Source: a bacterium (lineage in GTDB: Bacteria; Patescibacteriota; Minisyncoccia; Phycocordibacterales; SBAW01). Taken from it: a stretch of 64,000 nucleotides of DNA. Of the stretch, positions 1 to 64,000 are shown one piece after another (the first letter of the stretch is position 1; each line of letters opens with the position of its first letter). The DNA is taken from contig JBAXFJ010000002.1 in NCBI GenBank assembly GCA_037139975.1, forward strand, positions 90,099 through 154,098. The letters run 5' to 3'. Below the pieces are notes generated by a model. That model saw only the letters and a list, made by a program, of their open reading frames with translations. It did not search any database and was not told where the DNA came from. The position numbers and the translations under genes were made by a program.

Positions 1-320
1 TGTCTTTTGATAGAGATTTTTTGAAAGCTGCAGCCGCTCGGGCTGGCCATACCAACTGGCCATTTGCCCACCGTACCATCGATACTCACACGCTGTGCTA
101 TATGCACATGATCAAAAGGGGACTGACTCCCCCTGTTGACCCTGTTAAAAAGCATTCTAGTTTAAACCTCGACGCCGTGCTCAACTATTGCGGAATTCCC
201 AACGAACCGACGCCTCACAACGCTCTAACGGGGGCAAAAAGCCACGCCGAGGTCATATCGCGGCTCTTGTATGACAAAAAGCTCTTGCCCGAGTTTGCCT
301 CATTTGAGATACCTTGGTGA
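1..320 (+). CDS. DnaQ-like 3'-5' exonuclease domain protein, C-terminal fragment (true start upstream of window)
   Basis: Frame is open from position 3, so the TTG at 21 is internal. 'SLNLDAVLNYCGI...HNALTGAKSHAEV' resembles the Exo II/III region of DEDDh exonucleases (cf. DnaQ 'SLDALCxRYxI...HGALLDA'), but the motif III Asp appears replaced (ALTGA). Confidence 0.4.
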   Translation, partial: SFDRDFLKAAAARAGHTNWPFAHRTIDTHTLCYMHMIKRGLTPPVDPVKKHSSLNLDAVLNYCGIPNEPTPHNALTGAKSHAEVISRLLYDKKLLPEFASFEIPW

Positions 321-485
321 GCACAAAAACAGCACATTTTTTACATCTGTACAATCCAAAATAGCCCTATAAATAAGGCTATTTACTCGTCAAGACAATA
401 TCCACAGGAAATGATGGGGTAGTGCTATTTCCTGTCAATACCCCTCTATTGACCCTCGCTCCCAAGACCGATATCCTTTCTTTAT

Positions 486-513
486 CTCCGGCAGTCGAAG
501 CCGGAGCTTTTTC
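486..513 (+). terminator. Rho-independent terminator-like hairpin (CTCCGGC-agtcgaa-GCCGGAG + CTTTTTCG)
   Basis: Perfect 7-bp stem, 7-nt loop and T-tract, read directly. Lies 165 nt downstream of the exonuclease-like ORF and 45 nt upstream of the 558 ORF. Confidence 0.45.
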
Positions 514-557
514 GTTCCCACCCCTATATATAAACACCACAAGCACACATTTAATTT

Positions 558-1010
558 ATGCCCTCAATTACTCTAGGCTTCGCACTCACCCTTTCGTCCC
601 TTGCGCTTGGCCCAAGCACAACAACTGCACCATCTGTGCCAGCGCGTGCACCCCAGGCACAAACGGTCAAAGAGACTGTTGCTGCGTATTTTGCCGACGT
701 ACCAATCATGGTTGCCATTTCTTCGTGCGAGTCACACTTTCGCCAATATGACGTGAGCGGCTCAGTGTATCGTGGGGAACAAAATCACCAAGACGTGGGC
801 GTGATGCAGATCAATGAGCACTATCACTTGGATGTTTCAAAAAAGCTTGGCTACGACATATACACTACAGAGGGCAATATGGCCTATGCGCGCTTTTTGT
901 ATGAACAAGAAGGTGTTGCTCCTTGGATGTCTTCTTCGCCTTGCTGGCAACGCAGCGTTGCAGCCCACAACCTCGAGAACGCAAAAGTTCTTGCAAGTGC
1001 AGTCAAATAA
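558..1010 (+). CDS. small secreted lytic transglycosylase-like (SLT/lysozyme-like) protein
   Basis: Hydrophobic N-terminus. 'SSCESHFRQYD...GVMQINEHYH' matches the SLT-domain catalytic ES...GLMQ pattern. No clear SD. Confidence 0.45.
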   Translation: MPSITLGFALTLSSLALGPSTTTAPSVPARAPQAQTVKETVAAYFADVPIMVAISSCESHFRQYDVSGSVYRGEQNHQDVGVMQINEHYHLDVSKKLGYDIYTTEGNMAYARFLYEQEGVAPWMSSSPCWQRSVAAHNLENAKVLASAVK

Positions 1011-1066
1011 ACCAGATCAACAAAAATTCGCACTTATTTAAAAAACGAAACAACGCGTTGTAAAAA

Positions 1067-1447
1067 TTATTTTACAGCGCGTTGTTTCGTTGGGTTACAA
1101 GAAGCAATAAACAGCAACCCACCAACGATGGCCATGCTTTGCAGAAAAAGCTGCACATGGCTTGGTGTGGCGTTGGTAAATAGCGTGAGCGAAGAGACAA
1201 GTAGGTATGCCACAAGCGCCCATGCAAACGGCTGTGTGCGATAATCAGCAACAAGTGCGATGCCGCCGACGGTCATAACAGTCCCAGCAAACACTGCCAG
1301 AAGTGTTGGTTGGGGTAAGCCAGCGAGCGCCAACATAGAAACTGCAAACGGTAAATTTAAAATTTCTTGAATACCAGTCCAGAGAAAGTAGCCGCCAACA
1401 AGAATGCGGCCAATCAATGGTGCATAAAAAGCGCTTGGACGGTTCAT
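1067..1447 (-). CDS. DoxX family membrane protein
   Basis: 'GRILVGGYFLWTGIQ' DoxX signature; 3-4 TM helices. Start taken at the internal Met (MNRPSAFYAPLIGRIL) of the longer ORF 1067..1522. Confidence 0.6.
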   Translation of the reverse strand: MNRPSAFYAPLIGRILVGGYFLWTGIQEILNLPFAVSMLALAGLPQPTLLAVFAGTVMTVGGIALVADYRTQPFAWALVAYLLVSSLTLFTNATPSHVQLFLQSMAIVGGLLFIASCNPTKQRAVK

Positions 1448-1580
1448 ACATAACAAGTATAGCGCACAAACAGCACTTCGGAAGCTTACATGCACATGCG
1501 ACACAATTCGTATGACTAACATGACGTAAAAGATATATTGTGCGACACACCTATATTCAAACCAATGATAGAATGAGCAA

Positions 1581-2321
1581 ATGGCTCAAGACCCGCGTTT
1601 GTATGCAAAAAAAATAAAAGTACTCCTCTCCCCCACGGAGCGAGCGCTCTTTCAAAAACTTTCTACCCCACACAAGGCGCAAGACTTCCTGGACCACTCC
1701 CCCATAAATTTTCAAGAAAGAGGGGAGGGTATTTTTTCACCCCGAGTGATGCTCAAAAAGAAAAAGCTTCAGTGCATGGAGGGGGCGCTTGTGGCAGCCG
1801 CTACCCTCGCCTATCACGGACGCAGTCCCCTGCTTATGGACTTTCAAACTATCGATGAAGACGAGGACCACGTTATCGCGCTTTTTTTTGAAGAACGTGC
1901 AGATAAAAAAACTGGAAGAAAGATTACGTTGTGGGGCGCGCTAAGCAAGACCAACCACGCGATCCTTCGTTGGCGCGACCCGGTCTACAAGACTCCACGC
2001 GAACTCGCGATGTCCTACTTCCACGAATACTACATGCGTGACGGCCGCAAGAGCTTGCTCACCTATTCAAAACCATTCGACCTGTCGCGCTATGCACCAG
2101 AGCGTTGGGTGACTGCTGAGCCCGGTCAAAATGGAGTATCTGATGGGGAAGACCTCGAGTGGCTCGCGGTGGCGCTCGATGAGTCGCCCCACTTCCCTAT
2201 TTTTCCGGGCGCTACAAAACAGACGCTGCAAAAACTTCGCCGGGCATCACCACTGGAACTCAAACTGCTCGACACAGTCGAGTGGAACGATCCACGCAAA
2301 AAAAGTGAACGGTTAGGATAG
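1581..2321 (+). CDS. hypothetical protein (possible papain/transglutaminase-like Cys-His-Asp fold)
   Basis: 246-aa ORF with coding-like composition. Cys65...His97...Asp spacing is consistent with a cysteine-peptidase-like fold, but no firm motif. Confidence 0.5.
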   Translation: MAQDPRLYAKKIKVLLSPTERALFQKLSTPHKAQDFLDHSPINFQERGEGIFSPRVMLKKKKLQCMEGALVAAATLAYHGRSPLLMDFQTIDEDEDHVIALFFEERADKKTGRKITLWGALSKTNHAILRWRDPVYKTPRELAMSYFHEYYMRDGRKSLLTYSKPFDLSRYAPERWVTAEPGQNGVSDGEDLEWLAVALDESPHFPIFPGATKQTLQKLRRASPLELKLLDTVEWNDPRKKSERLG

Positions 2322-2334
2322 TGGGGATAGGATT

Positions 2335-3108
2335 TTAGCTTTTAAGCCCGGCGCCGGTTTTGAATAGATAGAGAATGATTATTGAAAGGAGGATAGTGAG
2401 CCCAACAAGGAGCGAGAAGCTGATGAAAATTGAGACGTCCGAAACGCCCAAGAAACCATAGCGAAAGGCATTAACCATATAAAGGATAGGGTTAAAAAGC
2501 GAAATTGTTTGCCACAGGGGCGGAAGACGATGAATTGAATAGAAGACGCCACCCAGGTAGGTTAGCGGGGTGAGCACAAAGACCGGTACGATGCTGACCC
2601 CATCAAATGTTTTGGCAAACATCCCATTGAGAAGCCCCGCGAGCGAAAAGAGCACACTCGTGAGCACAACTGCGGCGACAAGAATGGAAAATGAAAAGAT
2701 GGCGAGGTGTGTAAAGAAAAGCGACGTAAGGAGCACTAGCACGCCGATAACCAGCCCACGGAAGACTCCCCCGCTCACAAACCCTAGGACTACTACCCAG
2801 TTGGGCGTGGGCGAGACCATAATCTCTTCAAGATTGCGTTGGAACTTTGCACCAAAAAATGCCGAGACGACATTACTGTATGAATTGGTGATGACTGCCA
2901 TCATCACGAGGCCTGGAACGATGAACTGAATATAGGAAAAGCCGTTGATTGAGGCAATTTGTGAACCGATAAAGCTCCCAAACACGATATAGTAGAGCGA
3001 CATGGTGATCACCGACGGCAAAAATGTTTGCGACCAGATGCGCATCATGCGGATGATTTCCTTGCGTACGATAGTGTAGTAAGCGACTGCAATTCCTTTT
3101 GGTGTCAT
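2335..3108 (-). CDS. ABC-2 type transporter permease
   Basis: Six predicted TM helices and an ABC-2 family-like N-terminus 'YYTIVRKEIIRMMRIWSQTFLPSVITMSLYYIVFG'. Immediately downstream of the ATPase gene. Confidence 0.8.
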   Translation of the reverse strand: MTPKGIAVAYYTIVRKEIIRMMRIWSQTFLPSVITMSLYYIVFGSFIGSQIASINGFSYIQFIVPGLVMMAVITNSYSNVVSAFFGAKFQRNLEEIMVSPTPNWVVVLGFVSGGVFRGLVIGVLVLLTSLFFTHLAIFSFSILVAAVVLTSVLFSLAGLLNGMFAKTFDGVSIVPVFVLTPLTYLGGVFYSIHRLPPLWQTISLFNPILYMVNAFRYGFLGVSDVSIFISFSLLVGLTILLSIIILYLFKTGAGLKS

Positions 3109-3114
3109 ATTATT

Positions 3115-3846
3115 TTATTGCTTTTCTATCAGCTCGACGAATATGTCTTCAAGTTTTTTGTCGCCCGAGCGAGCGCGCAGGCCCGCAACAGACTCATTCA
3201 CAATGATCTCGCCACGATTGATTATCGCCACGTTGCGGCACAGCTGCTCAGCTTCTTCCAGGTAGTGTGTGGTCAAAACGATGGTGGTACCGTTCGCGTT
3301 CATGGTGCGCAAAAAATCCCACATACTGCGCCGCAGTTCAACGTCAACACCCGCGGTTGGCTCGTCAAGTATCAAAAGTTTTGGGTGGTGGATGAGCGCG
3401 CGGGCGATCATGAGCCGGCGTTTCATCCCACCTGAAAGCGTGCGCGCCGCTTCGTTTCTTTTTTCCCACAGCCCAAGCTCGATGAGAATTGGTTCGGCGT
3501 CTTTGAGGGCGATGCTGCGCGGGATGCCATAGTAACCAGCCTGAGTAACCACGATGTCTATCACTTTTTCAAAAATATTGAAGTTAAACTCTTGCGGAAC
3601 AAGGCCGATATAGGTTTTTGCTTTTTCTGTCTCGGTGTCGATAGACGCCCCAAACACACTCGCCTCGCCACTGGTTTTGTTGGTGAGGCCTGCAAGAATA
3701 CTGATAATAGTAGTCTTCCCTGCCCCGTTGGGTCCCAAGAGCGCAAAAAAGTCTCCGGCAGCAACACTCAAAGAGACTTTTTTAAGAGCCACGGTGCCAC
3801 CTTCGTAGACCTTGTAGAGATTTTTTATTGAAATTGCGTCTTGCAT
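3115..3846 (-). CDS. ABC transporter ATP-binding protein
   Basis: Walker A 'GPNGAGKTT', ABC signature 'LSGGMKRRL', Walker B 'LLILDEPT'. Start taken at the internal Met (MQDAISIKNLYKVYEGG). Confidence 0.85.
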   Translation of the reverse strand: MQDAISIKNLYKVYEGGTVALKKVSLSVAAGDFFALLGPNGAGKTTIISILAGLTNKTSGEASVFGASIDTETEKAKTYIGLVPQEFNFNIFEKVIDIVVTQAGYYGIPRSIALKDAEPILIELGLWEKRNEAARTLSGGMKRRLMIARALIHHPKLLILDEPTAGVDVELRRSMWDFLRTMNANGTTIVLTTHYLEEAEQLCRNVAIINRGEIIVNESVAGLRARSGDKKLEDIFVELIEKQ

Positions 3847-3929
3847 GCAGTTTTGTAGTATAGCACACAAGCATAACAAAACCCCAAAACCTTGCGGTTA
3901 CTGGGGTTTTGTATGGGTTCGAGATCTTT

Positions 3930-4160
3930 TTATGCCATGCACACTTTACAGTCTTTTTTGTGTCCAACCACAAGCCACACCGCGGAGAGACCAACAAGCA
4001 CATATACAATACCTTCGAGCTTCATCGAAGAACCAACGACCATGTGTACCACATTCCAATCAGCACCTGTACCGCCCATCAACATACTGGCACCAACCAA
4101 ACCCCAATTTATTCCACCCACGATGGTAAGAATAAACGTAACCATGTGAAGTATTTTCAT
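3930..4160 (-). CDS. DUF378 family small membrane protein
   Basis: 76 aa with the 'VGGINWGLVG' motif characteristic of DUF378 (YuzA-like). Confidence 0.6.
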   Translation of the reverse strand: MKILHMVTFILTIVGGINWGLVGASMLMGGTGADWNVVHMVVGSSMKLEGIVYVLVGLSAVWLVVGHKKDCKVCMA

Positions 4161-4239
4161 TTTATTTTAAAAGAAAAATTCTACTAACGACACGGTCGAC
4201 CAGTCCGTGTATTAAGTATGAGGTTTTTTTGGTACATGT

Positions 4240-5568
4240 CTAGAGGTGTGGTAAGTAGGAAAGTGGATTCAAGTATGCTGAGATATCCCCCACCGGCATG
4301 GTGTAAGTCTTGCCATTACAACTCTTGCTTGCAAACGAGGCGACCTCAGACCCAGAGCTTGCGTACACGCCAAAGTGCAGATGCGGCCCTGTTGCATACC
4401 CTGTAGAGCCAGAATAACCGACCACTTGCCCCACACTCACGCTCTGGCCTTTTGAAACGCTGATCACTGAAAGGTGGGCATACAACGTAGAGAGGCCATT
4501 GTCGTGTTTAATAAAAACCCATTTACCATATGACGCTCCCGGACAAGTGGCGTCGGTGTTGCCTGTTCCTAAAATGACACCGCCGCGAGCAGCCTTCACT
4601 GGTGTACCTGGTGAAGCACCGAAGTCTACTCCGGTGTGCCCGTGACCATTGTAAAGTTGTGCGTTTGCTGTCGCAAATGGAGTGTTGCCAAAATATTGTG
4701 TGATGATTATCCTGCTCAGCGGCCACTGCAGCACGCCGCTCCCAGACGAAGGCACACTGCCCGCAAGAACCTTGAGGTCTAGCTGTGCCTCAAAGTTGAG
4801 CAGGTCTTGTTCGAATTGTGCCTCTTGCGCCTTTTTTTGAGCAATCTGTGCTTGATACACAGATTCTTTATTTTTTGTGGACACCAAGAGGTCGGCCTGA
4901 GTTTGTCGAGCAATAGCAAGACTCTGTTTTTGTTGTGCTAAGTTTTGCTGTAACCCAACAAGATCTTGACGCTTCCCGACAGCGCTCGTTTTGCTGACCT
5001 GTAAGCCAGCTTTAAGTGCGGTAAGTTTTTTTATTTTTTCCCCCAAACTAATGCGCACACTTGCAAGCGTGGTTGCTTCATCAAAAAAAGAAGAAAGAGT
5101 ACTGTTGCTTAAAAGCAAAAAAACTGGCGACTGCGCGTCAAGCATCCCTAACTCATTGAGCGAGCGGCCTACCTCTTGTTGCACCTGACCAATTTCATTG
5201 GTAGTGGTACTAATGTTGCCACTGAGTCGTTTAATCTCCCTGTCTTTTTGGGTGATTTGCACATTGGTAAGCGTAATGCTGGTCGCAAGCTTTTTTATAT
5301 TCAGATCAAGGCTTTTGACAGCGCCTTGCAGTGTTTGTTTTTGTTTGCTAGTAGTGTCGAGTTGCCCTTGTAGCTGTTCAATCTCTTGTTTGAGTTGATT
5401 TATTTGCTGCGCACTTTGATCTATTTGATTTTGCAGTACATCTGCGTTTGGCGCAACAGGCGCCGCAGCGACTGGCACGCTGGTTGTTGCGGTGTCTGCA
5501 TACACAAAAGAACATGGCAATAAAAAAAACAGTAGTAGTGCGCCAACAAAACGCCGAGTAACAAGCAT
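4240..5568 (-). CDS. M23 family metallopeptidase with N-terminal coiled-coil (EnvC-like murein hydrolase activator/LytM)
   Basis: Signal peptide, long Q/L-rich coiled coil, C-terminal 'GHTGVDFGASPGTPV...HLHFGVY' M23 motifs. Confidence 0.85.
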   Translation of the reverse strand: MLVTRRFVGALLLFFLLPCSFVYADTATTSVPVAAAPVAPNADVLQNQIDQSAQQINQLKQEIEQLQGQLDTTSKQKQTLQGAVKSLDLNIKKLATSITLTNVQITQKDREIKRLSGNISTTTNEIGQVQQEVGRSLNELGMLDAQSPVFLLLSNSTLSSFFDEATTLASVRISLGEKIKKLTALKAGLQVSKTSAVGKRQDLVGLQQNLAQQKQSLAIARQTQADLLVSTKNKESVYQAQIAQKKAQEAQFEQDLLNFEAQLDLKVLAGSVPSSGSGVLQWPLSRIIITQYFGNTPFATANAQLYNGHGHTGVDFGASPGTPVKAARGGVILGTGNTDATCPGASYGKWVFIKHDNGLSTLYAHLSVISVSKGQSVSVGQVVGYSGSTGYATGPHLHFGVYASSGSEVASFASKSCNGKTYTMPVGDISAYLNPLSYLPHL

Positions 5569-5577
5569 TGTCCTATT

Positions 5578-6930
5578 CTAAAGCAATTGCAGCGCCCGCT
5601 CAACACGTTCACGCACCTTTTCCCTCCCCAAGAGACCGCACAGCGTAAATGGGTCGGGCGATTTTTCTTTACCCGAGAGCGCAACACGCAGTGGCCACAA
5701 CACACTTGCCCTTCCTTCTTCGGTCGCATACGGAAAAAGTGCCAACCTAACTGTATCAATCGTAAAGTCTTGAGAAAAAATATTGTCCAATAAATCTTGA
5801 ACCATAGCAAGGTGTCGTTTGACCGTGTCGGCATCAGCTTTTGCCCCCTTGAGCAAGAGCTCTGGGGCATAGGTGACGTAAGGCTCCATAAAGCCAAATT
5901 CGCCCTCCAGGAGAGCATTTTGAGCCTCTAGGAGGGTTTCTACCCGCTCCCGAAGCAAGCCCGCAACTTGGGGGAAATAGGCAGGCAGGGCGACCTCTCC
6001 CGCTCCCGAACCACCACTCTTTGAGGCAAACTCGTGCACGCGAGCAATAAACTCATCGTCAGTGAGCCGCTTGATGTGCTCGTGGTTGAACCATTTGAGT
6101 TTTTCAATATCGAAAATAGCGCCTGCTTTATGTACACGTTCAAGCGAAAAAGTACTCACGAGCTCTTCAAGAGTAAAAAGTTCTTGTTCGGTCCCTGGGT
6201 TCCACCCCAGCAATGCCAAGTAATTAATAATCGCTTCGGGTAAAAATCCCTGAGCGCGATAATTTTCAATAGACGCGCCGTGTTTTCGTTTTGAAAGTTT
6301 TGCTCGATCGGGTGCAAGAATAAGGGGGAGGTGCGCATATGTTGGCCGCGCAAATCCAAGCGCTTCGAGGATGAGTATTTGCCGCGGAGTATTAGAGATG
6401 TGCTCCTCGGCACGCAAGACATGGGTGACTCCAGCATCCCCGTCATCTGCCACCACGGCAAAGTGATAGAGCGGATCGTTGAGCGAACGTGCAATAACAA
6501 AGTCTCCCAACTCTGTGGTGTCAAAAACAATCTCGCCGCGTATGAGGTCAGTGAAGGCTACAGCACTGTTGGGATTCTTAAGCCGAACGACTTCCACGGT
6601 TTGTGAAGGATCGTCTTTTTTTGGTTCTTTTGAAACATATGCCTTACCAGATTCCACAAGCGAGTGGAGCAGTTCTATATGCCGTTCCAAATGTTCAGAG
6701 GTGCGGTATTTGGCATCAGGCGGAAGCCCACACCAGGCAAAGTCCTCCCATATCGCATCCACCCACTCTTCTTTATTGCGCTCTTTATCGGTATCTTCAA
6801 TGCGAACAAAATAGCTACCATCATTCTGCTTTGCGAACAGATAGTTAAAAAGCGCGGTGCGGACTGTGCCGATATGCATCTGCCCCGTAGGACTTGGCGC
6901 AATGCGGGTGATGATTTTTTCAGGATTCAT
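5578..6930 (-). CDS. gltX: glutamate--tRNA ligase
   Basis: Class I HIGH motif 'PTGQMHIGTVRTALFNYLFAK', 'KLSKRK' KMSKS-like motif, 450 aa. Confidence 0.9.
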   Translation of the reverse strand: MNPEKIITRIAPSPTGQMHIGTVRTALFNYLFAKQNDGSYFVRIEDTDKERNKEEWVDAIWEDFAWCGLPPDAKYRTSEHLERHIELLHSLVESGKAYVSKEPKKDDPSQTVEVVRLKNPNSAVAFTDLIRGEIVFDTTELGDFVIARSLNDPLYHFAVVADDGDAGVTHVLRAEEHISNTPRQILILEALGFARPTYAHLPLILAPDRAKLSKRKHGASIENYRAQGFLPEAIINYLALLGWNPGTEQELFTLEELVSTFSLERVHKAGAIFDIEKLKWFNHEHIKRLTDDEFIARVHEFASKSGGSGAGEVALPAYFPQVAGLLRERVETLLEAQNALLEGEFGFMEPYVTYAPELLLKGAKADADTVKRHLAMVQDLLDNIFSQDFTIDTVRLALFPYATEEGRASVLWPLRVALSGKEKSPDPFTLCGLLGREKVRERVERALQLL

Positions 6931-6942
6931 GTGTTGCGCAAA

Positions 6943-8085
6943 TTATTTTTCGTGAGAAACAGCAATGTCGAGAAGGGCTGCGGCGATGGTGCGAGCAGCG
7001 TCTGGACGAGAAAAGCCCCTGGCAGCCACACTCATCTTTTGCATGATATCAGAATGATCAAGAATTCGCCCAACTTCAGAAACCAGCACACCGGGCGTGA
7101 AGTTATTTTGCTCAATCACCACTGTGGCCCCACTGCGAGCAAAAGAATAGGCATTGCGTGTTTGGTCGTGAGAAATTGACTGAGGGATGGGCACTACAAT
7201 TGACGGCAACCCCCAGGTTGAAATCTCAAAAATACTTCCCGCCCCTGCACGCGAAACCACAAGTTTAGCTGCTCCAGCAGCCATGCGCATCGCGAGCGCG
7301 TCGAGATACCCAAACGGCTTATACCGGTCCGCATGGGGGCTGTTGCTCAAAATGATTCGTGCGCGACCGGTAACTTCAGTAATGTTGAGTGCCCCCGTTT
7401 GATGAATTATTTGATATTTTTCGAGCAGCGTTGGAAGCGCGCCGAGCACCGTCTCGTTGAGCGCTGTTGCACCTTGCGAACCACCCAGAATCAGGAGAAC
7501 AGGGACTTCTGACTTTAGTTTTAAAAATTCATAAATACCACTACGCACCGGTGTCAAGAGGGCTTTTCTGACTGGGTTTCCTGTGTACGCAACCACGTCT
7601 TTAGGAAAATAGGTTGCCGCTTCAGGAAACGAGATAGCGACCTTTGTTGCAAACTTTCCTGCCCAACGGTTCACACGACTTGGTTCCGCATCGGTCGAAT
7701 AGATGATCACTGGGATGCGCAAAATACGCGCGGCGAGCAGTGTAGGAAAACTCGCATACCCACCCGCGCCCAACACTACGTCTGGGTAAAGAAAGAAGAG
7801 TCTCCAAACTGATTTTATCGTACCCCAGAGTGTCTTGAACAAGTCTATAAAATTAAAAAGGTAGCTCGAGGCAGACGAGTCGCGGCGCAACTTTCCCGCT
7901 GCGGTGGGCAAAAATGTAATGTCGTTCATGAACAACAAGTCAGCATCGTACGGATCCGGCGCTGCATAAAAAAGCTGCGGCTCCACATATTTTTTCTCGC
8001 GCACAAGCTCGTGCACTGCCTCAGCGATGGCAATAATTGGGTAAAAGTGTCCTCCGCTTCCCCCTGTGGTAAATAAAATCTTCAT
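6943..8085 (-). CDS. murG: UDP-GlcNAc--undecaprenyl-PP-MurNAc-pentapeptide GlcNAc transferase
   Basis: 'MKILFTTGGSGGHFYPIIAIA' N-terminal G-loop and 'LGGSQGA' motif. Co-located with ftsW and mraY. Confidence 0.9.
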   Translation of the reverse strand: MKILFTTGGSGGHFYPIIAIAEAVHELVREKKYVEPQLFYAAPDPYDADLLFMNDITFLPTAAGKLRRDSSASSYLFNFIDLFKTLWGTIKSVWRLFFLYPDVVLGAGGYASFPTLLAARILRIPVIIYSTDAEPSRVNRWAGKFATKVAISFPEAATYFPKDVVAYTGNPVRKALLTPVRSGIYEFLKLKSEVPVLLILGGSQGATALNETVLGALPTLLEKYQIIHQTGALNITEVTGRARIILSNSPHADRYKPFGYLDALAMRMAAGAAKLVVSRAGAGSIFEISTWGLPSIVVPIPQSISHDQTRNAYSFARSGATVVIEQNNFTPGVLVSEVGRILDHSDIMQKMSVAARGFSRPDAARTIAAALLDIAVSHEK

Positions 8086-8120
8086 AGTTTATTCAGTGTA
8101 TCAGAAAATAATTAACCTGA

Positions 8121-9218
8121 TCACCCTTTCATGTGGCGGGAGACCGAGAGAATGACGCCGACTTCGGCCAGAGAGAGCGCGAGGGCGGTTCCGCCGTGCG
8201 AGACAAAGATGAGCGGAATACCAACCAAAGGGACAAGACCGATGCTTGAAGCAATGTTGAAGAATGACTGCCCCACTATCATGGTGACAAGTCCCACCAC
8301 AATAAGCCCCCCAAAGGGGTCTGGTGCGCGCGCCGCGATGCGCAGACCCAAAATGCCGAAAATAGCAAACAAGAGCACCAACAATGTTGATCCAACAAAA
8401 CCAAATTCTTCGGCCGCAACTGCAAAAATCGAGTCCCCTGTTGGCTCGGGCAGATAGGAAAACTTTTCAATACTTTGACCGAATCCACGACCAGTGAATT
8501 GCCCCGAACCGACCGCGATGAGTGACTGTTGGATTTGATAGCCTGACCCACGCGGGTCAGCCGATTGATCAAGGAACGTTTCGATGCGCTTTGCCACATA
8601 CGGACGCTCGTATGCAGCAACACCTATCGCCAACACGCCCAACAAAGCCAGGAGTCCCAGGTGCGACACCCGCCCGCCTGCAGCAAACAGCATAGTGACT
8701 GCGGTGATTCCGATAACAATAACCCCAGCGGTGTTTGGTTGCACAAGCAAGATGAACGCTGCACTCCCTGCAACCAGCACCAACGGCACGATGCCACCAC
8801 GCAGAGTGTTCACTGTTTTGTAGCGTGCCGCATAGACCGCAGCAAGAAAGAGGACGGTTGCGAACTTTAAGATTTCTTCAGGCTGAAAAGAAAAACCCCC
8901 CACTCGTATCCAACGCGACGCCCCCTTAAGCGAGAGGCCGATGTGGGGCACAAAAGTAAGGAGTGTGAGAAAAAGAGCACCTCCGAAAAAATAGGGTGTA
9001 TAGGGTTTTAGTTTGCGGTAGTCGAGTCGAGAGAAAAAGATGAGAAGCACGCTCCCGCACAAAAGCCCAAAAAGAAGCTGTGACGCTGCCACTGAAGTAA
9101 AACTTGCACCACCTGGTTTTGCCAACAGCCCAAGCGCCGCCGAAGTGAAGATGAGTAGCCCAAACACTACCAATGTCAGCACGGAGAGCAAAAATGGTGT
9201 GTCGACTCGTCTTTTCAT
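8121..9218 (-). CDS. ftsW: FtsW/RodA/SpoVE family peptidoglycan glycosyltransferase
   Basis: 10-TM SEDS-family topology and conserved C-terminal 'GGTALALSL' region. Sits between mraY and murG. Confidence 0.85.
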   Translation of the reverse strand: MKRRVDTPFLLSVLTLVVFGLLIFTSAALGLLAKPGGASFTSVAASQLLFGLLCGSVLLIFFSRLDYRKLKPYTPYFFGGALFLTLLTFVPHIGLSLKGASRWIRVGGFSFQPEEILKFATVLFLAAVYAARYKTVNTLRGGIVPLVLVAGSAAFILLVQPNTAGVIVIGITAVTMLFAAGGRVSHLGLLALLGVLAIGVAAYERPYVAKRIETFLDQSADPRGSGYQIQQSLIAVGSGQFTGRGFGQSIEKFSYLPEPTGDSIFAVAAEEFGFVGSTLLVLLFAIFGILGLRIAARAPDPFGGLIVVGLVTMIVGQSFFNIASSIGLVPLVGIPLIFVSHGGTALALSLAEVGVILSVSRHMKG

Positions 9219-9219
9219 T

Positions 9220-10275
9220 CTACAGCAATGCCAAAGTCATGCCGATAATCGCAGCCAGAACACTCACCACCCAATAGCGCATCACCACTTTGTATGAAGG
9301 CCAACCAATTGCTTCAAAGTTATGGTGCAGCGGTGCGATGCGAAATATTTTTTTGTGCAACACTTTCTTTCCAAAAATTTGAATAATGTTTGAAAACACG
9401 GTTACAACAAGCGGCAATGCGATGATGGGGAGCACGGCGACGCCCCGACCCCCTTCGTGTGCGTCAGTGAGAAAAGCTATCACCACCAGTGCAAGCGTCA
9501 GGCCCATGGTGCCAGTTTCAGAAAGATAGAAACGTGCAGGAGGAATGTTGAACCATAAGAAGGCAAGAAGGCCGCCCGAAATAGCTGCCGCAAGGGCTGA
9601 AATATCAAACTGATTTTGGAAAAACGCAACCCCTGCATACGCAGCAAAAATAGCCGCAAAAACACCGCCCGCAAGACCATCGATGCCATCTATCACGCCG
9701 CCCGCATAGATGAAAAGCGCTACCAGAACAAAAAACGGGATGAACCAGAAGCCCAGCTGTACTGGCGCTGACACAAAGGGAAAGGAGATGACGGAGACGC
9801 CCAATTTGGCATAAAACCACCATGCACACAAAAATGAAATACCACCCACCACACCAAGTCGCACACGAAGTTTGAGCCCGCCCCTGCCGCGCACCTCAAA
9901 CCAATCATCAAAAAAACCCGCCACCGCACCCGCCACCAGCGCCGCAAGCGGCACCCAGGTTTGTTCACGACTGATGAACGCAAGTGCCCCGAAGGCATGT
10001 GGGTATATTGCAGAAAGAAATGATAGGAGTCCCGCAGTTGTGAGCACGCTCCCCCACACTACAACACCTCCCAAGCGCGGTGTGCCAGTATCAGTGGCCC
10101 CGTGGAGCTGGTTAAACATTGCCGCAGGCGTGCCATCGAGCGCTAATTTGCCAGCTTTAGGCTTCCACATTTTGTATTTGTAGAGCACATGCGATACAAA
10201 CGGCGTGATGCCTACACCAATCAAAAAAGAGATGGTTGCCGGAACAAAGATGCGCAAAATGTTGATGGTTGTCAT
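9220..10275 (-). CDS. mraY: phospho-N-acetylmuramoyl-pentapeptide transferase
   Basis: Polytopic membrane protein with the 'GVIDGIDGLAGG' MraY/glycosyltransferase-4 motif. Context mraY-ftsW-murG. Confidence 0.85.
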   Translation of the reverse strand: MTTINILRIFVPATISFLIGVGITPFVSHVLYKYKMWKPKAGKLALDGTPAAMFNQLHGATDTGTPRLGGVVVWGSVLTTAGLLSFLSAIYPHAFGALAFISREQTWVPLAALVAGAVAGFFDDWFEVRGRGGLKLRVRLGVVGGISFLCAWWFYAKLGVSVISFPFVSAPVQLGFWFIPFFVLVALFIYAGGVIDGIDGLAGGVFAAIFAAYAGVAFFQNQFDISALAAAISGGLLAFLWFNIPPARFYLSETGTMGLTLALVVIAFLTDAHEGGRGVAVLPIIALPLVVTVFSNIIQIFGKKVLHKKIFRIAPLHHNFEAIGWPSYKVVMRYWVVSVLAAIIGMTLALL

Positions 10276-10289
10276 GGCGGTTGTATATA

Positions 10290-10856
10290 TTATGCTTTTT
10301 CGCGATACGTTGTTTCAAACGCAGTGAGTTTTTCGCGCACTGTAGCATAGTCGGGCAAGTCGCCCAGGTGCGTGATCCCGAGTGTTGCAAGCAGCTCGGT
10401 CGTTGGCTCATAGAGGAACGCGCGCGCATCTTTTGGATTTTCTACCCGACGCACGAGCCCGCGCATGGTGAGCGTACGGAGAATCTGCGACGAATTGACC
10501 CCGCGGATGAAGTCTATGTCGCTGCGCGACAGCGGCCCTTTGTAGAGCAGCGCGGCCAGCGTCTCTTGCCCCGCACGCCCGACCTCGCGAGTAAACTCTT
10601 CTTTGCGGATGCGTTCTATTGTCTCGGCTGCCTCGGGCGCTGCACGCAGCTCGAGCATTGTGCCATCATCAACCACAACCACACCAGAACCCGTGCGGGA
10701 GCCCAAAAGCTCCAGCGCGCTCTGGACGCCATCCTCCACAATACCAAGCATCCGGGCCAACTCGGCACGCGCAACAGGCTTTCCCAAAGAAAAAAGTATT
10801 GCTTCGATGTGTTGTGCAATTTGTTCGGTGTTCATATGGTCGTGTCTACTATGCAA
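10290..10856 (-). CDS. scpB: segregation and condensation protein B
   Basis: 'MNTEQIAQHIEAILFSLGKPVARAELARMLGI' ScpB winged-helix N-terminus. Abuts scpA. Confidence 0.85.
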   Translation of the reverse strand: MHSRHDHMNTEQIAQHIEAILFSLGKPVARAELARMLGIVEDGVQSALELLGSRTGSGVVVVDDGTMLELRAAPEAAETIERIRKEEFTREVGRAGQETLAALLYKGPLSRSDIDFIRGVNSSQILRTLTMRGLVRRVENPKDARAFLYEPTTELLATLGITHLGDLPDYATVREKLTAFETTYREKA

Positions 10857-10858
10857 AT

Positions 10859-11608
10859 TTAATACGCCGGCGTCGAGACAGAGTCTGCCTCGAGCACAAT
10901 GTCCCCAAAGTGGTCACTTTGGTTTGCTTTGATTATACCCTGCTTCACCAACTCTAGTAGTGCCAGAAAACTGACGATCATGGTGTGCTTCATCTCCTCT
11001 CTGGTCTGTATGGCTTCTGTGCCGGCAGTTGCCCTGTTAAAATCTTTAAAGGAAAGTTGGAAAGCGCTTGAAACGCGCGCAGCAAGCTGCTCGATCATCT
11101 CCTCAAGCGAAGCGATTTTTTTAACAGCAACTTTAGGCAGCGCAAGCGTCGTCGGGAAACCGTCGATGAGTGCTTTTGCTGCAGCGCGCAGTGAATCAAA
11201 CGTGATGCTCGAGTCAAAAAGATAGAGTGGCTCAGGCGCAGGAGCCGAGCCGTCATATAAATATGCGTGTTCGTGCGCGGCCTGCCGGACACCCTGCGCC
11301 GCATCTTTGATGATTTTATACAGTGCAAGACGATATTCGAGCTGTTGTATGTCGTTTGACTCTTCGTTTGAAAGCGTGAGCGTGGGCAGGAGCGAACGCG
11401 ACTTGATGAGCAAAAGTGTCGCCGCCAGCGAAACAAAGTCGGCCGTCTCCCCCACTGGCATCTCGTCCATCTGACCAATACGCGCGATGTATTCGTCGGT
11501 CACACTCGCAAGCGAAATATCGTTGATTAGGAGCTTTCTCTTTTCTATTAAATCGAGCAGCAAATCAAGCGGCCCTTCATAGACAGATGTTTTGACATTA
11601 ATTGGCAT
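10859..11608 (-). CDS. scpA: segregation and condensation protein A
   Basis: 'YEGPLDLLLDLIEKRKLLINDISLASVTDEY' ScpA kleisin N-terminus. Confidence 0.85.
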   Translation of the reverse strand: MPINVKTSVYEGPLDLLLDLIEKRKLLINDISLASVTDEYIARIGQMDEMPVGETADFVSLAATLLLIKSRSLLPTLTLSNEESNDIQQLEYRLALYKIIKDAAQGVRQAAHEHAYLYDGSAPAPEPLYLFDSSITFDSLRAAAKALIDGFPTTLALPKVAVKKIASLEEMIEQLAARVSSAFQLSFKDFNRATAGTEAIQTREEMKHTMIVSFLALLELVKQGIIKANQSDHFGDIVLEADSVSTPAY

Positions 11609-11731
11609 TGGTCTCAGCGAAAACAGAATAAGGTTGAAGGAGGCTTTCGAGTGCGTCGGCGCGAGAACTGAGAAAATTTATCAGCAAGAAATTTTCGTAC
11701 TCCTGAAGCCTTGATTCTGTTGAAGCTTCTC

Positions 11732-13213
11732 CTATTCTACTCCACTTTCAATAAACGCGAACAAGAAACGCACGGGAGCGCCGGCTGCACCCTTGGCCAA
11801 ATATTCATTAGCGTTGGAGACCATGCGCGGCGCCATGTCGATATGCACCCAAAGACAGTCTAGGTCTTTGGCAAATTCGCGCAGAAACATGCCGCCTGCG
11901 ATGACCCCGCCGTAGCGGCTGTTGCCATCGGTCGAGATGTTGGGCACGTCACCAAAATTGCCTTTGACCATCGCCTCGTACTCTTCCCATGCAGGGAACG
12001 GCCACATATGGTCGCCACTTTTCTCGCCCGCTTGGACAATGTCTAGAATTTTTCCTTCGTCGTTGGTCATGAACGCAGACGCTTCGGTGCCAAGGGCGAT
12101 AAGAGATGCACCAGTTAAAGTAGCAACATCAATCACGGCTTTTGGATTATATTTTTTGGCATAGGTGATGCCATCGGCCAAAATGACGCGCCCCTCGGCG
12201 TCGGTGTTGAGCACTTCAATAGTCTTGCCCGACATCGACTTAAGGATGTCACCGGGGCGCACGGCGTTTTGGCCCGGCATGTTCTCGACTGCGGGCACCA
12301 AACCAACAACATTTGCTTTGAGTTTAAGTTTAGCCGCAAGCGCGAGCGTATGGATGACTGCCGCGCCGCCCGACATGTCCATGTGCATCTCGTACATGTG
12401 GTCGCCTGGCTTCATATTGAGCCCACCAGAGTCAAACGTAACGCCTTTGCCCACCAAAACGACCGGCTTTTCAGATTTTGCTGCACCCCAATATTCCATC
12501 ACAATAAACTGCGGCTCAAGCGCCGAGCCTTTAGCGATTCCCAAGACGCCGCCCATGCCGAGCTTCTCGATTTCTTTCTGACCCAACACTTTTACACTTA
12601 ATTTGGAACCTGCCCCAGCTTCTTTTGCTGCTTTCTTTGCCGCCTCGGCCAAAACCTTTGGCGTCATGTGGCCGCCCGGGGTGTTGGAGAGTTCGCGGCA
12701 CGCGTTGACGCTCTGACCGATCATCTGCCCGCGCTGTGCTGCCCGCTCGATAGAAGGGCTCGATGCACCACACAGCGCGATCTCCTCGACTTCATGCCAA
12801 CCATCTTTTGGTTTGGTCTTAAACGTGTTGTGCTCGTAGCCCGCCATCTCGAACGCCTGTGCTGCACGTGAAGAAATGGCCTCGGGTGTAAGCTTTTGCA
12901 AACTCGCAAACAACTCAGGCGTCCTATCAAACTGAATGGCAATCTTTTTAATTTTCTGTTCCATCGCCGCGCGCACAATAGATCGGCACAGGAGCGTAAA
13001 CTTGCGATGCGCCTTTTCGTCTTGCTTCCCCCCTTTCTTATCTTTATTTGCTGACAGCAAAAATCCCGCACCAATTTCGAGGCTCAAAACCTCGCCGTCC
13101 TTCCCAACTTCACGCACAAACCGCTTCGTACCCCTCGCCTCTTCGGTCAGAACCACCCGCACATAGCCCTTTGGCACGCTTTCTAAAGTTTTATACGCAA
13201 AATTAAATTTCAT
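11732..13213 (-). CDS. pepA: leucyl aminopeptidase (M17 family)
   Basis: 'NTDAEGRVILADG' cytosol aminopeptidase signature, 493 aa. Confidence 0.9.
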   Translation of the reverse strand: MKFNFAYKTLESVPKGYVRVVLTEEARGTKRFVREVGKDGEVLSLEIGAGFLLSANKDKKGGKQDEKAHRKFTLLCRSIVRAAMEQKIKKIAIQFDRTPELFASLQKLTPEAISSRAAQAFEMAGYEHNTFKTKPKDGWHEVEEIALCGASSPSIERAAQRGQMIGQSVNACRELSNTPGGHMTPKVLAEAAKKAAKEAGAGSKLSVKVLGQKEIEKLGMGGVLGIAKGSALEPQFIVMEYWGAAKSEKPVVLVGKGVTFDSGGLNMKPGDHMYEMHMDMSGGAAVIHTLALAAKLKLKANVVGLVPAVENMPGQNAVRPGDILKSMSGKTIEVLNTDAEGRVILADGITYAKKYNPKAVIDVATLTGASLIALGTEASAFMTNDEGKILDIVQAGEKSGDHMWPFPAWEEYEAMVKGNFGDVPNISTDGNSRYGGVIAGGMFLREFAKDLDCLWVHIDMAPRMVSNANEYLAKGAAGAPVRFLFAFIESGVE

Positions 13214-13237
13214 ACTATGTTTTTTATTTTCTATATA

Positions 13238-14590
13238 CTATATTTTTTCGCCATCACCAGAAGAAAGCAGATGGTCGATGCGGTTCATGTCGCGAGGGAA
13301 GAGGGTTGCTTCACGGATGTTTTTGAGCTCGAGGATTTGCATCGTCATGCGCTCGGCGCCAAAGGCAAAGCCGCCTTCGGGTGGCGCGCCATAGCGAAAG
13401 GCTTCGAGGAACATCTCTATCTTCTTTGGGTCCATGTTCCATTCCTCTACATGCTTCATAAGCTGTGCGTAGTCGTTGATGCGGCGGCCGCCCGAGAGCC
13501 ACTCGCGCCCGCGGCACAGGAGGTCGACGCCTTCGTTAAACTCCGGCTTCTCGGGGTTTGGGTAAACATAAAAAGGCTTTTGGCGCGTTGGGTAGCCATA
13601 GACATAGACGAAGTCTGAGCCGGTCTCTGTTTTAATAATCTCGCAAATGTCCTGTTCGTCTTGCGAGCTTAAGTCTTTCTCGCCTATTACTTCACGCCCG
13701 GTCTTTGTTGCGATTTTTTCTTGCGCCTCGGTGAGCGAGAGCGTCGGTGTTTTCTCTATCATCACGGGGAGCGTTGCCTCGAGGAGTAGAAGCTCTTTGC
13801 TGCACTTTTGCTCAAGCTGGCCCAAAATATATCGCACGGTTTCTTCGGACATATTCTTTATGTCCTCCCACGAGTCGATAAAGCCCATCTCGGCGTCGAG
13901 TGAGACAAACTCGGTGATGTGGCGTGTGGTGGCGCTGGGCTCCGCGCGGAAGACTTTGTTGACCGAAAAGACTCGCTCAAACGCGGTCATGACGATTTGT
14001 TTATAGAGCTGGGGCGACTGGGTCAAATAGGCTTTCTTGTCAAAATATTCAACCTCAAACACTTCTGCGCCGCCCTCGGCCGAAGCCGGGGTAATGGCCG
14101 GCGCCTGGAATTCAAAAAAGTCTTGCGATTTCATATACTCGCGAAATGAGTCGATTATGACCGCTTGGACTTTAAAGATTGCTTGGAGGCGCGGGTGGCG
14201 CAGGGTGAGCGCGCGGTGGTCGAGCTCGGTGGTCAAGTCGAGATTGTAACCGCTTTCGGACATATCAAACGGCAGCGGTTCAGCTTTGGCGAGTACCTCT
14301 ATCCCAGTAACTTCAAGCTCGATGTCGCCGTTTTGTACCTTCTCATTTCGATTTTTCTCGGGGCGCTCGTTGACCTTGCCCTCGACCGCCACCACATACT
14401 CGTGGCGGATTTCTTTGGCGGTTTCGATAGCTTCGCTCGCAGGGAGCGTCACGCCTTGCACGCTTCCTGAGCGGTCGCGAAAATCAAAAAACACCATCTT
14501 ACCCTGGTCGCGGCGGACAGACACCCAACCTTTGATTAAGACAGTCTCGCCAACTTTTGCACTCAAATCTTTAATCAGTGTTCGTTGCAT
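13238..14590 (-). CDS. aspS: aspartate--tRNA ligase, short archaeal/eukaryal-type class IIb (possibly non-discriminating)
   Basis: N-terminal OB fold, motif 2 'FRAEPSATTRHITEF', and 'QSPQLYKQ', which matches AspRS (AsnRS has SGQL). 450 aa. Confidence 0.7.
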   Translation of the reverse strand: MQRTLIKDLSAKVGETVLIKGWVSVRRDQGKMVFFDFRDRSGSVQGVTLPASEAIETAKEIRHEYVVAVEGKVNERPEKNRNEKVQNGDIELEVTGIEVLAKAEPLPFDMSESGYNLDLTTELDHRALTLRHPRLQAIFKVQAVIIDSFREYMKSQDFFEFQAPAITPASAEGGAEVFEVEYFDKKAYLTQSPQLYKQIVMTAFERVFSVNKVFRAEPSATTRHITEFVSLDAEMGFIDSWEDIKNMSEETVRYILGQLEQKCSKELLLLEATLPVMIEKTPTLSLTEAQEKIATKTGREVIGEKDLSSQDEQDICEIIKTETGSDFVYVYGYPTRQKPFYVYPNPEKPEFNEGVDLLCRGREWLSGGRRINDYAQLMKHVEEWNMDPKKIEMFLEAFRYGAPPEGGFAFGAERMTMQILELKNIREATLFPRDMNRIDHLLSSGDGEKI

Positions 14591-14602
14591 ATATAAAATA
14601 AA

Positions 14603-15559
14603 TTAGAGTGTTACGCCTACTTTCTTTCGCACCTCCTCCATCTTTTTGGAAGCAATTGCGCGCGCCTTGTCGCTCCCCTCTTTGATAACCCGGACCACCT
14701 CTTCGTCTGTGATTGCTTCGCGCTTTGCGCGCATCGGGCCAATAAATGCCTCCAGATCTTCTATCAACGCTTCTTTCAGATCTTTATATTTGCCCTTCTT
14801 TTCTTCATAGAGCATGTCTAATTCTGCCTCAGGTTTTAAGAGCTTATGAATCGCGTAGACATTCTCGGGGCGCTCGCCCGAAGAGTCCGTCACGATGCTC
14901 ATCACTGCTTTTGTAATCTCCTCTTTGGTTCCAAAGAGCGGGATAATATTGCCGCGACTTTTACTCATTTTGCTACCATCCGTGCCAGGAACTATCGCAA
15001 CGCCCGATTGAATCTTTTCTTTTGGTTCAATAAAAGTCTGACCATAGGTGTTGTTGAACTTCGCTGCGGCTTCACGCGCATACTCCACATGTTGGCGTTG
15101 GTCTTCGCCAACGGGGACGATTACCGTGTCATACAACAAAATATCTGCTGCCATAAGCATCGGGTAGGTAAACAATCCAGCGTTCGCTTCCAAGCCTTTC
15201 GCCACCTTATCTTTGTAGGCGTGACCGAGTTCAAGGAACGGCACGGTCACCAGGCAGTCAAAAACCCAAGCCAGTTCTGTATGCTCTTGTACCTGCGACT
15301 GTTGGAAGATCACCGCCTTAGTTGGATCGACGTCCACGGCCAGGTAGTCGCGCACGGTGTTAAAAATACTTTCGCGCACCAGCTTTGGGTCTTTGAGCGA
15401 AGTGAGCGCATGATAGTCGGCTATCATCAAAAAGCTTTCGTACTCCTGATACAAATCTAAAAAAGGCTTGAGCGCGCCAAAGTAGTTGCCAATATGCAGA
15501 GTCCCGCTTGACTGCAGACCCGTCAAAAGCCGCTTCTTTTCCTGTTCCATAAATCCCAC
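14603..15559 (-). CDS. trpS: tryptophan--tRNA ligase
   Basis: HIGH motif 'GTLHIGNYFGAL', 'KMSKSRGN' KMSKS motif, 318 aa. Confidence 0.9.
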   Translation of the reverse strand: MGFMEQEKKRLLTGLQSSGTLHIGNYFGALKPFLDLYQEYESFLMIADYHALTSLKDPKLVRESIFNTVRDYLAVDVDPTKAVIFQQSQVQEHTELAWVFDCLVTVPFLELGHAYKDKVAKGLEANAGLFTYPMLMAADILLYDTVIVPVGEDQRQHVEYAREAAAKFNNTYGQTFIEPKEKIQSGVAIVPGTDGSKMSKSRGNIIPLFGTKEEITKAVMSIVTDSSGERPENVYAIHKLLKPEAELDMLYEEKKGKYKDLKEALIEDLEAFIGPMRAKREAITDEEVVRVIKEGSDKARAIASKKMEEVRKKVGVTL

Positions 15560-15592
15560 TATAGCAGAAAAGGCTTGTTTTAAAAACTAGTT

Positions 15593-16690
15593 TTATACCC
15601 CCTCTTCTTTGAGTTTTTCTATGAGCGCTTTGGCTGAACGAGAGAGTTTGGTCGGTAGGGTGATTTTGATGCGCACAAACAGGTCGCCGCGCTTGCCGCG
15701 TGCGCTGGGCACGCCGCGTCCGCGGACGCGCAAGAGCTCACCGTGCGTGATACCGGCTGGGACAGAAATTTGTTCATCGCCATCGAGGGTGGCAAGAGTG
15801 TATTCGGCGCCAAGCAACGCATCCGAAAGTTTTATTGAAAGCTCCACAACAAGGTTCATCCCCTCTTTTTTAAATCGTGGGTCAGGGCGAATGTGGACTT
15901 TTACATACAGGTCGCCCGGATTGCCGCCCTGCACTGCCTCACCACCTCCAGCCAGGCGGATCATTTCACCCACCTCAATGCCCGCGGGCACTACAATTTC
16001 CACTTCCTCCTGCTTGCGATAGACGCCATCGCCACGACAAGTATGACATTTTTCTTTTGGTATTTTGCCGCTCGCGTGGCAGTGGCGGCAGGGGCTCTGC
16101 ATCGAAATGTTACCGAAAAACGAATTGCTGGTCTCATGGATTTTGCCCGAGCCGTTGCAGTGCTTGCAGGTCTCGAGTTCGGTTCCAGGCGCCGCGCCCG
16201 AACCGTGGCAGGTGTCGCATTGAGCCACCTTGGCAAGCAACACAGTGCGCGTTACGCCGAAAATTGATTCTTTGAAAGAAAGCTCAAGGTCGATGGACAT
16301 ATCGCGACCACGCGCAGCACGTCCACCAGCCTGGCCCGAGAAGAAGTCACTAAACACATCGCCAAAGTCAAACGAAAATCCATTCCCCTGCTGAAATGCG
16401 TCTTGAAACTGCGAGAAGTCAAAGCCCGCGGCCCCAAAACCACCCGCGCCTTGTGCGCCCGGACCCGCACCTTCGGAAAATACGCGACCATAGGAGTCAT
16501 ACTCGGCGCGCTTTTTGTCGTCAGAGAGGATGCTGTAGGCCTCGCTCGCTTCTTTAAATTTCTCGGCATCGCCGGTGCTTTTGTCGGGGTGGAACTTGTG
16601 AGCAAGTTTATGAAAGGCTTTTTTGATCTCCTCTTTCGAAGCTCCTTTAGCTATCCCCAAGACTTCGTAGTAACTTCTTTTTTCAGCCAT
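15593..16690 (-). CDS. dnaJ: molecular chaperone DnaJ
   Basis: J-domain '[12 protein letters not shown]...HKFHPDK', G/F-rich linker and four CxxCxGxG zinc-finger repeats. Confidence 0.92.
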
Positions 16691-16710
16691 ATCTTATATT
16701 CTATTCTACT

Positions 16711-18540
16711 TCATTCCCCCTGCTCTGCAAGGCCACTCTCATCTGGTTCTGTATCGGCGATGAAACCACCCGCCTGGATGCTCCACAACTTGTGATAGAG
16801 GCCGCCGTGTGCAAGCAGTTCGTCGTGAGTGCCACTTGCTACCACGCGACCACCCTCAAGCACCACAATCCGGTCCATCTTCATAATGGTCGAGAGTCGG
16901 TGTGCAATCACAATCACTGTTTTGCCTTGCATGAGTGTTGCAAGCGCGTCTTGTATGAGTGATTCGGATTCAGAATCGAGGCTAGATGTTGCTTCGTCAA
17001 GCACCAAAATAGGTGAATTTTTAAGAATGGCTCTTGCAATAGCGACCCGCTGTCGCTCGCCACCCGAGAGTTTGATGCCGCGCTCGCCCACAAAAGTCTC
17101 ATAGCCTTCAGCCAAGCCTGAAATAAACTCATGGCAGTGGGCTTTCTTGGCAGCTTCCAAAACTTCAGCATCAGTTGCATCACGTTTGCCATAGCGAATG
17201 TTGTCCATCAGCGTACGGTGGAAAAGCACGGGCTCTTGTGGGACAAAAGAAATGGCATTGCGCAGGCTCTCTTGCGTGACTTTGGCGATATTTTGCCCAT
17301 CGATTTCAATTGCGCCACTCCCCACGTCAAACAGCCTGAGCAAAAGTTTGGTAATCGTTGACTTCCCCGCGCCTGATGGGCCAACCAAGGCAACCCTCTC
17401 GCCACCCACAACCTTCAAATCAAAATGCTCCAAAATTTTCTTTTCTGAGTGAAAATTAAACCCAACATCCCTAAACACAATCTCCCCTGTCGCAACCTTG
17501 AGCTTCTTTGCCTTCGCAACATCTTGAATTTCATGTGGCAATTCAAGAATGGCAACCATTTCACCTCCGTCTGCAAGCGCACTAAAAAATCCTCGCAACT
17601 CACGATTAATAGATATCAGTCGGTCAAAAGTAGTCATCAAATATGCTTGGATCAAGACAAAATCTCCTATCGTGAGCAATCCTAGTTGCCAATAGTGTAT
17701 CGCAATGTACAAAAGGGCGGTTTCTATGACCACCATAAAGAATCCTATTCCTGTCCAGATCCACCCATCAGCAACCCACAGCGCGGCAGTGAGTTTGCGC
17801 CAGTCGTTGACCACGGTGGTAAAAATTTTTCGCTCAAATTCTCCTGCCGCAAAAAGTGCAATCGTAGATTGATTACCAATAGCATCAGCTAATGTTGCAG
17901 TTACTCTAGTATCAGCCTCAGACGCTGCGATGCGATAGTGCTGTCGCCAGCGAGCCATTACAACTTGAAACCAAATAAAAGCGATTGACCCAATCGCAAG
18001 CGCAATTCCAAGAGCGGGATGACGTAGATAAAGGACTACAATAGCACCAAGCACAAACAGAAACGTCGCAAAGAACTGAAAAATCATTGCATCAGCAAGC
18101 CGCTCGAACGAGCGTGAAAACTTGCTAACTTTGTGTGTGATAGAGCCTGCAAAGTTTGATGTAAAAAAATTGTAAGAGTGATCAAGCAAATAATTAAACG
18201 CCGACTCACTCAAGTCACGCATGGCGTACGTTTCAAAACGCATGACTGCCCATTCCTGCAAGCGCCTCATCGCCCACTCAAACAACCAAAGCGCTGTAAC
18301 TACAGCCAATATAGAAATAAGTTTAGATGCGGTTTGAGCGTCGGGCTTACTGACCGCAAGCAAATTGAAAAACTGCTTCAAATATAAAGGCGCAGCAAGC
18401 ATACCCACTTGTATGAGAGCAGATCCAAGAAGAGCCAAAACCAGACTTAAGCGATACTTTTTTGCATGTTGCCAATACACACGTAAAATAGCCCCAGTGC
18501 CGGGCATTTTCTTTTCTTTTTTATCGTTATGCACAGTCAT
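16711..18540 (-). CDS. ABC exporter, fused permease/ATPase (MsbA-like), between dnaK and dnaJ
   Basis: Six N-terminal TM helices, Walker A 'GPSGAGKST', signature 'LSGGERQRVAIARA', Walker B 'ILVLDEATS'. Confidence 0.88.
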   Translation of the reverse strand: MTVHNDKKEKKMPGTGAILRVYWQHAKKYRLSLVLALLGSALIQVGMLAAPLYLKQFFNLLAVSKPDAQTASKLISILAVVTALWLFEWAMRRLQEWAVMRFETYAMRDLSESAFNYLLDHSYNFFTSNFAGSITHKVSKFSRSFERLADAMIFQFFATFLFVLGAIVVLYLRHPALGIALAIGSIAFIWFQVVMARWRQHYRIAASEADTRVTATLADAIGNQSTIALFAAGEFERKIFTTVVNDWRKLTAALWVADGWIWTGIGFFMVVIETALLYIAIHYWQLGLLTIGDFVLIQAYLMTTFDRLISINRELRGFFSALADGGEMVAILELPHEIQDVAKAKKLKVATGEIVFRDVGFNFHSEKKILEHFDLKVVGGERVALVGPSGAGKSTITKLLLRLFDVGSGAIEIDGQNIAKVTQESLRNAISFVPQEPVLFHRTLMDNIRYGKRDATDAEVLEAAKKAHCHEFISGLAEGYETFVGERGIKLSGGERQRVAIARAILKNSPILVLDEATSSLDSESESLIQDALATLMQGKTVIVIAHRLSTIMKMDRIVVLEGGRVVASGTHDELLAHGGLYHKLWSIQAGGFIADTEPDESGLAEQGE

Positions 18541-18743
18541 GTCTTGCTACCATAGCACAAAAGCCCATTGCGTGGTATTTTACGGGCAGCCGCACACGTG
18601 CCGTTTCTAGTCTGTTCTGCAAACCCAGCGGCTAAGGGAGAGAAACGATGTTTCGCATGTTGGTTCTGGCGGCGATACTTGCTTCGCCGTTTGTGTTTAT
18701 TTTGTTGGCGGGTTTGTCGCCCGACATGTCACAAGGAGGATAG

Positions 18744-20666
18744 CTACGCCGTAGGTGGCACTTCGGTCTCCGGCGAAGTCTCGGTTTGTGTATCTGATCC
18801 TGCAGCATCTTGCTGCGGGGTCTCTTTTTTATCTTCTGTTGTTGAGGCGCTTGCTTTCTGTACAGCTTCATACACTTTTGAAAGCTCTTTAGAGAGGTCT
18901 TCGGTCGCGGTTTTTATCTCAGCCGCATTCTCTGAAGCCTTCTTTGCTTCAAGTGCAGTTACTTTTTCTTTAATAGCCATTTCAAGCTCGGCAGGGATTT
19001 TACCCGCGTTGTCGGCAATCGCCTTGTTCGCCGCATACACTGCTTGCTCAGCGAGGTTGCGGGCTTCGACCAACTCGACTTTTTGTTTATCGCTATCAGC
19101 ATTTTCTTCGGCCTCTTTGCGCATGCGTTCAATGTCTTGATCCGAGAGGCCCGAAGACGCCTCTATGCGGATGGACTGTTCCTTGCCTGTTGTTTTTTCT
19201 TTTGCTTTGACTGAGAGGATGCCGTTGGCGTCAACATCAAACGTCACTTCCACTTGCGGAAGCCCACGCGGCGCCGGTGGGATGCCTTCAAGCACAAAGT
19301 TGCCCAAGAGTTTGTTGTCGGCAGCCATCGCACGTTCGCCTTGGGTGATTTTGATATCCACTGACGACTGATTATCTGTTGCGGTCGAGAAAACCTGTGA
19401 GCGGCTGGTGGGAATGGTCGTGTTGCGCTCTATGAGCTTGGTCGCTACGCCGCCCATGGTTTCGATGCCGAGGCTCAACGGGATAACATCAAGCAAAAGC
19501 ACATCGCGGACCTCGCCACTAAGGATGCCACCTTGGATTGCCGCACCAATGGCAACCACCTCGTCGGGGTTCACCGACATGTTAGCCTTCTTGCCAAAGA
19601 ATGCCTCCACCGCAGCCTGGAGCGCAGGCATGCGCGTCTGTCCGCCCACAAGAATGATCTCTTGGATGTCCCCCACCTTGAACGGCGACGCTTCCATCGC
19701 GCGTTTGGTGATGGCCATCGCACGGTCGATAAACTCACTTGAGAGTTCTTCCAATTTTGCGCGCGTCATCTTGAGCAGCAAGTGACGTGGACCCGAAGCG
19801 TCTGAGGTAATGAACGGGATGTTGATTTCGGTCTCCAAGGCAGTCGAGAGTTCTATCTTGGCCTTCTCTGCGGCTTCGTCGAGGCGTTGGCGAGCTAAAG
19901 GGTCTTGGCGCACGTCGATTCCGCTTTCTTTTTGATATTCAGTTGCGATCCAATCAATAATCTTTTGATCAATGTCTTTGCCGCCCAGGTGTGCGTCGCC
20001 ATCGGTAGCGCGCACCTCTATAGAGCCTTCACCTTCAGTCCCCATGGTCACCTCCAAGACCGAGATATCAAAAGTGCCACCACCAAAGTCAAAGACCACC
20101 ACTTTTTCATCTTTTTTCTTGTCGAAACCATAGGCAAGCGCCGCTGCAGTTGGTTCGTTGATGATGCGCTTGACATCAAGCCCCGCTATCTTTCCTGCGT
20201 CCCGTGTTGCCGCTCTTTGGGCATCATTGAAGTATGCAGGCACGGTGATGACTGCTTCGGTAATGGGTTCACCCAGGCGCTTTTCAGCATCAGCTTTGAG
20301 CTTGCCCAGGATCATTGCCGAGACTTCTTCGGAACGGAACCAGGAGTCCCCCATCTGCACCTCAATGCCGCCATTTTGAGACTTGCGCATCTCGAACGGC
20401 ACCGCCGCTTTGTCTTTCTGCACCAACGGCTCATCGAAATTGTGGCCAATGAAGCGCTTTATTTGGTAGATTGTGTTTTTTGGATTAGTCACCCCTTGTC
20501 TGCGAGCAATCAAACCAACCACACGCTCGCCGGTCTTTGAAGTTGCAACAATAGACGGGGTTGTGCGTGCACCTTCGGCGTTTTCAAGAATCTGCGGCTC
20601 ACCGCCACGCATGATGGCTGCTGCCGAGTTTGTGGTGCCCAAATCGATTCCAAGTATCTTTCCCAT
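18744..20666 (-). CDS. dnaK: molecular chaperone DnaK (Hsp70)
   Basis: '[14 protein letters not shown]' and '[13 protein letters not shown]' Hsp70 signatures, 640 aa. Confidence 0.95.
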
Positions 20667-20734
20667 AGTTTTATTTTGTTAGCTTACTAATCTTTTTTAT
20701 ATTTTGCTCGTAAACTCTTTTTTCCTCTTGTATT

Positions 20735-20756
20735 TAATCTAAATAAATTTAGATTA
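20735..20756. promoter_or_regulatory. 22-bp AT-rich palindrome (TAATCTAAAT-AA-ATTTAGATTA) spanning the grpE stop codon, upstream of dnaK
   Basis: Inverted repeat read directly. Not a CIRCE sequence. Possible operator or processing site. Confidence 0.25.
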
Positions 20757-21327
20757 TCACCTGCGCCGGGCGCACAATTTTATCACCAATACTATACCCA
20801 CTGCGCTCGAGACTTTCAATACTGTCTCCCGAACCTTTTTGTGCCAATGCTTCGTGTTTGTAATGATCGAACGCTTCGCCCACTTTTCCAAACTGCTCAA
20901 CGCCCATACGCCTCAGAGAATCAATGAGCTGTTTGTGCACCAATTCAAGCTCTTTGCTTCCTGGTGCGCCTGCCTGCGCAGGCAGGTGTTTAAGCGCCAT
21001 CTCGAACACGTCGAGCGCAGGAAGCAGATTTTCTACGAACTCAGCTTTGCTTCTATCCTCGCGGTCGGCGTTGATGCCCAACTCTTGACGCTTATAGTTG
21101 GCAAACTCAGCGCGTGCCCGCTGCCATCCATCAAGATATTCTTGTTTTTCTTCAACCGTTTTTTGTAGCTTTTCTCGTAGCTTTTTTATTGTCCCTGGCC
21201 CCTGCTCACTTTCCTCTTCATCTACAAACTCACTGTCTTGACCCTCGTCTTCTGCTTTCTCTCCTTCTTCTTTTTGGTTGCCTCTTTTATTGTTTTGTTC
21301 TGCAAACTCTTCTTCCTCCACTTTCAT
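20749..21327 (-). CDS. grpE: nucleotide exchange factor GrpE
   Basis: Acidic N-terminus, coiled-coil 'DGWQRARAEFANYKRQ' and C-terminal beta domain. Confidence 0.9.
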   Translation of the reverse strand: MKVEEEEFAEQNNKRGNQKEEGEKAEDEGQDSEFVDEEESEQGPGTIKKLREKLQKTVEEKQEYLDGWQRARAEFANYKRQELGINADREDRSKAEFVENLLPALDVFEMALKHLPAQAGAPGSKELELVHKQLIDSLRRMGVEQFGKVGEAFDHYKHEALAQKGSGDSIESLERSGYSIGDKIVRPAQVII

Positions 21328-21346
21328 AATATCTATATTCTACATA

Positions 21347-21386
21347 AAAAAACCGCACCGTCAAATTTTGATAGTGCGGTTTTTCT
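21347..21386 (-). terminator. intrinsic terminator hairpin after rpsI (AAAAACCGCAC...GTGCGGTTTTT, A/T tracts on both sides)
   Basis: 10-bp stem flanked by runs on both strands, in the 64-nt gap between rpsI and grpE. Confidence 0.55.
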
Positions 21387-21391
21387 TTTAC

Positions 21392-21832
21392 TTAGCGTTT
21401 AGACCACTGCTTGCGCTTGCGGGCTTTGACGAAGCCGAATTTGCGGCGCTCTTTGGCGCGCGGGTCACGCTTGAGAAAACCTTCTTTTTTAAGGGGACCG
21501 CGCGTGTCTGCATCATATTCAACAAGCGCACGGGAAATCGCGTGGCGCACCGCCACCGCCTGGCCTGCGATGCCACCACCACGAACAATAACGTTGATGA
21601 TGAATTGGGTAGGGAGCGAAACCTTGAGGAACGCCTCAAGCGCAGCAACGCGAAGCGGTTCGGTCTGGAAGTAGTCGTTCAGCTCTTTGCCGTTGATTAA
21701 TACTTCGGTCTTGGAGCCAGGCGTGAGGCGCGCGCGGGCAACTGCTGTTTTGCGGCGACCAACGGTCTCGATATAACGCTCCCCTTTTGGAGCGTCCTTT
21801 GCTGTTTCTTTTGTAATCGTTTTAGTTGCCAT
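21392..21832 (-). CDS. rpsI: 30S ribosomal protein S9
   Basis: 'GRRKTAVARARL' and C-terminal '...KRKQWSKR'. Confidence 0.92.
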   Translation of the reverse strand: MATKTITKETAKDAPKGERYIETVGRRKTAVARARLTPGSKTEVLINGKELNDYFQTEPLRVAALEAFLKVSLPTQFIINVIVRGGGIAGQAVAVRHAISRALVEYDADTRGPLKKEGFLKRDPRAKERRKFGFVKARKRKQWSKR

Positions 21833-21857
21833 ATCTGTTGTTTAATCTTTCTGAAAA

Positions 21858-22199
21858 TTATTTCTCTATCTTGAGCATCAAAATGCGCTTTTGCTGCAAA
21901 CGATTCTTGGGGAGCATGCCCAACACCGCGCGGCGCAAAGCCTCGGTCTCGCCACGGCGCTCAGTGAGCATTTTGTAGCTTTCTTTCTTCTGCCCACCTG
22001 GATAGCCCGAGTAACGGACATACTTTTTGTCGCCAAGCTTTGCGCCCGAGACGCGCACCTTGCCTGCGTTGACGATGGTTACACCATCTTGAGCAACCAC
22101 GTTCTTGGCAAAGTCGGGTGAGTGTTTGCCGAGCAAGGCCTTAGCCGCCGCGCTTGCGACTCGTCCGAGTGTTTGGTCTTTTGCGTCTATAGTAATCAT
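21858..22199 (-). CDS. rplM: 50S ribosomal protein L13 (short, 113 aa)
   Basis: 'LGRVASAAAKALLGKH...YVRYSGYPGG...AVLGMLPKNRL' L13 pattern. Confidence 0.88.
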   Translation of the reverse strand: MITIDAKDQTLGRVASAAAKALLGKHSPDFAKNVVAQDGVTIVNAGKVRVSGAKLGDKKYVRYSGYPGGQKKESYKMLTERRGETEALRRAVLGMLPKNRLQQKRILMLKIEK

Positions 22200-22204
22200 A
22201 TATT

Positions 22205-22552
22205 TTATACAAACTCGATGATGGCCATTGGGCTGGCATCCCCCTTGCGAGGACCCATCTTCACAATGCGCAGGTAGCCGCCTGGGCGCTCTTTGTAACC
22301 CGCTGCGGTTTTGATGAGCTTGTTTACCGTATCAATATCTCCCAAATCTGCAACTAGGAGGCGGCGATTGGCGATGGTTGCTTCTTTGCCGCGGGTAACG
22401 AGCTTTTCAACCAATGGGCGGATTTCTTTTGCTTTTGCTTCGGTGGTGGTGATGTGTCCCTCCAAAACGAGCGAGCGGGCAAGCGACTTGAGCAGTGCGG
22501 TGCGCTGGTTTTTCTCTCTGCCGAATTTTCTGTTTACGTTGCCGTGTCTCAT
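22205..22552 (-). CDS. rplQ: 50S ribosomal protein L17
   Basis: 'MRHGNVNRKFGREKNQRTALLKSLARSL' L17 N-terminus. Internal Met chosen over the longer ORF to 22582. Confidence 0.88.
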   Translation of the reverse strand: MRHGNVNRKFGREKNQRTALLKSLARSLVLEGHITTTEAKAKEIRPLVEKLVTRGKEATIANRRLLVADLGDIDTVNKLIKTAAGYKERPGGYLRIVKMGPRKGDASPMAIIEFV

Positions 22553-22613
22553 GTTTTTAGTGTTTTTACTTTTTCCCCACAAGTCAAACCTGTGGAGTCG
22601 CGTGTATCCTACT

Positions 22614-23582
22614 CTATTTTAGGACAATTCCAAAATTGGCCAATGCGCGTTTGATCTCTTGAATCGCCTTTGGTCCAAGCCCCTCAACCGAAAGCAGGTC
22701 GTTCTCTTTCTTACGAGCAAGACCTCCCACGGTGCGGATGTTTGCCTTTTCGAGTGCAGACACTGCTCGCGACGAGATGTCGAGGTCTTCAATGCGTGTC
22801 TTGAGCGCATCAGCAGATGCCTCACCCGCGCTTGAAGCAGCTGCGGTCTCAGCAACACTTGGCGATACGGCGTCGCTTGCTACCTCTTCCTCACGGAAGC
22901 CGACGATAGCGCGAAGCTGTGTGACCATCACTTCAACCGACTGCTCGAGCGCTGCACGCGGCGAAAGAGTGCCGTCAGTCTCGATGGTGATGCGCAAACG
23001 ATTAAAGTCAGTGCGATCGCCCACACGCATGTTCTCGACTTCATAGTTCACGCGGCGAATAGGCGAGAAAATAGCATCAACAGAAATCTCACCCACATCC
23101 ACACGATCTTTTTTGAGCACTTCGCGTGGCACATAACCCAAACCGCGCTCAAGGTGGAATTCAGCCTCAAAAGAAGCGTCTTTGCTGGTCAACTCACCGA
23201 TATAGGAATTGGGGTTGAGCAAGCGCACTTGACCTGGCAGGGTCAAATCAGAACCCGAGATCTTCTTTGGACCCTTGATTGAAAGTGTTACTGTCTGTGG
23301 TTCACTGGTGATAATCTCGAAGCGAAGTTTTTTGAGATTGAGGAGAATAGTAACAATGTCTTCACGTAGACCTTCTTTGGTTGAAAATTCGTGATCAACA
23401 CCCTCAATCTTGACTGAGGTGATGGCTGCTCCAGGAAGCGAAGAGAGGATAATGCGGCGGAGCGAATTGCCCAGCGTGTGACCATAGCCCGGATAGAGTC
23501 CGTCTATTTCATAGGTTCCTTCATTTTCTTCTTCAGCAACAATGCGTGGCTTACTAGGAAGTGTTATTGAATATTCAACCAT
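22614..23582 (-). CDS. rpoA: DNA-directed RNA polymerase subunit alpha
   Basis: N-terminal dimerisation domain and C-terminal alpha-CTD; 322 aa, within the ribosomal cluster. Confidence 0.9.
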   Translation of the reverse strand: MVEYSITLPSKPRIVAEEENEGTYEIDGLYPGYGHTLGNSLRRIILSSLPGAAITSVKIEGVDHEFSTKEGLREDIVTILLNLKKLRFEIITSEPQTVTLSIKGPKKISGSDLTLPGQVRLLNPNSYIGELTSKDASFEAEFHLERGLGYVPREVLKKDRVDVGEISVDAIFSPIRRVNYEVENMRVGDRTDFNRLRITIETDGTLSPRAALEQSVEVMVTQLRAIVGFREEEVASDAVSPSVAETAAASSAGEASADALKTRIEDLDISSRAVSALEKANIRTVGGLARKKENDLLSVEGLGPKAIQEIKRALANFGIVLK

Positions 23583-23600
23583 ATATATATTAATTAATTG

Positions 23601-24212
23601 TTAACGGCTATAAAATTGGATGATAACTGGCGCATTAAAAGCCAGCTCCGTTTCAACAACTGCGGGAATGCTTTCTATCGTCAAGGAAAGACCGTCTTCA
23701 GAGAGCTTCATCCAGGCTGGAGCTTTGGTTTCTGCCAGCGTGTCTGCGCGATTCATAAAAAGTGGACTGGTGCGGCTTTCAGGACGAATGCTGATGGTGT
23801 CACCTACCTGGACACAGTGTGACGGCACGGTCATACGACGACCATGTACCATAACATGGCCATGGCTCACCAATTGGCGGGCTGCACGACGAGTTTTAAC
23901 GAGCCCTGAACGATACACAACATTGTCGAGGCGTGCTTCAAGGCGTGACACAAGACTGGTGCTCGCTGCGGTGCCGTGCTTTTCCATGGCCTCATGCACA
24001 TAGCGAGAAAATTGACTCTCAGAAAGACCATAGGTAAAGCGTGCTTTCTGCTTCTCGATAAGCTGCAGGCCGAAGTCACCGCCACCGCCACGCTTGCCGC
24101 GCACCTTGCGGGGCGCACGCGCTTCAGCGAGCTGGAACTTTTGCGTCTGGCACTTCTCAAAAACCGATGAGCCGAGACGTTTGCAGATTTTGTATTTTGG
24201 TCCAACTATCAT
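23601..24212 (-). CDS. rpsD: 30S ribosomal protein S4
   Basis: 'GPKYKICKRLG' N-terminus, S4 domain, 203 aa. Confidence 0.9.
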   Translation of the reverse strand: MIVGPKYKICKRLGSSVFEKCQTQKFQLAEARAPRKVRGKRGGGGDFGLQLIEKQKARFTYGLSESQFSRYVHEAMEKHGTAASTSLVSRLEARLDNVVYRSGLVKTRRAARQLVSHGHVMVHGRRMTVPSHCVQVGDTISIRPESRTSPLFMNRADTLAETKAPAWMKLSEDGLSLTIESIPAVVETELAFNAPVIIQFYSR

Positions 24213-24223
24213 AAAAATATATA

Positions 24224-24649
24224 TTATACGCGGCGTGCTTTAGGTGGACGTGGACCGTTGTGTGGTACAGGGGTTGCGTCTTTAATGCCACCAATGTGAA
24301 TACCTTTACCCACAAACGCCCGAATTGCTGACTCGCGACCTGAACCCACACCTGAGACCACAACCGAGATCTCTTTGATACCCATCGCAAGCGCCTTGTC
24401 GGCCAACAGCTCGCCCACCTTTGCTGCAGCAAACGGGGTGCCCTTTTTGGCACCAGCAAAGCCGAGGCTGCCGCTCGAAGACCAGGCAACCACATCGCCT
24501 TTTTTGTCTGCCAAAGAAACCTTGGTGTTGTTATAGGTGGCTTCAACAAAGAGCAGTGCCGAATCGAGCTTGCGCTTGCTTGCGCGCGACGAAGAACCGC
24601 GTGCTGCGTTGTCGTCCCCTCCTTTTTTTACAATTCGTTTCTTACCCAT
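24224..24649 (-). CDS. rpsK: 30S ribosomal protein S11
   Basis: C-terminal '...GGIKDATPVPHNGPRPPKARRV'. Confidence 0.9.
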   Translation of the reverse strand: MGKKRIVKKGGDDNAARGSSSRASKRKLDSALLFVEATYNNTKVSLADKKGDVVAWSSSGSLGFAGAKKGTPFAAAKVGELLADKALAMGIKEISVVVSGVGSGRESAIRAFVGKGIHIGGIKDATPVPHNGPRPPKARRV

Positions 24650-24697
24650 AGGTTATTGTCAGTATTTTGCTTTTATACACTACTATATTGACTTTGA

Positions 24698-25075
24698 CTA
24701 GGTCTTCTCAGTCTTACGGCGACCGGACGTCATGGTCTTGCGCACGTTACCGCGCACGGTGCGCGAATTGGTCTTAGTGCGTTGTCCGCGTGTCGGCATG
24801 TGCCGTGTGTGGCGCGTGCCACGATACGAACCAATATCTTTGAGGCGCTTCACATTGCCCGCAACCTCGCGCTTGAGGTCGCCTTCTATTTTAAAAGCTT
24901 CAACCAATTTACGAATCTCTGCTTCTTCTTCAGCGGTCATGTCGTTCGCACGACGATTCAAATCTATTTTCAAATCAACACATACACCCTCGGCGCGAGA
25001 AAGGCCAATGCCGTACAACGCGGTGAGTGCGTGTGCGATACGCTTGTTGGGGATAGTGATGCCTGAAATTCTCAT
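24698..25075 (-). CDS. rpsM: 30S ribosomal protein S13
   Basis: 'MRISGITIPNKRIAHALTALYGIG'. Internal Met chosen; the longer ORF to 25132 would overlap rpmJ. Confidence 0.88.
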   Translation of the reverse strand: MRISGITIPNKRIAHALTALYGIGLSRAEGVCVDLKIDLNRRANDMTAEEEAEIRKLVEAFKIEGDLKREVAGNVKRLKDIGSYRGTRHTRHMPTRGQRTKTNSRTVRGNVRKTMTSGRRKTEKT

Positions 25076-25082
25076 ACTAAAA

Positions 25083-25196
25083 TTAGCCTTGACGTTGTTT
25101 ATGGCGTGGATTGTCGCAAATGACATACACATACCCCTTGCGGCGGATCATTTTGCACTTGATGCAGCGAGCTTTAAGCGATGATTTGATTTTCAT
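25083..25196 (-). CDS. rpmJ: 50S ribosomal protein L36
   Basis: Manual translation of the minus strand gives 37 aa '[37 protein letters not shown]' with the C-x2-C...C...H zinc ribbon. Not in the supplied ORF track. Confidence 0.85.
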
Positions 25197-25216
25197 ATAC
25201 TTTTTTCACACACACT

Positions 25217-25429
25217 CTACATCCTGCGCGTAATGCGCCCCTTGCCACCATAGGGGTCAAGTTTGACCTGTACCTTGTCGCCCACCAAAACTTTGATACG
25301 GTGGAGACGCATTTTCCCCGCTAAATAAGTCAAAATCACCTCACCGGTCCCGAGAGAAACTCGAAACATGGCATTTGGTAATGCTTCCTCAACGGTGCCC
25401 TGCACCTCACCTGATGTATCTTTCTCCAT
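25217..25429 (-). CDS. infA: translation initiation factor IF-1
   Basis: 'GTVEEALPNAMFRVSL...LAGKMRLHRIKVLVGDKVQVKLDPYGGKGRITRR'. Confidence 0.9.
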   Translation of the reverse strand: MEKDTSGEVQGTVEEALPNAMFRVSLGTGEVILTYLAGKMRLHRIKVLVGDKVQVKLDPYGGKGRITRRM

Positions 25430-25447
25430 TCTTATCTAACATTTTCC

Positions 25448-25476
25448 ACTATAGCAGAATGCCCATTTTGCGTCAA
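25448..25476 (-). promoter_or_regulatory. sigma70-like promoter upstream of infA (minus strand: TTGACG-N17-TATAGT)
   Basis: Read on the minus strand, about 15 nt upstream of the infA ATG. Implies a very short leader. Confidence 0.4.
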
Positions 25477-25534
25477 ATAGAGGGGTGCACATGCCTGTTG
25501 AAAACCAATTTGATCAACTTCTCTTCAAGAGGAG

Positions 25535-26317
25535 CTAATTTTGGTTGTTATTGAGCGAGGGTTGGATAACAGTGACCACAAGCTGGCTTGCATCAGCAGG
25601 AAGGATCAGCTTCCAAAACGGTCGCATAGTGAGGTGCGCTTCGGCGATGCCTGGGCCAAAAGCTTTGACGATTTTGGCGAAGTCCGAGCGGTTTTGTCCC
25701 ACCAACGCTTGTTGAAGCGCTTGTGGGTCAATCTGCCACAGGAGTGTTGTTGAACCAGTCAGTGTGACGAGCATATACCCAAAAGTCGGTGCACTTGTGG
25801 TGACGGAAGCTGCGATAGAAGACCCTTCAGCAAGTGCAACAGGCTCGCCCGCATACCCGGCAACAGTTTGTTGGGCAAGAGCGCGCGCGAGTATTTTTGG
25901 GTCGAGCACCGCCACCTGCCCACCCATAAGCGAGCCCTGCACAAGAATAAAGCCCTGAGGAATTGATTTTACCAGTACACGCGTGTATCCCAGAGAGTTT
26001 TGTGAAGGATTTATTGATGCGGTGATATGTACTGGCAACACAACGGCCTGGCTCTTGAGCGTGACTTTGACATCTGCTTTTTGGAAGAGCGTTGAAAGCA
26101 GGAGGCCGGCCACCGCACAAGCCAAAACAGCAAACAATCCCCACAAGAAAAGTTGGCTTTTGCTTCTTTTGGCGTGTGTGTGTGACGTCTCGCCGTCTTG
26201 GCTATTTTGATGGTTTTGACCAACACCCCTTGTGTGGTGTTCGGATGTGCCACGGTGGTTAGGGAGAACGGGAATATTTCGTATGGAGCGATCCCTTTTG
26301 GTAAACATGTCGGGCAT
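25535..26317 (-). CDS. bitopic membrane protein, PilN/PilO-like (hypothetical)
   Basis: His/basic-rich cytoplasmic N-terminus, single TM 'LFLWGLFAVLACAVAGLLLSTLF', about 190-aa extracytoplasmic domain. Immediately downstream of the PilM-like gene. Confidence 0.35.
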   Translation of the reverse strand: MPDMFTKRDRSIRNIPVLPNHRGTSEHHTRGVGQNHQNSQDGETSHTHAKRSKSQLFLWGLFAVLACAVAGLLLSTLFQKADVKVTLKSQAVVLPVHITASINPSQNSLGYTRVLVKSIPQGFILVQGSLMGGQVAVLDPKILARALAQQTVAGYAGEPVALAEGSSIAASVTTSAPTFGYMLVTLTGSTTLLWQIDPQALQQALVGQNRSDFAKIVKAFGPGIAEAHLTMRPFWKLILPADASQLVVTVIQPSLNNNQN

Positions 26318-26340
26318 ACCTGTAGTATATCGTAAAAATC

Positions 26341-27321
26341 TTAAAATACTTTGTTTGCAAAAAGCGCCTCAACCATGAAGTGCAGGTCAGGGACCGCTGC
26401 GTGTGCAGAGGCGTGAGACACCAGGTGATGGGCGCGTAGCGCGCGCACCGTGCCTCCCTCAGGAAAGAGCGCGGCGACCTGCTCGGAGTTGGCCAGGACG
26501 CTTGCAAACAACTCACCCAATGGCTCGGGGGCGACCACCAACACACTGTGTGCAAAACTTGCATCGTCCGGAAGATTGCCCGCATAGAGCGCCCGAGCGA
26601 CGTCGGCAAAGTCGTCGGCAAAGTGCGTCGCCGAGACCGAAAGCGGTTCGTGCAGCCACTCGGGGCCTGGGTGCACATGCCCCGGCGTGGTGTCAATAAG
26701 ACTGAGCGCTGAGCGCGCGGCGTGCAGCGGCACCCCCGCATGCGTCGAGAGGGTTCGCAGGATGGTATGTGACCCAAACGGTACCGTGGCGCGAGCGATG
26801 ACCGCGTTTTCATATATGTAGAGAATTTCGACGACTTCGCCAGTCACCACACACAGCAGAAATGCCGGGTCATGTTCAAACGCCGCATCAACCGCGTGCG
26901 CGGCCGCGGCGCCGAATGCATGAAAGGAAACAGGCATATCCCCAACCAACCCTCTGATGCTTTTTTGCACGTGCGGCTCAAAATCCCACGCAATCTTGTC
27001 TTGTTTGCCCACACCCCAAGACGGAGCAACCCACGGCGCGCCAAAAAACACTGCGGTGTTTGAAATTCCTGAAGCAGTCCGAGCATGCACCAACACTTCG
27101 TGAGCCGCCCGTTCCACTTCGCGCGCCATACGCGCGCTGCTGAGCCTCTGTTGCACTGGCAGCGACAACCTCTTTTCTGCAAACAAGCGCGGTGCCTGGC
27201 CTGGGGCAAGTTGCACCAGCGCACTGCCAACACTCGCGTTCTCAACGTCGAGCAGCAAAACGGTTTGTTCTTTTTCTGATTTCCCTTTCTCTTTTCCAAA
27301 CAACGAAAACAAAGATGACAT
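26341..27321 (-). CDS. actin-fold ATPase-like protein, PilM/FtsA-like
   Basis: 'LLLDVENASVGSALVQL' and 'FLLCVVTGEVVEILYIYENAVIARATVPFGSHTI' resemble the two RNaseH-like halves of PilM/FtsA. Ala-rich and about 63% GC. Start at the internal Met (MSSLFSLFGKEK); the longer ORF to 27576 would overlap alaS. Confidence 0.4.
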   Translation of the reverse strand: MSSLFSLFGKEKGKSEKEQTVLLLDVENASVGSALVQLAPGQAPRLFAEKRLSLPVQQRLSSARMAREVERAAHEVLVHARTASGISNTAVFFGAPWVAPSWGVGKQDKIAWDFEPHVQKSIRGLVGDMPVSFHAFGAAAAHAVDAAFEHDPAFLLCVVTGEVVEILYIYENAVIARATVPFGSHTILRTLSTHAGVPLHAARSALSLIDTTPGHVHPGPEWLHEPLSVSATHFADDFADVARALYAGNLPDDASFAHSVLVVAPEPLGELFASVLANSEQVAALFPEGGTVRALRAHHLVSHASAHAAVPDLHFMVEALFANKVF

Positions 27322-27367
27322 GCGTTTAGTATATATCAAAAAAAAGAAAAGCTCCGGGACAAAACAA

Positions 27368-29245
27368 TTACTCAAGCACTGCCCGAATGCGGCGCACACC
27401 TGCCGAAACGGCTTCTTCTTTTTGGATTTTGAAATGTTTGTTTTCAGCGGCAAGCTCGCCCGTGTGGGTGACGTGCGGGCCACCACAAAACTCGACAGAG
27501 AAAGCAGAGTTGACCGGGCCAACCGAATAGACCGAAACCATGTCGGGGTACTTGGCACCAAACTCGTGTTCGGCACCCAACTTTTCAGCTTCTTCTTTGG
27601 GCATTTCAGTGCGGATCACCTGAATATCCTCTGTAATCTTTTCGTTCACAATCTGTTCAACTTCTTTGAGTTGCTCGGGCGTCACTTTCTGCCCATACGA
27701 AAAGTCTATTCTGAGTCTTTCTTGCGTAATGTTCGAGCCGCGCTGCTTCACCTCGAGACCCAACACTATTTGCAGCGCTTTGAGCAACAAGTGGTGTGCG
27801 GTGTGCAGCCTGGTTGTCTTTTCTGACGTATCTGCAAGCCCGCCTTTGAACTTTTGCTCACTTCCCGAGCGAGACAAGTCTTGGTGCTGCTTCAGTAATT
27901 CTTTGAAACCCTCCAGGTCGATTTGCTTAATCCCCTTTTCGCCCGCCTCCTCGATGACCAATTCGAGCGGGAAACCATAGGTCGTCACCAGGTGAAAAGC
28001 ATCGTGCGCTGAAAGCGAGCTCTGCCCTGCAAACCGCGCAAGCTCTTTCATGCCGCGGTCGAGCGTGAGGCGAAACTGCTTTTCTTCAGCGTCGATCACG
28101 CTCTCTATTTCAAGTTGTTTTTCTTGTAACTCTGGATAGGGCGCTTTATAGGTGTTCGCAATAGACCCCACAACACCTGCCAGAGTAAATGCGTTGTATC
28201 CAACGCCAAGCTTGTCGAGCTGTTGCACGCTGCGGCGGATGAGCCGGCGCACAAAGTAGCCTTTATCTGTCTTTCCTGGCACGACCCCATCAGCAATCAG
28301 AAAAGTTGCGGCCTTTACATGGTCAGCAATAATACGGAATGCTTTTTTGTTGTCTGCATACATTTTGCCCGTGTTGAGCTCCAGCGCGGTGATTATTTCC
28401 TTGTGGGCAACAAGGAACACGTCGGGTGAGTTTTGCGCCGCAGCCGCAATGCGCTCGAGGCCGCCACCATAGTCGACATTTTGCTTGGGGAGTTTTTCAA
28501 ACCCATCGGCAGTTTTGAGATATTGCATAAACACCGAGTTGCCCAGTTCGATATATCGACCACAGTCACAATTGGGGTGGCAGTGGTCGCCCCACTTTTT
28601 GTCATGCACCACTTCTGGATATAAGTAGAAGACCTCAGTGTCAGGCCCTCCCGGCTCGCCGGGCGGCATCTTGTTTGGGGCGCCCGCTCGACTCCACCAA
28701 TTTTTGTCATCATAGAAAAAGATGCGCCCACCTTGCTCCCCCACTTCATAGCCTCGCTCCTCGCTCCCTATGTCCACCTCTTGCACATTGGCGACATTGG
28801 CCTTAGTAAAAAGATCTTTCCAAATAGCGGCGCTCTCGGTGTCTTTGGGTATATCTGCCGCAGGGTTGCCGATGTAGCAGGTAACAAAAATCCTATTAGG
28901 ATCGAGCTGCACCTCTTTGGTCAAAAATTCAAAGAACCAGGTAATTTGCTCTTGTTTGAAATAGTCACCCAACGACCAGTTGCCGAGCATTTCAAAAAAA
29001 GTCGTGTGGCGATTGTCACCGATCTCTTCTATGTCGCCCGAGCGAAAACATTTTTGAGAATCAACCAAACGCGAACCAGCGGGGTGACTTTTGCCGAGCA
29101 AATATGGGATCAAAGGCTGCATACCCGAACCGGTAAAGAGTGTGGTGGGGTCATTTTGTGGCACCAGGGGCGACGAGGGAATAATCACGTGTCCCCGCTC
29201 CTCAAAAAACTTCAAATATTTCGTCCGAACCTCGTCCAACAGCAT
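27368..29245 (-). CDS. alaS: alanine--tRNA ligase, truncated form (catalytic, tRNA-recognition and editing domains; no C-Ala/DHHA1 domain)
   Basis: N-terminus 'FEERGHVIIPSSPLVPQNDPTTLFTGSGMQP', editing motifs 'TAHHLL' (HxxxH) and 'CGGPHV' (CxxxH). 625 aa versus about 870 typical. Confidence 0.85.
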   Translation of the reverse strand: MLLDEVRTKYLKFFEERGHVIIPSSPLVPQNDPTTLFTGSGMQPLIPYLLGKSHPAGSRLVDSQKCFRSGDIEEIGDNRHTTFFEMLGNWSLGDYFKQEQITWFFEFLTKEVQLDPNRIFVTCYIGNPAADIPKDTESAAIWKDLFTKANVANVQEVDIGSEERGYEVGEQGGRIFFYDDKNWWSRAGAPNKMPPGEPGGPDTEVFYLYPEVVHDKKWGDHCHPNCDCGRYIELGNSVFMQYLKTADGFEKLPKQNVDYGGGLERIAAAAQNSPDVFLVAHKEIITALELNTGKMYADNKKAFRIIADHVKAATFLIADGVVPGKTDKGYFVRRLIRRSVQQLDKLGVGYNAFTLAGVVGSIANTYKAPYPELQEKQLEIESVIDAEEKQFRLTLDRGMKELARFAGQSSLSAHDAFHLVTTYGFPLELVIEEAGEKGIKQIDLEGFKELLKQHQDLSRSGSEQKFKGGLADTSEKTTRLHTAHHLLLKALQIVLGLEVKQRGSNITQERLRIDFSYGQKVTPEQLKEVEQIVNEKITEDIQVIRTEMPKEEAEKLGAEHEFGAKYPDMVSVYSVGPVNSAFSVEFCGGPHVTHTGELAAENKHFKIQKEEAVSAGVRRIRAVLE

Positions 29246-29331
29246 ATATATGAAAGAGTATCGTTAATTTGTGGAAAAGAAAAGAGCCCACATCTTTCGA
29301 TGCAGGCCCTGTTGGAATTTTCAAGAAAGAG

Positions 29332-29634
29332 CTATCCGGCAGCGAGGATCTTCGCCAACACCGCGTCGGGGGCTTTGCTGGGATCCTGCAACTTGTCCTT
29401 CGGATCGTAGATGGTGACACCCTTTTTCGCAGGAATCAGCGTCAGCTTGCCTTGTTCGACAAGTTTCGTGGTGGCGGCAATCGGATCTTCGCCAAAGTAA
29501 TCCCGGAACGCCTTGTTAAACCCACTGATGACCGTGTTAATCCCGAGATAGGGTTTGACCCGCAACCCATGAATTGCCTTCAATGTGAATTCTTCGTGAC
29601 TCAGCTTCGCCTGTGTGGTGGTGGGCTTACTCAT
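29332..29634 (-). CDS. hypothetical protein (100 aa), third gene of an unknown three-gene cassette
   Basis: Canonical SD 'CAGGAGTAACG' before the ATG. Coding-like composition. The opposite-strand ORF looks like GC-rich noise. Confidence 0.55.
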   Translation of the reverse strand: MSKPTTTQAKLSHEEFTLKAIHGLRVKPYLGINTVISGFNKAFRDYFGEDPIAATTKLVEQGKLTLIPAKKGVTIYDPKDKLQDPSKAPDAVLAKILAAG

Positions 29635-29675
29635 AACTCGTTACTCCTGACTGTTGGAACTGCTGTTGAGACTGA

Positions 29676-29924
29676 CTACTGTTCGTCGGTCGGTTTCAGA
29701 AACCGTGCGTACGCCGCTCGCCACCCTGCCCGCTTCCTTGAAAGCTGACCAAGCATAACGAACGACCCTCGTTCGGGAGAGTGTTCCTCTTTCCAAACCT
29801 CTTGGTTAAGCGAAAAGCTGACGCTCAACGCTCTTTCGTCCTCCGACGTGGCGAACGCAAACGGGCCATGACGCCCCTCTGGAACCACACTTTGGACCAC
29901 TGCGCGCAGTAAGTCATCCATCAC
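29676..29924 (-). CDS. hypothetical protein (82 aa), second gene of the cassette
   Basis: 'AAGGGGAAGTGTG-ATG' SD-like sequence. 8-nt gap after gene A. Confidence 0.45.
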   Translation of the reverse strand: MMDDLLRAVVQSVVPEGRHGPFAFATSEDERALSVSFSLNQEVWKEEHSPERGSFVMLGQLSRKRAGWRAAYARFLKPTDEQ

Positions 29925-29932
29925 ACTTCCCC

Positions 29933-30967
29933 TTAACGATTAAGCAGTTGCATGATGGCATCGTACGCCGCCTCGTCTTCTTTTGCCTTTGGGTCTTCCA
30001 ACCCACTGGCGATCGCCGTTATATCACGCTCGAGTGCGCTTTTATGCGCTTCGAGGTGTTCGAGCGTCGACATGACCTCGAGACGCTCTTGCGTGAGATC
30101 AAGCCAGCGCTGGTGGTGAGACCGACGCGACTTCACGCGTTCCGACAAGGCTTCAAATTTCTTCTCGAGCTCTGTCGGTTCGACAACAGGCGTCAGCACG
30201 ACTTCGGCGACATCGGTTTCCACCGACGCCGTTTCGATTCCTTTGGACTTATCCGTCCTCAGTTCAAGAAACTTGTCGGCCGGGATGCGATATCCCCCGC
30301 TAATCTTTTCGAGCACCTTGCGCTGTGTAAATTGATACAAAGCATTAGATGCAGAGTTTCCTGTAGAAGGAAAATTAAACTCCACCCGCAGAACACTGAG
30401 ACAATCAGTGGCTGCGACTTCACCGTTTTGGTTTGCCTTGCTGGCAATTTCCAAAAGAAACAACTCGATATTCTCAGTGTTCCTCATGAGTGTCGCCAGC
30501 GGCCCAGTCCCACGTTTCGCATATAGATCATCTGATGAACCTGACACTGGTGCTGGCACTGACGCGTTCAGTATCTTCGTCAGAACCGCATCTACGTCGG
30601 GATTTCCGTCGTGCATGATCTTCTCCTTTTCTTCTGTTGTGTTTTGGGCTTTCAAAGAGCTCTTGAGAAGTGCGTACAGATCATTGACCTGCATGTCTTT
30701 GCGAACACGGAGCAATACTTTTTTATATTGCCCAGCAGTACTTCTCCATAGAACAGGCACTCCGCGAGCAGTTGGTGAAAATATATGCATCCCAGAAACG
30801 CGAGGCAACTTGCCCTTATGGGCAATGGGAATTAATCTTATATCCCCTAAGAGCCCAGCAGTTTTGCAGAGATGCTCCAACTTACTCGTGAGCTCTTCTG
30901 CGGGTTGTTTGAGACGCCCATTGTCCCCAGCAGCTGTAAAGACTAAACGCAGTGGCGTGTCGGTCAC
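29933..30967 (-). CDS. hypothetical protein (344 aa, GTG start), first gene of the cassette; C-terminal coiled-coil
   Basis: 'AAAAAGGAGTGAGAGA-GTG' SD. No recognisable catalytic motif. C-terminal 80 aa is helical and charged, with 'RVKSRRSHHQRW'. Confidence 0.55.
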   Translation of the reverse strand: MTDTPLRLVFTAAGDNGRLKQPAEELTSKLEHLCKTAGLLGDIRLIPIAHKGKLPRVSGMHIFSPTARGVPVLWRSTAGQYKKVLLRVRKDMQVNDLYALLKSSLKAQNTTEEKEKIMHDGNPDVDAVLTKILNASVPAPVSGSSDDLYAKRGTGPLATLMRNTENIELFLLEIASKANQNGEVAATDCLSVLRVEFNFPSTGNSASNALYQFTQRKVLEKISGGYRIPADKFLELRTDKSKGIETASVETDVAEVVLTPVVEPTELEKKFEALSERVKSRRSHHQRWLDLTQERLEVMSTLEHLEAHKSALERDITAIASGLEDPKAKEDEAAYDAIMQLLNR

Positions 30968-31072
30968 TCTCTCACTCCTTTTTTACTGTTGCGATGCTCC
31001 TAGTCCACGAAAGATATTACCTATACACATGTGATTTGTCAAGTTTTTCTATTTCTTTGTGGTTTGAGTTTT

Positions 31073-31101
31073 TTGACATTTTCTGATAGTATCGTTTTAT
31101 C
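31073..31101 (+). promoter_or_regulatory. possible promoter for the M13 peptidase gene (TTGACA ... TTTTAT)
   Basis: Consensus -35 TTGACA with a weak -10 about 16 nt downstream, in the divergent 150-bp gap. Confidence 0.25.
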
Positions 31102-31117
31102 TAGAGAGACATACAAT

Positions 31118-33106
31118 ATGGCAAAGCAACATTGGGGATTTAATGTCAATAGTATCGATACGGGCGTCCGACCACAGGACGATTTTTATAGCTATGCCAA
31201 CGGCGGCTGGCTCAAGGCAAACACCATACCCCTTGACGAATCGCGTTGGGGTACGTTTACTATGCTCCGCGTCAAGACCGAGCACCAGCTCAAAGAAATT
31301 CTCTCCGATATTTTAAAAAACTTGCCGGCCGGCAAGGTGGGGAAAGCGTATACAAAGGGTTCACCTGAACAACTTATCGGTGATTTTTACCGCTCGGCGG
31401 CAGACATGAAAAAGCGCAACGCGCTGGGGAGCCGCCCACTCGCACCTTGGCTCAAAGAGATCCACGCCATCAAAACCCAAAAAGACCTACAGCGCGTCAT
31501 CGGGCTTTTTCACAGCGTGGGCATCGTCGTGCCGTGGGATTTTTGCATTGACCAAGACTCAAAAAACAGCGGCCGCTACTTGCTGCACTTGATGCAAGAC
31601 GGCATCGGCCTTCCCGAGCGCGAATACTACCTGAGCGACGCACCCGAGCAAAAGCGCGTGCGCGAGGCATACATACAACATATAGAAAGAATCCTCACCC
31701 TCTCGGGCATGAAAAAACCCGATGTGGTAAACGCTGTGTCGGTGGTGATGAAGATTGAAACCATGCTTGCCCGTGCCTCGATGAAAAAAGAGGACACCCG
31801 CGATGCAGAAAAGGTGTACCACAAACGCACCGTGAGCCAGCTCAAAAAAGAAGTGCCCGAAATTGCCTGGGAGCCATATTTCATGCGCATGGGCGCGGGG
31901 CGCATCCACGAGGTCATTGTCGCGCAACCCGAGTTTTTGAAAGTTGTGGGCAAAATGCTCACCACCATCCCCCTTTCAGAGTGGCAGGTCTACCTGGAGT
32001 GGCACATCACCAACAGCTGCTCGTCGCTCCTCTCTGACGCGTTTGGGCGTGCGGCGTTCGACTTCTATGGCAAGGTTTTGACCGGCTCGGGCAAACGTCG
32101 CGCGCCGTGGCGTCGCGCACTGGGCTCAGTCAACGGCAATTTGGGCGAGGCATTGGGCAAACTCTATGTCCAGCACCACTTCCCCCAGGGGGCTAAGCGT
32201 CGCATGGAATTGTTGGTTGCTGACTTGTTTGCGGCATATGAAAAGCGCATCAAAGCGCTCGACTGGATGCTGCCCTCAACAAAAAAGAAAGCCCTGCAAA
32301 AGCTGCGCGCTATGAATAAAAAGATTGGCTACCCAACCAAGTTTGAGAACTACCGCGGTGTCACCATCCGCCCTGACGACTTTTTTGGCAACACATTCCG
32401 CGCGCAGGCGTATGAACACAAAAAAGCGATGCGCCGGTTGCATAAACCCGTTGATAAAAAAGAGTGGCTCATGACTCCACAAACGGTCAATGCCTATTGC
32501 CACTTTAACCTCAACGAGATCGTCTTCCCTGCTGCCATCCTCCAAGCGCCATTTTTCGACAAAGACGCTGACGACGCGGTCAATTATGGGGCCATCGGCG
32601 CAGTCATCGGCCACGAAATCACCCACGGCTTTGACGACCAAGGCTGCAAGTTTGATGGTCGCGGCAACATGAGCCCGTGGTGGTCCAAAAAAGACGCCGA
32701 GCGCTTTGGCACAAAAGCCAAAGTGGTGGTCAAGCAATTTAATGAATATGTCGCAGCGCCGGGCGTGCATGTCAACGGACAACTTACCCTGGGGGAAAAC
32801 ATCGCCGACCTTGGCGGTGCATCCATCGCTTTTGACGCATACCTCGAGCGACTCAAAAAAACAGATCGTGAGGACATTGATGGCTTCACCCCCGAACAGC
32901 GCTTTTTCTTGGGGTTTGCTCAGGCAGAGCGCGAGCTTGCCCGCCCCGAGTTCACCAAGATGCAGGCACTCACCGACCCGCACTCGGTTGCCTACACCCG
33001 CGTCAACGGCCCCCTCTCAAACCTCGAGAGTTTCTACAAAGCCTTTGATGTGAAAAAAGGCGACACACTCTACCGCGAGCCAAACAAGCGCGCCAAGATT
33101 TGGTAA
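31118..33106 (+). CDS. pepO: M13 family zinc metallopeptidase (neprilysin/PepO-like)
   Basis: 'VIGHEITHGFDD' HExxH and 'ENIADLGG' downstream Glu motif. Start at 'MAKQHWGF'; the longer ORF from 31031 is unlikely. Confidence 0.88.
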   Translation: MAKQHWGFNVNSIDTGVRPQDDFYSYANGGWLKANTIPLDESRWGTFTMLRVKTEHQLKEILSDILKNLPAGKVGKAYTKGSPEQLIGDFYRSAADMKKRNALGSRPLAPWLKEIHAIKTQKDLQRVIGLFHSVGIVVPWDFCIDQDSKNSGRYLLHLMQDGIGLPEREYYLSDAPEQKRVREAYIQHIERILTLSGMKKPDVVNAVSVVMKIETMLARASMKKEDTRDAEKVYHKRTVSQLKKEVPEIAWEPYFMRMGAGRIHEVIVAQPEFLKVVGKMLTTIPLSEWQVYLEWHITNSCSSLLSDAFGRAAFDFYGKVLTGSGKRRAPWRRALGSVNGNLGEALGKLYVQHHFPQGAKRRMELLVADLFAAYEKRIKALDWMLPSTKKKALQKLRAMNKKIGYPTKFENYRGVTIRPDDFFGNTFRAQAYEHKKAMRRLHKPVDKKEWLMTPQTVNAYCHFNLNEIVFPAAILQAPFFDKDADDAVNYGAIGAVIGHEITHGFDDQGCKFDGRGNMSPWWSKKDAERFGTKAKVVVKQFNEYVAAPGVHVNGQLTLGENIADLGGASIAFDAYLERLKKTDREDIDGFTPEQRFFLGFAQAERELARPEFTKMQALTDPHSVAYTRVNGPLSNLESFYKAFDVKKGDTLYREPNKRAKIW

Positions 33107-33114
33107 TTAGTTCG

Positions 33115-33477
33115 CTATCGGACCTTTGTGCCCTGATGGAAAACCATTTGCCAGCGATCATCTCGTTCTACCCAAACAGAACTCCTGCGTGTAGACACAG
33201 TTGTTGTGTTATCTGAATCTAACATTGTAGCCGTATAAGTAACGAGCACAACATTTGAAGCAAGTTCTTTTGCATTAAACTCGGATACATCTATTTGCAA
33301 ATCAAATTGTTCTCCTTCTAAGCCATCCAAAGTGTCTTGTTTATTAAAAACACCTCCTGACTTTCCAAATTCCACGAAGTCATCTGCGATTAACTCATCT
33401 ACTCGACCGCGTGAGTTTCTAACTTCTTTTTTATGAAGACTTGTTTCAAGTTCTAAAAATACTTGTTGCTGTTCCAT
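33115..33477 (-). CDS. DUF4440/SnoaL-like (NTF2 fold) domain protein
   Basis: 'LIADDFVEFGKSGGVFNKQDTL' pattern typical of DUF4440. Confidence 0.5.
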   Translation of the reverse strand: MEQQQVFLELETSLHKKEVRNSRGRVDELIADDFVEFGKSGGVFNKQDTLDGLEGEQFDLQIDVSEFNAKELASNVVLVTYTATMLDSDNTTTVSTRRSSVWVERDDRWQMVFHQGTKVR

Positions 33478-33491
33478 AGTCGTATGGTGAT

Positions 33492-33770
33492 TTAAATATG
33501 CAACTCCTCTTCTATTTTAGAAACACGAGCCTCAAGCGCGCTGTGGCGCTCAAAATTTGAGTCGAGCCCGCGCTGAACACCTTCGATTTTGCCATTAGTC
33601 ATTTCAAAATTTTGCATCATTTCTGATCTTAATCCTCCAATCTTACTTTCAAGCTCATTCTCAAGCTCTTCCTTTGTTACAAGCTTAGTCTCTATGTACT
33701 CTTTAATACCGCCTATTATCTCCACCAAGTCGTGGATATCTTGTTTAAATTCCTTAAGGTCGTCTGACAT
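33492..33770 (-). CDS. small coiled-coil protein (hypothetical)
   Basis: 92 aa, heptad-like E/K/L-rich sequence, coding-like. Confidence 0.4.
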   Translation of the reverse strand: MSDDLKEFKQDIHDLVEIIGGIKEYIETKLVTKEELENELESKIGGLRSEMMQNFEMTNGKIEGVQRGLDSNFERHSALEARVSKIEEELHI

Positions 33771-33836
33771 GGCCTAAAGTATACCATAACGGTACTAACG
33801 CCAAAGTTATTCATGACTATCTGTGTATATAAAGTT

Positions 33837-34508
33837 TTATGATAACCAATCTATCGCCTTTTTACCGTTTTTTTCTAAATACTCATTCGCTTTTTTGAAG
33901 TGCCCGCATCCAAAGAAGCCACTATGGGCAGAAAAGGGCGAAGGGTGGGCAGCTTCTAATACCAAATGTTTTGTGCGGTCTATGTGTGCGCCTTTTTGTT
34001 TGGCATAATTGCCCCAGAGCATGAATACTAGATTCTCTCTTTTTTCTGAAAGTGCTTTGACCACTGCGTCGGTAAACTCTTCCCAGCCTTTGTGTTGATG
34101 CGAGCCAGGGCTATGGGCACGCACGGTTAAAGTCGCGTTTAAAAGCAGCACGCCCTGCTTTGCCCAACGCGATAAATCGCCGCTTTTGTTTTGCATTGGC
34201 TCGCCATACTCCTTTTCAATTTCTTTAAAAATATTTTGGAGCGAAGGCGGGAGCACCACCTCCTCGCCCACTGCAAAGCACAGGCCGTTGGCTTGGCCCG
34301 CGCCGTGGTACGGGTCCTGGCCTAAAATTACCACCTCAACTTTTTCAAAGGGGCAGAGCTCGAAGGCGTTAAAAATATTTTTGGGCATTGGATACACCAC
34401 CCCGCTTTTGTATTCTTGTCTTACAAAACTCGCCAATTCCCCAAAATAAGGCTTTTCAAATTCATCGCCTATCTGCTGCTTCCATGACTCATTAATATTC
34501 ACTTCCAT
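33837..34508 (-). CDS. ung: uracil-DNA glycosylase (family 1)
   Basis: 'VVILGQDPYHGAGQANGLCFAV' and 'HPSPFSAHSGF' UDG motifs. Confidence 0.92.
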   Translation of the reverse strand: MEVNINESWKQQIGDEFEKPYFGELASFVRQEYKSGVVYPMPKNIFNAFELCPFEKVEVVILGQDPYHGAGQANGLCFAVGEEVVLPPSLQNIFKEIEKEYGEPMQNKSGDLSRWAKQGVLLLNATLTVRAHSPGSHQHKGWEEFTDAVVKALSEKRENLVFMLWGNYAKQKGAHIDRTKHLVLEAAHPSPFSAHSGFFGCGHFKKANEYLEKNGKKAIDWLS

Positions 34509-34574
34509 GGCCTTAGTATATTCTTATTTTGAGCCACAAAACAGCTATCCACAGGCTTGGTTGTTAGCACTGAC

Positions 34575-34602
34575 TTGACAATAATGTATATAACTGTATA
34601 AT
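34575..34602 (+). promoter_or_regulatory. near-consensus sigma70 promoter on the plus strand (TTGACA-N16-TATAAT, TG adjacent to the -10)
   Basis: Read directly: 'cTTGACAataatgtatataactgTATAATc'. Nothing annotated downstream on the plus strand except the antisense region of ogt. Confidence 0.5.
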
Positions 34603-34609
34603 CTTGCTA

Positions 34610-34874
34610 GATGTGCTGCAGTGAGCAGCGCTGAAACACCCCGAGGAGGGTTAAATGCGTAAATCAAGTTTCGGCCATCACCGTCTCGCCTCCCAAAAAG
34701 AGGCGTACGAGGCGACAAAGCGTCGCCCCATGAACAGGGCGAGGCCGCTGCTTCAGCGACGGCCTGCGAACAAAAAAGCGCCTAGGCGCACAAGGGGCAG
34801 CACCACGGTGCTGCCCCTCAACATTTCTATATATGCACCCCCTCATCTCGCAGCAGTGCGAGTTTTTTGTTTGC
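34610..34874 (+). ncRNA. candidate ~265-nt structured small RNA or short-ORF transcript antisense to the ogt 3' end
   Basis: Bounded by the consensus promoter at 34575-34602 and a plus-strand intrinsic terminator at 34847-34874 (CTCGCAGCAGTGCGAG + TTTTTTGTTTG). Contains GC hairpins GGCGAC..GTCGCC, GCGCCTAGGCGC and GGGGCAGCA..TGCTGCCCC, and an SD 'GAGGAGGG' before an ATG at 34655. Confidence 0.35.
34768..34819 (-). terminator. intrinsic terminator of ogt (minus strand: GGGGCAGCA-loop-TGCTGCCCC then GCGCCTAGGCGC + TTTTTTGTT)
   Basis: Two consecutive perfect hairpins and a U-tract just downstream of the ogt stop. Confidence 0.55.
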
Positions 34875-35210
34875 CCCACCCCGGTTATAGCCAGAGGGTT
34901 TGCCGTCAGAGCGGATGACGCGGTGACACGGCACTGTTGGATTAAAGTTATGAGACATAATCATCCCCACCGCGCGCGCCGCGTTTGGTTTGCCCGCTTT
35001 GCCCGCCACCTGCTTATAGGTCATCGTTTTGCCTTTGGGGATTTTGGCAACGATTGCATACACACGTGCTGCAAACGCACTTTGAAACACTTTTTTCTTG
35101 GGCGCTTTTTCTGGTTTCACCATTCCTGCAGCAGAGCTGCTAGAAAAGTTGACTGGTCGTTTCTGTTGCATCTTTATAGTTTTCTTTCTTAGCAATCTTT
35201 TTTGGCACAA
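34827..35210 (-). CDS. ogt: methylated-DNA--protein-cysteine methyltransferase (DNA-binding/active-site domain only)
   Basis: 'VPCHRVIRSDGKPSGYNRG' active-site PCHRV motif. Basic N-terminal tail. Start ambiguous: 35210, 35171 or 35126; 35210 overlaps the upstream nuclease by 71 nt. Confidence 0.8.
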   Translation of the reverse strand: MCQKRLLRKKTIKMQQKRPVNFSSSSAAGMVKPEKAPKKKVFQSAFAARVYAIVAKIPKGKTMTYKQVAGKAGKPNAARAVGMIMSHNFNPTVPCHRVIRSDGKPSGYNRGGANKKLALLRDEGVHI

Positions 35211-36006
35211 ACGAAGGGGTTGCTTGCTGTTGCGATTGAGTCAACCCTCCCCCGCCCGGGAGCACCGAGGCGACCGCTTCACGGTATTTGCAATAGTCAC
35301 AGTCTCCCCCCGCAGCGGGTAGAGCGCTGCTGTCGAGGCACGCTTTCAGTTGCACCAAGACGCCATCCACCCAGTCGGTTGAGCCTTTGTACGGCACCAG
35401 GGTGAGTTCGAAATCAAGCCGCCCATCGAACACCTCGCGGTCACGGGTCGCATTGGCATAAAACCAATACCCCATGTCGGACACCTTGAAACCGTTCTGG
35501 CGAAGCAGCCATTGGTATATCTCGAGCTGGCGTTTGTAGCCCCGATGCCACTCTTCATCGAGCGACTCTATCTTCCCGTCTTTGCTGGTCGCTTTATAAT
35601 CAATGACAATCAACTCTCCCGCTGTATTGACCCAAATGTCGTCAACGCCTCCGCGCACCATGAGGCCAGTTTCTTTGTGCAGATGCCGCACGCCCTGACT
35701 GAGCGCATTTCGCCACTCGTCCATCTGCGCATGCGCAAGTGGGACGGCATCGAGGCCATAGGCTTTGGCGAGTGGGTGCTGGGTGCCCTGCGCACGGTGT
35801 ACATCAAGCTCTTTTTTGAGCAATGCATCAACCGCACTGTTGAGGTTGAATGGATAGCCCGGTGGCCGCGCCACACCCAACCTGTTGTCAAGATAAAAAC
35901 ACCGAGCACACTCCATGAAGAGGTCTATTTTTGAGCGAGAAAGGGTCCACTTTGCCCCGCCGTAGCTATAATTTGGATTTCTATGTGGTTTGTAATACTG
36001 ACTCAA
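35140..36006 (-). CDS. PD-(D/E)XK nuclease family protein with Fe-S-type cysteines (Cas4/RecB-nuclease-like, stand-alone)
   Basis: 'GGVDDIWVNTAGELIVIDYK' D...D/E-x-K core and 'QLEIYQWLL' QxxxY motif. N-terminal 'ECARC' and C-terminal 'C-x13-C-x2-C' cysteines as in Cas4/AddB nuclease domains. Confidence 0.6.
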   Translation of the reverse strand: MSQYYKPHRNPNYSYGGAKWTLSRSKIDLFMECARCFYLDNRLGVARPPGYPFNLNSAVDALLKKELDVHRAQGTQHPLAKAYGLDAVPLAHAQMDEWRNALSQGVRHLHKETGLMVRGGVDDIWVNTAGELIVIDYKATSKDGKIESLDEEWHRGYKRQLEIYQWLLRQNGFKVSDMGYWFYANATRDREVFDGRLDFELTLVPYKGSTDWVDGVLVQLKACLDSSALPAAGGDCDYCKYREAVASVLPGGGGLTQSQQQATPSFVPKKIAKKENYKDATETTSQLF

Positions 36007-36048
36007 AGTAATAGTAGTGTACCCTATGTGTCCTCTGGTTGGCGAGTG

Positions 36049-36771
36049 TTAGTTGGTTTGGAATGTCGTCAGAAGCACGTTGCCCTGCGCATCTTTAACC
36101 TGTGGGTCGCCATGGAGTGTGAAGACCTTGTCGCCATCATCGACAGACTCACCCACAAAGTAGGTTTGGCCTGCAACAGTTGCACGCAACAGTGGAATTG
36201 TATTGGAATCAACACCCGGCAAAAACAACCCAGTACCAAGCGCGTTGCCCTGCACCCCACCATTGTCTTGATAGACCACAAACCATGTAGGAACAGACAC
36301 CGACACATTCGACACCTGCACCTCTGTGCCCGCAGGTTGAGGAGAAGCAACAGTAATTGGAAGCACACCACTTACGACGACTGGGGCGTTTGCTGCAATT
36401 ATTGCCTTGTCTTCCACACCTCCGCTATTTTTATCTTTCCCTGTATCTGCGTCTGTAGCGAGCGCTGACGAACCCGTGATACTGACAACTCCTTCTGACT
36501 TGTGCCGCAGCGCAACCATGCCCCACACTGCAACAATACAAAGCGCGAAAATACCAATAATTATACTTGCTGTCTTAAAACCACTTTGCGTGACAGGAGC
36601 AGGCATCGTGGTTGATGTTGTCACGATTGGTTGTGCGGTTGGTTGTGCGGTTGGTTTTTGTGATACTGCTGGCTGCGACCAGGTAAGCGTTGGCTTACTG
36701 CTTTGATTATTCTGATTACTCTGGCTACCTTGACCACTCTGACCGTTCTGATTGCTAGGCTTATCTTCCAT
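36049..36771 (-). CDS. membrane-anchored protein with Q/N/S-rich N-terminus (hypothetical)
   Basis: Low-complexity 'SNQNGQSGQGSQSNQNNQ' N-terminus, single TM 'IIIGIFALCIVAVWGMVAL', then an extracytoplasmic domain. Confidence 0.45.
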   Translation of the reverse strand: MEDKPSNQNGQSGQGSQSNQNNQSSKPTLTWSQPAVSQKPTAQPTAQPIVTTSTTMPAPVTQSGFKTASIIIGIFALCIVAVWGMVALRHKSEGVVSITGSSALATDADTGKDKNSGGVEDKAIIAANAPVVVSGVLPITVASPQPAGTEVQVSNVSVSVPTWFVVYQDNGGVQGNALGTGLFLPGVDSNTIPLLRATVAGQTYFVGESVDDGDKVFTLHGDPQVKDAQGNVLLTTFQTN

Positions 36772-36798
36772 ACATCTTGTGCTAAGTAATAAGTCTGA

Positions 36799-37650
36799 TT
36801 ATATATCGTTTCCTGGGACGCACAATGCCTCCACCTCTTGGAGCACCATGTCTGCTTTTTTTCCACGCACCCCAACCCGCGCAAGAGCGTCTGTGTCATG
36901 CGGCAAATCATTGCAAAGCACCTTTTTTTGTTCAAGCAGAGCCGTTTTTTGCTTTTTTGTCAGAGTGGTCAACGCAGTGATGGGGTAGAGCTTTGCGGCG
37001 TCGATGCGGTCGTGCAGATTGCCTTTCTCGGGATATTCCCATCCCAGCAGCTCGAGCCCGCGACAGGTAGCATACTGAATCGCCTTAGTCGTGAACTTGG
37101 TGTTCGTCACCACCAGCCCGCCTATTGTTTCGTGGGGCAGAGTTTTTTGTATATCATCAATGCGCGCCGACACATACAGCACCGTTTTAAGGTCAGTTTT
37201 GAAGCCTGCACTGTTATGAAATTTTGCTTCAACAAATGTTTTGATACCGCCTTTCTGCATGACCACGTCGACTTCATGTTCCACACACGCGCCCTGTACG
37301 ATCTGGTCGATGGTGGCGGTATACCCTTCGCGGCGAAAGAGCTCGGCTAGATAGGCTTCAAATGGAAAGCCCGAAGGCCCAAAGTCGAGTACGGCACGCT
37401 TGAGCGAGTAGCGTGCCGCAACCCCTTGCCGATGCTCGCGCAAGTGTGTAAACGCACGGTGGTAGATCTCGCTGGTGGTGACGCCAGGATACAACTCTCT
37501 TTCTATCTCCTCGCCAATGAGCGCCACCATTTCAGGCGTGGCTCCCACTCGCGCAAGCGAAGCGTGCAACTTGGCTAGGTCAAAAGGCTCTGCTATTCCA
37601 TCGGCCTTGACCACTAATGTTGGCCTGTACACAGTGTTGTTATTTTGCAT
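36799..37650 (-). CDS. ATP-cone domain fused to Mrr-type restriction endonuclease (PD-(D/E)XK) domain
   Basis: N-terminal 'LVVKADGIAEPFDLAKLHASLARVGATPEMV' ATP-cone (NrdR-like). Central 'FEAYLAELFRREGYTATIDQIVQGACVEHEVDVVMQKGGIKTFVEAKFH' matches the Mrr_cat core. Confidence 0.55.
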   Translation of the reverse strand: MQNNNTVYRPTLVVKADGIAEPFDLAKLHASLARVGATPEMVALIGEEIERELYPGVTTSEIYHRAFTHLREHRQGVAARYSLKRAVLDFGPSGFPFEAYLAELFRREGYTATIDQIVQGACVEHEVDVVMQKGGIKTFVEAKFHNSAGFKTDLKTVLYVSARIDDIQKTLPHETIGGLVVTNTKFTTKAIQYATCRGLELLGWEYPEKGNLHDRIDAAKLYPITALTTLTKKQKTALLEQKKVLCNDLPHDTDALARVGVRGKKADMVLQEVEALCVPGNDI

Positions 37651-38173
37651 TTCCTTTTATAACAGAAAACGAAACGGGGGTATCGTTAATAGTGATTCCT
37701 GCAAGTGAAGGTGAGTGAGTCGTAGGGCTCGCATATGATATAAGGAATGGCGTCGTTGAGGTACCTGCATCTGTACATGCACCGTCCGCTGCTTTGGTAA
37801 CACGAAATACCAACGCAAGCGTCACTGAACGTGTGCCGGTTGTTGAGACACCCGTTGAAAACATGTCGCAATTGGGGAGCGCTAATTCGCCTTGGTAGGT
37901 TTCCACACCCTGTTTGGAGCTGTGCTTTATAGTTATCCTGCGCGGCAACACATAGTTTGGGTCGGCTGCTGCAACCGGCTCTGTTTGGCGCAAAAGTGTT
38001 GTAGTGGGGGGTGGCTGTGGCGTCGAAGTGCGAGGCACAAAGACCACAACAAACCACCACAAAACAAGCACCAAGAGCATCAACATAATGAGCAGTAAGG
38101 AGCTTTGGTGTTTATGTGCCCGTTTCAGATGGCGCTGTATATGACGCTTCACACTGAAAGTATACCGCTTCAC
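37640..38173 (-). CDS. membrane-anchored hypothetical protein
   Basis: Basic N-terminus, one TM 'LLLIMLMLLVLVLWWFVVVF', Pro/Thr-rich linker. Overlaps the downstream gene by 11 nt. Confidence 0.4.
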   Translation of the reverse strand: MKRYTFSVKRHIQRHLKRAHKHQSSLLLIMLMLLVLVLWWFVVVFVPRTSTPQPPPTTTLLRQTEPVAAADPNYVLPRRITIKHSSKQGVETYQGELALPNCDMFSTGVSTTGTRSVTLALVFRVTKAADGACTDAGTSTTPFLISYASPTTHSPSLAGITINDTPVSFSVIKGNAK

Positions 38174-38203
38174 CAGCCCCGTGTACGCATACTTATCAAC
38201 ACA

Positions 38204-39289
38204 TCAAAAAAAATCAGTACGCACCACGACACCACCCCCGAGGCACACTTCCCCATTTTTTGTCCCTCGATAGAGAACGAGTGACTGACCAAGGGGGATG
38301 TGGCGTGGCTCAGAGAGAGTTACCACCACCTCTTCGCCCTCACGGGAGATGTGCGCGGGCAGGAGTGTTTGTCGATAGCGAAATCGGGCCAAACATTTCC
38401 CCTCGGGCGCAGCGCCAAGCCAGTTTGTGTCTGCGAGAGATATTTTTGTTTTTGTAACCCCTGTTGGATAGGGACTGCATGAGACCGTAATAGTGTTTTT
38501 TTCTATGTTCTTTCCAATGACATAGTAGGCAGGAGTTTCTGGTGAATGGACCGTAAGGGTAAAGCCGTGTCGCTCGCCGAGTGTATACAAGACCGCGCCT
38601 CGGTGTTCACCTACTACGTCACCATTTTCTGAAAGCACATTCCCTGGCACGGGCGCGAGCTCGTGCTCGAGCATATCTTTAATTGGTATGTTGCCCAAAA
38701 AGCACAAACCCTGACTGTCTTTGCGTCGCGCGTTTGGCAACGCAAACTTCTCTGCAAGCGCTCGCACTTCTGGTTTCTGCATACCGCCCACAGGAAAGAG
38801 CGTGTGCAGCAAGGCCCCTTTGGGCATCATCCACAGAAAATAACTTTGGTCTTTTTCGGTGTCGTTACCCGCATACAGCGCAGGCGCGCCAGAATCTGTA
38901 TTTTCTTTAATCTGCGCATAGTGCCCAGTGGCAACAAAATCGGCGCCGTGCTCTCGGACAAACTCATAAAATCTCCCAAACTTAATTTCTTTGTTGCACA
39001 GCGTATCAGGGTTGGGAGTGTTCCCTTTTCTAAATTCTTCTATCGAAGTCTGAAATACTGTTTTTTGATACTCGTTCGATAAGTCTAATTCTAAAAAAGG
39101 GATTTTTAAGTGCGCAGCCACGCGCATCGCGTCGAGTCTATCCTCACCCGCGGTGCAGGGATAGCCAGGCACCGTGATGCGGATAAACACCCCCGTCACG
39201 TCATACCCCGCCTTTTGCAACAGCGCGGCCGAAACGCCCGAGTCTACCCCGCCCGACAGGCCAACAAACACCACTCCTTTGCTTTTCAT
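38204..39289 (-). CDS. mnmA: tRNA 2-thiouridine(34) synthase
   Basis: PP-loop 'VFVGLSGGVDSGVSAALL', 361 aa. Start at the internal Met (MKSKGVVFVG). Confidence 0.88.
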   Translation of the reverse strand: MKSKGVVFVGLSGGVDSGVSAALLQKAGYDVTGVFIRITVPGYPCTAGEDRLDAMRVAAHLKIPFLELDLSNEYQKTVFQTSIEEFRKGNTPNPDTLCNKEIKFGRFYEFVREHGADFVATGHYAQIKENTDSGAPALYAGNDTEKDQSYFLWMMPKGALLHTLFPVGGMQKPEVRALAEKFALPNARRKDSQGLCFLGNIPIKDMLEHELAPVPGNVLSENGDVVGEHRGAVLYTLGERHGFTLTVHSPETPAYYVIGKNIEKNTITVSCSPYPTGVTKTKISLADTNWLGAAPEGKCLARFRYRQTLLPAHISREGEEVVVTLSEPRHIPLGQSLVLYRGTKNGEVCLGGGVVVRTDFF

Positions 39290-39391
39290 AAGCTTATGGT
39301 ACCTGAATTGCAATCGAGAGTCTAAAAACAACAAAGCCGCGCAACCAATTCACTTGAATGGGAGCGCGGCTCGAGGAATCGTGAGATCCCT

Positions 39392-39895
39392 CTAAACAAA
39401 CTTGGAGAACCCACGGATGGCCCCAGCGGCCAATGTCCAACCCTTACCGGTGAAATGATCGGCCGCATGACGAGCGGCAAACTTAACACCGGAACGAGCC
39501 GCTCTCCGTACTTTAGACTTCGTTTCTTCGTCGAGATTCTGGTACGCAGCGCTCACAGACTTTGTGCCCGCTGCCACGTGTTTGGCAACGATAACAATCG
39601 GCGCTGGACTTCTCCGACGAGCCGTGAGGCTCATGAAGAAGCTTACCCAGATGCTCGCCATCATGACAAGCACCATCGCAAACGTTGCGATCAGGACGGT
39701 CGCGTAGTCATTCCACCCGCCCCAAGTAAGGGCTGCGATGAAACCGATCTCACAGGTGACCAGTATGGCCAGAAAGCTTTTGAGTGCCCTGCTAGCACTC
39801 GCAAGCCCTAAGAATGCGCCGACCAGCGTGAGCAGGATCGGCAGCACGTAGACGATGAAGAGGAAACGGCTCATTGGTTTGTTACTCCTTGACAA
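39392..39895 (-). CDS. membrane protein (hypothetical, 3 TM plus basic cytoplasmic tail)
   Basis: Hydrophobic segments and coding-like composition. Confidence 0.4.
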   Translation of the reverse strand: MSRSNKPMSRFLFIVYVLPILLTLVGAFLGLASASRALKSFLAILVTCEIGFIAALTWGGWNDYATVLIATFAMVLVMMASIWVSFFMSLTARRRSPAPIVIVAKHVAAGTKSVSAAYQNLDEETKSKVRRAARSGVKFAARHAADHFTGKGWTLAAGAIRGFSKFV

Positions 39896-40071
39896 CGTTC
39901 AGTTCAGATTCCATTATACCATGATATGTACATATCTGTCAAGTATCCATAAAAGGCTTTAAAATTTGACTTTTAGTGCTTGTGTTGCGAGCTAATTTTG
40001 TTTTTTTATATATACCAGACTTCTTTATCTTACAGAATTTTATGAAAATAAAAATGTCTAACGCAAAAGCA

Positions 40072-40362
40072 TTAGACTGTGGCCTCCTCTCGAATATGTA
40101 CCCAGGCTTCAAACGCAGCGAGGCCCACTATAACCGCTGGTTTTTCAGCGATAGAAACAGAACGCACAAAAGCACGGATCGCGATAAGCAAATCACGAGG
40201 ACTCGGAGATTCTTCAAGTTCGATATTCCTGATAGAGTAAGGTTCCAACAACTCGCCAGATAGGAATTCATGAATTAACTGACTCCGTTGGCCATCCTCG
40301 TCACACGGGATCATGAACATCCCGAGATGCTTTTTGAGCATTTCACCAATCGTTAACTGCAC
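40072..40362 (-). CDS. hypothetical protein (96 aa)
   Basis: ORF with no recognisable motif. Confidence 0.3.
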   Translation of the reverse strand: MQLTIGEMLKKHLGMFMIPCDEDGQRSQLIHEFLSGELLEPYSIRNIELEESPSPRDLLIAIRAFVRSVSIAEKPAVIVGLAAFEAWVHIREEATV

Positions 40363-40380
40363 AGTCGCTCTCCTCTTGCT

Positions 40381-41118
40381 TTACTTGTTCACCACTCCTT
40401 CTGCACGAAGAGCATCTTCGGGGCTGTTGATCCCGAGAGATTCTTGCGCAGAGACTCCAACCGTCAGGATACGTCGCCCGTCGTTTTTTGCAAGAGCGAT
40501 GATGTCCGTCAGATACAACTCGCCATTGACCGGGTTTGGTTTCACCCGAGCCAAAGCTTCTTCGAGCCACGCCGAGTCGATGCAGTAAAAACCCGGGTTT
40601 ACTTCAGTGATGAGACGTTCATCGTCAGTCGCATTTTTATATTCAACAATTTTTTCGAGCGAGCCACTTTCGTCGCGGACAATGCGACCAAACGAATTAA
40701 ATGCCGCACGCCAGCGGCCAAAATCAGGCACCGATGTCGTGCCCAACACCAGTGCGGGTTTTTCCTGTGTAAACATATCTGCAATGCGAGAGATGCTTTC
40801 TGCGGTGATAAACGGGTTGTCAGCATATAACACAAACACCGCGGTGTGTTCCTGATCTAAAAAAGGCACACAGACACCAACCGCATGGGCCGTGCCCTTT
40901 TGTTCTGCTTGTTCGACATAGCGCTCGTTGGGGAAGCGCTCTTTGATATGTTCCGCACCCCAACCAACCACCACGATCGGCTTATGTGTTCCCGTTTGTT
41001 GAAACGTGTCGAGCAAGCGACCGAGCATTGAGACACCACCAACCTCGGCGAGTGCTTTGGGCATGTCAGAGCGCATCCGGGTACTGCGCCCTGCAGCCAA
41101 GATGATGGGCTGGATCAT
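40381..41118 (-). CDS. sugar-phosphate nucleotidyltransferase (NTP_transferase domain, GlmU N-terminal-like)
   Basis: 'IILAAGRSTRMRSDMPKALAEVGGVSMLGRLL' nucleotidyltransferase signature, 245 aa. No acetyltransferase hexapeptide domain. Confidence 0.8.
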   Translation of the reverse strand: MIQPIILAAGRSTRMRSDMPKALAEVGGVSMLGRLLDTFQQTGTHKPIVVVGWGAEHIKERFPNERYVEQAEQKGTAHAVGVCVPFLDQEHTAVFVLYADNPFITAESISRIADMFTQEKPALVLGTTSVPDFGRWRAAFNSFGRIVRDESGSLEKIVEYKNATDDERLITEVNPGFYCIDSAWLEEALARVKPNPVNGELYLTDIIALAKNDGRRILTVGVSAQESLGINSPEDALRAEGVVNK

Positions 41119-41135
41119 ACGGAGTACAACTTTGT

Positions 41136-41375
41136 TTACAGGATAATAGTTGCACCACCTGGGTGGATCTCAAGGACGCCTGAGGTGACTTCAAAAAATT
41201 GCTGTCCGTCCTGCAAGTCTGCCGCATGTACCGTGATGACACCTGGTTTGAGCGTTGTGACAAACGGTTCGTGGTTGCCAAGCACCGTCATCTCGCCCTC
41301 GGTGGCAGGCACGGTAACCGAGACAGCCTCACCGTCAAAATACACTTGATCAACTTTTGCTATTACTACTTTCAT
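41136..41375 (-). CDS. atpC: F1 ATP synthase subunit epsilon (short)
   Basis: 79-aa beta-sandwich 'VTVPATEGEMTVLGNHEP...VLEIHPGGATIIL'. Terminal gene of the atp operon. Confidence 0.85.
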   Translation of the reverse strand: MKVVIAKVDQVYFDGEAVSVTVPATEGEMTVLGNHEPFVTTLKPGVITVHAADLQDGQQFFEVTSGVLEIHPGGATIIL

Positions 41376-41391
41376 ATTTTATTTTTCCTAC

Positions 41392-41442
41392 GTCCTAAGG
41401 TTAAACCTTAGACCCCAACCTCCTAAGGTTTAACCTTAGGAC
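41392..41442. repeat. two tandem palindromic units (GTCCTAAGGTTAAACCTTAGAC / TCCTAAGGTTTAACCTTAGGA) in the atpD-atpC spacer
   Basis: Each unit is an inverted repeat with about 9-bp arms. The two units are mutually complementary. Lies directly upstream of the atpC SD (AGGAAAAA). Confidence 0.7.
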
Positions 41443-41448
41443 ATGGGA

Positions 41449-42855
<1,407 letters not shown>

Positions 42856-42877
42856 TTAATACTTTGTAGTCTTTCGG

Positions 42878-43807
42878 TTAGGCTGCCATGGCTTCCATGC
42901 CGCCGGTAATCTCGGAGACTTCTCTTGTTATAGCAGCTTGTCGCGCTTTATTAAACTTGAGCCTCAAAAGGTGCTCCATCTCTTCGGCTTTGTCGGACGC
43001 CGACTTCATCGCGACCATGCGTGCCGAGTGCTCGCTAGCCTGGGACTCGAGCAGCGCATGATAGACAAAAATGCTTGCGAGCTTTGGTAAAATAACCAAT
43101 AAGACTTCTTCTTCAGACGGCTCAACGGTGTAGGCGGGCACGCGAGCGGCATCTCGCCCACGCGCATCAACATCTGCAAGAGTGCCTTTTTTTGGAGCAA
43201 TGTCTGCAACTGTTTGTAAAAGCTGCTCAAGGTGAAGCGGAAAGATCTGCCGTACCGTGGCGTGCTGCTCAAATGTTGAGATAAAATTTTGATACGAGAG
43301 CATAACGACATCCACTGCCCCCGCGCTAAAACGGAACGTGGCTTCGCGCACCAGTTCATCAACCAGCTCGCTCGTCACCTTGTCATTGTTGGGGTGGTAC
43401 GCCTCGATAACAAACCCTCGTGTCGTAAAAAAATCGAGAGCTTTTTTACCCACCGCAACAACACGCACGTCTTCTTTTGCGATCCCTGAGGCCAACATCT
43501 CGCTGTAGGTGGAACGAAGCACCGCACTGTTGAGCGCCCCCGCCAAACCCTTGTCACTGGTGATGACAATCCACAACACTTTTTGAACAATAGGGCGCGC
43601 TGCCACGAGCGCGTGGTTTTTGAGCGATGCCGACCCAGACATGCGTGAAAGAATCGAGACAGCCGCGCGTGCATAGGCCCTGCCCCCGAGCGCTGTTTGT
43701 TGCGCCTTGCGCATCTTGGCAGCCGAAACCGCCTCCATCGCTTTGGTCACGGTTTGAGTTTTCTCAACCGAGCGGATTTTCGACTTTATTTGCTTGAGTC
43801 CTGCCAT
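42878..43807 (-). CDS. atpG: F1 ATP synthase subunit gamma
   Basis: 'MAGLKQIKSKIRSVEKTQTVTKAMEAVSAAKMRKAQ' gamma N-terminus, 309 aa. Confidence 0.92.
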   Translation of the reverse strand: MAGLKQIKSKIRSVEKTQTVTKAMEAVSAAKMRKAQQTALGGRAYARAAVSILSRMSGSASLKNHALVAARPIVQKVLWIVITSDKGLAGALNSAVLRSTYSEMLASGIAKEDVRVVAVGKKALDFFTTRGFVIEAYHPNNDKVTSELVDELVREATFRFSAGAVDVVMLSYQNFISTFEQHATVRQIFPLHLEQLLQTVADIAPKKGTLADVDARGRDAARVPAYTVEPSEEEVLLVILPKLASIFVYHALLESQASEHSARMVAMKSASDKAEEMEHLLRLKFNKARQAAITREVSEITGGMEAMAA

Positions 43808-43812
43808 ATAAA

Positions 43813-43860
43813 TTAAGGTGACACCTTAACCCCAGCCCCCTCCAAGGTGCCACCTTGGAC
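43813..43860. repeat. two palindromes (AAGGTGACACCTT and CCAAGGTGCCACCTTGG) inside the atpA 3' end, upstream of the atpG start
   Basis: Perfect 6- and 8-bp-arm inverted repeats sharing the AAGGTG/CACCTT core seen in other elements of this window. Confidence 0.7.
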
Positions 43861-45408
43861 CAAACCAGGGTGTGTTGCTTGGAATTTTTCAAGCGCTGCC
43901 TTCAGACTCGTCTCTGAGCTTTCAGACATCTCACGGGACATAGCAATCGCAGGAAGCAGGTCTGCGCACTCGGCATCAAGGAAGGTCAAGAGTTTCTCTT
44001 CAAACTCGGGAACGCATTCAACTGACACCTTTGCCAGGTAGCCGTTAACTGCTGCATAGATGATGACCGACTGACGTTCAAAGGCGATAGGCGCGCCGTT
44101 CTTTTGCTTGAGCGTTGCCATGAGGCGCTGGCCGGAGTCGATGCGACGCTTCGTGTCGGGGTCGAGGTCTTGGCTGAATTGCATAAACGCCTCGAGTTCG
44201 CGGAACTGCGCCAACTCGAGCTTGATTTTGCCTGAAACACGCTTCATCGCCTTGGTTTGTGCGGCTGAACCCACACGCGACACTGAAAGGCCAGCGTTGA
44301 TGGCAGGGCGCATGCCCTTGTTGAACAAGTCTGTTTCGAGGAAAATCTGCCCGTCGGTGATAGAGATGACGTTGGTGGGAATATAGCCCGACACGTCGCC
44401 TTCTTGGGTCTCAATGACCGGAAGTGCGGTGAGTGAGCCGCCGCCTTTTTCTTTTGATAGTTTTGCCGCGCGCTCGAGCAAGCGTGAGTGCAGGTAGAAA
44501 ACGTCGCCTGGGTATGCCTCGCGCCCTGGTGGGCGGCGGAGCAGGAGCGAGAGTTGGCGGTATGCCACCGCGTGCTTTGAAAGGTCATCGTAGATGATGA
44601 GCGCATCACGGCCAGAGTCCATAAAATATTCACCAATAGCTGCGCCCGCAAAGGGAGCCAAGTATTGCAGCGCAGCGGGTGCTGCGGCGCCCGCATCAAC
44701 CACAATGGTGTACTCGAGTGCGCCACGCTCACGCAAAAGCGACACAAGGCGCGAGGTTTTTGATTCTTTTTGACCGATTGAAACGTAGATACAGATGGGG
44801 CGCGACGCTGCTGGCTCTGACTTTTGGTTCAAAATGGTGTCGATAGCAACAGTGGTCTTACCGGTGTAGCGGTCGCCGATGATGAGCTCGCGTTGTCCGC
44901 GACCAATAGGGATCATCGAGTCAATCGCTTTGATGCCCGTGTGGAGCGGCTGCCCCACCGACTGGCGGTCCATCACACCATAGGCCTCGCGTTCAATGGC
45001 GTTGCGCTGTGTGCTCACAATGCCGCCCAGACCATCGAGCGGCTCACCCAAAGGTGAGACCACGCGCCCAAGCAGCGCGTCTCCCACGGGAATAGACAAC
45101 ACTTGACCGGTCGACTCAACCATCATGCCTTCGGTAATGAGCGACGCATCACCCAAAATAATGGCACGAACGGATTCTTCTTCAAGGTTCAAAACAACAC
45201 CAAAAATATCTTCTGTTTCGAGCGCGTCGACCAGTGGTTTGCGACCAGCAGTAACAAAACGCACCATCTCGGACATGACCGCGCCGGCGAGCCCTTCAAT
45301 CTCAGCAACGCCGTCACCCACGCGCACCACCAGGCCAGCATTGGCGGGACGAGACGTGGGAGTAAACTGCTCGATTTCTTTTTTAAATTGTTCAATAAAG
45401 TTTTGCAT
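43813..45408 (-). CDS. atpA: F1 ATP synthase subunit alpha (with unusual ~20-aa C-terminal tail encoded by palindromes)
   Basis: Walker A 'GDRYTGKT'. The extra tail '...THPGLVQGGTLEGAGVKVSP' overlaps the hairpins at 43813-43860. Confidence 0.95.
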   Translation of the reverse strand: MQNFIEQFKKEIEQFTPTSRPANAGLVVRVGDGVAEIEGLAGAVMSEMVRFVTAGRKPLVDALETEDIFGVVLNLEEESVRAIILGDASLITEGMMVESTGQVLSIPVGDALLGRVVSPLGEPLDGLGGIVSTQRNAIEREAYGVMDRQSVGQPLHTGIKAIDSMIPIGRGQRELIIGDRYTGKTTVAIDTILNQKSEPAASRPICIYVSIGQKESKTSRLVSLLRERGALEYTIVVDAGAAAPAALQYLAPFAGAAIGEYFMDSGRDALIIYDDLSKHAVAYRQLSLLLRRPPGREAYPGDVFYLHSRLLERAAKLSKEKGGGSLTALPVIETQEGDVSGYIPTNVISITDGQIFLETDLFNKGMRPAINAGLSVSRVGSAAQTKAMKRVSGKIKLELAQFRELEAFMQFSQDLDPDTKRRIDSGQRLMATLKQKNGAPIAFERQSVIIYAAVNGYLAKVSVECVPEFEEKLLTFLDAECADLLPAIAMSREMSESSETSLKAALEKFQATHPGLVQGGTLEGAGVKVSP

Positions 45409-45423
45409 GATGTGTTTTTTTTG

Positions 45424-45684
45424 TTACGACGTTGCGACCAGTTTGCGATAGAGCTCGAGCAACACCCGCGTGCGTTCAGATTCTTCGGTCACATGCGTGT
45501 ATTTTTCTGAACGCTTTTTTGTTTCAATAATCTGTTGATATTGAACCAGGATCTGGGGCGCGAGTTTGATGTGACCTTTTTTCTTGAGCGTCTGCATGAG
45601 CCCCGTGAGGTATGTGCGGGAATGTTCTGGCGCCGTGGACACAAGGTCGTGGAGCGCATGTGCGTATTGTTGCTGGAGCGTCAT
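45424..45684 (-). CDS. atpH: putative short ATP synthase delta (OSCP) N-terminal-domain protein
   Basis: Sits between atpF and atpA, where atpH normally is. 86-aa helical protein 'MTLQQQYAHALHDLV...'. Start overlaps the atpF stop. Confidence 0.5.
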   Translation of the reverse strand: MTLQQQYAHALHDLVSTAPEHSRTYLTGLMQTLKKKGHIKLAPQILVQYQQIIETKKRSEKYTHVTEESERTRVLLELYRKLVATS

Positions 45685-45685
45685 A

Positions 45686-46132
45686 TTATTTTGACTGGAG
45701 GCTGGCACGCTCCATACCAAGCACAATGAGTTTTGCTACTTCTTGTTTGCTTTCTACAATGGCGGCGTGCTTCATCTCAGCTGCTCGAGCTTCTGCTTCC
45801 TGCAAAAGCGCCGCAGCAGCAGCCTCGCCTTGAGCGACGATCTGCTGCTGCTTTTCGCCCGCAGAAACACGCGCCTTTGCGACCACTTCATCTGCATCCT
45901 TTCCTGCTTGCGCAAGCAATTCTGCACGAGACTCCTCTATCCGTTTCAGGTGATGTCTTGCCTTGTCTGCATCGCGCACGCCGTCTGCCATTTTCTGGCG
46001 CCGTGCTGCAAGCATGGTGGTAAGCGGCTCATACAAAAAATACCAAAGCGCCAACAACAACAGCGAAAAGTTGATGATATTGATCACCAAGAGCCGCCAG
46101 TCAACACCAAATGCTGCGAATAATTGAGCCAT
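45686..46132 (-). CDS. atpF: Fo ATP synthase subunit b
   Basis: N-terminal TM 'LLVINIINFSLLLLALWYFLY', then a long charged Ala-rich helix. Confidence 0.88.
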   Translation of the reverse strand: MAQLFAAFGVDWRLLVINIINFSLLLLALWYFLYEPLTTMLAARRQKMADGVRDADKARHHLKRIEESRAELLAQAGKDADEVVAKARVSAGEKQQQIVAQGEAAAAALLQEAEARAAEMKHAAIVESKQEVAKLIVLGMERASLQSK

Positions 46133-46149
46133 GCCTCGCTACAAAGTGG

Positions 46150-46407
<258 letters not shown>

Positions 46408-46440
46408 TTACCGCACCCGCGCACCCTGCCGATAATACCC

Positions 46441-47247
46441 TTACTCTACCACAGCGTGGCTCCCACTGCCATGCGCTTCGTTGTGCGCAACACTGTGCGG
46501 CATCGCGATGGCAAGTTTAATGAAAAACAGCGTCAGCATCGCAAACACCCCCGCCTGAACCACGCCAACAAACGTCTCGAACGCCATCAACGGCACCGGC
46601 AGCACATAGGGCATGAAATATGCGACCACAGCGAGCAAGACCTCGCCGGCAAAAATATTGCCAAAAAGACGGAACGAAAACGAGATGAATCGTGACATTT
46701 CAGAGACAAATTCGATAATACCTACGATGAAATTGAGCGGCGAAGAAAAGTTAAAGAACTTTGAGCCATAGCGCCAAAAGCCAACCGCAATAATACCGCT
46801 CACCTCGATGGACAACACCGAAATAATTGCAAGCGCAAGCGTGATGTTGAGGTCGGTGTTGACTGGCCGAAAGAGCGGCACTCCGCCAGCTGGCGGACTC
46901 CCCGCTGGATGAAAAACGACGCTGCCAAAAAACGGCAAGAAATCAAACAGGTTTGATGCGCAAATAAACAGAAAGATGGTCGCAATGAGTGGGAAAAAAC
47001 GCTCGGCCAAGGCACGCGAGCCCAAAATATTTTGCATATAGTCAATAACAAAATCGAACAGCATTTCAAAAAAGTTTTGCACTTTGCCGGGGATGAGCGT
47101 TGGGTTTTTACCTACCACAACAGCAATAAGCACCAAAAAACCCATAACCAACCACTGAGTCACGAGCGTGTTGGTAATGGGCACACCCCACAACGTACCC
47201 AACCGCTCTGCAGCGAGCGTTATATGAAGCCCCGCCTTCTCATTCAT
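46441..47247 (-). CDS. atpB: Fo ATP synthase subunit a
   Basis: Polytopic protein with 'LSFRLFGNIFAGE' a-subunit Arg motif. Start at the internal Met (MNEKAGLH); a -10-like TATAGT lies just upstream. Confidence 0.88.
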   Translation of the reverse strand: MNEKAGLHITLAAERLGTLWGVPITNTLVTQWLVMGFLVLIAVVVGKNPTLIPGKVQNFFEMLFDFVIDYMQNILGSRALAERFFPLIATIFLFICASNLFDFLPFFGSVVFHPAGSPPAGGVPLFRPVNTDLNITLALAIISVLSIEVSGIIAVGFWRYGSKFFNFSSPLNFIVGIIEFVSEMSRFISFSFRLFGNIFAGEVLLAVVAYFMPYVLPVPLMAFETFVGVVQAGVFAMLTLFFIKLAIAMPHSVAHNEAHGSGSHAVVE

Positions 47248-47336
47248 AGATGCGCCCACTATACCACAAAAACGAAAAAATAAGAAAAAGAAAAGACCTT
47301 CTGTGTAAAAGAAGGTCAGAGGGTGCGAAAGATGTA

Positions 47337-47750
47337 TCAGGCTTCCGAAAGGAGACCGCGACGCTCTTCCTTTAGAACAAGACTGAGCGTGCCTCCTTTT
47401 GGCTGAAAGGCCACCCGAAGCGCTTGAAGCCCCGCGCATGGGTTGCACGCACCACACATAAAGACATCGATCGCGGCAAAATTTCGCTCAGGCCAGGTGT
47501 GGATCGAGATATGACTCTCGGCCAAAACAAGCACACCACTGACCCCGCCGTTGAGTGAGAAGTGGTGAAAGTGCCCATGCAAGACGGTTGCCTCAGATGC
47601 GTGAGCCATCTCCCGAAGCGCGCGGTCAATGTATTCTGGATCGCATAAATTGGTCGCTCCCCATACGTCGATCAGCAGGTGCGTGCCCGCGAACACCACC
47701 CCACCCCTTTTGACAAAATAGTCTTTGGGCTCGCCACTTGAACGGTCCAT
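47337..47750 (-). CDS. speH: S-adenosylmethionine decarboxylase proenzyme (small SpeH type)
   Basis: 'GTHLLIDVWG...VLAESHISIHTWPE' including the ES self-cleavage (pyruvoyl) site. SD GGGGGA. Confidence 0.85.
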   Translation of the reverse strand: MDRSSGEPKDYFVKRGGVVFAGTHLLIDVWGATNLCDPEYIDRALREMAHASEATVLHGHFHHFSLNGGVSGVLVLAESHISIHTWPERNFAAIDVFMCGACNPCAGLQALRVAFQPKGGTLSLVLKEERRGLLSEA

Positions 47751-47856
47751 GCATTCCCCCTTTTTTTGCTTCCAAGGTCGAGTATAAGCAAATAGACCAA
47801 AAACACAAACGAGTTGTGCGACTTACGTTTAAATAAAAACACCCGCACTCTTATTA

Positions 47857-47932
47857 TGGTGGACCCTGCCGGACTCGAACCGGCCACCTCCTCATTGCAA
47901 ATGAGGCGCTCTACCAGATGAGCTAAGGGCCC
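47857..47932 (-). tRNA. tRNA-Ala (anticodon UGC), CCA encoded
   Basis: Minus-strand sequence GGGCCCTTAGCTCATCTGGTAGAGCGCCTCATTTGCAATGAGGAGGTGGCCGGTTCGAGTCCGGCAGGGTCCACCA folds as a cloverleaf with anticodon TGC and the G3:U70 alanine identity pair. Confidence 0.92.
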
Positions 47933-47973
47933 TTTTTTCTCTGGTTACGCACAACCACCCAAGCACACGAACT

Positions 47974-48001
47974 ATACTAACATATCACACGAATGTGTAA
48001 A
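47974..48001 (-). promoter_or_regulatory. possible promoter for tRNA-Ala (minus strand: TTTACA-N16-TAGTAT)
   Basis: Read on the minus strand about 45 nt upstream of the tRNA 5' end. Confidence 0.3.
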
Positions 48002-48033
48002 ACCAAACGCAGCACAACCCAAATCAAAACTAA

Positions 48034-48063
48034 CGCTTAATCTGATCTATCTTACTCGCCAAT
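48034..48063. repeat. degenerate ~30-bp duplicate of the pterin dehydratase 3' end (cf. 48116-48145)
   Basis: TGATCTATCTTACTCGCCAATATATCTACG versus TGATCTACCTTGCTTGCCAATATGAAGTCG, about 22/30 identical, located beside the tRNA gene. Confidence 0.4.
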
Positions 48064-48102
48064 ATATCTACGATATATCGTCTTCGCGCGGGACAAATAA
48101 AA

Positions 48103-48462
48103 CTAAAGTTTTATTTGATCTACCTTGCTTGCCAATATGAAGTCGTTCTCGGAGAGGCCCGAGAGCGCATGGGTCGAGAGCTCGATGCCCACCGAACCCC
48201 ATGAAAGGGTCATGTCGGGATGGTGGCCCTCTTCCTCGGCTATGTCTCCTACTTTATTTACAAACGCGAGTGCGTCTTTGAAGTTTTTAAACGTACATTG
48301 ACGCGCGAGAATATGTGCATCATCGATAAGCATCCACTCGGCGTCTATCTGCGACATCAAGGCTTCGGCCTCGTGCGGCAGGAGCGCTTCGGCATTTTTA
48401 TCCTCGCAGGGGATGCATCTTTTTTCTGCAAGGGGGAGCGGCGCTTCGTTTTTATTTTCCAT
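48103..48462 (-). CDS. 4a-hydroxytetrahydrobiopterin dehydratase (PCD/DCoH)
   Basis: 'EEGHHPDMTLSWGSVGIELSTHA' PCD signature. Confidence 0.85.
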   Translation of the reverse strand: MENKNEAPLPLAEKRCIPCEDKNAEALLPHEAEALMSQIDAEWMLIDDAHILARQCTFKNFKDALAFVNKVGDIAEEEGHHPDMTLSWGSVGIELSTHALSGLSENDFILASKVDQIKL

Positions 48463-48485
48463 ATATAAAATTTGGTACCACTAGA

Positions 48486-49463
48486 TTAACGCTTTTGAGG
48501 CTTGAGGGCAAGCTGCACCACGTGGTCGAGAAAGTCAGAAACCCTTGCCCCAACTGCTTCAATCGCTTTTGGAAAGAGCGACTCGCGGGTCATGCCGCAC
48601 GCAGCAGCGCTGTTGACCTCGAGGAAATAGACACCTCGTTTGCTGACGATGAAGTCAGAGCGCGAATAGTGCCCAAGCCCGAGTCCTTCGTGAGCAAGAC
48701 GCGCAGCTTTTGCCATCAGATCTTTTTCTTTTTTTGTGAAGTTGCCTGGAACCCGTTCAGTGGTCTCGCCGCTATACTTAGCATCATAGGAAAAGAAGCC
48801 ATGCTTTTTTGGTGGAATAATTTCGACCGGCAAAAGAGCATACAACTTTTCGCCACGAAAACCATCGATGACACCCAACGTGCCTTCCTTTCCCGCAATA
48901 AACTCCTCAACGAGCACACGCTCACCATGCTCAAACGCCTGCTCAAGACCCGAAAGCAACTCGTGATAGGTGTTGGCAACCGCAACCCCAACCGAAGAAC
49001 CACCCGCAACAGGTTTCACTATTGCTGGATGTGGGAATGACCGAAAAAGCGAAAGCGCCAAAGGCTCAAGGTCGTATGCTTTCTCCACAACAACACCGTG
49101 CGGCACCTTGACGCCAAGCTTTGCCACTACTTCTCGTGTTTGGTGTTTGTTGAACGAAAGCGCCGAGGCAAACGGGTCAGCGCCCGTATAGGGCACGCCC
49201 AGTGAGCCAAGCATTCGTTGCACGCCGCCGTTTTCGCCATAGTCGCCATGCAGCACATTGAAAGCAACATCAACTCCGCGCAAGGCCTTCTCGGGCAGCA
49301 TCACCACTCCGTGCACGTGCCAATCGCCCCCACGCGAGATGAAGATATCGCGCACGTCATATTTTTCGGGATCAAGTTTTTCGAGTACATGCGCACCACT
49401 TTGCAGCGAGATTTCATACTCGCTCGATGGTCCCCCACGAAGCACTCCAACAACGGTTCGCAT
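48486..49463 (-). CDS. ddl: D-alanine--D-alanine ligase
   Basis: ATP-grasp fold, 'VKPVAGGSSVGV' and C-terminal 'FLEVNSAAACGMT', 325 aa. Confidence 0.9.
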   Translation of the reverse strand: MRTVVGVLRGGPSSEYEISLQSGAHVLEKLDPEKYDVRDIFISRGGDWHVHGVVMLPEKALRGVDVAFNVLHGDYGENGGVQRMLGSLGVPYTGADPFASALSFNKHQTREVVAKLGVKVPHGVVVEKAYDLEPLALSLFRSFPHPAIVKPVAGGSSVGVAVANTYHELLSGLEQAFEHGERVLVEEFIAGKEGTLGVIDGFRGEKLYALLPVEIIPPKKHGFFSYDAKYSGETTERVPGNFTKKEKDLMAKAARLAHEGLGLGHYSRSDFIVSKRGVYFLEVNSAAACGMTRESLFPKAIEAVGARVSDFLDHVVQLALKPQKR

Positions 49464-49496
49464 AATACCTAGTATGCCATAGAAAAAAGTTTTTGA

Positions 49497-50300
49497 TTAT
49501 TTATTCTTACGAATTGCATCATTACGCTCAAGGATTGCTTTGAGGAGTGGCGAGTCGAAGCCTGCTTTCTTTGCAGCATCGTAGATCCCGTTTGTGTCTT
49601 TGGGAATACACTTCCCACCAAAACCGCGGTTGTCTGGGTACACGAGCGTGTGCGAGCGACCCACGCGCGCGTCGGCAAGCCATAACTCACGTAGCTCATC
49701 ATAAGAAACGCCAAAGGTTTTTGCTATTTCATAGAACTCATTGCAAAACGTCACCTTGCTCGCGATCCACGCGTTTTCCATATATTTGGTCAGCTCAGCG
49801 GTGGTGGAATCGGTAATGCGATATTCACCAAACGGGCCGCGCACACGGGTGAAAAATGGGAGCACTTTCTCGACTGTCTCTTTTTTGCCACCAAAGATAA
49901 ACGTCTTGTGTAGCTTCATGTCGGTCGGGTGCGGCACGCCTTCCCAGTGCGGCACCGGGTAGCCTCCCTCGCCGATGAATTCGGGCGAAAAAACGAGACG
50001 ATCCTGCAGAGAATATTTTTGAATGAGCCCTTCGGTGGTGCCGGGCGGCACCGTGCTTTTAAGCACAATAAGCGGCGTCATGAGCCACGAAAATGTGTCT
50101 TCAACAATAGAGAGGTCCGCTGCGCCAGCTTCCCCCATCTGCGTTGGGACACAGACCACCGCCAAGTCAGCACTGTTTACTGCCCCCTTGTCGACATGCC
50201 CTTGCGCTGGATCGTATACGACTATCTCAAATTTATTTTTAAAAAATACATCGATGGCTTGCCCCACATACCCATGCCCCACAATTGCTATTTTCTTCAT
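49497..50300 (-). CDS. UDP-glucose/GDP-mannose dehydrogenase family protein, short form (NAD-binding and catalytic domains only)
   Basis: 'KIAIVGHGYVGQ' Rossmann motif and 'GFGGKCIPKD' catalytic Cys motif. 267 aa; no C-terminal UDP-binding domain. Start at the internal Met. Confidence 0.7.
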   Translation of the reverse strand: MKKIAIVGHGYVGQAIDVFFKNKFEIVVYDPAQGHVDKGAVNSADLAVVCVPTQMGEAGAADLSIVEDTFSWLMTPLIVLKSTVPPGTTEGLIQKYSLQDRLVFSPEFIGEGGYPVPHWEGVPHPTDMKLHKTFIFGGKKETVEKVLPFFTRVRGPFGEYRITDSTTAELTKYMENAWIASKVTFCNEFYEIAKTFGVSYDELRELWLADARVGRSHTLVYPDNRGFGGKCIPKDTNGIYDAAKKAGFDSPLLKAILERNDAIRKNK

Positions 50301-50313
50301 ATTTTCTTGAACA

Positions 50314-51618
50314 TTATAACCTATCCCGAAGTTTCTTGCGGTGAAAGCCGATGGCAAAGCGGTGCGCCTCGGCGTTGGCAAGTAAAATTTCTTTTTCTCT
50401 GATTTTGATTATATTCTTGTCGCCTACCTGCGCAGGCAGGCCCTGCAAGGCCCGTGGACGATGTTTTTCATCTTTGGTGACGCCTACAAGAGGGATCTGC
50501 ACGCCAAACTCTTTTAAGATTGTGTGTGCAGCGTTCAGCTGTGCGGTAGAGCCATCAATCACGATCAATTTTGGAAGCGGCCACTCACTGTGTCCGAGCC
50601 GACGAGACAAAATTTCTTTCAGCGCGCCGGGGTCGTCCCCTGCTTTGGTGGCGCGCAGAATAAACTTGCGATACTCAGCGGGGGCGGCCGCACCGTCTTC
50701 CACCACCGTCATCACACCCACTGCTGCGCTCCCACCCAGGTGCGCGGCATCGTACGCCTCTATTCGAAAAGAGGAAATTTCAAAAGGTCTGCGATATTCA
50801 TCTTTAATAAGAGAGACGTCTTGGATGTGCTGGAGCGCGAACATCTGCCCACGCAGGCGCGCCGCTTCTTCAAACGCTTCTTTCTTTGCGGCAATTTTCA
50901 TATCCCGCTCAAGACTCTTCAGCAGCGTGCTTTTTTTGCCTTGGAAGAGCATTACGATGCGCCGGATTATCCTCTCATACTCTGTTTTACTGATTTCGCC
51001 CGAGCAGACGCCGGGACACAGTCCAATGTGCCGGTTGAAACACGGCTTACACCCTACAAAGGTCGCACCTTTGTATAACAAAGGTGCGACCTTTGTATAT
51101 TTACATGGCACACAAGTGTCGCGATAGGGAAAAATCTTGCGGATTATTTTGAGCGCTTCTTTCAGCTGCGCCCCGTGTGGGAAGGGTCCAAAGGTGTGCA
51201 GGCGCGTCTCGGGAGGAAACTCTGCTTCTAAATTTTTACCCCGCACCAGCAAGACTCTCGGGAATCCGCCAGCTGGCGGATCTTCTTTGGTAATAACAAC
51301 ATGATTGAAACTCTTGTCGTCTTTCAGGTCGGTGTTGTGTGGCGGTTTGTGGGTACGGATGAGGCTTGCCTCGAGCAACAGCGCCTCAAGGACCGAGTCG
51401 GTTTGTCGCCAATCTATCGCTTTGGCCTTTTCAACCATCGAGACAATCAGCTGTCCACGTGTTTTGGGCAAATCGCTGGCAAAATAGCTGCGCACGCGGC
51501 TGCGCAGCGAGGTCGCTTTGCCGATATACAAAACCTTCTTTCGCGCATCAAGAAAAAAGTACACCCCCGGCGCATCTGGCAACTTTGCTGCTTTTTTCTT
51601 AAACTCTTCGAGAGTCAT
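50314..51618 (-). CDS. uvrC: excinuclease ABC subunit C (short, 434 aa)
   Basis: GIY-YIG 'GVYFFLDARKKVLYIGKATSLRSRVRSYF', Cys cluster, RNase H-like endonuclease region. Confidence 0.85.
   Translation of the reverse strand: MTLEEFKKKAAKLPDAPGVYFFLDARKKVLYIGKATSLRSRVRSYFASDLPKTRGQLIVSMVEKAKAIDWRQTDSVLEALLLEASLIRTHKPPHNTDLKDDKSFNHVVITKEDPPAGGFPRVLLVRGKNLEAEFPPETRLHTFGPFPHGAQLKEALKIIRKIFPYRDTCVPCKYTKVAPLLYKGATFVGCKPCFNRHIGLCPGVCSGEISKTEYERIIRRIVMLFQGKKSTLLKSLERDMKIAAKKEAFEEAARLRGQMFALQHIQDVSLIKDEYRRPFEISSFRIEAYDAAHLGGSAAVGVMTVVEDGAAAPAEYRKFILRATKAGDDPGALKEILSRRLGHSEWPLPKLIVIDGSTAQLNAAHTILKEFGVQIPLVGVTKDEKHRPRALQGLPAQVGDKNIIKIREKEILLANAEAHRFAIGFHRKKLRDRL
51055..51099. repeat. tandem pair of 22-bp palindromic units (TACAAAGGTCGCACCTTTGTATA / ACAAAGGTGCGACCTTTGTATA) in frame within uvrC
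   Basis: Each unit is an inverted repeat and the second is the reverse complement of the first. Encodes '...KVAPLLYKGATFV...' inside the UvrC cysteine-rich segment. Confidence 0.7.
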
Positions 51619-51624
51619 AGATTT

Positions 51625-54285
51625 TTATTTTCCCTTTAACACTCTCGCCAGATACTTGCCCGTGTGCGAATGTTTGTTGTTGGACACCTCCTCAGGCGTG
51701 CCTTTTGCCACGAGTGTCCCCCCGCCGATGCCGCCTTCTGGTCCAAAGTCGAGCACATAGTCGGCGCTTTTGATGATGTCCATGTTATGTTCAATGAGTA
51801 CCACAGAATTTCCCGCCACCACGAGCCGGTTGAGAATATCGATGAGTTTTTGCACGTCGGCATAGTGCAACCCGACCGTCGGTTCATCGAGCAGATATAT
51901 GGTTTTTTGCAGGTGTGGCCTGTACAATTCAGAGCCAATCTTGACGCGCTGCGCCTCGCCACCGGAGAGCGTGGTGGCGCTTTGACCCAACTGCAAATAC
52001 CCCAAGCCCACTTCGCCAAGCGTGTGCAGGCGGTCGTGGATGGCGGGAATGTCGCCAAAAAAATCGAGCGCTTCTTCGACAGTCATTGAAAGCACTTCTG
52101 AGATATTTTTCTTTTTATACTTCACCTCGAGGGTCTCTTTCATAAACCGTTTGCCGTCGCAGATGTCGCAGGTCACGTAGACTGTGGGTAAAAAGTGCAT
52201 CTCGACGGCGATGGTGCCGTTGCCTTCGCACGCCTCACAGCGCCCACCGCCTTTTTCCTGCTTCACATTGAATGAAAACCTGCTCGATTTCCAACCCCGT
52301 GCCCGCGCCTCGGTTGTCGAGGCAAAGAGCTCGCGGATGAAAATAAACGTACCAGTATAGGTCGCGGGGTTCGAGCGTGGCGTGCGGCCGATGGGACTCT
52401 GGTCAATGAGGATTGCCCGCGAGAGGTTTTCCATCCCCTCAACGGTTGTTGCGTTAAACACTTTGTTTGTTCGGTAGCGCTTGTCGAAACGCGCTTTGAG
52501 GTTTTCATAGAGGATTTCATAGAGGAATGTCGACTTGCCCGAACCCGAGACACCTGTCACCGCAACCAACTTGCCCAGCGGCACGTCCACCGAGAGATTG
52601 TGAATGTTGAACGCGCGGCCGCCGCGGATCTTGATTGTCCCCTTGTCTTTGTCGCGTCTGTTTTCTGGCACAGGCACTTCCATCTCGCCGCGCAGGTAGG
52701 CGAGCGTCAGCGAACCACTGTCATTCTTTTTAGCGGTGAGCAACTTGTCGAGGTCACCCGCCACCACCACTTCCCCGCCGTGGACGCCAGCGCCGGGGCC
52801 GATGTCGACGATGTAGTCGCTTGAATAAATCGTGTCTTCGTCGTGTTCAACCACAATGATGGTGTTGCCCAGGTCGCGCAGGTTGACCAGCGTCTTGATG
52901 AGTCGCTCGTTGTCGCGACTGTGCAGACCAATGGTTGGTTCATCGAGCACATAGAGCGCACCCACAAGTCCCGAACCCAGCTGTGACGCCAGGCGGATGC
53001 GTTGTGCCTCACCACCCGAGAGCGTGTTGGCACGCCGGTCGAGCGTCAGGTAGTCCAAACCAACATCGAGCATGAACTTGAGCCGTGAAGAGATTTCTTT
53101 AATCACTGTTTTTGAAATCTCTTGATCTTTTTTGGAAAGCTCCAACTCTTTAAAGAATTCATATGCATCTTTGACCGACAGATTGGTCAAATCTACTATA
53201 TTCTTTCTGTTGGACAACAAAGGTGACTCCTTAGCTTTGGAAGGTGTCTCCTTGGTTGTCCTCAAAAAAACATGCAGGGCTTCGGAGCGCAGGCGCGCGC
53301 CGTGACAGACGGGGCACTCTTCGTCGCTAAAGAAGTGTTTGGTTCCGAGGCCATTGCAGGCGGGACATGCACCGTAGGGAGAGTTAAACGAAAAGAGGCG
53401 CGGCTCTACTTCAGGGAACGAGAATCCGTCGTAGGCGCACATAAACTTTGCCGACACGAGTCGCTCGCCCACTGAGTCTTCGACTTTAACCAAGCCACCC
53501 GACTCTTCAAGCGCGCGCTCAACCGCTTCAGAAAGGCGTTCGAGCGCCGCAGGCTTGGTGCGCGCGAAGTCAGCTATCAAAATCTCATCAACAAGCGCAT
53601 CGATGTCGTGCTTTTTGTTTTTTGAGAGGATAATCTGCTCGCGCAAGCTCATCACCACGCCATCAACCTTGACCTTTTCATAGCCCTTGCCGAGCAAGTC
53701 GTAGAGCAGTTGGTAGTATTCGCCCTTGCGGCCTACCACCACCGGCGCAAAGATCTTGACGGTGGCAGTGCTAATTGTGATGTCGAACACCTGTATATCA
53801 CTTTTTTGCTTGCCCTGCGTAGCCTTGCGCGAAGTAGGGGGCATGTGGCTCTCGACGCCTTCGATGATGCTTTGCACAATTTCTTCGTTGCTGTGCTTTT
53901 TGATCTCGCGACTACACACGGGGCAGTGCGGCTTGCCCACGCGCGCAAACAAAATGCGCAAGTAGTCATAAATTTCAGTAATCGTTGCCACCGTGGAGCG
54001 TGGATTGTTTGAACGCGACTTTTGATCAATAGAAATTGCCGGAGAGAGACCGGTGATTTCTTCAACGTCGGGCTTTTGCATCTGACGCAAGAACTGCCGC
54101 GCGTATGCAGAAAGACTCTCCATATAGCGGCGCTGCCCTTCTGCAAAAATAGTATCAAACGCGAGCGACGACTTCCCGCTCCCCGAGAGACCAGTAAAAA
54201 CCACCATTTTATTTCTGGGAATGGACAGCGAAATATTCTTGAGGTTGTGCGTCTTTGCGCCCTTTATGGTGATTTTGTCTTCCAT
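51625..54285 (-). CDS. uvrA: excinuclease ABC subunit A
   Basis: Two ABC ATPase modules (Walker A 'GLSGSGKSSL' and 'GVSGSGKST'), zinc-finger cysteines, 886 aa. Confidence 0.95.
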   Translation of the reverse strand: MEDKITIKGAKTHNLKNISLSIPRNKMVVFTGLSGSGKSSLAFDTIFAEGQRRYMESLSAYARQFLRQMQKPDVEEITGLSPAISIDQKSRSNNPRSTVATITEIYDYLRILFARVGKPHCPVCSREIKKHSNEEIVQSIIEGVESHMPPTSRKATQGKQKSDIQVFDITISTATVKIFAPVVVGRKGEYYQLLYDLLGKGYEKVKVDGVVMSLREQIILSKNKKHDIDALVDEILIADFARTKPAALERLSEAVERALEESGGLVKVEDSVGERLVSAKFMCAYDGFSFPEVEPRLFSFNSPYGACPACNGLGTKHFFSDEECPVCHGARLRSEALHVFLRTTKETPSKAKESPLLSNRKNIVDLTNLSVKDAYEFFKELELSKKDQEISKTVIKEISSRLKFMLDVGLDYLTLDRRANTLSGGEAQRIRLASQLGSGLVGALYVLDEPTIGLHSRDNERLIKTLVNLRDLGNTIIVVEHDEDTIYSSDYIVDIGPGAGVHGGEVVVAGDLDKLLTAKKNDSGSLTLAYLRGEMEVPVPENRRDKDKGTIKIRGGRAFNIHNLSVDVPLGKLVAVTGVSGSGKSTFLYEILYENLKARFDKRYRTNKVFNATTVEGMENLSRAILIDQSPIGRTPRSNPATYTGTFIFIRELFASTTEARARGWKSSRFSFNVKQEKGGGRCEACEGNGTIAVEMHFLPTVYVTCDICDGKRFMKETLEVKYKKKNISEVLSMTVEEALDFFGDIPAIHDRLHTLGEVGLGYLQLGQSATTLSGGEAQRVKIGSELYRPHLQKTIYLLDEPTVGLHYADVQKLIDILNRLVVAGNSVVLIEHNMDIIKSADYVLDFGPEGGIGGGTLVAKGTPEEVSNNKHSHTGKYLARVLKGK
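53221..53253. repeat. 33-bp imperfect palindromic element AGGTGACTCCTTAGCTTTGGAAGGTGTCTCCTT, in frame within uvrA (copy 1)
   Basis: Near-identical copy at 57531-57563 in tgt. On the coding strand it encodes 'KETPSKAKESP' and carries two AAGGAG motifs. Confidence 0.75.
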
Positions 54286-54394
54286 AGAAAATTTTCAGAT
54301 AACACAACGGCCCCGAGGACCGCTCCTAGGGGTTGCGTATGTGCAGAAAGAGTATAGCACTTTGCTCAAAAACCCGATACAGTGGAACCTTTTT

Positions 54395-56482
54395 TTATTT
54401 CTTATGGTTCTTTTGTTTGATTGGCTTGTTGCCGCCCTCGAGCACTGCTATTTCATCGCGCAAAATTGCCGCGGTTTCAAAGTCGAGTTCTTTGACCGCC
54501 GCTTCCATCTGGCTCCGCTTTTCTTTGATAAACTTTTTTGGGTTTTGGGCATAGAGACTCTTGTCGATATCGAGCAGCACGTTGACCGCCTTGCCATGCT
54601 CGCTGCGCAATGCTTCAGTAATATCTTTAATCGCTTTGATGATAGTTTTGGGTGTGATGCCGTGTTTTGTGTTGTAGGCAATCTGCACTGCGCGGCGCCG
54701 GTTCGTTTCGCCAATCGCTTTTTCAAGCGAATTGGTCATCTGGTCGGCATAGAGAATGACGCGGCCATGCACATTGCGCGCGGCGCGACCAATGGTTTGG
54801 ATGAGCGAGACTTCAGAGCGCAAGAACCCTTCTTTGTCGGCATCGAGAATAGCCACCAGCTCAACTTCGGGCAAGTCGAGCCCTTCGCGCAGCAAATTGA
54901 CCCCCACCAACACATCGTAAACGCCCTTGCGAAACTCGGTGAGCGTTGTTATGCGGTCCATCGTGAGCACGTCGCTGTGGATATAGGCTGCTTTAAACTT
55001 TCGGTCTTTCAAAAACTCTGAAAGATCTTCAGCCATCTTTTTGGTAAGTGTCGTAACGAGGATTCTCCCGCCATGCTTAATCACCTTTTCTGCTTCGTCT
55101 AAAAAGTCTTGCACTTGGCCCCGAGCGTTATTTAAGGGAAGTCCGACTTCACTAGTAACTAGTGAAGTCGGACTTCCCTTTTCACCGGTTACTGGTCGGA
55201 TAATAATTTCAGGATCAATAAGGCCGGTGGGGCGAATGATTTGCTCGACCATCTCGCCCGACTTTTCTTTTTCATAGGGCCCGGGGGTCGCCGAAGTGTA
55301 AACAGTCTGCCCCACCCGCTCCTCAAACTCTTCAAACGTCAGCGGCCTGTTGTCGATAGCCGAAGGGAGGCGAAAGCCGTAGTCGACCAAGTTTTTCTTG
55401 CGCGCTTGGTCGCCCGCATACATGGCCCCGATTTGCGGCACCGTCACATGCGACTCGTCTATCACGGTCAAGAAATCAGGCTTGCCGTCTTTGGTGTGGG
55501 GGAAATATTCAAGAAGAGAGAATGGCGGCTGCCCTGGTTTGCGCCCATCAAAGTGCCTTGAGTAGTTCTCGATGCCCGAGCAGTAGCCAATCTCACGGAT
55601 CATAGCCAAGTCGTGGTTTGTTCTCCTTTTCAATCGCTCTGCCTCAAGCAGCTTGCCTGAGCGTTCAAATACCTTGAGCTGTTCTTTAAGCTCAAATTTA
55701 ATTTCTTCAATCGCTCGGCCGCGCTCTGCCTCGGGGGTCACGTAGTGCTTGGCAGGAAAGAGAAAGAGCGAGCTGGGGCTTTCTTTTTCTGCGCGAGTGA
55801 TGGCGTCTATGATGCGCACTTTTCCTATTTTCTCGCCATCAAATTCAACACGATAGAGCACCCGCTCGCCGGTCGGCATAATCTCGACCGAGTTGCCCAG
55901 CGCGCGAAATTTGCCAGGAGTCAAATCAGCCGGTGTGCGCTCAAAATAAATGTGTATCAATTCGCGAATCAGCTCTGCCCGATTTTTCTTAGTGCCCGGC
56001 GTCAATTCGACATGCACTTTTTTATATTCTTCTGGACTGCCGAGCGCATAGATGCACGAAACAGAGGCAACGATAATCACGTCATCGCGGGTGAGCAGTG
56101 CCTGGGTCGAGGCGTGGCGAAGCCTGTCTATCTCTTCGTTTATCTGCGCCTCTTTTTCAATGTATGTGTCCGAGTGCGGGATGTATGCTTCGGGCTGGTA
56201 GTAGTCGTAGTAGGAGACGAAATAGTGCACCGCGTTGTTTGGAAAAAATTCTTTGTACTCTTGGGCGAGTTGAGCCGCCAGAGTTTTGTTGTGGGCTATC
56301 ACCAACGTGGGCTTTTGTATCTGGTTGATGATGTTTGCCACGGTAAACGTCTTGCCCGATCCGGTAACGCCCAAAAGAGTCTGGTCGCGCTTGCCGGCTT
56401 TGAGCCCCTTCACCAATGCCTCAATAGCCTTGGGCTGGTCCCCAGCTGGTTGGTATTCGGATGCGAGTTTAAATCCTGACAT
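54395..56482 (-). CDS. uvrB: excinuclease ABC subunit B
   Basis: Helicase motifs 'GVTGSGKT' and 'DESH', C-terminal UVR domain, 695 aa. Confidence 0.95.
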   Translation of the reverse strand: MSGFKLASEYQPAGDQPKAIEALVKGLKAGKRDQTLLGVTGSGKTFTVANIINQIQKPTLVIAHNKTLAAQLAQEYKEFFPNNAVHYFVSYYDYYQPEAYIPHSDTYIEKEAQINEEIDRLRHASTQALLTRDDVIIVASVSCIYALGSPEEYKKVHVELTPGTKKNRAELIRELIHIYFERTPADLTPGKFRALGNSVEIMPTGERVLYRVEFDGEKIGKVRIIDAITRAEKESPSSLFLFPAKHYVTPEAERGRAIEEIKFELKEQLKVFERSGKLLEAERLKRRTNHDLAMIREIGYCSGIENYSRHFDGRKPGQPPFSLLEYFPHTKDGKPDFLTVIDESHVTVPQIGAMYAGDQARKKNLVDYGFRLPSAIDNRPLTFEEFEERVGQTVYTSATPGPYEKEKSGEMVEQIIRPTGLIDPEIIIRPVTGEKGSPTSLVTSEVGLPLNNARGQVQDFLDEAEKVIKHGGRILVTTLTKKMAEDLSEFLKDRKFKAAYIHSDVLTMDRITTLTEFRKGVYDVLVGVNLLREGLDLPEVELVAILDADKEGFLRSEVSLIQTIGRAARNVHGRVILYADQMTNSLEKAIGETNRRRAVQIAYNTKHGITPKTIIKAIKDITEALRSEHGKAVNVLLDIDKSLYAQNPKKFIKEKRSQMEAAVKELDFETAAILRDEIAVLEGGNKPIKQKNHKK
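55134..55180. repeat. perfect 47-bp palindrome (23-bp arms, AAGGGAAGTCCGACTTCACTAGT-A-ACTAGTGAAGTCGGACTTCCCTT) inserted in frame in uvrB
   Basis: Relative to the E. coli UvrB segment '...IEVRPVATQVDDLL...', the protein here carries an extra ~22 aa, 'GEKGSPTSLVTSEVGLPLNNAR', encoded by the palindrome and its flanks. Confidence 0.75.
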
Positions 56483-56647
56483 GTAGACACTCTACCACAT
56501 TTGTGTGGTTACTCTATAAAAAGCAAAAGAGGGACGGACTTAATATTATAAGCCGTCCCTCCACCAAATGATATTCCCTCTTCTGAGGACACACTTGGCT
56601 TAGTCTCTTGGTCTGTTAAAGACATTGCTCTGTTTCAAGATAGTATG

Positions 56648-57946
56648 TCAAGAGCGTTTGTATTTCGCTAAAAACTCATCTCGAAACTGCTCAAAATTAC
56701 CTTGGAGAATAGATTCGCGGATTTGGGAGACCAAGTTTGCGAGAAAGAAGATATTGTGCTGGCTGGCGAGCATCGGGGCGAGCATCTCTTTAGTGCGAAA
56801 GAGGTGGTGGATGTAAGCGCGGGTAAATTGGAAACCGGTTTCTCCATTTTGGGCGCAGACAGGGCAGGCGCACTCGGGGTCGAGGGGACCTAGATCGTCT
56901 TTGTATTGTGCGTTCTCTATGTTCAGCTTTCCCGCATGGGTAAAGAGCGTACCCGTGCGGCCGTTGCGCGTGGGGATGACGCAGTCAAAGGTGTCGACTC
57001 CATAGGCCGCGCCCAAAAATAAATCTTCGGGCTCCCCCACCCCGAGCCCGTGCACCGGCATGTCGGGCGGGAGAAATTGGAGCATGTTGAGTGCCGACTG
57101 CAAAGAATTTTCCCCATATTTTTTACTAAACGAGCCACCGAGGCCAAAGCCGTCAAAGCCCATGTTGCCTATTGTTTTTGCACTTTCGGCCCTCAGGTCG
57201 TCGAACTGTCCGCCTTGGGCTATGCCGTAGACAGCTTGTTTGTTATTTGCCTCGATGTTTTGCCGATGCGCGGCGAGTGAGCGTTTTGCCCAACGGTGGG
57301 TGCGTTCCATTGCCTCTTTTTGATATTCGTAGGGGGCGGTGGGCTCGGTGCATTCATCGAACGCAAAGAAGATATCCGCGCCGAGCTTGTGTTGGATCTC
57401 AACCGAGCGCTCGGGAGTAAAGCGATGCAAGGTGCCGTCGAGGTGGCTGGTAAACGACACGCCATCTTCATCAACGATAGCGAGCTTGCCGTGACTCGTG
57501 GCAAGTTCTTCATTATATACTGCTGCTTCAGTCGGTTGAGGTGACTCCTTAGCCCTGGAAGGTGTCTCCTCGAGCGACTGAAATTTTGAAACTTTTTTGC
57601 CAAATCCAACCCCCAGTGAAAACACTTGGAAGCCGCCCGAGTCAGTCATGGTTGGGCCATTCCAGCCCATAAACTTGCCCACGCCACCTGCTTTTTCTAC
57701 CAGATCTTCCCCCGGCGAAAGGTAGAGGTGATAGGTGTTGGCTATGACTGTTTGTAAACCCAAATTTTTAAAATCCAGACTCGAAACGCCTTTGATGGTT
57801 GCCTTGGTCGCCACCCCAACGAACGCAGGCGTTTGAATGTCGCCATGCGGGGTCGACAAAACCCCCGCTCGAGCGAGCGAGGGCTTGTTTTGCTTTTCTA
57901 TTTTAAACGTTACTGGCCGCATCCCGAAAGGCCCCACGTAGGGCAA
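56648..57946 (-). CDS. tgt: queuine tRNA-ribosyltransferase
   Basis: 'DCVIPTRNGRTG' region and 'CACPVC' zinc site, 432 aa. Carries the inserted peptide '...LEETPSRAKESPQPTE...'. Confidence 0.9.
   Translation of the reverse strand: MPYVGPFGMRPVTFKIEKQNKPSLARAGVLSTPHGDIQTPAFVGVATKATIKGVSSLDFKNLGLQTVIANTYHLYLSPGEDLVEKAGGVGKFMGWNGPTMTDSGGFQVFSLGVGFGKKVSKFQSLEETPSRAKESPQPTEAAVYNEELATSHGKLAIVDEDGVSFTSHLDGTLHRFTPERSVEIQHKLGADIFFAFDECTEPTAPYEYQKEAMERTHRWAKRSLAAHRQNIEANNKQAVYGIAQGGQFDDLRAESAKTIGNMGFDGFGLGGSFSKKYGENSLQSALNMLQFLPPDMPVHGLGVGEPEDLFLGAAYGVDTFDCVIPTRNGRTGTLFTHAGKLNIENAQYKDDLGPLDPECACPVCAQNGETGFQFTRAYIHHLFRTKEMLAPMLASQHNIFFLANLVSQIRESILQGNFEQFRDEFLAKYKRS
57531..57563. repeat. 33-bp imperfect palindromic element AGGTGACTCCTTAGCCCTGGAAGGTGTCTCCTC, in frame within tgt (copy 2)
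   Basis: 31/33 identical to the uvrA copy. Encodes 'EETPSRAKESP'. Confidence 0.75.
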
Positions 57947-57976
57947 TTTGACTCTACACTAATTGCTTAGATTTGA

Positions 57977-58486
57977 TTAGTTAGCATTTGCGCCTTCAGG
58001 AACAACGGTGTTGCTTGTTGAACCAGTTTGCCCCACCTTCACTAGTTCAACCTGAAAAATGAGTGTTGCGTTTGGGGGGATTGGGCCTGAACCACTTGCG
58101 CCATACGCAAGCGCTGGTGGGATGATGAGCAAGCGTTTGCCACCTACTTTCATACCCTGGAGGCCTTGGTCCCAACCGGGAATAACCCGACCCACACCGA
58201 TCTGGAACGAAACACCGTTTGCACTATCAAACACAGTGCCGTCTTGCAGCTTGCCAACATAATTAACCACGATTGTGTCACCTGGCTGCACCGTAGCACC
58301 CGTGCCGACTTCCTGGTCTTGCACCACCAGCCCCGCACCCCCCTGTTGGTTTGCTTGTTGATTTACTTGTTGGCTCGCCTCACCCGACGGCCGCGCAAAC
58401 AACGATCCGCCGAACACAAAGAAGAGCGCAACGACCGCGAGACTTACCACAACCGCAACACTTGTATATAAATGGTTTTTATTCAT
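57977..58486 (-). CDS. FKBP-type peptidyl-prolyl cis-trans isomerase, membrane-anchored or secreted
   Basis: '[20 protein letters not shown]...[33 protein letters not shown]' FKBP domain. N-terminal TM/signal. Start at the internal Met ([10 protein letters not shown]). Confidence 0.85.
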
Positions 58487-58650
58487 ACCAAAACGATACT
58501 CCAGCCAGCACATTCCAGCAAGCAACCTATCCCCAAGAACTATTGGATACAAGCTAGAAACCTTCTTGCGTGTGACGTGTTATAGAAAGTGTAGTCATAA
58601 ATACTTACACATAGAGTATGAAAAAAATGCGTTAGGCCAGCGCGGCTTCC

Positions 58651-59175
58651 TCACCACAACGAGGCAGCCGCGCTGGCCATTTGCGCATGCTGAGCAACAG
58701 TACCAGCAAGCAGGCCGTGCGTGTTGCTATACACAAACAAAAGTGCAAGCACCGCAACCAACACTCCACCCAGCAGCATATTTTTGGATTGTATCTGGAT
58801 GTGGACAAAAAACGTGATCAATACCGCCAAGAAAAGCATACCCGCAATGGCCTCAAGCAGAGCGTTTACAACCCGCGAGTCGCCCAAAAAACGAGCAATC
58901 TGCCGCACAGTTGTTTGCACAAGCCCTGCAGGGTTTGAGGCATTACTTGCGCCCGCAGTCATGGGGGTAGTGCCCGCAACAACAGCCCCTGCAAAAAATG
59001 CTTGATTTGATTGCTGACTGATCAGGCTGGTCATCAAAAAACCCTCAACACCAAGCATTAGCGCGAGAAAAAACATGAGCCACGAACGATGCAGCACGCG
59101 TGGTCGATAGGCATTTCTGTATGACGGAATAAATAAATGACGAAATGCATACCACAAATCAAAAAAACTATGCAT
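58651..59175 (-). CDS. membrane protein (hypothetical)
   Basis: Multiple hydrophobic helices, Ala-rich loop. Confidence 0.35.
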   Translation of the reverse strand: MHSFFDLWYAFRHLFIPSYRNAYRPRVLHRSWLMFFLALMLGVEGFLMTSLISQQSNQAFFAGAVVAGTTPMTAGASNASNPAGLVQTTVRQIARFLGDSRVVNALLEAIAGMLFLAVLITFFVHIQIQSKNMLLGGVLVAVLALLFVYSNTHGLLAGTVAQHAQMASAAASLW

Positions 59176-59242
59176 GACTGTTATAGTAGCATGAAAAAAA
59201 TGTTATATACTCAGAAACAGGTATACTTGATTAGAAAGTAAC

Positions 59243-60100
59243 GTGATGAGATACATGCAAAAAAGTATTTTTGGTTTACTTGTTGGCGCAGCCGCTGCGC
59301 TTGCCCCTCTTTCTGTATATGCTATTGGCTTTGCGCCGCAGCAATCGCTATTTTTATCAAAAAACTCAGTGACTGAAGGCGATACCGTCATAATCCACAC
59401 CACAGTCAACAATGACGGTTCAAATGCGTTTGTGGGCAGCATGAAGTTTACCGATGGTACAAACAGCATCGGCAGCACCGCGGTGTCGCTCAAGGCAGGC
59501 GAAGCAGGAACCATTTCCATATCATGGGAACCGCTCGCGGGAACACATCAAGTCACCGCCGAGCTCGTTTCGGGTACTGGGACACTTGTCGGCACCGAGA
59601 CTGAGTCGTTTATCATCAATCAAAAACCTCAACCAGCGACACCCCCCATACCAGACACTCCAAGCAACACACCCATCCCCCTCACCCCTGTTACCTCGTC
59701 GGCAGGAATTCAAAATAGCATTGCAAACATCTCACCCGCTGCAGCACACCTCTCGGCACCCGTGTTTGGCACAATAGACTCGGGCCGCAAGGCAGCAGCA
59801 GGAGCGCTTGACGGCGGCATTAATTGGTCAAAAAACCAACTCGTGCAGACCAAAACAACAACCAAGAAGCCAAATACATCTGCATTCAAAACCACCGCAG
59901 ACACCAACACAACCTCAAACACCAACCAACCGAGCATCCTTACGACACTTTGGACCATTTGCGCAACGGTAATACTTTTTGTCCTCTCAGCATTACGCTA
60001 CCTTGTGGGCAATGCAGGAATATTTTATCCTTTTTTACTTATTATATTTTTCTTCTTCCTCTGGCGACTTTTCCGCGGCATGCGCCGCTCGAGGTATTAA
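59243..60100 (+). CDS. secreted/surface protein with CARDB-like beta-sandwich domain and C-terminal TM anchor
   Basis: Signal peptide 'SIFGLLVGAAAALAPLSVYA'. 'VTEGDTVIIHTTVNNDGSNAFVGSMKF...VSLKAGEAGTISISW' resembles CARDB. T/P-rich linker and C-terminal TM. Confidence 0.5.
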   Translation: MMRYMQKSIFGLLVGAAAALAPLSVYAIGFAPQQSLFLSKNSVTEGDTVIIHTTVNNDGSNAFVGSMKFTDGTNSIGSTAVSLKAGEAGTISISWEPLAGTHQVTAELVSGTGTLVGTETESFIINQKPQPATPPIPDTPSNTPIPLTPVTSSAGIQNSIANISPAAAHLSAPVFGTIDSGRKAAAGALDGGINWSKNQLVQTKTTTKKPNTSAFKTTADTNTTSNTNQPSILTTLWTICATVILFVLSALRYLVGNAGIFYPFLLIIFFFFLWRLFRGMRRSRY

Positions 60101-60136
60101 ACCATCTGCGTGAAGTTTAACTTCACGCACCAGGTA

Positions 60137-60568
60137 TTAGACTTTTGCGGTGCGGAAATGCCAGACCGTGAGACCAAATAACACCAGTGTAGTGAGCGCC
60201 GAGATAGCGCAATACATACACAAAGCACCAATGACAAAAAATTGGAAGAGCTCAAAACCAATTGAACAGAGCAAGCCAATGGTGGTGTAGACAAGCGCCC
60301 CCAACTGCAGACCCTTTGACGTGGGATCATAGGCGAGCAGGGTGGCGAGCCCAAGCAGGTATACATAGAAGGCAAGGCCGATGTAGGCAAGCGGTACACC
60401 GAACGCGCTTGCATAGGGGCTGGTGAGGACCTTCTCGCATCCGTCGAGGATGGCGCACCCCGGAACGATGCCGAGCAGGTGGTAGTACGAAAGGTAGAGT
60501 GTGTCGCCGAGGCCCACAAAGCTCGCGGCGATGATATAAAAGGGTGCGAGATAGACTTTTGGTTGCAT
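60137..60568 (-). CDS. vitamin K epoxide reductase (VKOR) family protein (DsbB-like thiol oxidoreductase)
   Basis: Loop Cys pair 'PGCAILDGC' and TM CXXC 'LCMYC', about 4-5 TM helices. Confidence 0.7.
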   Translation of the reverse strand: MQPKVYLAPFYIIAASFVGLGDTLYLSYYHLLGIVPGCAILDGCEKVLTSPYASAFGVPLAYIGLAFYVYLLGLATLLAYDPTSKGLQLGALVYTTIGLLCSIGFELFQFFVIGALCMYCAISALTTLVLFGLTVWHFRTAKV

Positions 60569-60585
60569 GGTTTTATCTTACTACG

Positions 60586-61146
60586 CTATTTGAGCAAACG
60601 TTTAAACTTCTCCCCCGTCTTTTCAACCTTGGGTGCGATGACCAGCTGACAGTAGCCAGCAGACTTATTCTTTTCAAAATAATTTTTATGATAGTCCTCG
60701 GCTTGATAAAAAGCTGCAAGCGGCTCGACCCGAGTCACAATCGGCGCCATCCCCGTATTAGTCGAGCTTTTATTCAACACGTCAATGTAGTGCTGGGCTT
60801 TTTCTTGTTGGCGCGGCGTTGTATAAAAAATCACTGACGCGTATTGTGGCCCCACATCGGCACCCTGCCTGTTGAGTGTTGTGGCATCATGGCTGGCAAA
60901 AAAAACTTGCAGAATTTCTTCAAACGCGAGCTGGTTAGGATCATAGACCACCTCTATGGTCTCGACATAAGGACTCGTACCCGTGCTCACCTCTTCATAA
61001 GTCGGCGCGTCTGAGGAATAGGGCCCCGCGTAGCCTGGAGCCACCGACGCAACCCCTCGCAACATCAAAAAGACCGCCTCGGTGCACCAAAAGCACCCAC
61101 TACCCAATACTATTGTTTCAGTATCTCTCCCCACATCATCCTGCAT
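60586..61146 (-). CDS. msrA: peptide methionine sulfoxide reductase A
   Basis: 'VLGSGCFWCTEAVF' MsrA active-site motif. Confidence 0.9.
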   Translation of the reverse strand: MQDDVGRDTETIVLGSGCFWCTEAVFLMLRGVASVAPGYAGPYSSDAPTYEEVSTGTSPYVETIEVVYDPNQLAFEEILQVFFASHDATTLNRQGADVGPQYASVIFYTTPRQQEKAQHYIDVLNKSSTNTGMAPIVTRVEPLAAFYQAEDYHKNYFEKNKSAGYCQLVIAPKVEKTGEKFKRLLK

Positions 61147-61197
61147 GCCTCAACTATAACACTTTTGGCTATCCCCAACGCTTCGCGACCATAAACC

Positions 61198-61225
61198 TTG
61201 ACAGGTGTGTCAAATCTGTTATGAT
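61198..61225 (+). promoter_or_regulatory. strong sigma70-like promoter (TTGACA-N16-TATGAT) for the small protein gene at 61292
   Basis: Read directly, in the divergent msrA/small-ORF spacer. Confidence 0.45.
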
Positions 61226-61291
61226 GTGCTTGGATGCCGCAGATCCTGGGCATTTGTTCACCCTTGTTGGGTGCGAAAACAGGAGCAAACC

Positions 61292-61522
61292 ATGCCAGTT
61301 GCGCTTGCAATGAAAGACCCTAGCGACACTGTCGTCGCTGAAAAATTTAGACTACAAACCGTCTACACTATCACGCGGTATGAACAAGACCGCGTCATCT
61401 GCGGTGGGCCGAACGGGGAACAAATCTCCAGTCCACTCGCGTGCCTCGTCAAGCTAACAGTCGGAACCCAGTTCCGCCTCGTCGAGGCAGCTAGTCTCGA
61501 GGGAGGTCTTCGAATCCTCTGA
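61292..61522 (+). CDS. small hypothetical protein (76 aa)
   Basis: 'AGGAG' SD 7 nt before the ATG, promoter upstream, intrinsic terminator downstream. No known motif. Confidence 0.55.
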   Translation: MPVALAMKDPSDTVVAEKFRLQTVYTITRYEQDRVICGGPNGEQISSPLACLVKLTVGTQFRLVEAASLEGGLRIL

Positions 61523-61528
61523 CCACCA

Positions 61529-61575
61529 CCGCCCTTCTTTTGCGCATCAGCGCGAGAGAAGGGCGGTTTTTATTT
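61529..61575 (+). terminator. intrinsic terminator (CCGCCCTTCT..GCGC-atca-GCGC..AGAAGGGCGG + TTTTTATTT)
   Basis: Long GC stem followed by a T-tract immediately after the small ORF. Overlaps the rarA stop region. Confidence 0.6.
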
Positions 61576-62754
61576 CAAATATTTTTTATTTTTCAACTTT
61601 TCGGGCAAATAACTTTCTGTATCATATTTTTCATACCCCTTGCCGTAGCCCACATTTCTCATCAACTTGGTTGGCGCATTACGGACTTTCATCGGGATGG
61701 GTAGGTTGCCCAGTTTTTTGACATCTTCGAGCGCTTCAAAATAGGCGTCATGTGAGTTCCGACTCTTTTTACATTCAGCCAAATACGCGACCCCGTGCGC
61801 GAGGTTGATCTGCGCTTCGGGATAGCCTATTGTTTGGCACGCGCGAAAAACCGCGTTGGCGACCACCAGCGCAGTCGGCACCGCGAGGCCAATGTCTTCG
61901 CTGGCAAAAATCACCATTCGCCGCGCAATGAAGAGCGGGTCTTCGCCCGCAGCGACCATACGCGCTAAATAATACAAAGCGGCATCAGGCTGCGAGGCGC
62001 GCATGCTTTTGATGAACGCCGAAATGGTGTTGTAGTGCTCCTCGCCTTTTTTGTCATAGCGCAGATGTTGGGACTGGACCGTTTCTTTGAGCGCTTCAAG
62101 TGTGACCACACCATAGAGCTTGTGCGTATTTTCAAGCACAGTGATGGCTTGTCGCGCGTCGCCCGCAGCCACACGAACGAGCCACTCTTTTGCGTCTTTT
62201 TTAATTTTTGCACCAAGCGCTTTAGCCGCTTGCACAACAATCTGCCCCATCTCATCTTCGCTCAATTCATTCAAGACAAACACCCGCGCACGCGAAAGAA
62301 GCGCGGGGATGACCTCAAAGCTTGGGTTCTCGGTCGTAGCGCCAACCAAAGTGAGTGCTCCGCGTTCAACAAACGGCAATAAAAAATCTTGCTGGGCTTT
62401 GTTAAATCGGTGAATTTCATCGATAAATAACACCTTTGGCTTGTTTGAAAAATCGAGTTTACCTTTTTGAATAACATTTTTAATATCCTCTTTGCCCGAA
62501 TCAACCGCCGAGAGTTCAAAAAATTCTGCTTCAAGCGCGTTCGCATATATCCGCGCGAGCGTTGTCTTGCCGCTCCCCGGCGGACCCCATAACAAAAAAG
62601 AGAAGAGGTGTTTACCCACAATGGCTTCATACAGCGGCCCGCCCGAACGAGCAGGCTCGCCTGGTCGGGCAGGCGCACCCTTTGCAACCAAGTGCGCTTG
62701 ACCAACAAACTCACCTAAACTCTTGGGCCGTATTTTTGATGCGAGGGGTTCCAT
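61570..62754 (-). CDS. rarA: replication-associated recombination protein A (AAA+ ATPase)
   Basis: 'WGPPGSGKTTLARI' Walker A, 'LFIDEIHRFNKAQQD' Walker B/sensor, C-terminal MgsA domain. Extra Pro/Gly-rich segment 'GAPARPGEPARSGGPL' near the N-terminus. Confidence 0.9.
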   Translation of the reverse strand: MEPLASKIRPKSLGEFVGQAHLVAKGAPARPGEPARSGGPLYEAIVGKHLFSFLLWGPPGSGKTTLARIYANALEAEFFELSAVDSGKEDIKNVIQKGKLDFSNKPKVLFIDEIHRFNKAQQDFLLPFVERGALTLVGATTENPSFEVIPALLSRARVFVLNELSEDEMGQIVVQAAKALGAKIKKDAKEWLVRVAAGDARQAITVLENTHKLYGVVTLEALKETVQSQHLRYDKKGEEHYNTISAFIKSMRASQPDAALYYLARMVAAGEDPLFIARRMVIFASEDIGLAVPTALVVANAVFRACQTIGYPEAQINLAHGVAYLAECKKSRNSHDAYFEALEDVKKLGNLPIPMKVRNAPTKLMRNVGYGKGYEKYDTESYLPEKLKNKKYLK

Positions 62755-62796
62755 ACGGCAAGTATACCCTTTGCACCCACAGAAAAAAATTTACTT

Positions 62797-64000
62797 TTAC
62801 TGCACCACTACATTGCGTGTTGCATACCCAATGTTGCCTGCCTGGTCCATGGCGCTATAGAGGATGGTGTGTGAGCCAGGAGCGCTGGTGTCGATGTGGA
62901 CCTGATCGGGCGAGGTGGTTGCCGCGCTGTCCACCGAGACCGAGTAACCCAGGTTTTGGGTGACGTTGTCGGTAACGGAGACACCCAGGTCGACATAGGA
63001 GTCACCCACGGTAAGGTTTGCAGGGTTTGCTCCATTGGGGGTCAAGACGGGAGCCTCGGTGTCGGGGGTGGTGGTGGCAGAAGAACCACCGCTGGAGCCG
63101 CCCGACATGCTTTGACCAACACTCGCCAAGATTGACGCAAGTTGGTCACCGGTGATGCACACAGGTGTGCCATCCATCTTTGCAACACACACCTGCTTGG
63201 TCGTGATCGACTGCGCAAACCCGGCCACCGCAGCAGCCAGCGCGTCCACCTTGTGCGACAGCGTTTGCAACGCAGCAATAATTGGTGAGATCAGCTCCAT
63301 GTAGTTGACCTGGAACGTGCCACCCGGCGTAAGAGTGGTTGCGCTTGTTTTGGTCACCACTGTTGGGAAGACAGTTTGCACTTCTTGGGCAACAAGGCCA
63401 AGTTGTTGATCGGTCGAGCCGATGCCCGAAGTTGGGAGCGTTGGGTCCTTCCAATAGAAAGAAACAGGGTTGAGTTGGTTAATCGCATCAAGCGCGGTTT
63501 GCCCATTGATCGGGGTGATATTTTGTTTAAGCCTCTGATCAGACGCCGTACAACCCACAACACCACTCGCGTTGGTGGTCAGGCCCGTACAACCGTTGTA
63601 GGTGACGGTGTTGAAGGTGATAGGACCCGAATTAGAGACAGAGAAGAGTGTGGTGGTTGCGCTTGCAGTCGAACTTGCGATTGCAAAAAGCGTGGTGTTG
63701 GTGTCGCCGTTATCGGCATGTATCGCAAATTGTGCGAACGGAGTGGTGGTTCCAATACCAAGGTTACCTTGAGGAGAATTGATACCGCGTGCATTGTTTG
63801 CTCCCGTATTGAGATTAGTGCCAAAAATAATGTTTCCGATATTGAGCAGATTGCTGCTTCCGGCTGCGGGAACATCTACATTACCAACTTGATTGTTTCC
63901 GCCTGCACCTATGAGAATATTGCCACTACCCGTAGTAAGCGTCGGACCCGTTCGATATCCCAAAAGCGTGTTGTAGCTGCCGCTCGTCATATTAAGACCG
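62797..64000 (-). CDS. tail-fiber-like surface protein with peptidase S74 (intramolecular chaperone) domain and C-terminal Ig-like domain; N-terminus beyond window end
   Basis: 'DQRLKQNITPI...LNPVSFYWKD...GLVAQEVQTVFP' matches the S74/endosialidase-chaperone auto-processing domain. Repetitive Gly/Asn/Thr-rich N-terminal region. ORF is open to the window edge. Confidence 0.6.
   Translation of the reverse strand, partial: GLNMTSGSYNTLLGYRTGPTLTTGSGNILIGAGGNNQVGNVDVPAAGSSNLLNIGNIIFGTNLNTGANNARGINSPQGNLGIGTTTPFAQFAIHADNGDTNTTLFAIASSTASATTTLFSVSNSGPITFNTVTYNGCTGLTTNASGVVGCTASDQRLKQNITPINGQTALDAINQLNPVSFYWKDPTLPTSGIGSTDQQLGLVAQEVQTVFPTVVTKTSATTLTPGGTFQVNYMELISPIIAALQTLSHKVDALAAAVAGFAQSITTKQVCVAKMDGTPVCITGDQLASILASVGQSMSGGSSGGSSATTTPDTEAPVLTPNGANPANLTVGDSYVDLGVSVTDNVTQNLGYSVSVDSAATTSPDQVHIDTSAPGSHTILYSAMDQAGNIGYATRNVVVQ

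Follow-up and report, generated by a model that had tools for sequence, protein, structure and literature searches.

A perfect palindrome within uvrB of a patescibacterium, probably a REPIN-like element translated in frame

The uvrB palindrome and its sister hairpins

The window, that is, the whole 64-kb stretch of DNA analysed here, carries an intact uvrB gene that contains a perfect palindrome in frame. The gene and the parts of the palindrome are as follows.

54395..56482, minus strand: uvrB, 695 aa, intact, with all UvrB domains (Pfam).
55121..55183, minus strand: expanded loop of UvrB, 21 codons (EKGSPTSLVTSEVGLPLNNAR), flanked by RPVTG and GQVQDFL; the palindrome gives KGSPTSLVTSEVGLP(L).
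55134..55180: perfect palindrome of 47 nt and putative REPIN-like doublet, AAGG-(unit 1)-ACTAGT-A-ACTAGT-(unit 2)-CCTT.
55138..55150: hairpin unit 1, GAAGTC-C-GACTTC, with 6-nt arms and centre C.
55151..55163: spacer, ACTAGT-A-ACTAGT, palindromic in itself; the true centre of the whole element is 55157.
55164..55176: hairpin unit 2, GAAGTC-G-GACTTC, with the centre complemented and thus an inverted copy of unit 1.

The arms of the palindrome (55134-55156, AAGGGAAGTCCGACTTCACTAGT, and 55158-55180) are 23 nt each, 100% complementary, and separated by a 1-nt centre at 55157. Positions 55133 and 55181 are both T, and the palindrome is therefore exactly 47 nt long. A sequence-only reading of this DNA had described a perfect 47-bp palindrome with 23-bp arms inside uvrB, and both its bounds and its arms hold to the base. 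The same reading stated that the opposite strand encodes the same peptide; the plus-strand ORF 55041..55277 does contain KGSPTSLVTSEVGLP. Written as a sequence pattern, the 13-nt hairpin unit is GAAGTCNGACTTC.

Perfect palindromes with arms of at least 12 nt occur twice in the coding DNA of the window, in uvrB and uvrC, as opposed to 0 in 30 codon shuffles. A chance origin of the uvrB palindrome can be excluded. With up to 3 mismatches allowed, the 23-nt arm matches only itself in the 64-kb window, and 100 shuffles gave 0 matches. Folded as RNA, the insert reaches -43.5 kcal/mol (z = -9.1). An Rfam search of the whole window returned tRNA only and no family for the palindrome.

The best relatives of this UvrB belong to Candidatus Adlerbacteria, with 85% identity by BLASTP and 86% in the alignment. 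Between RPVTG and GQVQDFL the loop EKGSPTSLVTSEVGLPLNNAR has 21 residues, compared with 5 in the closest relative (P0001), and the extra 16 codons amount to 48 nt, one base more than the palindrome. About 20 residues have no match in solved UvrB structures, and they fall at K428-G429-Q430 of the B. caldotenax protein, a turn. An in-frame insertion of about 22 aa had been proposed; the frame is indeed kept, and the size comes to 16 residues (against P0001) or up to about 20 (against the structures). Of the best 120 UvrB relatives, 68 have a loop of at most 7 aa and 40 have one of more than 15 aa, the longest reaching 58 aa; in the alignment the loop sequence differs in nearly every lineage. In an AlphaFold2 model residues 436-452 are coil with pLDDT below 50, preceded by a strand (425-429) and followed by a helix (456-469). 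As judged from the alignment and the predicted fold, the insertion site is a permissive surface loop.

The window also holds the following sister hairpins.

51055..51097: perfect palindrome of 43 nt in uvrC (50314..51618, minus strand), ACAAAGGT-CGC-ACCTTTGT / ACAAAGGT-GCG-ACCTTTGT, encoding YTKVAPLLYKGATFV.
53212..53261: imperfect hairpin doublet in uvrA, units AAGGTGACTCCTT and AAGGTGTCTCCTT, with locus-specific outer stems, encoding ..KETPSKAKESP..
57527..57582: imperfect hairpin in tgt (56648..57946, minus strand), with a 32-nt core common with uvrA and different outer stems, encoding ..EETPSRAKESP..
41386..41448: intergenic doublet, CTAAGGTT-A-AACCTTAG / CTAAGGTT-T-AACCTTAG, of the same architecture, in a classical REP-like position.
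43815..43856: doublet at the 3' end of the ATP synthase alpha gene (43813..45408, minus strand), AAGGTG-A-CACCTT / AAGGTG-C-CACCTT, covering the last codons and the stop.

The uvrC palindrome is an in-frame insertion relative to orthologues, and the repeats in uvrA and tgt share 94% identity. When all coding DNA of the window is ranked by hairpin strength, uvrB, uvrC, tgt, and uvrA hold the top four places, and the loops that bear these hairpins are hypervariable across Adlerbacteria. Strict doublets number 4 in the window as against 0-1 in each of 20 shuffles. The C-rich spacer of the doublet at 43815 is similar to that of the doublet at 41386. The AAGGTG...CACCTT units also bring to mind, as an idea, mimicry of SD and anti-SD sequences.

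The doublet family and its Y1 partner

The uvrB units belong to a sequence family that obeys a doublet rule, resides in frame inside genes, and is associated in other contigs with Y1 transposase genes. The family emerges from a scan of JGI metagenomes with a pattern of 24 specified bases, which corresponds to two units 8-26 nt apart. There are at least 124 doublets of GAAGTC-N-GACTTC on at least 120 contigs, or at least 248 identical units. Among the matches listed, the two centres are complementary in 111 of 124 doublets (chance expectation 25%), the (C,G) arrangement being the commonest with 63 cases, and the spacers of these 124 doublets are 8-23 nt long and almost all different. In the fetched loci 248 units stand in doublets as against 30 singletons, and a locus carries at most 2-3 doublets. 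The family is widespread in groundwater and sediment metagenomes, and the doublet pattern has 0 matches in viral contigs.

Of the listed doublets, 74% lie inside ORFs of at least 100 aa, compared with 87% for random positions in the same loci. The host proteins include RpoB, RpoC, LeuRS, Mfd, GAPDH, AtpD, UvrB, and UvrC. Among the matches listed, host ORFs read the unit in all three frames (19, 34, and 39 cases), and the unit is therefore conserved as DNA and not as peptide. Pairing extends at least 4 nt past the units in 32 of the 124 listed doublets, and about 5% of the listed members are as perfect as the uvrB copy. Two of the listed doublets, in L092 and L103, are 47-nt perfect palindromes with the same units, in frame in the genes of alanine racemase and GAPDH; they come from independent assemblies of other projects. 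Another copy, L111 (AAGGGAAGTCCGACTTC...GAAGTCGGACTTCCC), has 17 + 15 nt identical to the uvrB copy and is hosted by atpD; its AtpD is 83% identical to that of the window, in which the corresponding site is empty. In L137, ACTAGT adjoins the same unit as it does in the uvrB copy.

The exact 23-nt arm has no match in GTDB species representatives, and 20 nt of it have none in JGI metagenomes. This arm is therefore private to the source genome, and the family is visible only through the doublet pattern. The flanks of the 124 listed copies have no strong consensus, and no target-site rule is definable from them. Comparisons of filled with empty sites (uvrB with L082, and the atpD of L111 with that of the window) do not pin the insertion boundaries. 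A target-site duplication was considered and judged insufficient: uvrC is flanked by TGTAAA/TGTAAG, and uvrB by single A's only. Derivation of the spacer from the upstream PVTG codons was likewise rejected, with a match at 11 of 15 positions and about 2 such matches expected by chance (our own estimate).

A Y1_Tnp homologue is encoded in 12 of the 120 listed doublet loci. In five contigs the unit lies within 70 nt of the Y1 gene, on both sides in L204, L162, and L207 and on one side in L179 and L147; the Y1 genes of the other 7 loci are flanked by different hairpins. Of the 30 singleton units, 7 are no more than 100 nt from the end of a Y1 gene; such flanks make up 0.3% of the sequence. L204 combines, on one contig, a unit-flanked Y1 gene with in-frame doublets in rpoB and rpoC. 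The Y1 proteins score above the Pfam PF01797 threshold and have the HUH (NHFHLL) and Tyr (YIHLNP) motifs; against the NCBIfam RAYT model they reach 38-44 bits, below the cut-off of 80. Their family has more than 5000 members; where a taxon name is given, it is Azambacteria, Paceibacterota, or the Patescibacteria group. Contigs of about 1 kb carry many of these homologues, a hint at multi-copy insertion sequences and not single-copy RAYTs.

The match between intragenic hairpins and the flanks of Y1 genes is limited to contigs of the GAAGTC family. In the relatives L087 and L089, the intragenic hairpins were compared with the REPs that flank their own Y1 genes, and there was no match. In the 64-kb window and 8.4 kb more of the same contig, 72 kb in all, there is no Y1 gene and no further copy of the arm or the unit, so that these 72 kb hold one doublet of this unit only. 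From such sequence counts the copy number per genome looks low.

Origin of the uvrB palindrome

We consider it probable that the uvrB palindrome is a REPIN-like selfish element (a REP doublet) that is translated in frame. Two inverted REP-type units (GAAGTC-N-GACTTC) round a spacer would form one long hairpin, and a Y1 (HUH) transposase of IS200/RAYT-like type, acting in trans on single-stranded DNA and encoded by a gene with the same units on its flanks, would move it. Patescibacterial genomes are about 90% coding and leave almost no room between genes. As a result, copies would last at sites where the host protein accepts extra residues and the insert keeps the frame and brings no stop codon, namely in surface loops of conserved proteins. 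In UvrB the predicted landing site is a turn, with the strand that ends in RPVTG on one side and the first helix of helicase domain 3 on the other. There the insert would be translated as a disordered loop of about 16 residues, as the structure model suggests, and it is probably neutral for DNA repair. The full symmetry of the element, including the spacer and a 4-nt outer extension, points to a young copy or to arm correction templated by the hairpin (template switching).

The palindrome had been put down either to a very recent insertion of a mobile mini-element or to a chimera of assembly or amplification. The mobile part of the first proposal is supported by the family, with its doublets at 124 or more loci and its units beside Y1 genes in five contigs; the words "very recent" go beyond the evidence, with no relative above 86% UvrB identity to date the insertion by and other listed copies (about 5%) equally perfect.

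Local template switching (quasi-palindrome mutation) would produce the second arm in a single event and with no mobile element, the nascent strand having copied the adjacent loop in reverse complement. Both the one-step formation of perfect hairpins and the upkeep of stem pairing are established for this process (PMC8794818). Arm and centre together are 24 nt, or 8 codons, and the frame would hold. In the coding sense the left arm reads K-G-S-P-T-S-L-V, like the loop xKGSSQKPTSVL at the same position after RPVTG in L002 and L006, and the arm is without another copy in 72 kb of the genome or in public collections. In addition, the stems beyond the units are locus-specific yet complementary (in uvrA, in tgt, and in the 32 listed doublets with extended pairing), as would be expected of outward palindrome growth. 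However, template switching alone is an unlikely origin. The 12 specified bases per unit recur in the same doublet layout in at least 124 loci, across unrelated genes and samples, and beside Y1 genes, and a local event gives no account of the 17 + 15 nt in common with the atpD copy of L111. The KGS..PTS likeness is short, of low complexity, and encoded with a different serine codon family, and the loop of the nearest relative (85-86% UvrB identity) differs. The idea that the left arm is ancestral, based on L002 and L006, was demoted to a secondary process once the family was found. As such a secondary process, one that makes the spacer and the outer stem symmetric, template switching is quite possible, if short of probable.

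The hairpin could also be a selected nucleic-acid signal, such as a protein-binding site, a DNA-uptake-type signal, or an mRNA structure for translation slowing or stability. The unit is conserved over many genomes while spacers and flanks vary, and the loops of UvrB, UvrA, Tgt, and UvrC still have hairpins at matching positions in lineages that are only about 77-85% identical. Between L088 and L089, synonymous sites are identical within the units and the flanking codons are different. The high stability of the RNA hairpin (the -43.5 kcal/mol given above) would also suit a signal. Nevertheless, this explanation is unlikely: one doublet per 72 kb is too low a density for an uptake signal, the sites are spread over unrelated genes, reading frames, and intergenic positions, Rfam has no match, and the only consistent genomic partner is the transposase gene.

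It is highly improbable that the loop is an ancestral UvrB segment kept for its function whose DNA is palindromic by accident. It is in frame and stop-free, and related peptides (xKGS.., KGPSL..KGRSL) occupy the same loop in some relatives. But the loop has at most 7 residues in 68 of the 120 best relatives, is absent from solved UvrBs, differs in nearly every lineage, and is predicted as low-confidence coil, and other proteins use all three frames of this DNA unit. The sequence-only reading had allowed for a conserved peptide whose DNA in relatives is not palindromic; in relatives with related loop peptides, such as KGPSL...KGRSL, the DNA is palindromic as well, and the observation runs against this alternative.

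A fold-back artefact of assembly, MDA, or library preparation might be feared, as perfect palindromes are known from chimeric reads and the contig is a short-read SPAdes metagenome assembly. Such an artefact is very unlikely on the sequence evidence: a fold-back chimera would continue on the opposite strand, whereas uvrB stays collinear to the left and right of the palindrome, keeps its frame, and has all its conserved motifs with nothing missing, neither arm is native uvrB duplicated from the flank, contig coverage is 65x, the unit and its architecture, 47-nt perfect versions included, recur in contigs of many projects and assemblers, and uvrC has an in-frame perfect palindrome of its own with another sequence.

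If the palindrome is a REPIN-like element, a broader picture may be drawn tentatively. In Patescibacteria, coding REPINs moved by RAYT/IS200-like Y1 enzymes might reside mainly in essential genes as translated in-frame inserts, and might be a major source of hypervariable loops (UvrA, UvrB, UvrC, Tgt, RpoB, RpoC, aminoacyl-tRNA synthetases, AtpD), with some copies kept perfect by hairpin-templated correction. They would then form a class not described before. Such elements suggest a route for the survival of selfish DNA where about 90% of the genome is coding, and offer a concrete source of fast variation in loop length and of de novo peptide segments in highly conserved proteins. They also call for caution in annotation and alignment, as they make marker proteins look more divergent than they are, give rise to shadow ORFs with the same peptide on the opposite strand, and are easily taken for assembly errors. 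The doublets may be useful as strain-level markers.

Comparison with known systems

The uvrB element resembles REPIN/RAYT systems (Bertels & Rainey 2011, PMC3116915; Nunvar et al. 2010, PMC2817692) in having two inverted palindromic units and a less conserved spacer that form one hairpin; in REPINs, conserved REPs likewise enclose a less conserved spacer (PMC3116915). As in REPIN/RAYT, REPtrons, and BIMEs, there is compensatory, locus-specific pairing beyond the conserved parts. The large excess of doublets over singlets is a further likeness, and in five other contigs, though not in the 72 kb here, a Y1 (HUH) gene is flanked by the same units. The main difference is residence. REPs and REPINs are extragenic, as their name says and the data bear out, with 14 of 1,067 P. 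fluorescens REP 16-mers overlapping genes (PMC3116915), whereas the present family lies to 74% inside ORFs of at least 100 aa, in frame and presumably translated. In addition, REPs end in a GTAG or CGTC tag (PMC3733652), whereas neither uvrB unit has such a tag beside it; a related tgt element in L036 does have GTAG. The unit is 13 nt here and roughly 20-60 nt in classical REPs, spacers are 8-23 nt as against about 70-110 bp between REPs, and one doublet in 72 kb contrasts with the classical tens to hundreds of copies per genome. The Y1 proteins are only distantly RAYT-like, below the NCBIfam cut-off, and the hosts are Patescibacteria instead of Proteobacteria.

Rickettsia palindromic elements (RPEs), reportedly described by Ogata and colleagues in 2000, are one well-known case of palindromic selfish DNA inside genes. 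These palindromic elements are summarised in PMC10969869. RPEs and the present family have in common a reduced host genome and insertion in frame in unrelated housekeeping genes, at sites compatible with the fold, where a peptide is added. In contrast, RPEs are about 100-150 bp long, form families each with a conserved peptide, number tens per genome, and are not known outside Rickettsia, whereas the palindrome here is 47 nt, the unit can be read in any frame, and the conserved part is a 13-nt hairpin. RPEs are not known to have a transposase, whereas a candidate is identified for the GAAGTC family. With this family the same lifestyle is seen in the Candidate Phyla Radiation, in an element that is far smaller and has a candidate Y1 transposase, and a 13-nt hairpin oligonucleotide together with a protein of about 220 residues would be enough to put the mechanism to the test.

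In IS200/IS605 elements and PATE-type MITEs, as here, a Y1 HUH gene is bracketed by subterminal hairpins, and the many homologues on contigs of about 1 kb are a further likeness. PATE-type MITEs are small non-autonomous elements with little beyond the hairpins. In IS200/IS605, the hairpins at the two ends point the same way on one strand, and the element inserts 3' of a defined tetranucleotide. In contrast, GAAGTC units are inverted, with complemented centres, in 90% of the listed doublets, and no target motif is definable.

Hairpins made by template switching (Monttinen & Loytynoja 2022, PMC8794818) also acquire perfect stems in one event and maintain their pairing, and the perfect spacer and the locus-specific outer stems could both have arisen in this way. 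It is a local process without a conserved sequence, however, and the same unit in hundreds of unrelated loci is beyond its reach.

Coding palindromes are also known from the mitochondria of Nematomorpha (Mikhailov et al. 2019, PMC6649704), where perfect inverted repeats lie in functional coding genes and one strand is translated, as in uvrB. In those palindromes, which extend up to 284 bp, both arms encode conserved parts of the protein, whereas the uvrB palindrome has been inserted into a loop that is dispensable and hypervariable, and it belongs to a family of dispersed repeats.

Structure and coding context of the uvrB palindrome

The palindrome in uvrB is perfect, as the sequence-only reading had it: two 23-nt arms (55134-55156 and 55158-55180) are 100% complementary around a centre at 55157, and its length is exactly 47 nt because the flanking bases are both T. 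Each arm is palindromic by itself, being built on a 13-nt hairpin unit, GAAGTC-N-GACTTC. Since the centre base is complemented, unit 2 is an inverted, not a direct, copy of unit 1. The units of this doublet enclose the spacer ACTAGT-A-ACTAGT, and outside them pairing continues for 4 nt (AAGG/CCTT).

Doublets and hairpins in the window.
55138-55150: uvrB unit 1, GAAGTC-C-GACTTC
55164-55176: uvrB unit 2, GAAGTC-G-GACTTC
51055-51097: perfect palindrome in uvrC (50314..51618, minus strand), 43 nt, 20-nt arms, 3-nt centre
53212-53261: uvrA hairpin, 32-nt core AGGTGACTCCTTAGCYYTGGAAGGTGTCTCCT in common with tgt
57527-57582: tgt hairpin, the same 32-nt core, 94% identical to the uvrA copy 4.3 kb away
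41386-41448: intergenic doublet AAGGTT-W-AACCTT
43815-43856: doublet AAGGTG-N-CACCTT in the last codons and TAA stop of ATP synthase alpha (atpA)

The host ORF (54395..56482, minus strand) encodes a UvrB of 695 aa with the complete domain set, whose best matches are UvrBs of Candidatus Adlerbacteria (Patescibacteria) at no more than 85% identity. The loop from RPVTG to GQVQDFL has 21 residues (EKGSPTSLVTSEVGLPLNNAR) as against 5 in the closest relative. This excess of 48 nt equals the palindrome plus one base, so the proposed in-frame insertion is confirmed and the UvrB ORF is intact. The claim that the opposite strand encodes the same peptide also holds, as a shadow ORF on the plus strand (55041..55277) encodes KGSPTSLVTSEVGLP.

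In solved UvrB structures the loop flanks meet at B. caldotenax K428-G429-Q430, and the approximately 20 residues in between are without counterpart. Among the 120 closest UvrBs (75-85% identity), the loop has up to 7 residues in 68 (mode 5), 8-15 in 12, and more than 15 in 40, with a maximum of 58, and its sequence differs in almost every lineage. An AlphaFold2 model of the window UvrB (66 input sequences, mean pLDDT 68) presents residues 436-452 as coil with pLDDT below 50, between a strand (425-429) and a helix (456-469). Loop hypervariability and the low-pLDDT coil therefore place the insert in a turn tolerant of almost anything. An unbroken frame, a permissive loop, and the AlphaFold2 model make it probable that the insert is translated and neutral.

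Chance is excluded as the origin of the palindrome, because the arm has no other match at up to 3 mismatches in the window or in 100 shuffles, and perfect palindromes with arms of at least 12 nt number 2 in the window genes but 0 in their codon-shuffled versions. The source is a short-read metagenome assembly (ENA ERZ4222710, NODE_24, 173,832 bp, coverage 65x), and an assembly or amplification chimera had been offered as the alternative to a recent mobile mini-element. Such an artefact is very unlikely because uvrB runs collinearly through the palindrome and equivalent elements occur in independent assemblies.

Hairpins elsewhere in the window and in relatives

When all coding DNA of the window is scanned, the four strongest hairpins are those in uvrB, uvrC, uvrA, and tgt. 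Apart from the uvrC palindrome, all other strong palindromes are intergenic or terminator-like. The uvrC palindrome shares the uvrB plan, with units ACAAAGGT-CGC-ACCTTTGT and ACAAAGGT-GCG-ACCTTTGT. It encodes YTKVAPLLYKGATFV in frame, an insertion relative to orthologues that is absent in two relatives' loci (L086, L082). The uvrA/tgt core encodes ETPS[KR]AKESP; the outer stems around it differ between the two loci and are complementary within each. Related loops in the tgt genes of two relatives (L088, L089) suggest vertical inheritance of the tgt copy. A strict doublet search (arms of at least 5 nt, two copies no more than 45 nt apart) yields 4 doublets in the window (41397/41425, 43815/43844, uvrC, and uvrB) as against 0 or 1 per shuffle in 20 shuffles.

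Several side observations concern the same stretch. The uvrC palindrome is bordered by TGTAAA and TGTAAG. UvrC itself has only 434 aa (418-480 aa in relatives), and a C-terminal helix-hairpin-helix domain is absent from its precomputed Pfam hits. The spacers of the 41386-41448 and 43815-43856 doublets are alike and C-rich, and the window has 7 occurrences of AAGGT-N(0-5)-ACCTT (0.31 expected). One 16-nt perfect palindrome, TCCGCCAGCTGGCGGA, occurs in uvrC (51264-51281) and in ORF 46441..47457 (46882-46897), encoding ..PPAGG.. in both; TCCGCC...GGCGGA doublets resembling it are present in uvrB of L006 and L087. Just beyond the window on the same contig (L090, 7934-7953), a 134-aa ORF contains a 20-nt perfect palindrome, CACCGGAAGTACTTCCGGTG, which includes the GGAAGT/ACTTCC half-sites of the uvrB unit. 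The sole Rfam match in the window is a tRNA gene (47860-47932, minus strand, 66.5 bits).

The corresponding loop positions in Tgt, UvrA, and UvrC of relatives are likewise hypervariable and often hairpin-forming. Across 693 kb of relatives' loci the strict search returns 9 doublets (0 in the shuffle), 8 of them with inverted centres and 8 inside long ORFs. Among them are GACTTC-G-GAAGTC... in L020 uvrA and, in L036 tgt, a perfect palindrome of 43 nt.

Two further hairpin types are seen in relatives. The doublet AAGGAC-C/G-GTCCTT (KGPSL...KGRSL) occurs in opposite orientation in L088 uvrB (11328-11367) and uvrA (14366-14405), and also at L089 11319-11358; its 14-nt spacers are unrelated, and two species share its units down to the synonymous sites. 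In the other type, complementary stems of 14-22 bp that are particular to each locus enclose a conserved loop, CTGCAGGTC-N(3-4)-AGGGGACG, of about 20 nt, whose reading frame varies by gene (LQVIRGR or PAGQRGDG).

Hairpins with the CTGCAGGTC-N(3-4)-AGGGGACG loop.
L087: uvrB 11318-11434, uvrA 15451-15573
L010: uvrA 6202-6221
L013: 1774-1793 and 4337-4356

A metagenomic family of doublets and its association with Y1 transposases

Neither GTDB representative genomes nor, by arm search, JGI metagenomes contain the exact 23-nt arm. The pattern GAAGTCNGACTTC-N(8-26)-GAAGTCNGACTTC (24 specified bases), run on a metagenome collection, finds at least 124 doublets on at least 120 contigs. Among the 124 matches listed, the two units have mutually complementary centre bases in 111 (C,G 63; A,T 25; G,C 18; T,A 5), spacers of 8-23 nt (mode 11) are nearly all distinct, pairing extends at least 4 nt past the units in 32, and 6 are fully perfect palindromes. 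Two of these are 47 nt long, as in the window uvrB.

Perfect 47-nt palindromes of the family (matches listed).
L092: alanine racemase, encodes ..GSPTSGESPEVGLP..
L103: GAPDH, encodes ..AEVGLPLSGSPTSA..

A further member, L111, has AAGGGAAGTCCGACTTC...GAAGTCGGACTTCCC, with 17 + 15 nt identical to the uvrB copy, in an AtpD 83% identical to that of the window, where the corresponding site is empty. In L137, ACTAGT adjoins the unit as it does in uvrB. At the sequence level, the uvrB palindrome is thereby established as a member of this family.

Among the matches listed, 74% of doublets lie inside ORFs of at least 100 aa, compared with 87% of random positions in the same loci, and all three host frames are used (19, 34, and 39 cases). 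Pfam-confirmed hosts include RpoB, RpoC, two LeuRS, another class I aminoacyl-tRNA synthetase, Mfd, PPDK, GlmS, Alr, and GAPDH; BLAST against window proteins adds AtpD, UvrB (at other positions), and UvrC. This placement indicates that the conserved entity is the DNA hairpin, not the peptide, and that it is mainly intragenic.

Within the tgt-uvrB-uvrA cluster, relatives have a PF01797 (Y1_Tnp, IS200-like) gene whose product is about 220 aa long.

Y1_Tnp loci of relatives.
L082 (L082/L083): 6295-6321, 6324-6986
L087: 13443-14096
L089: 9003-9629
L067: about 2355-2897

The proteins carry HUH (NHFHLL) and YIHLNP motifs. Each of the genes in L087, L089, and L067 lies between two copies of its own short perfect palindrome, with the centre complemented; for the L082 gene, the upstream copy is complete and the downstream one is half. 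The L089 flanking repeat, ..AAGGT-TCG-ACCTT.., resembles the window uvrC unit ..AAGGT-CGC-ACCTT... Y1 proteins pass the Pfam threshold (33-34 bits, threshold 23) and fall below the cut-off of the NCBIfam model for RAYT, the Y1 (HUH) transposase cognate to REPs (38-44 bits, cut-off 80). At E <=1e-20, more than 5000 proteins belong to the Y1 family, the named ones from Azambacteria, Paceibacterota or Patescibacteria group. For most close homologues (P0121-P0240), the only known contigs are about 0.9-2.5 kb long, many about 1 kb; such short contigs would be expected if short-read assembly fails at the gene and its flanking hairpins, either because the element is multi-copy or because hairpins induce breaks.

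Among the matches listed, 12 of 120 doublet loci encode a Y1 homologue, and other hairpins flank 7 of these 12 genes. GAAGTC-N-GACTTC lies within 70 nt of a Y1 gene on both sides in L204, L162, and L207 and on one side in L179 and L147. Of the 30 singleton units in listed loci, 7 are no more than 100 nt from the end of a Y1 gene; such flanks make up 0.3% of the sequence. The single contig L204 combines a unit-flanked Y1 gene with in-frame doublets in rpoB and rpoC. Based on this association in other contigs, a Y1 enzyme would mobilise uvrB-type doublets. In 72 kb from the window genome there is no Y1 gene, including at the tgt-uvrB-uvrA place where relatives have one, and no second copy of the GAAGTC-N-GACTTC unit, whose copy number in this genome looks low.

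Comparison with known palindromic elements

Complete symmetry is unusual in the family (about 5% among the matches listed); either a young copy or hairpin-templated template-switch correction may explain it. Template switching is an established route to making and keeping perfect stems (PMC8794818), and such correction could also form the locus-specific outer stems in uvrA, tgt, and many family members.

The uvrB palindrome lacks a GTAG or CGTC tag, and no target-site rule is definable from family flanks or filled-versus-empty comparisons. Full-text literature searches for palindromic, in-frame, hairpin, REP, or RAYT elements in Patescibacteria, CPR, or Parcubacteria gave no description of the phenomenon.

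REPINs are inverted doublets of REPs (short palindromic repeats) in which the units are better conserved than the spacer, pairing is compensatory, and RAYTs lie nearby (PMC3116915). The uvrB-type doublets share inverted units, variable spacer, compensatory pairing, and, in other contigs, transposase proximity with REPINs but not their location, size, or copy number. The layout of the palindrome-flanked Y1 genes is that of a REPtron. Rickettsia palindromic elements (RPEs) are in-frame insertions in unrelated metabolic genes (PMC10969869); their lifestyle is like that of the uvrB palindrome, whereas size, sequence, and host are not. Because its features match REPINs and its lifestyle matches RPEs, we interpret the uvrB palindrome as a coding doublet of hairpins that is REPIN-like. 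Coding palindromes of Nematomorpha mitochondria (PMC6649704) are a close precedent and, together with REPINs, RPEs, and template-switch hairpins, the closest found. The family is widespread and apparently undescribed, and is best placed with elements of the REP/REPIN and RPE kinds.
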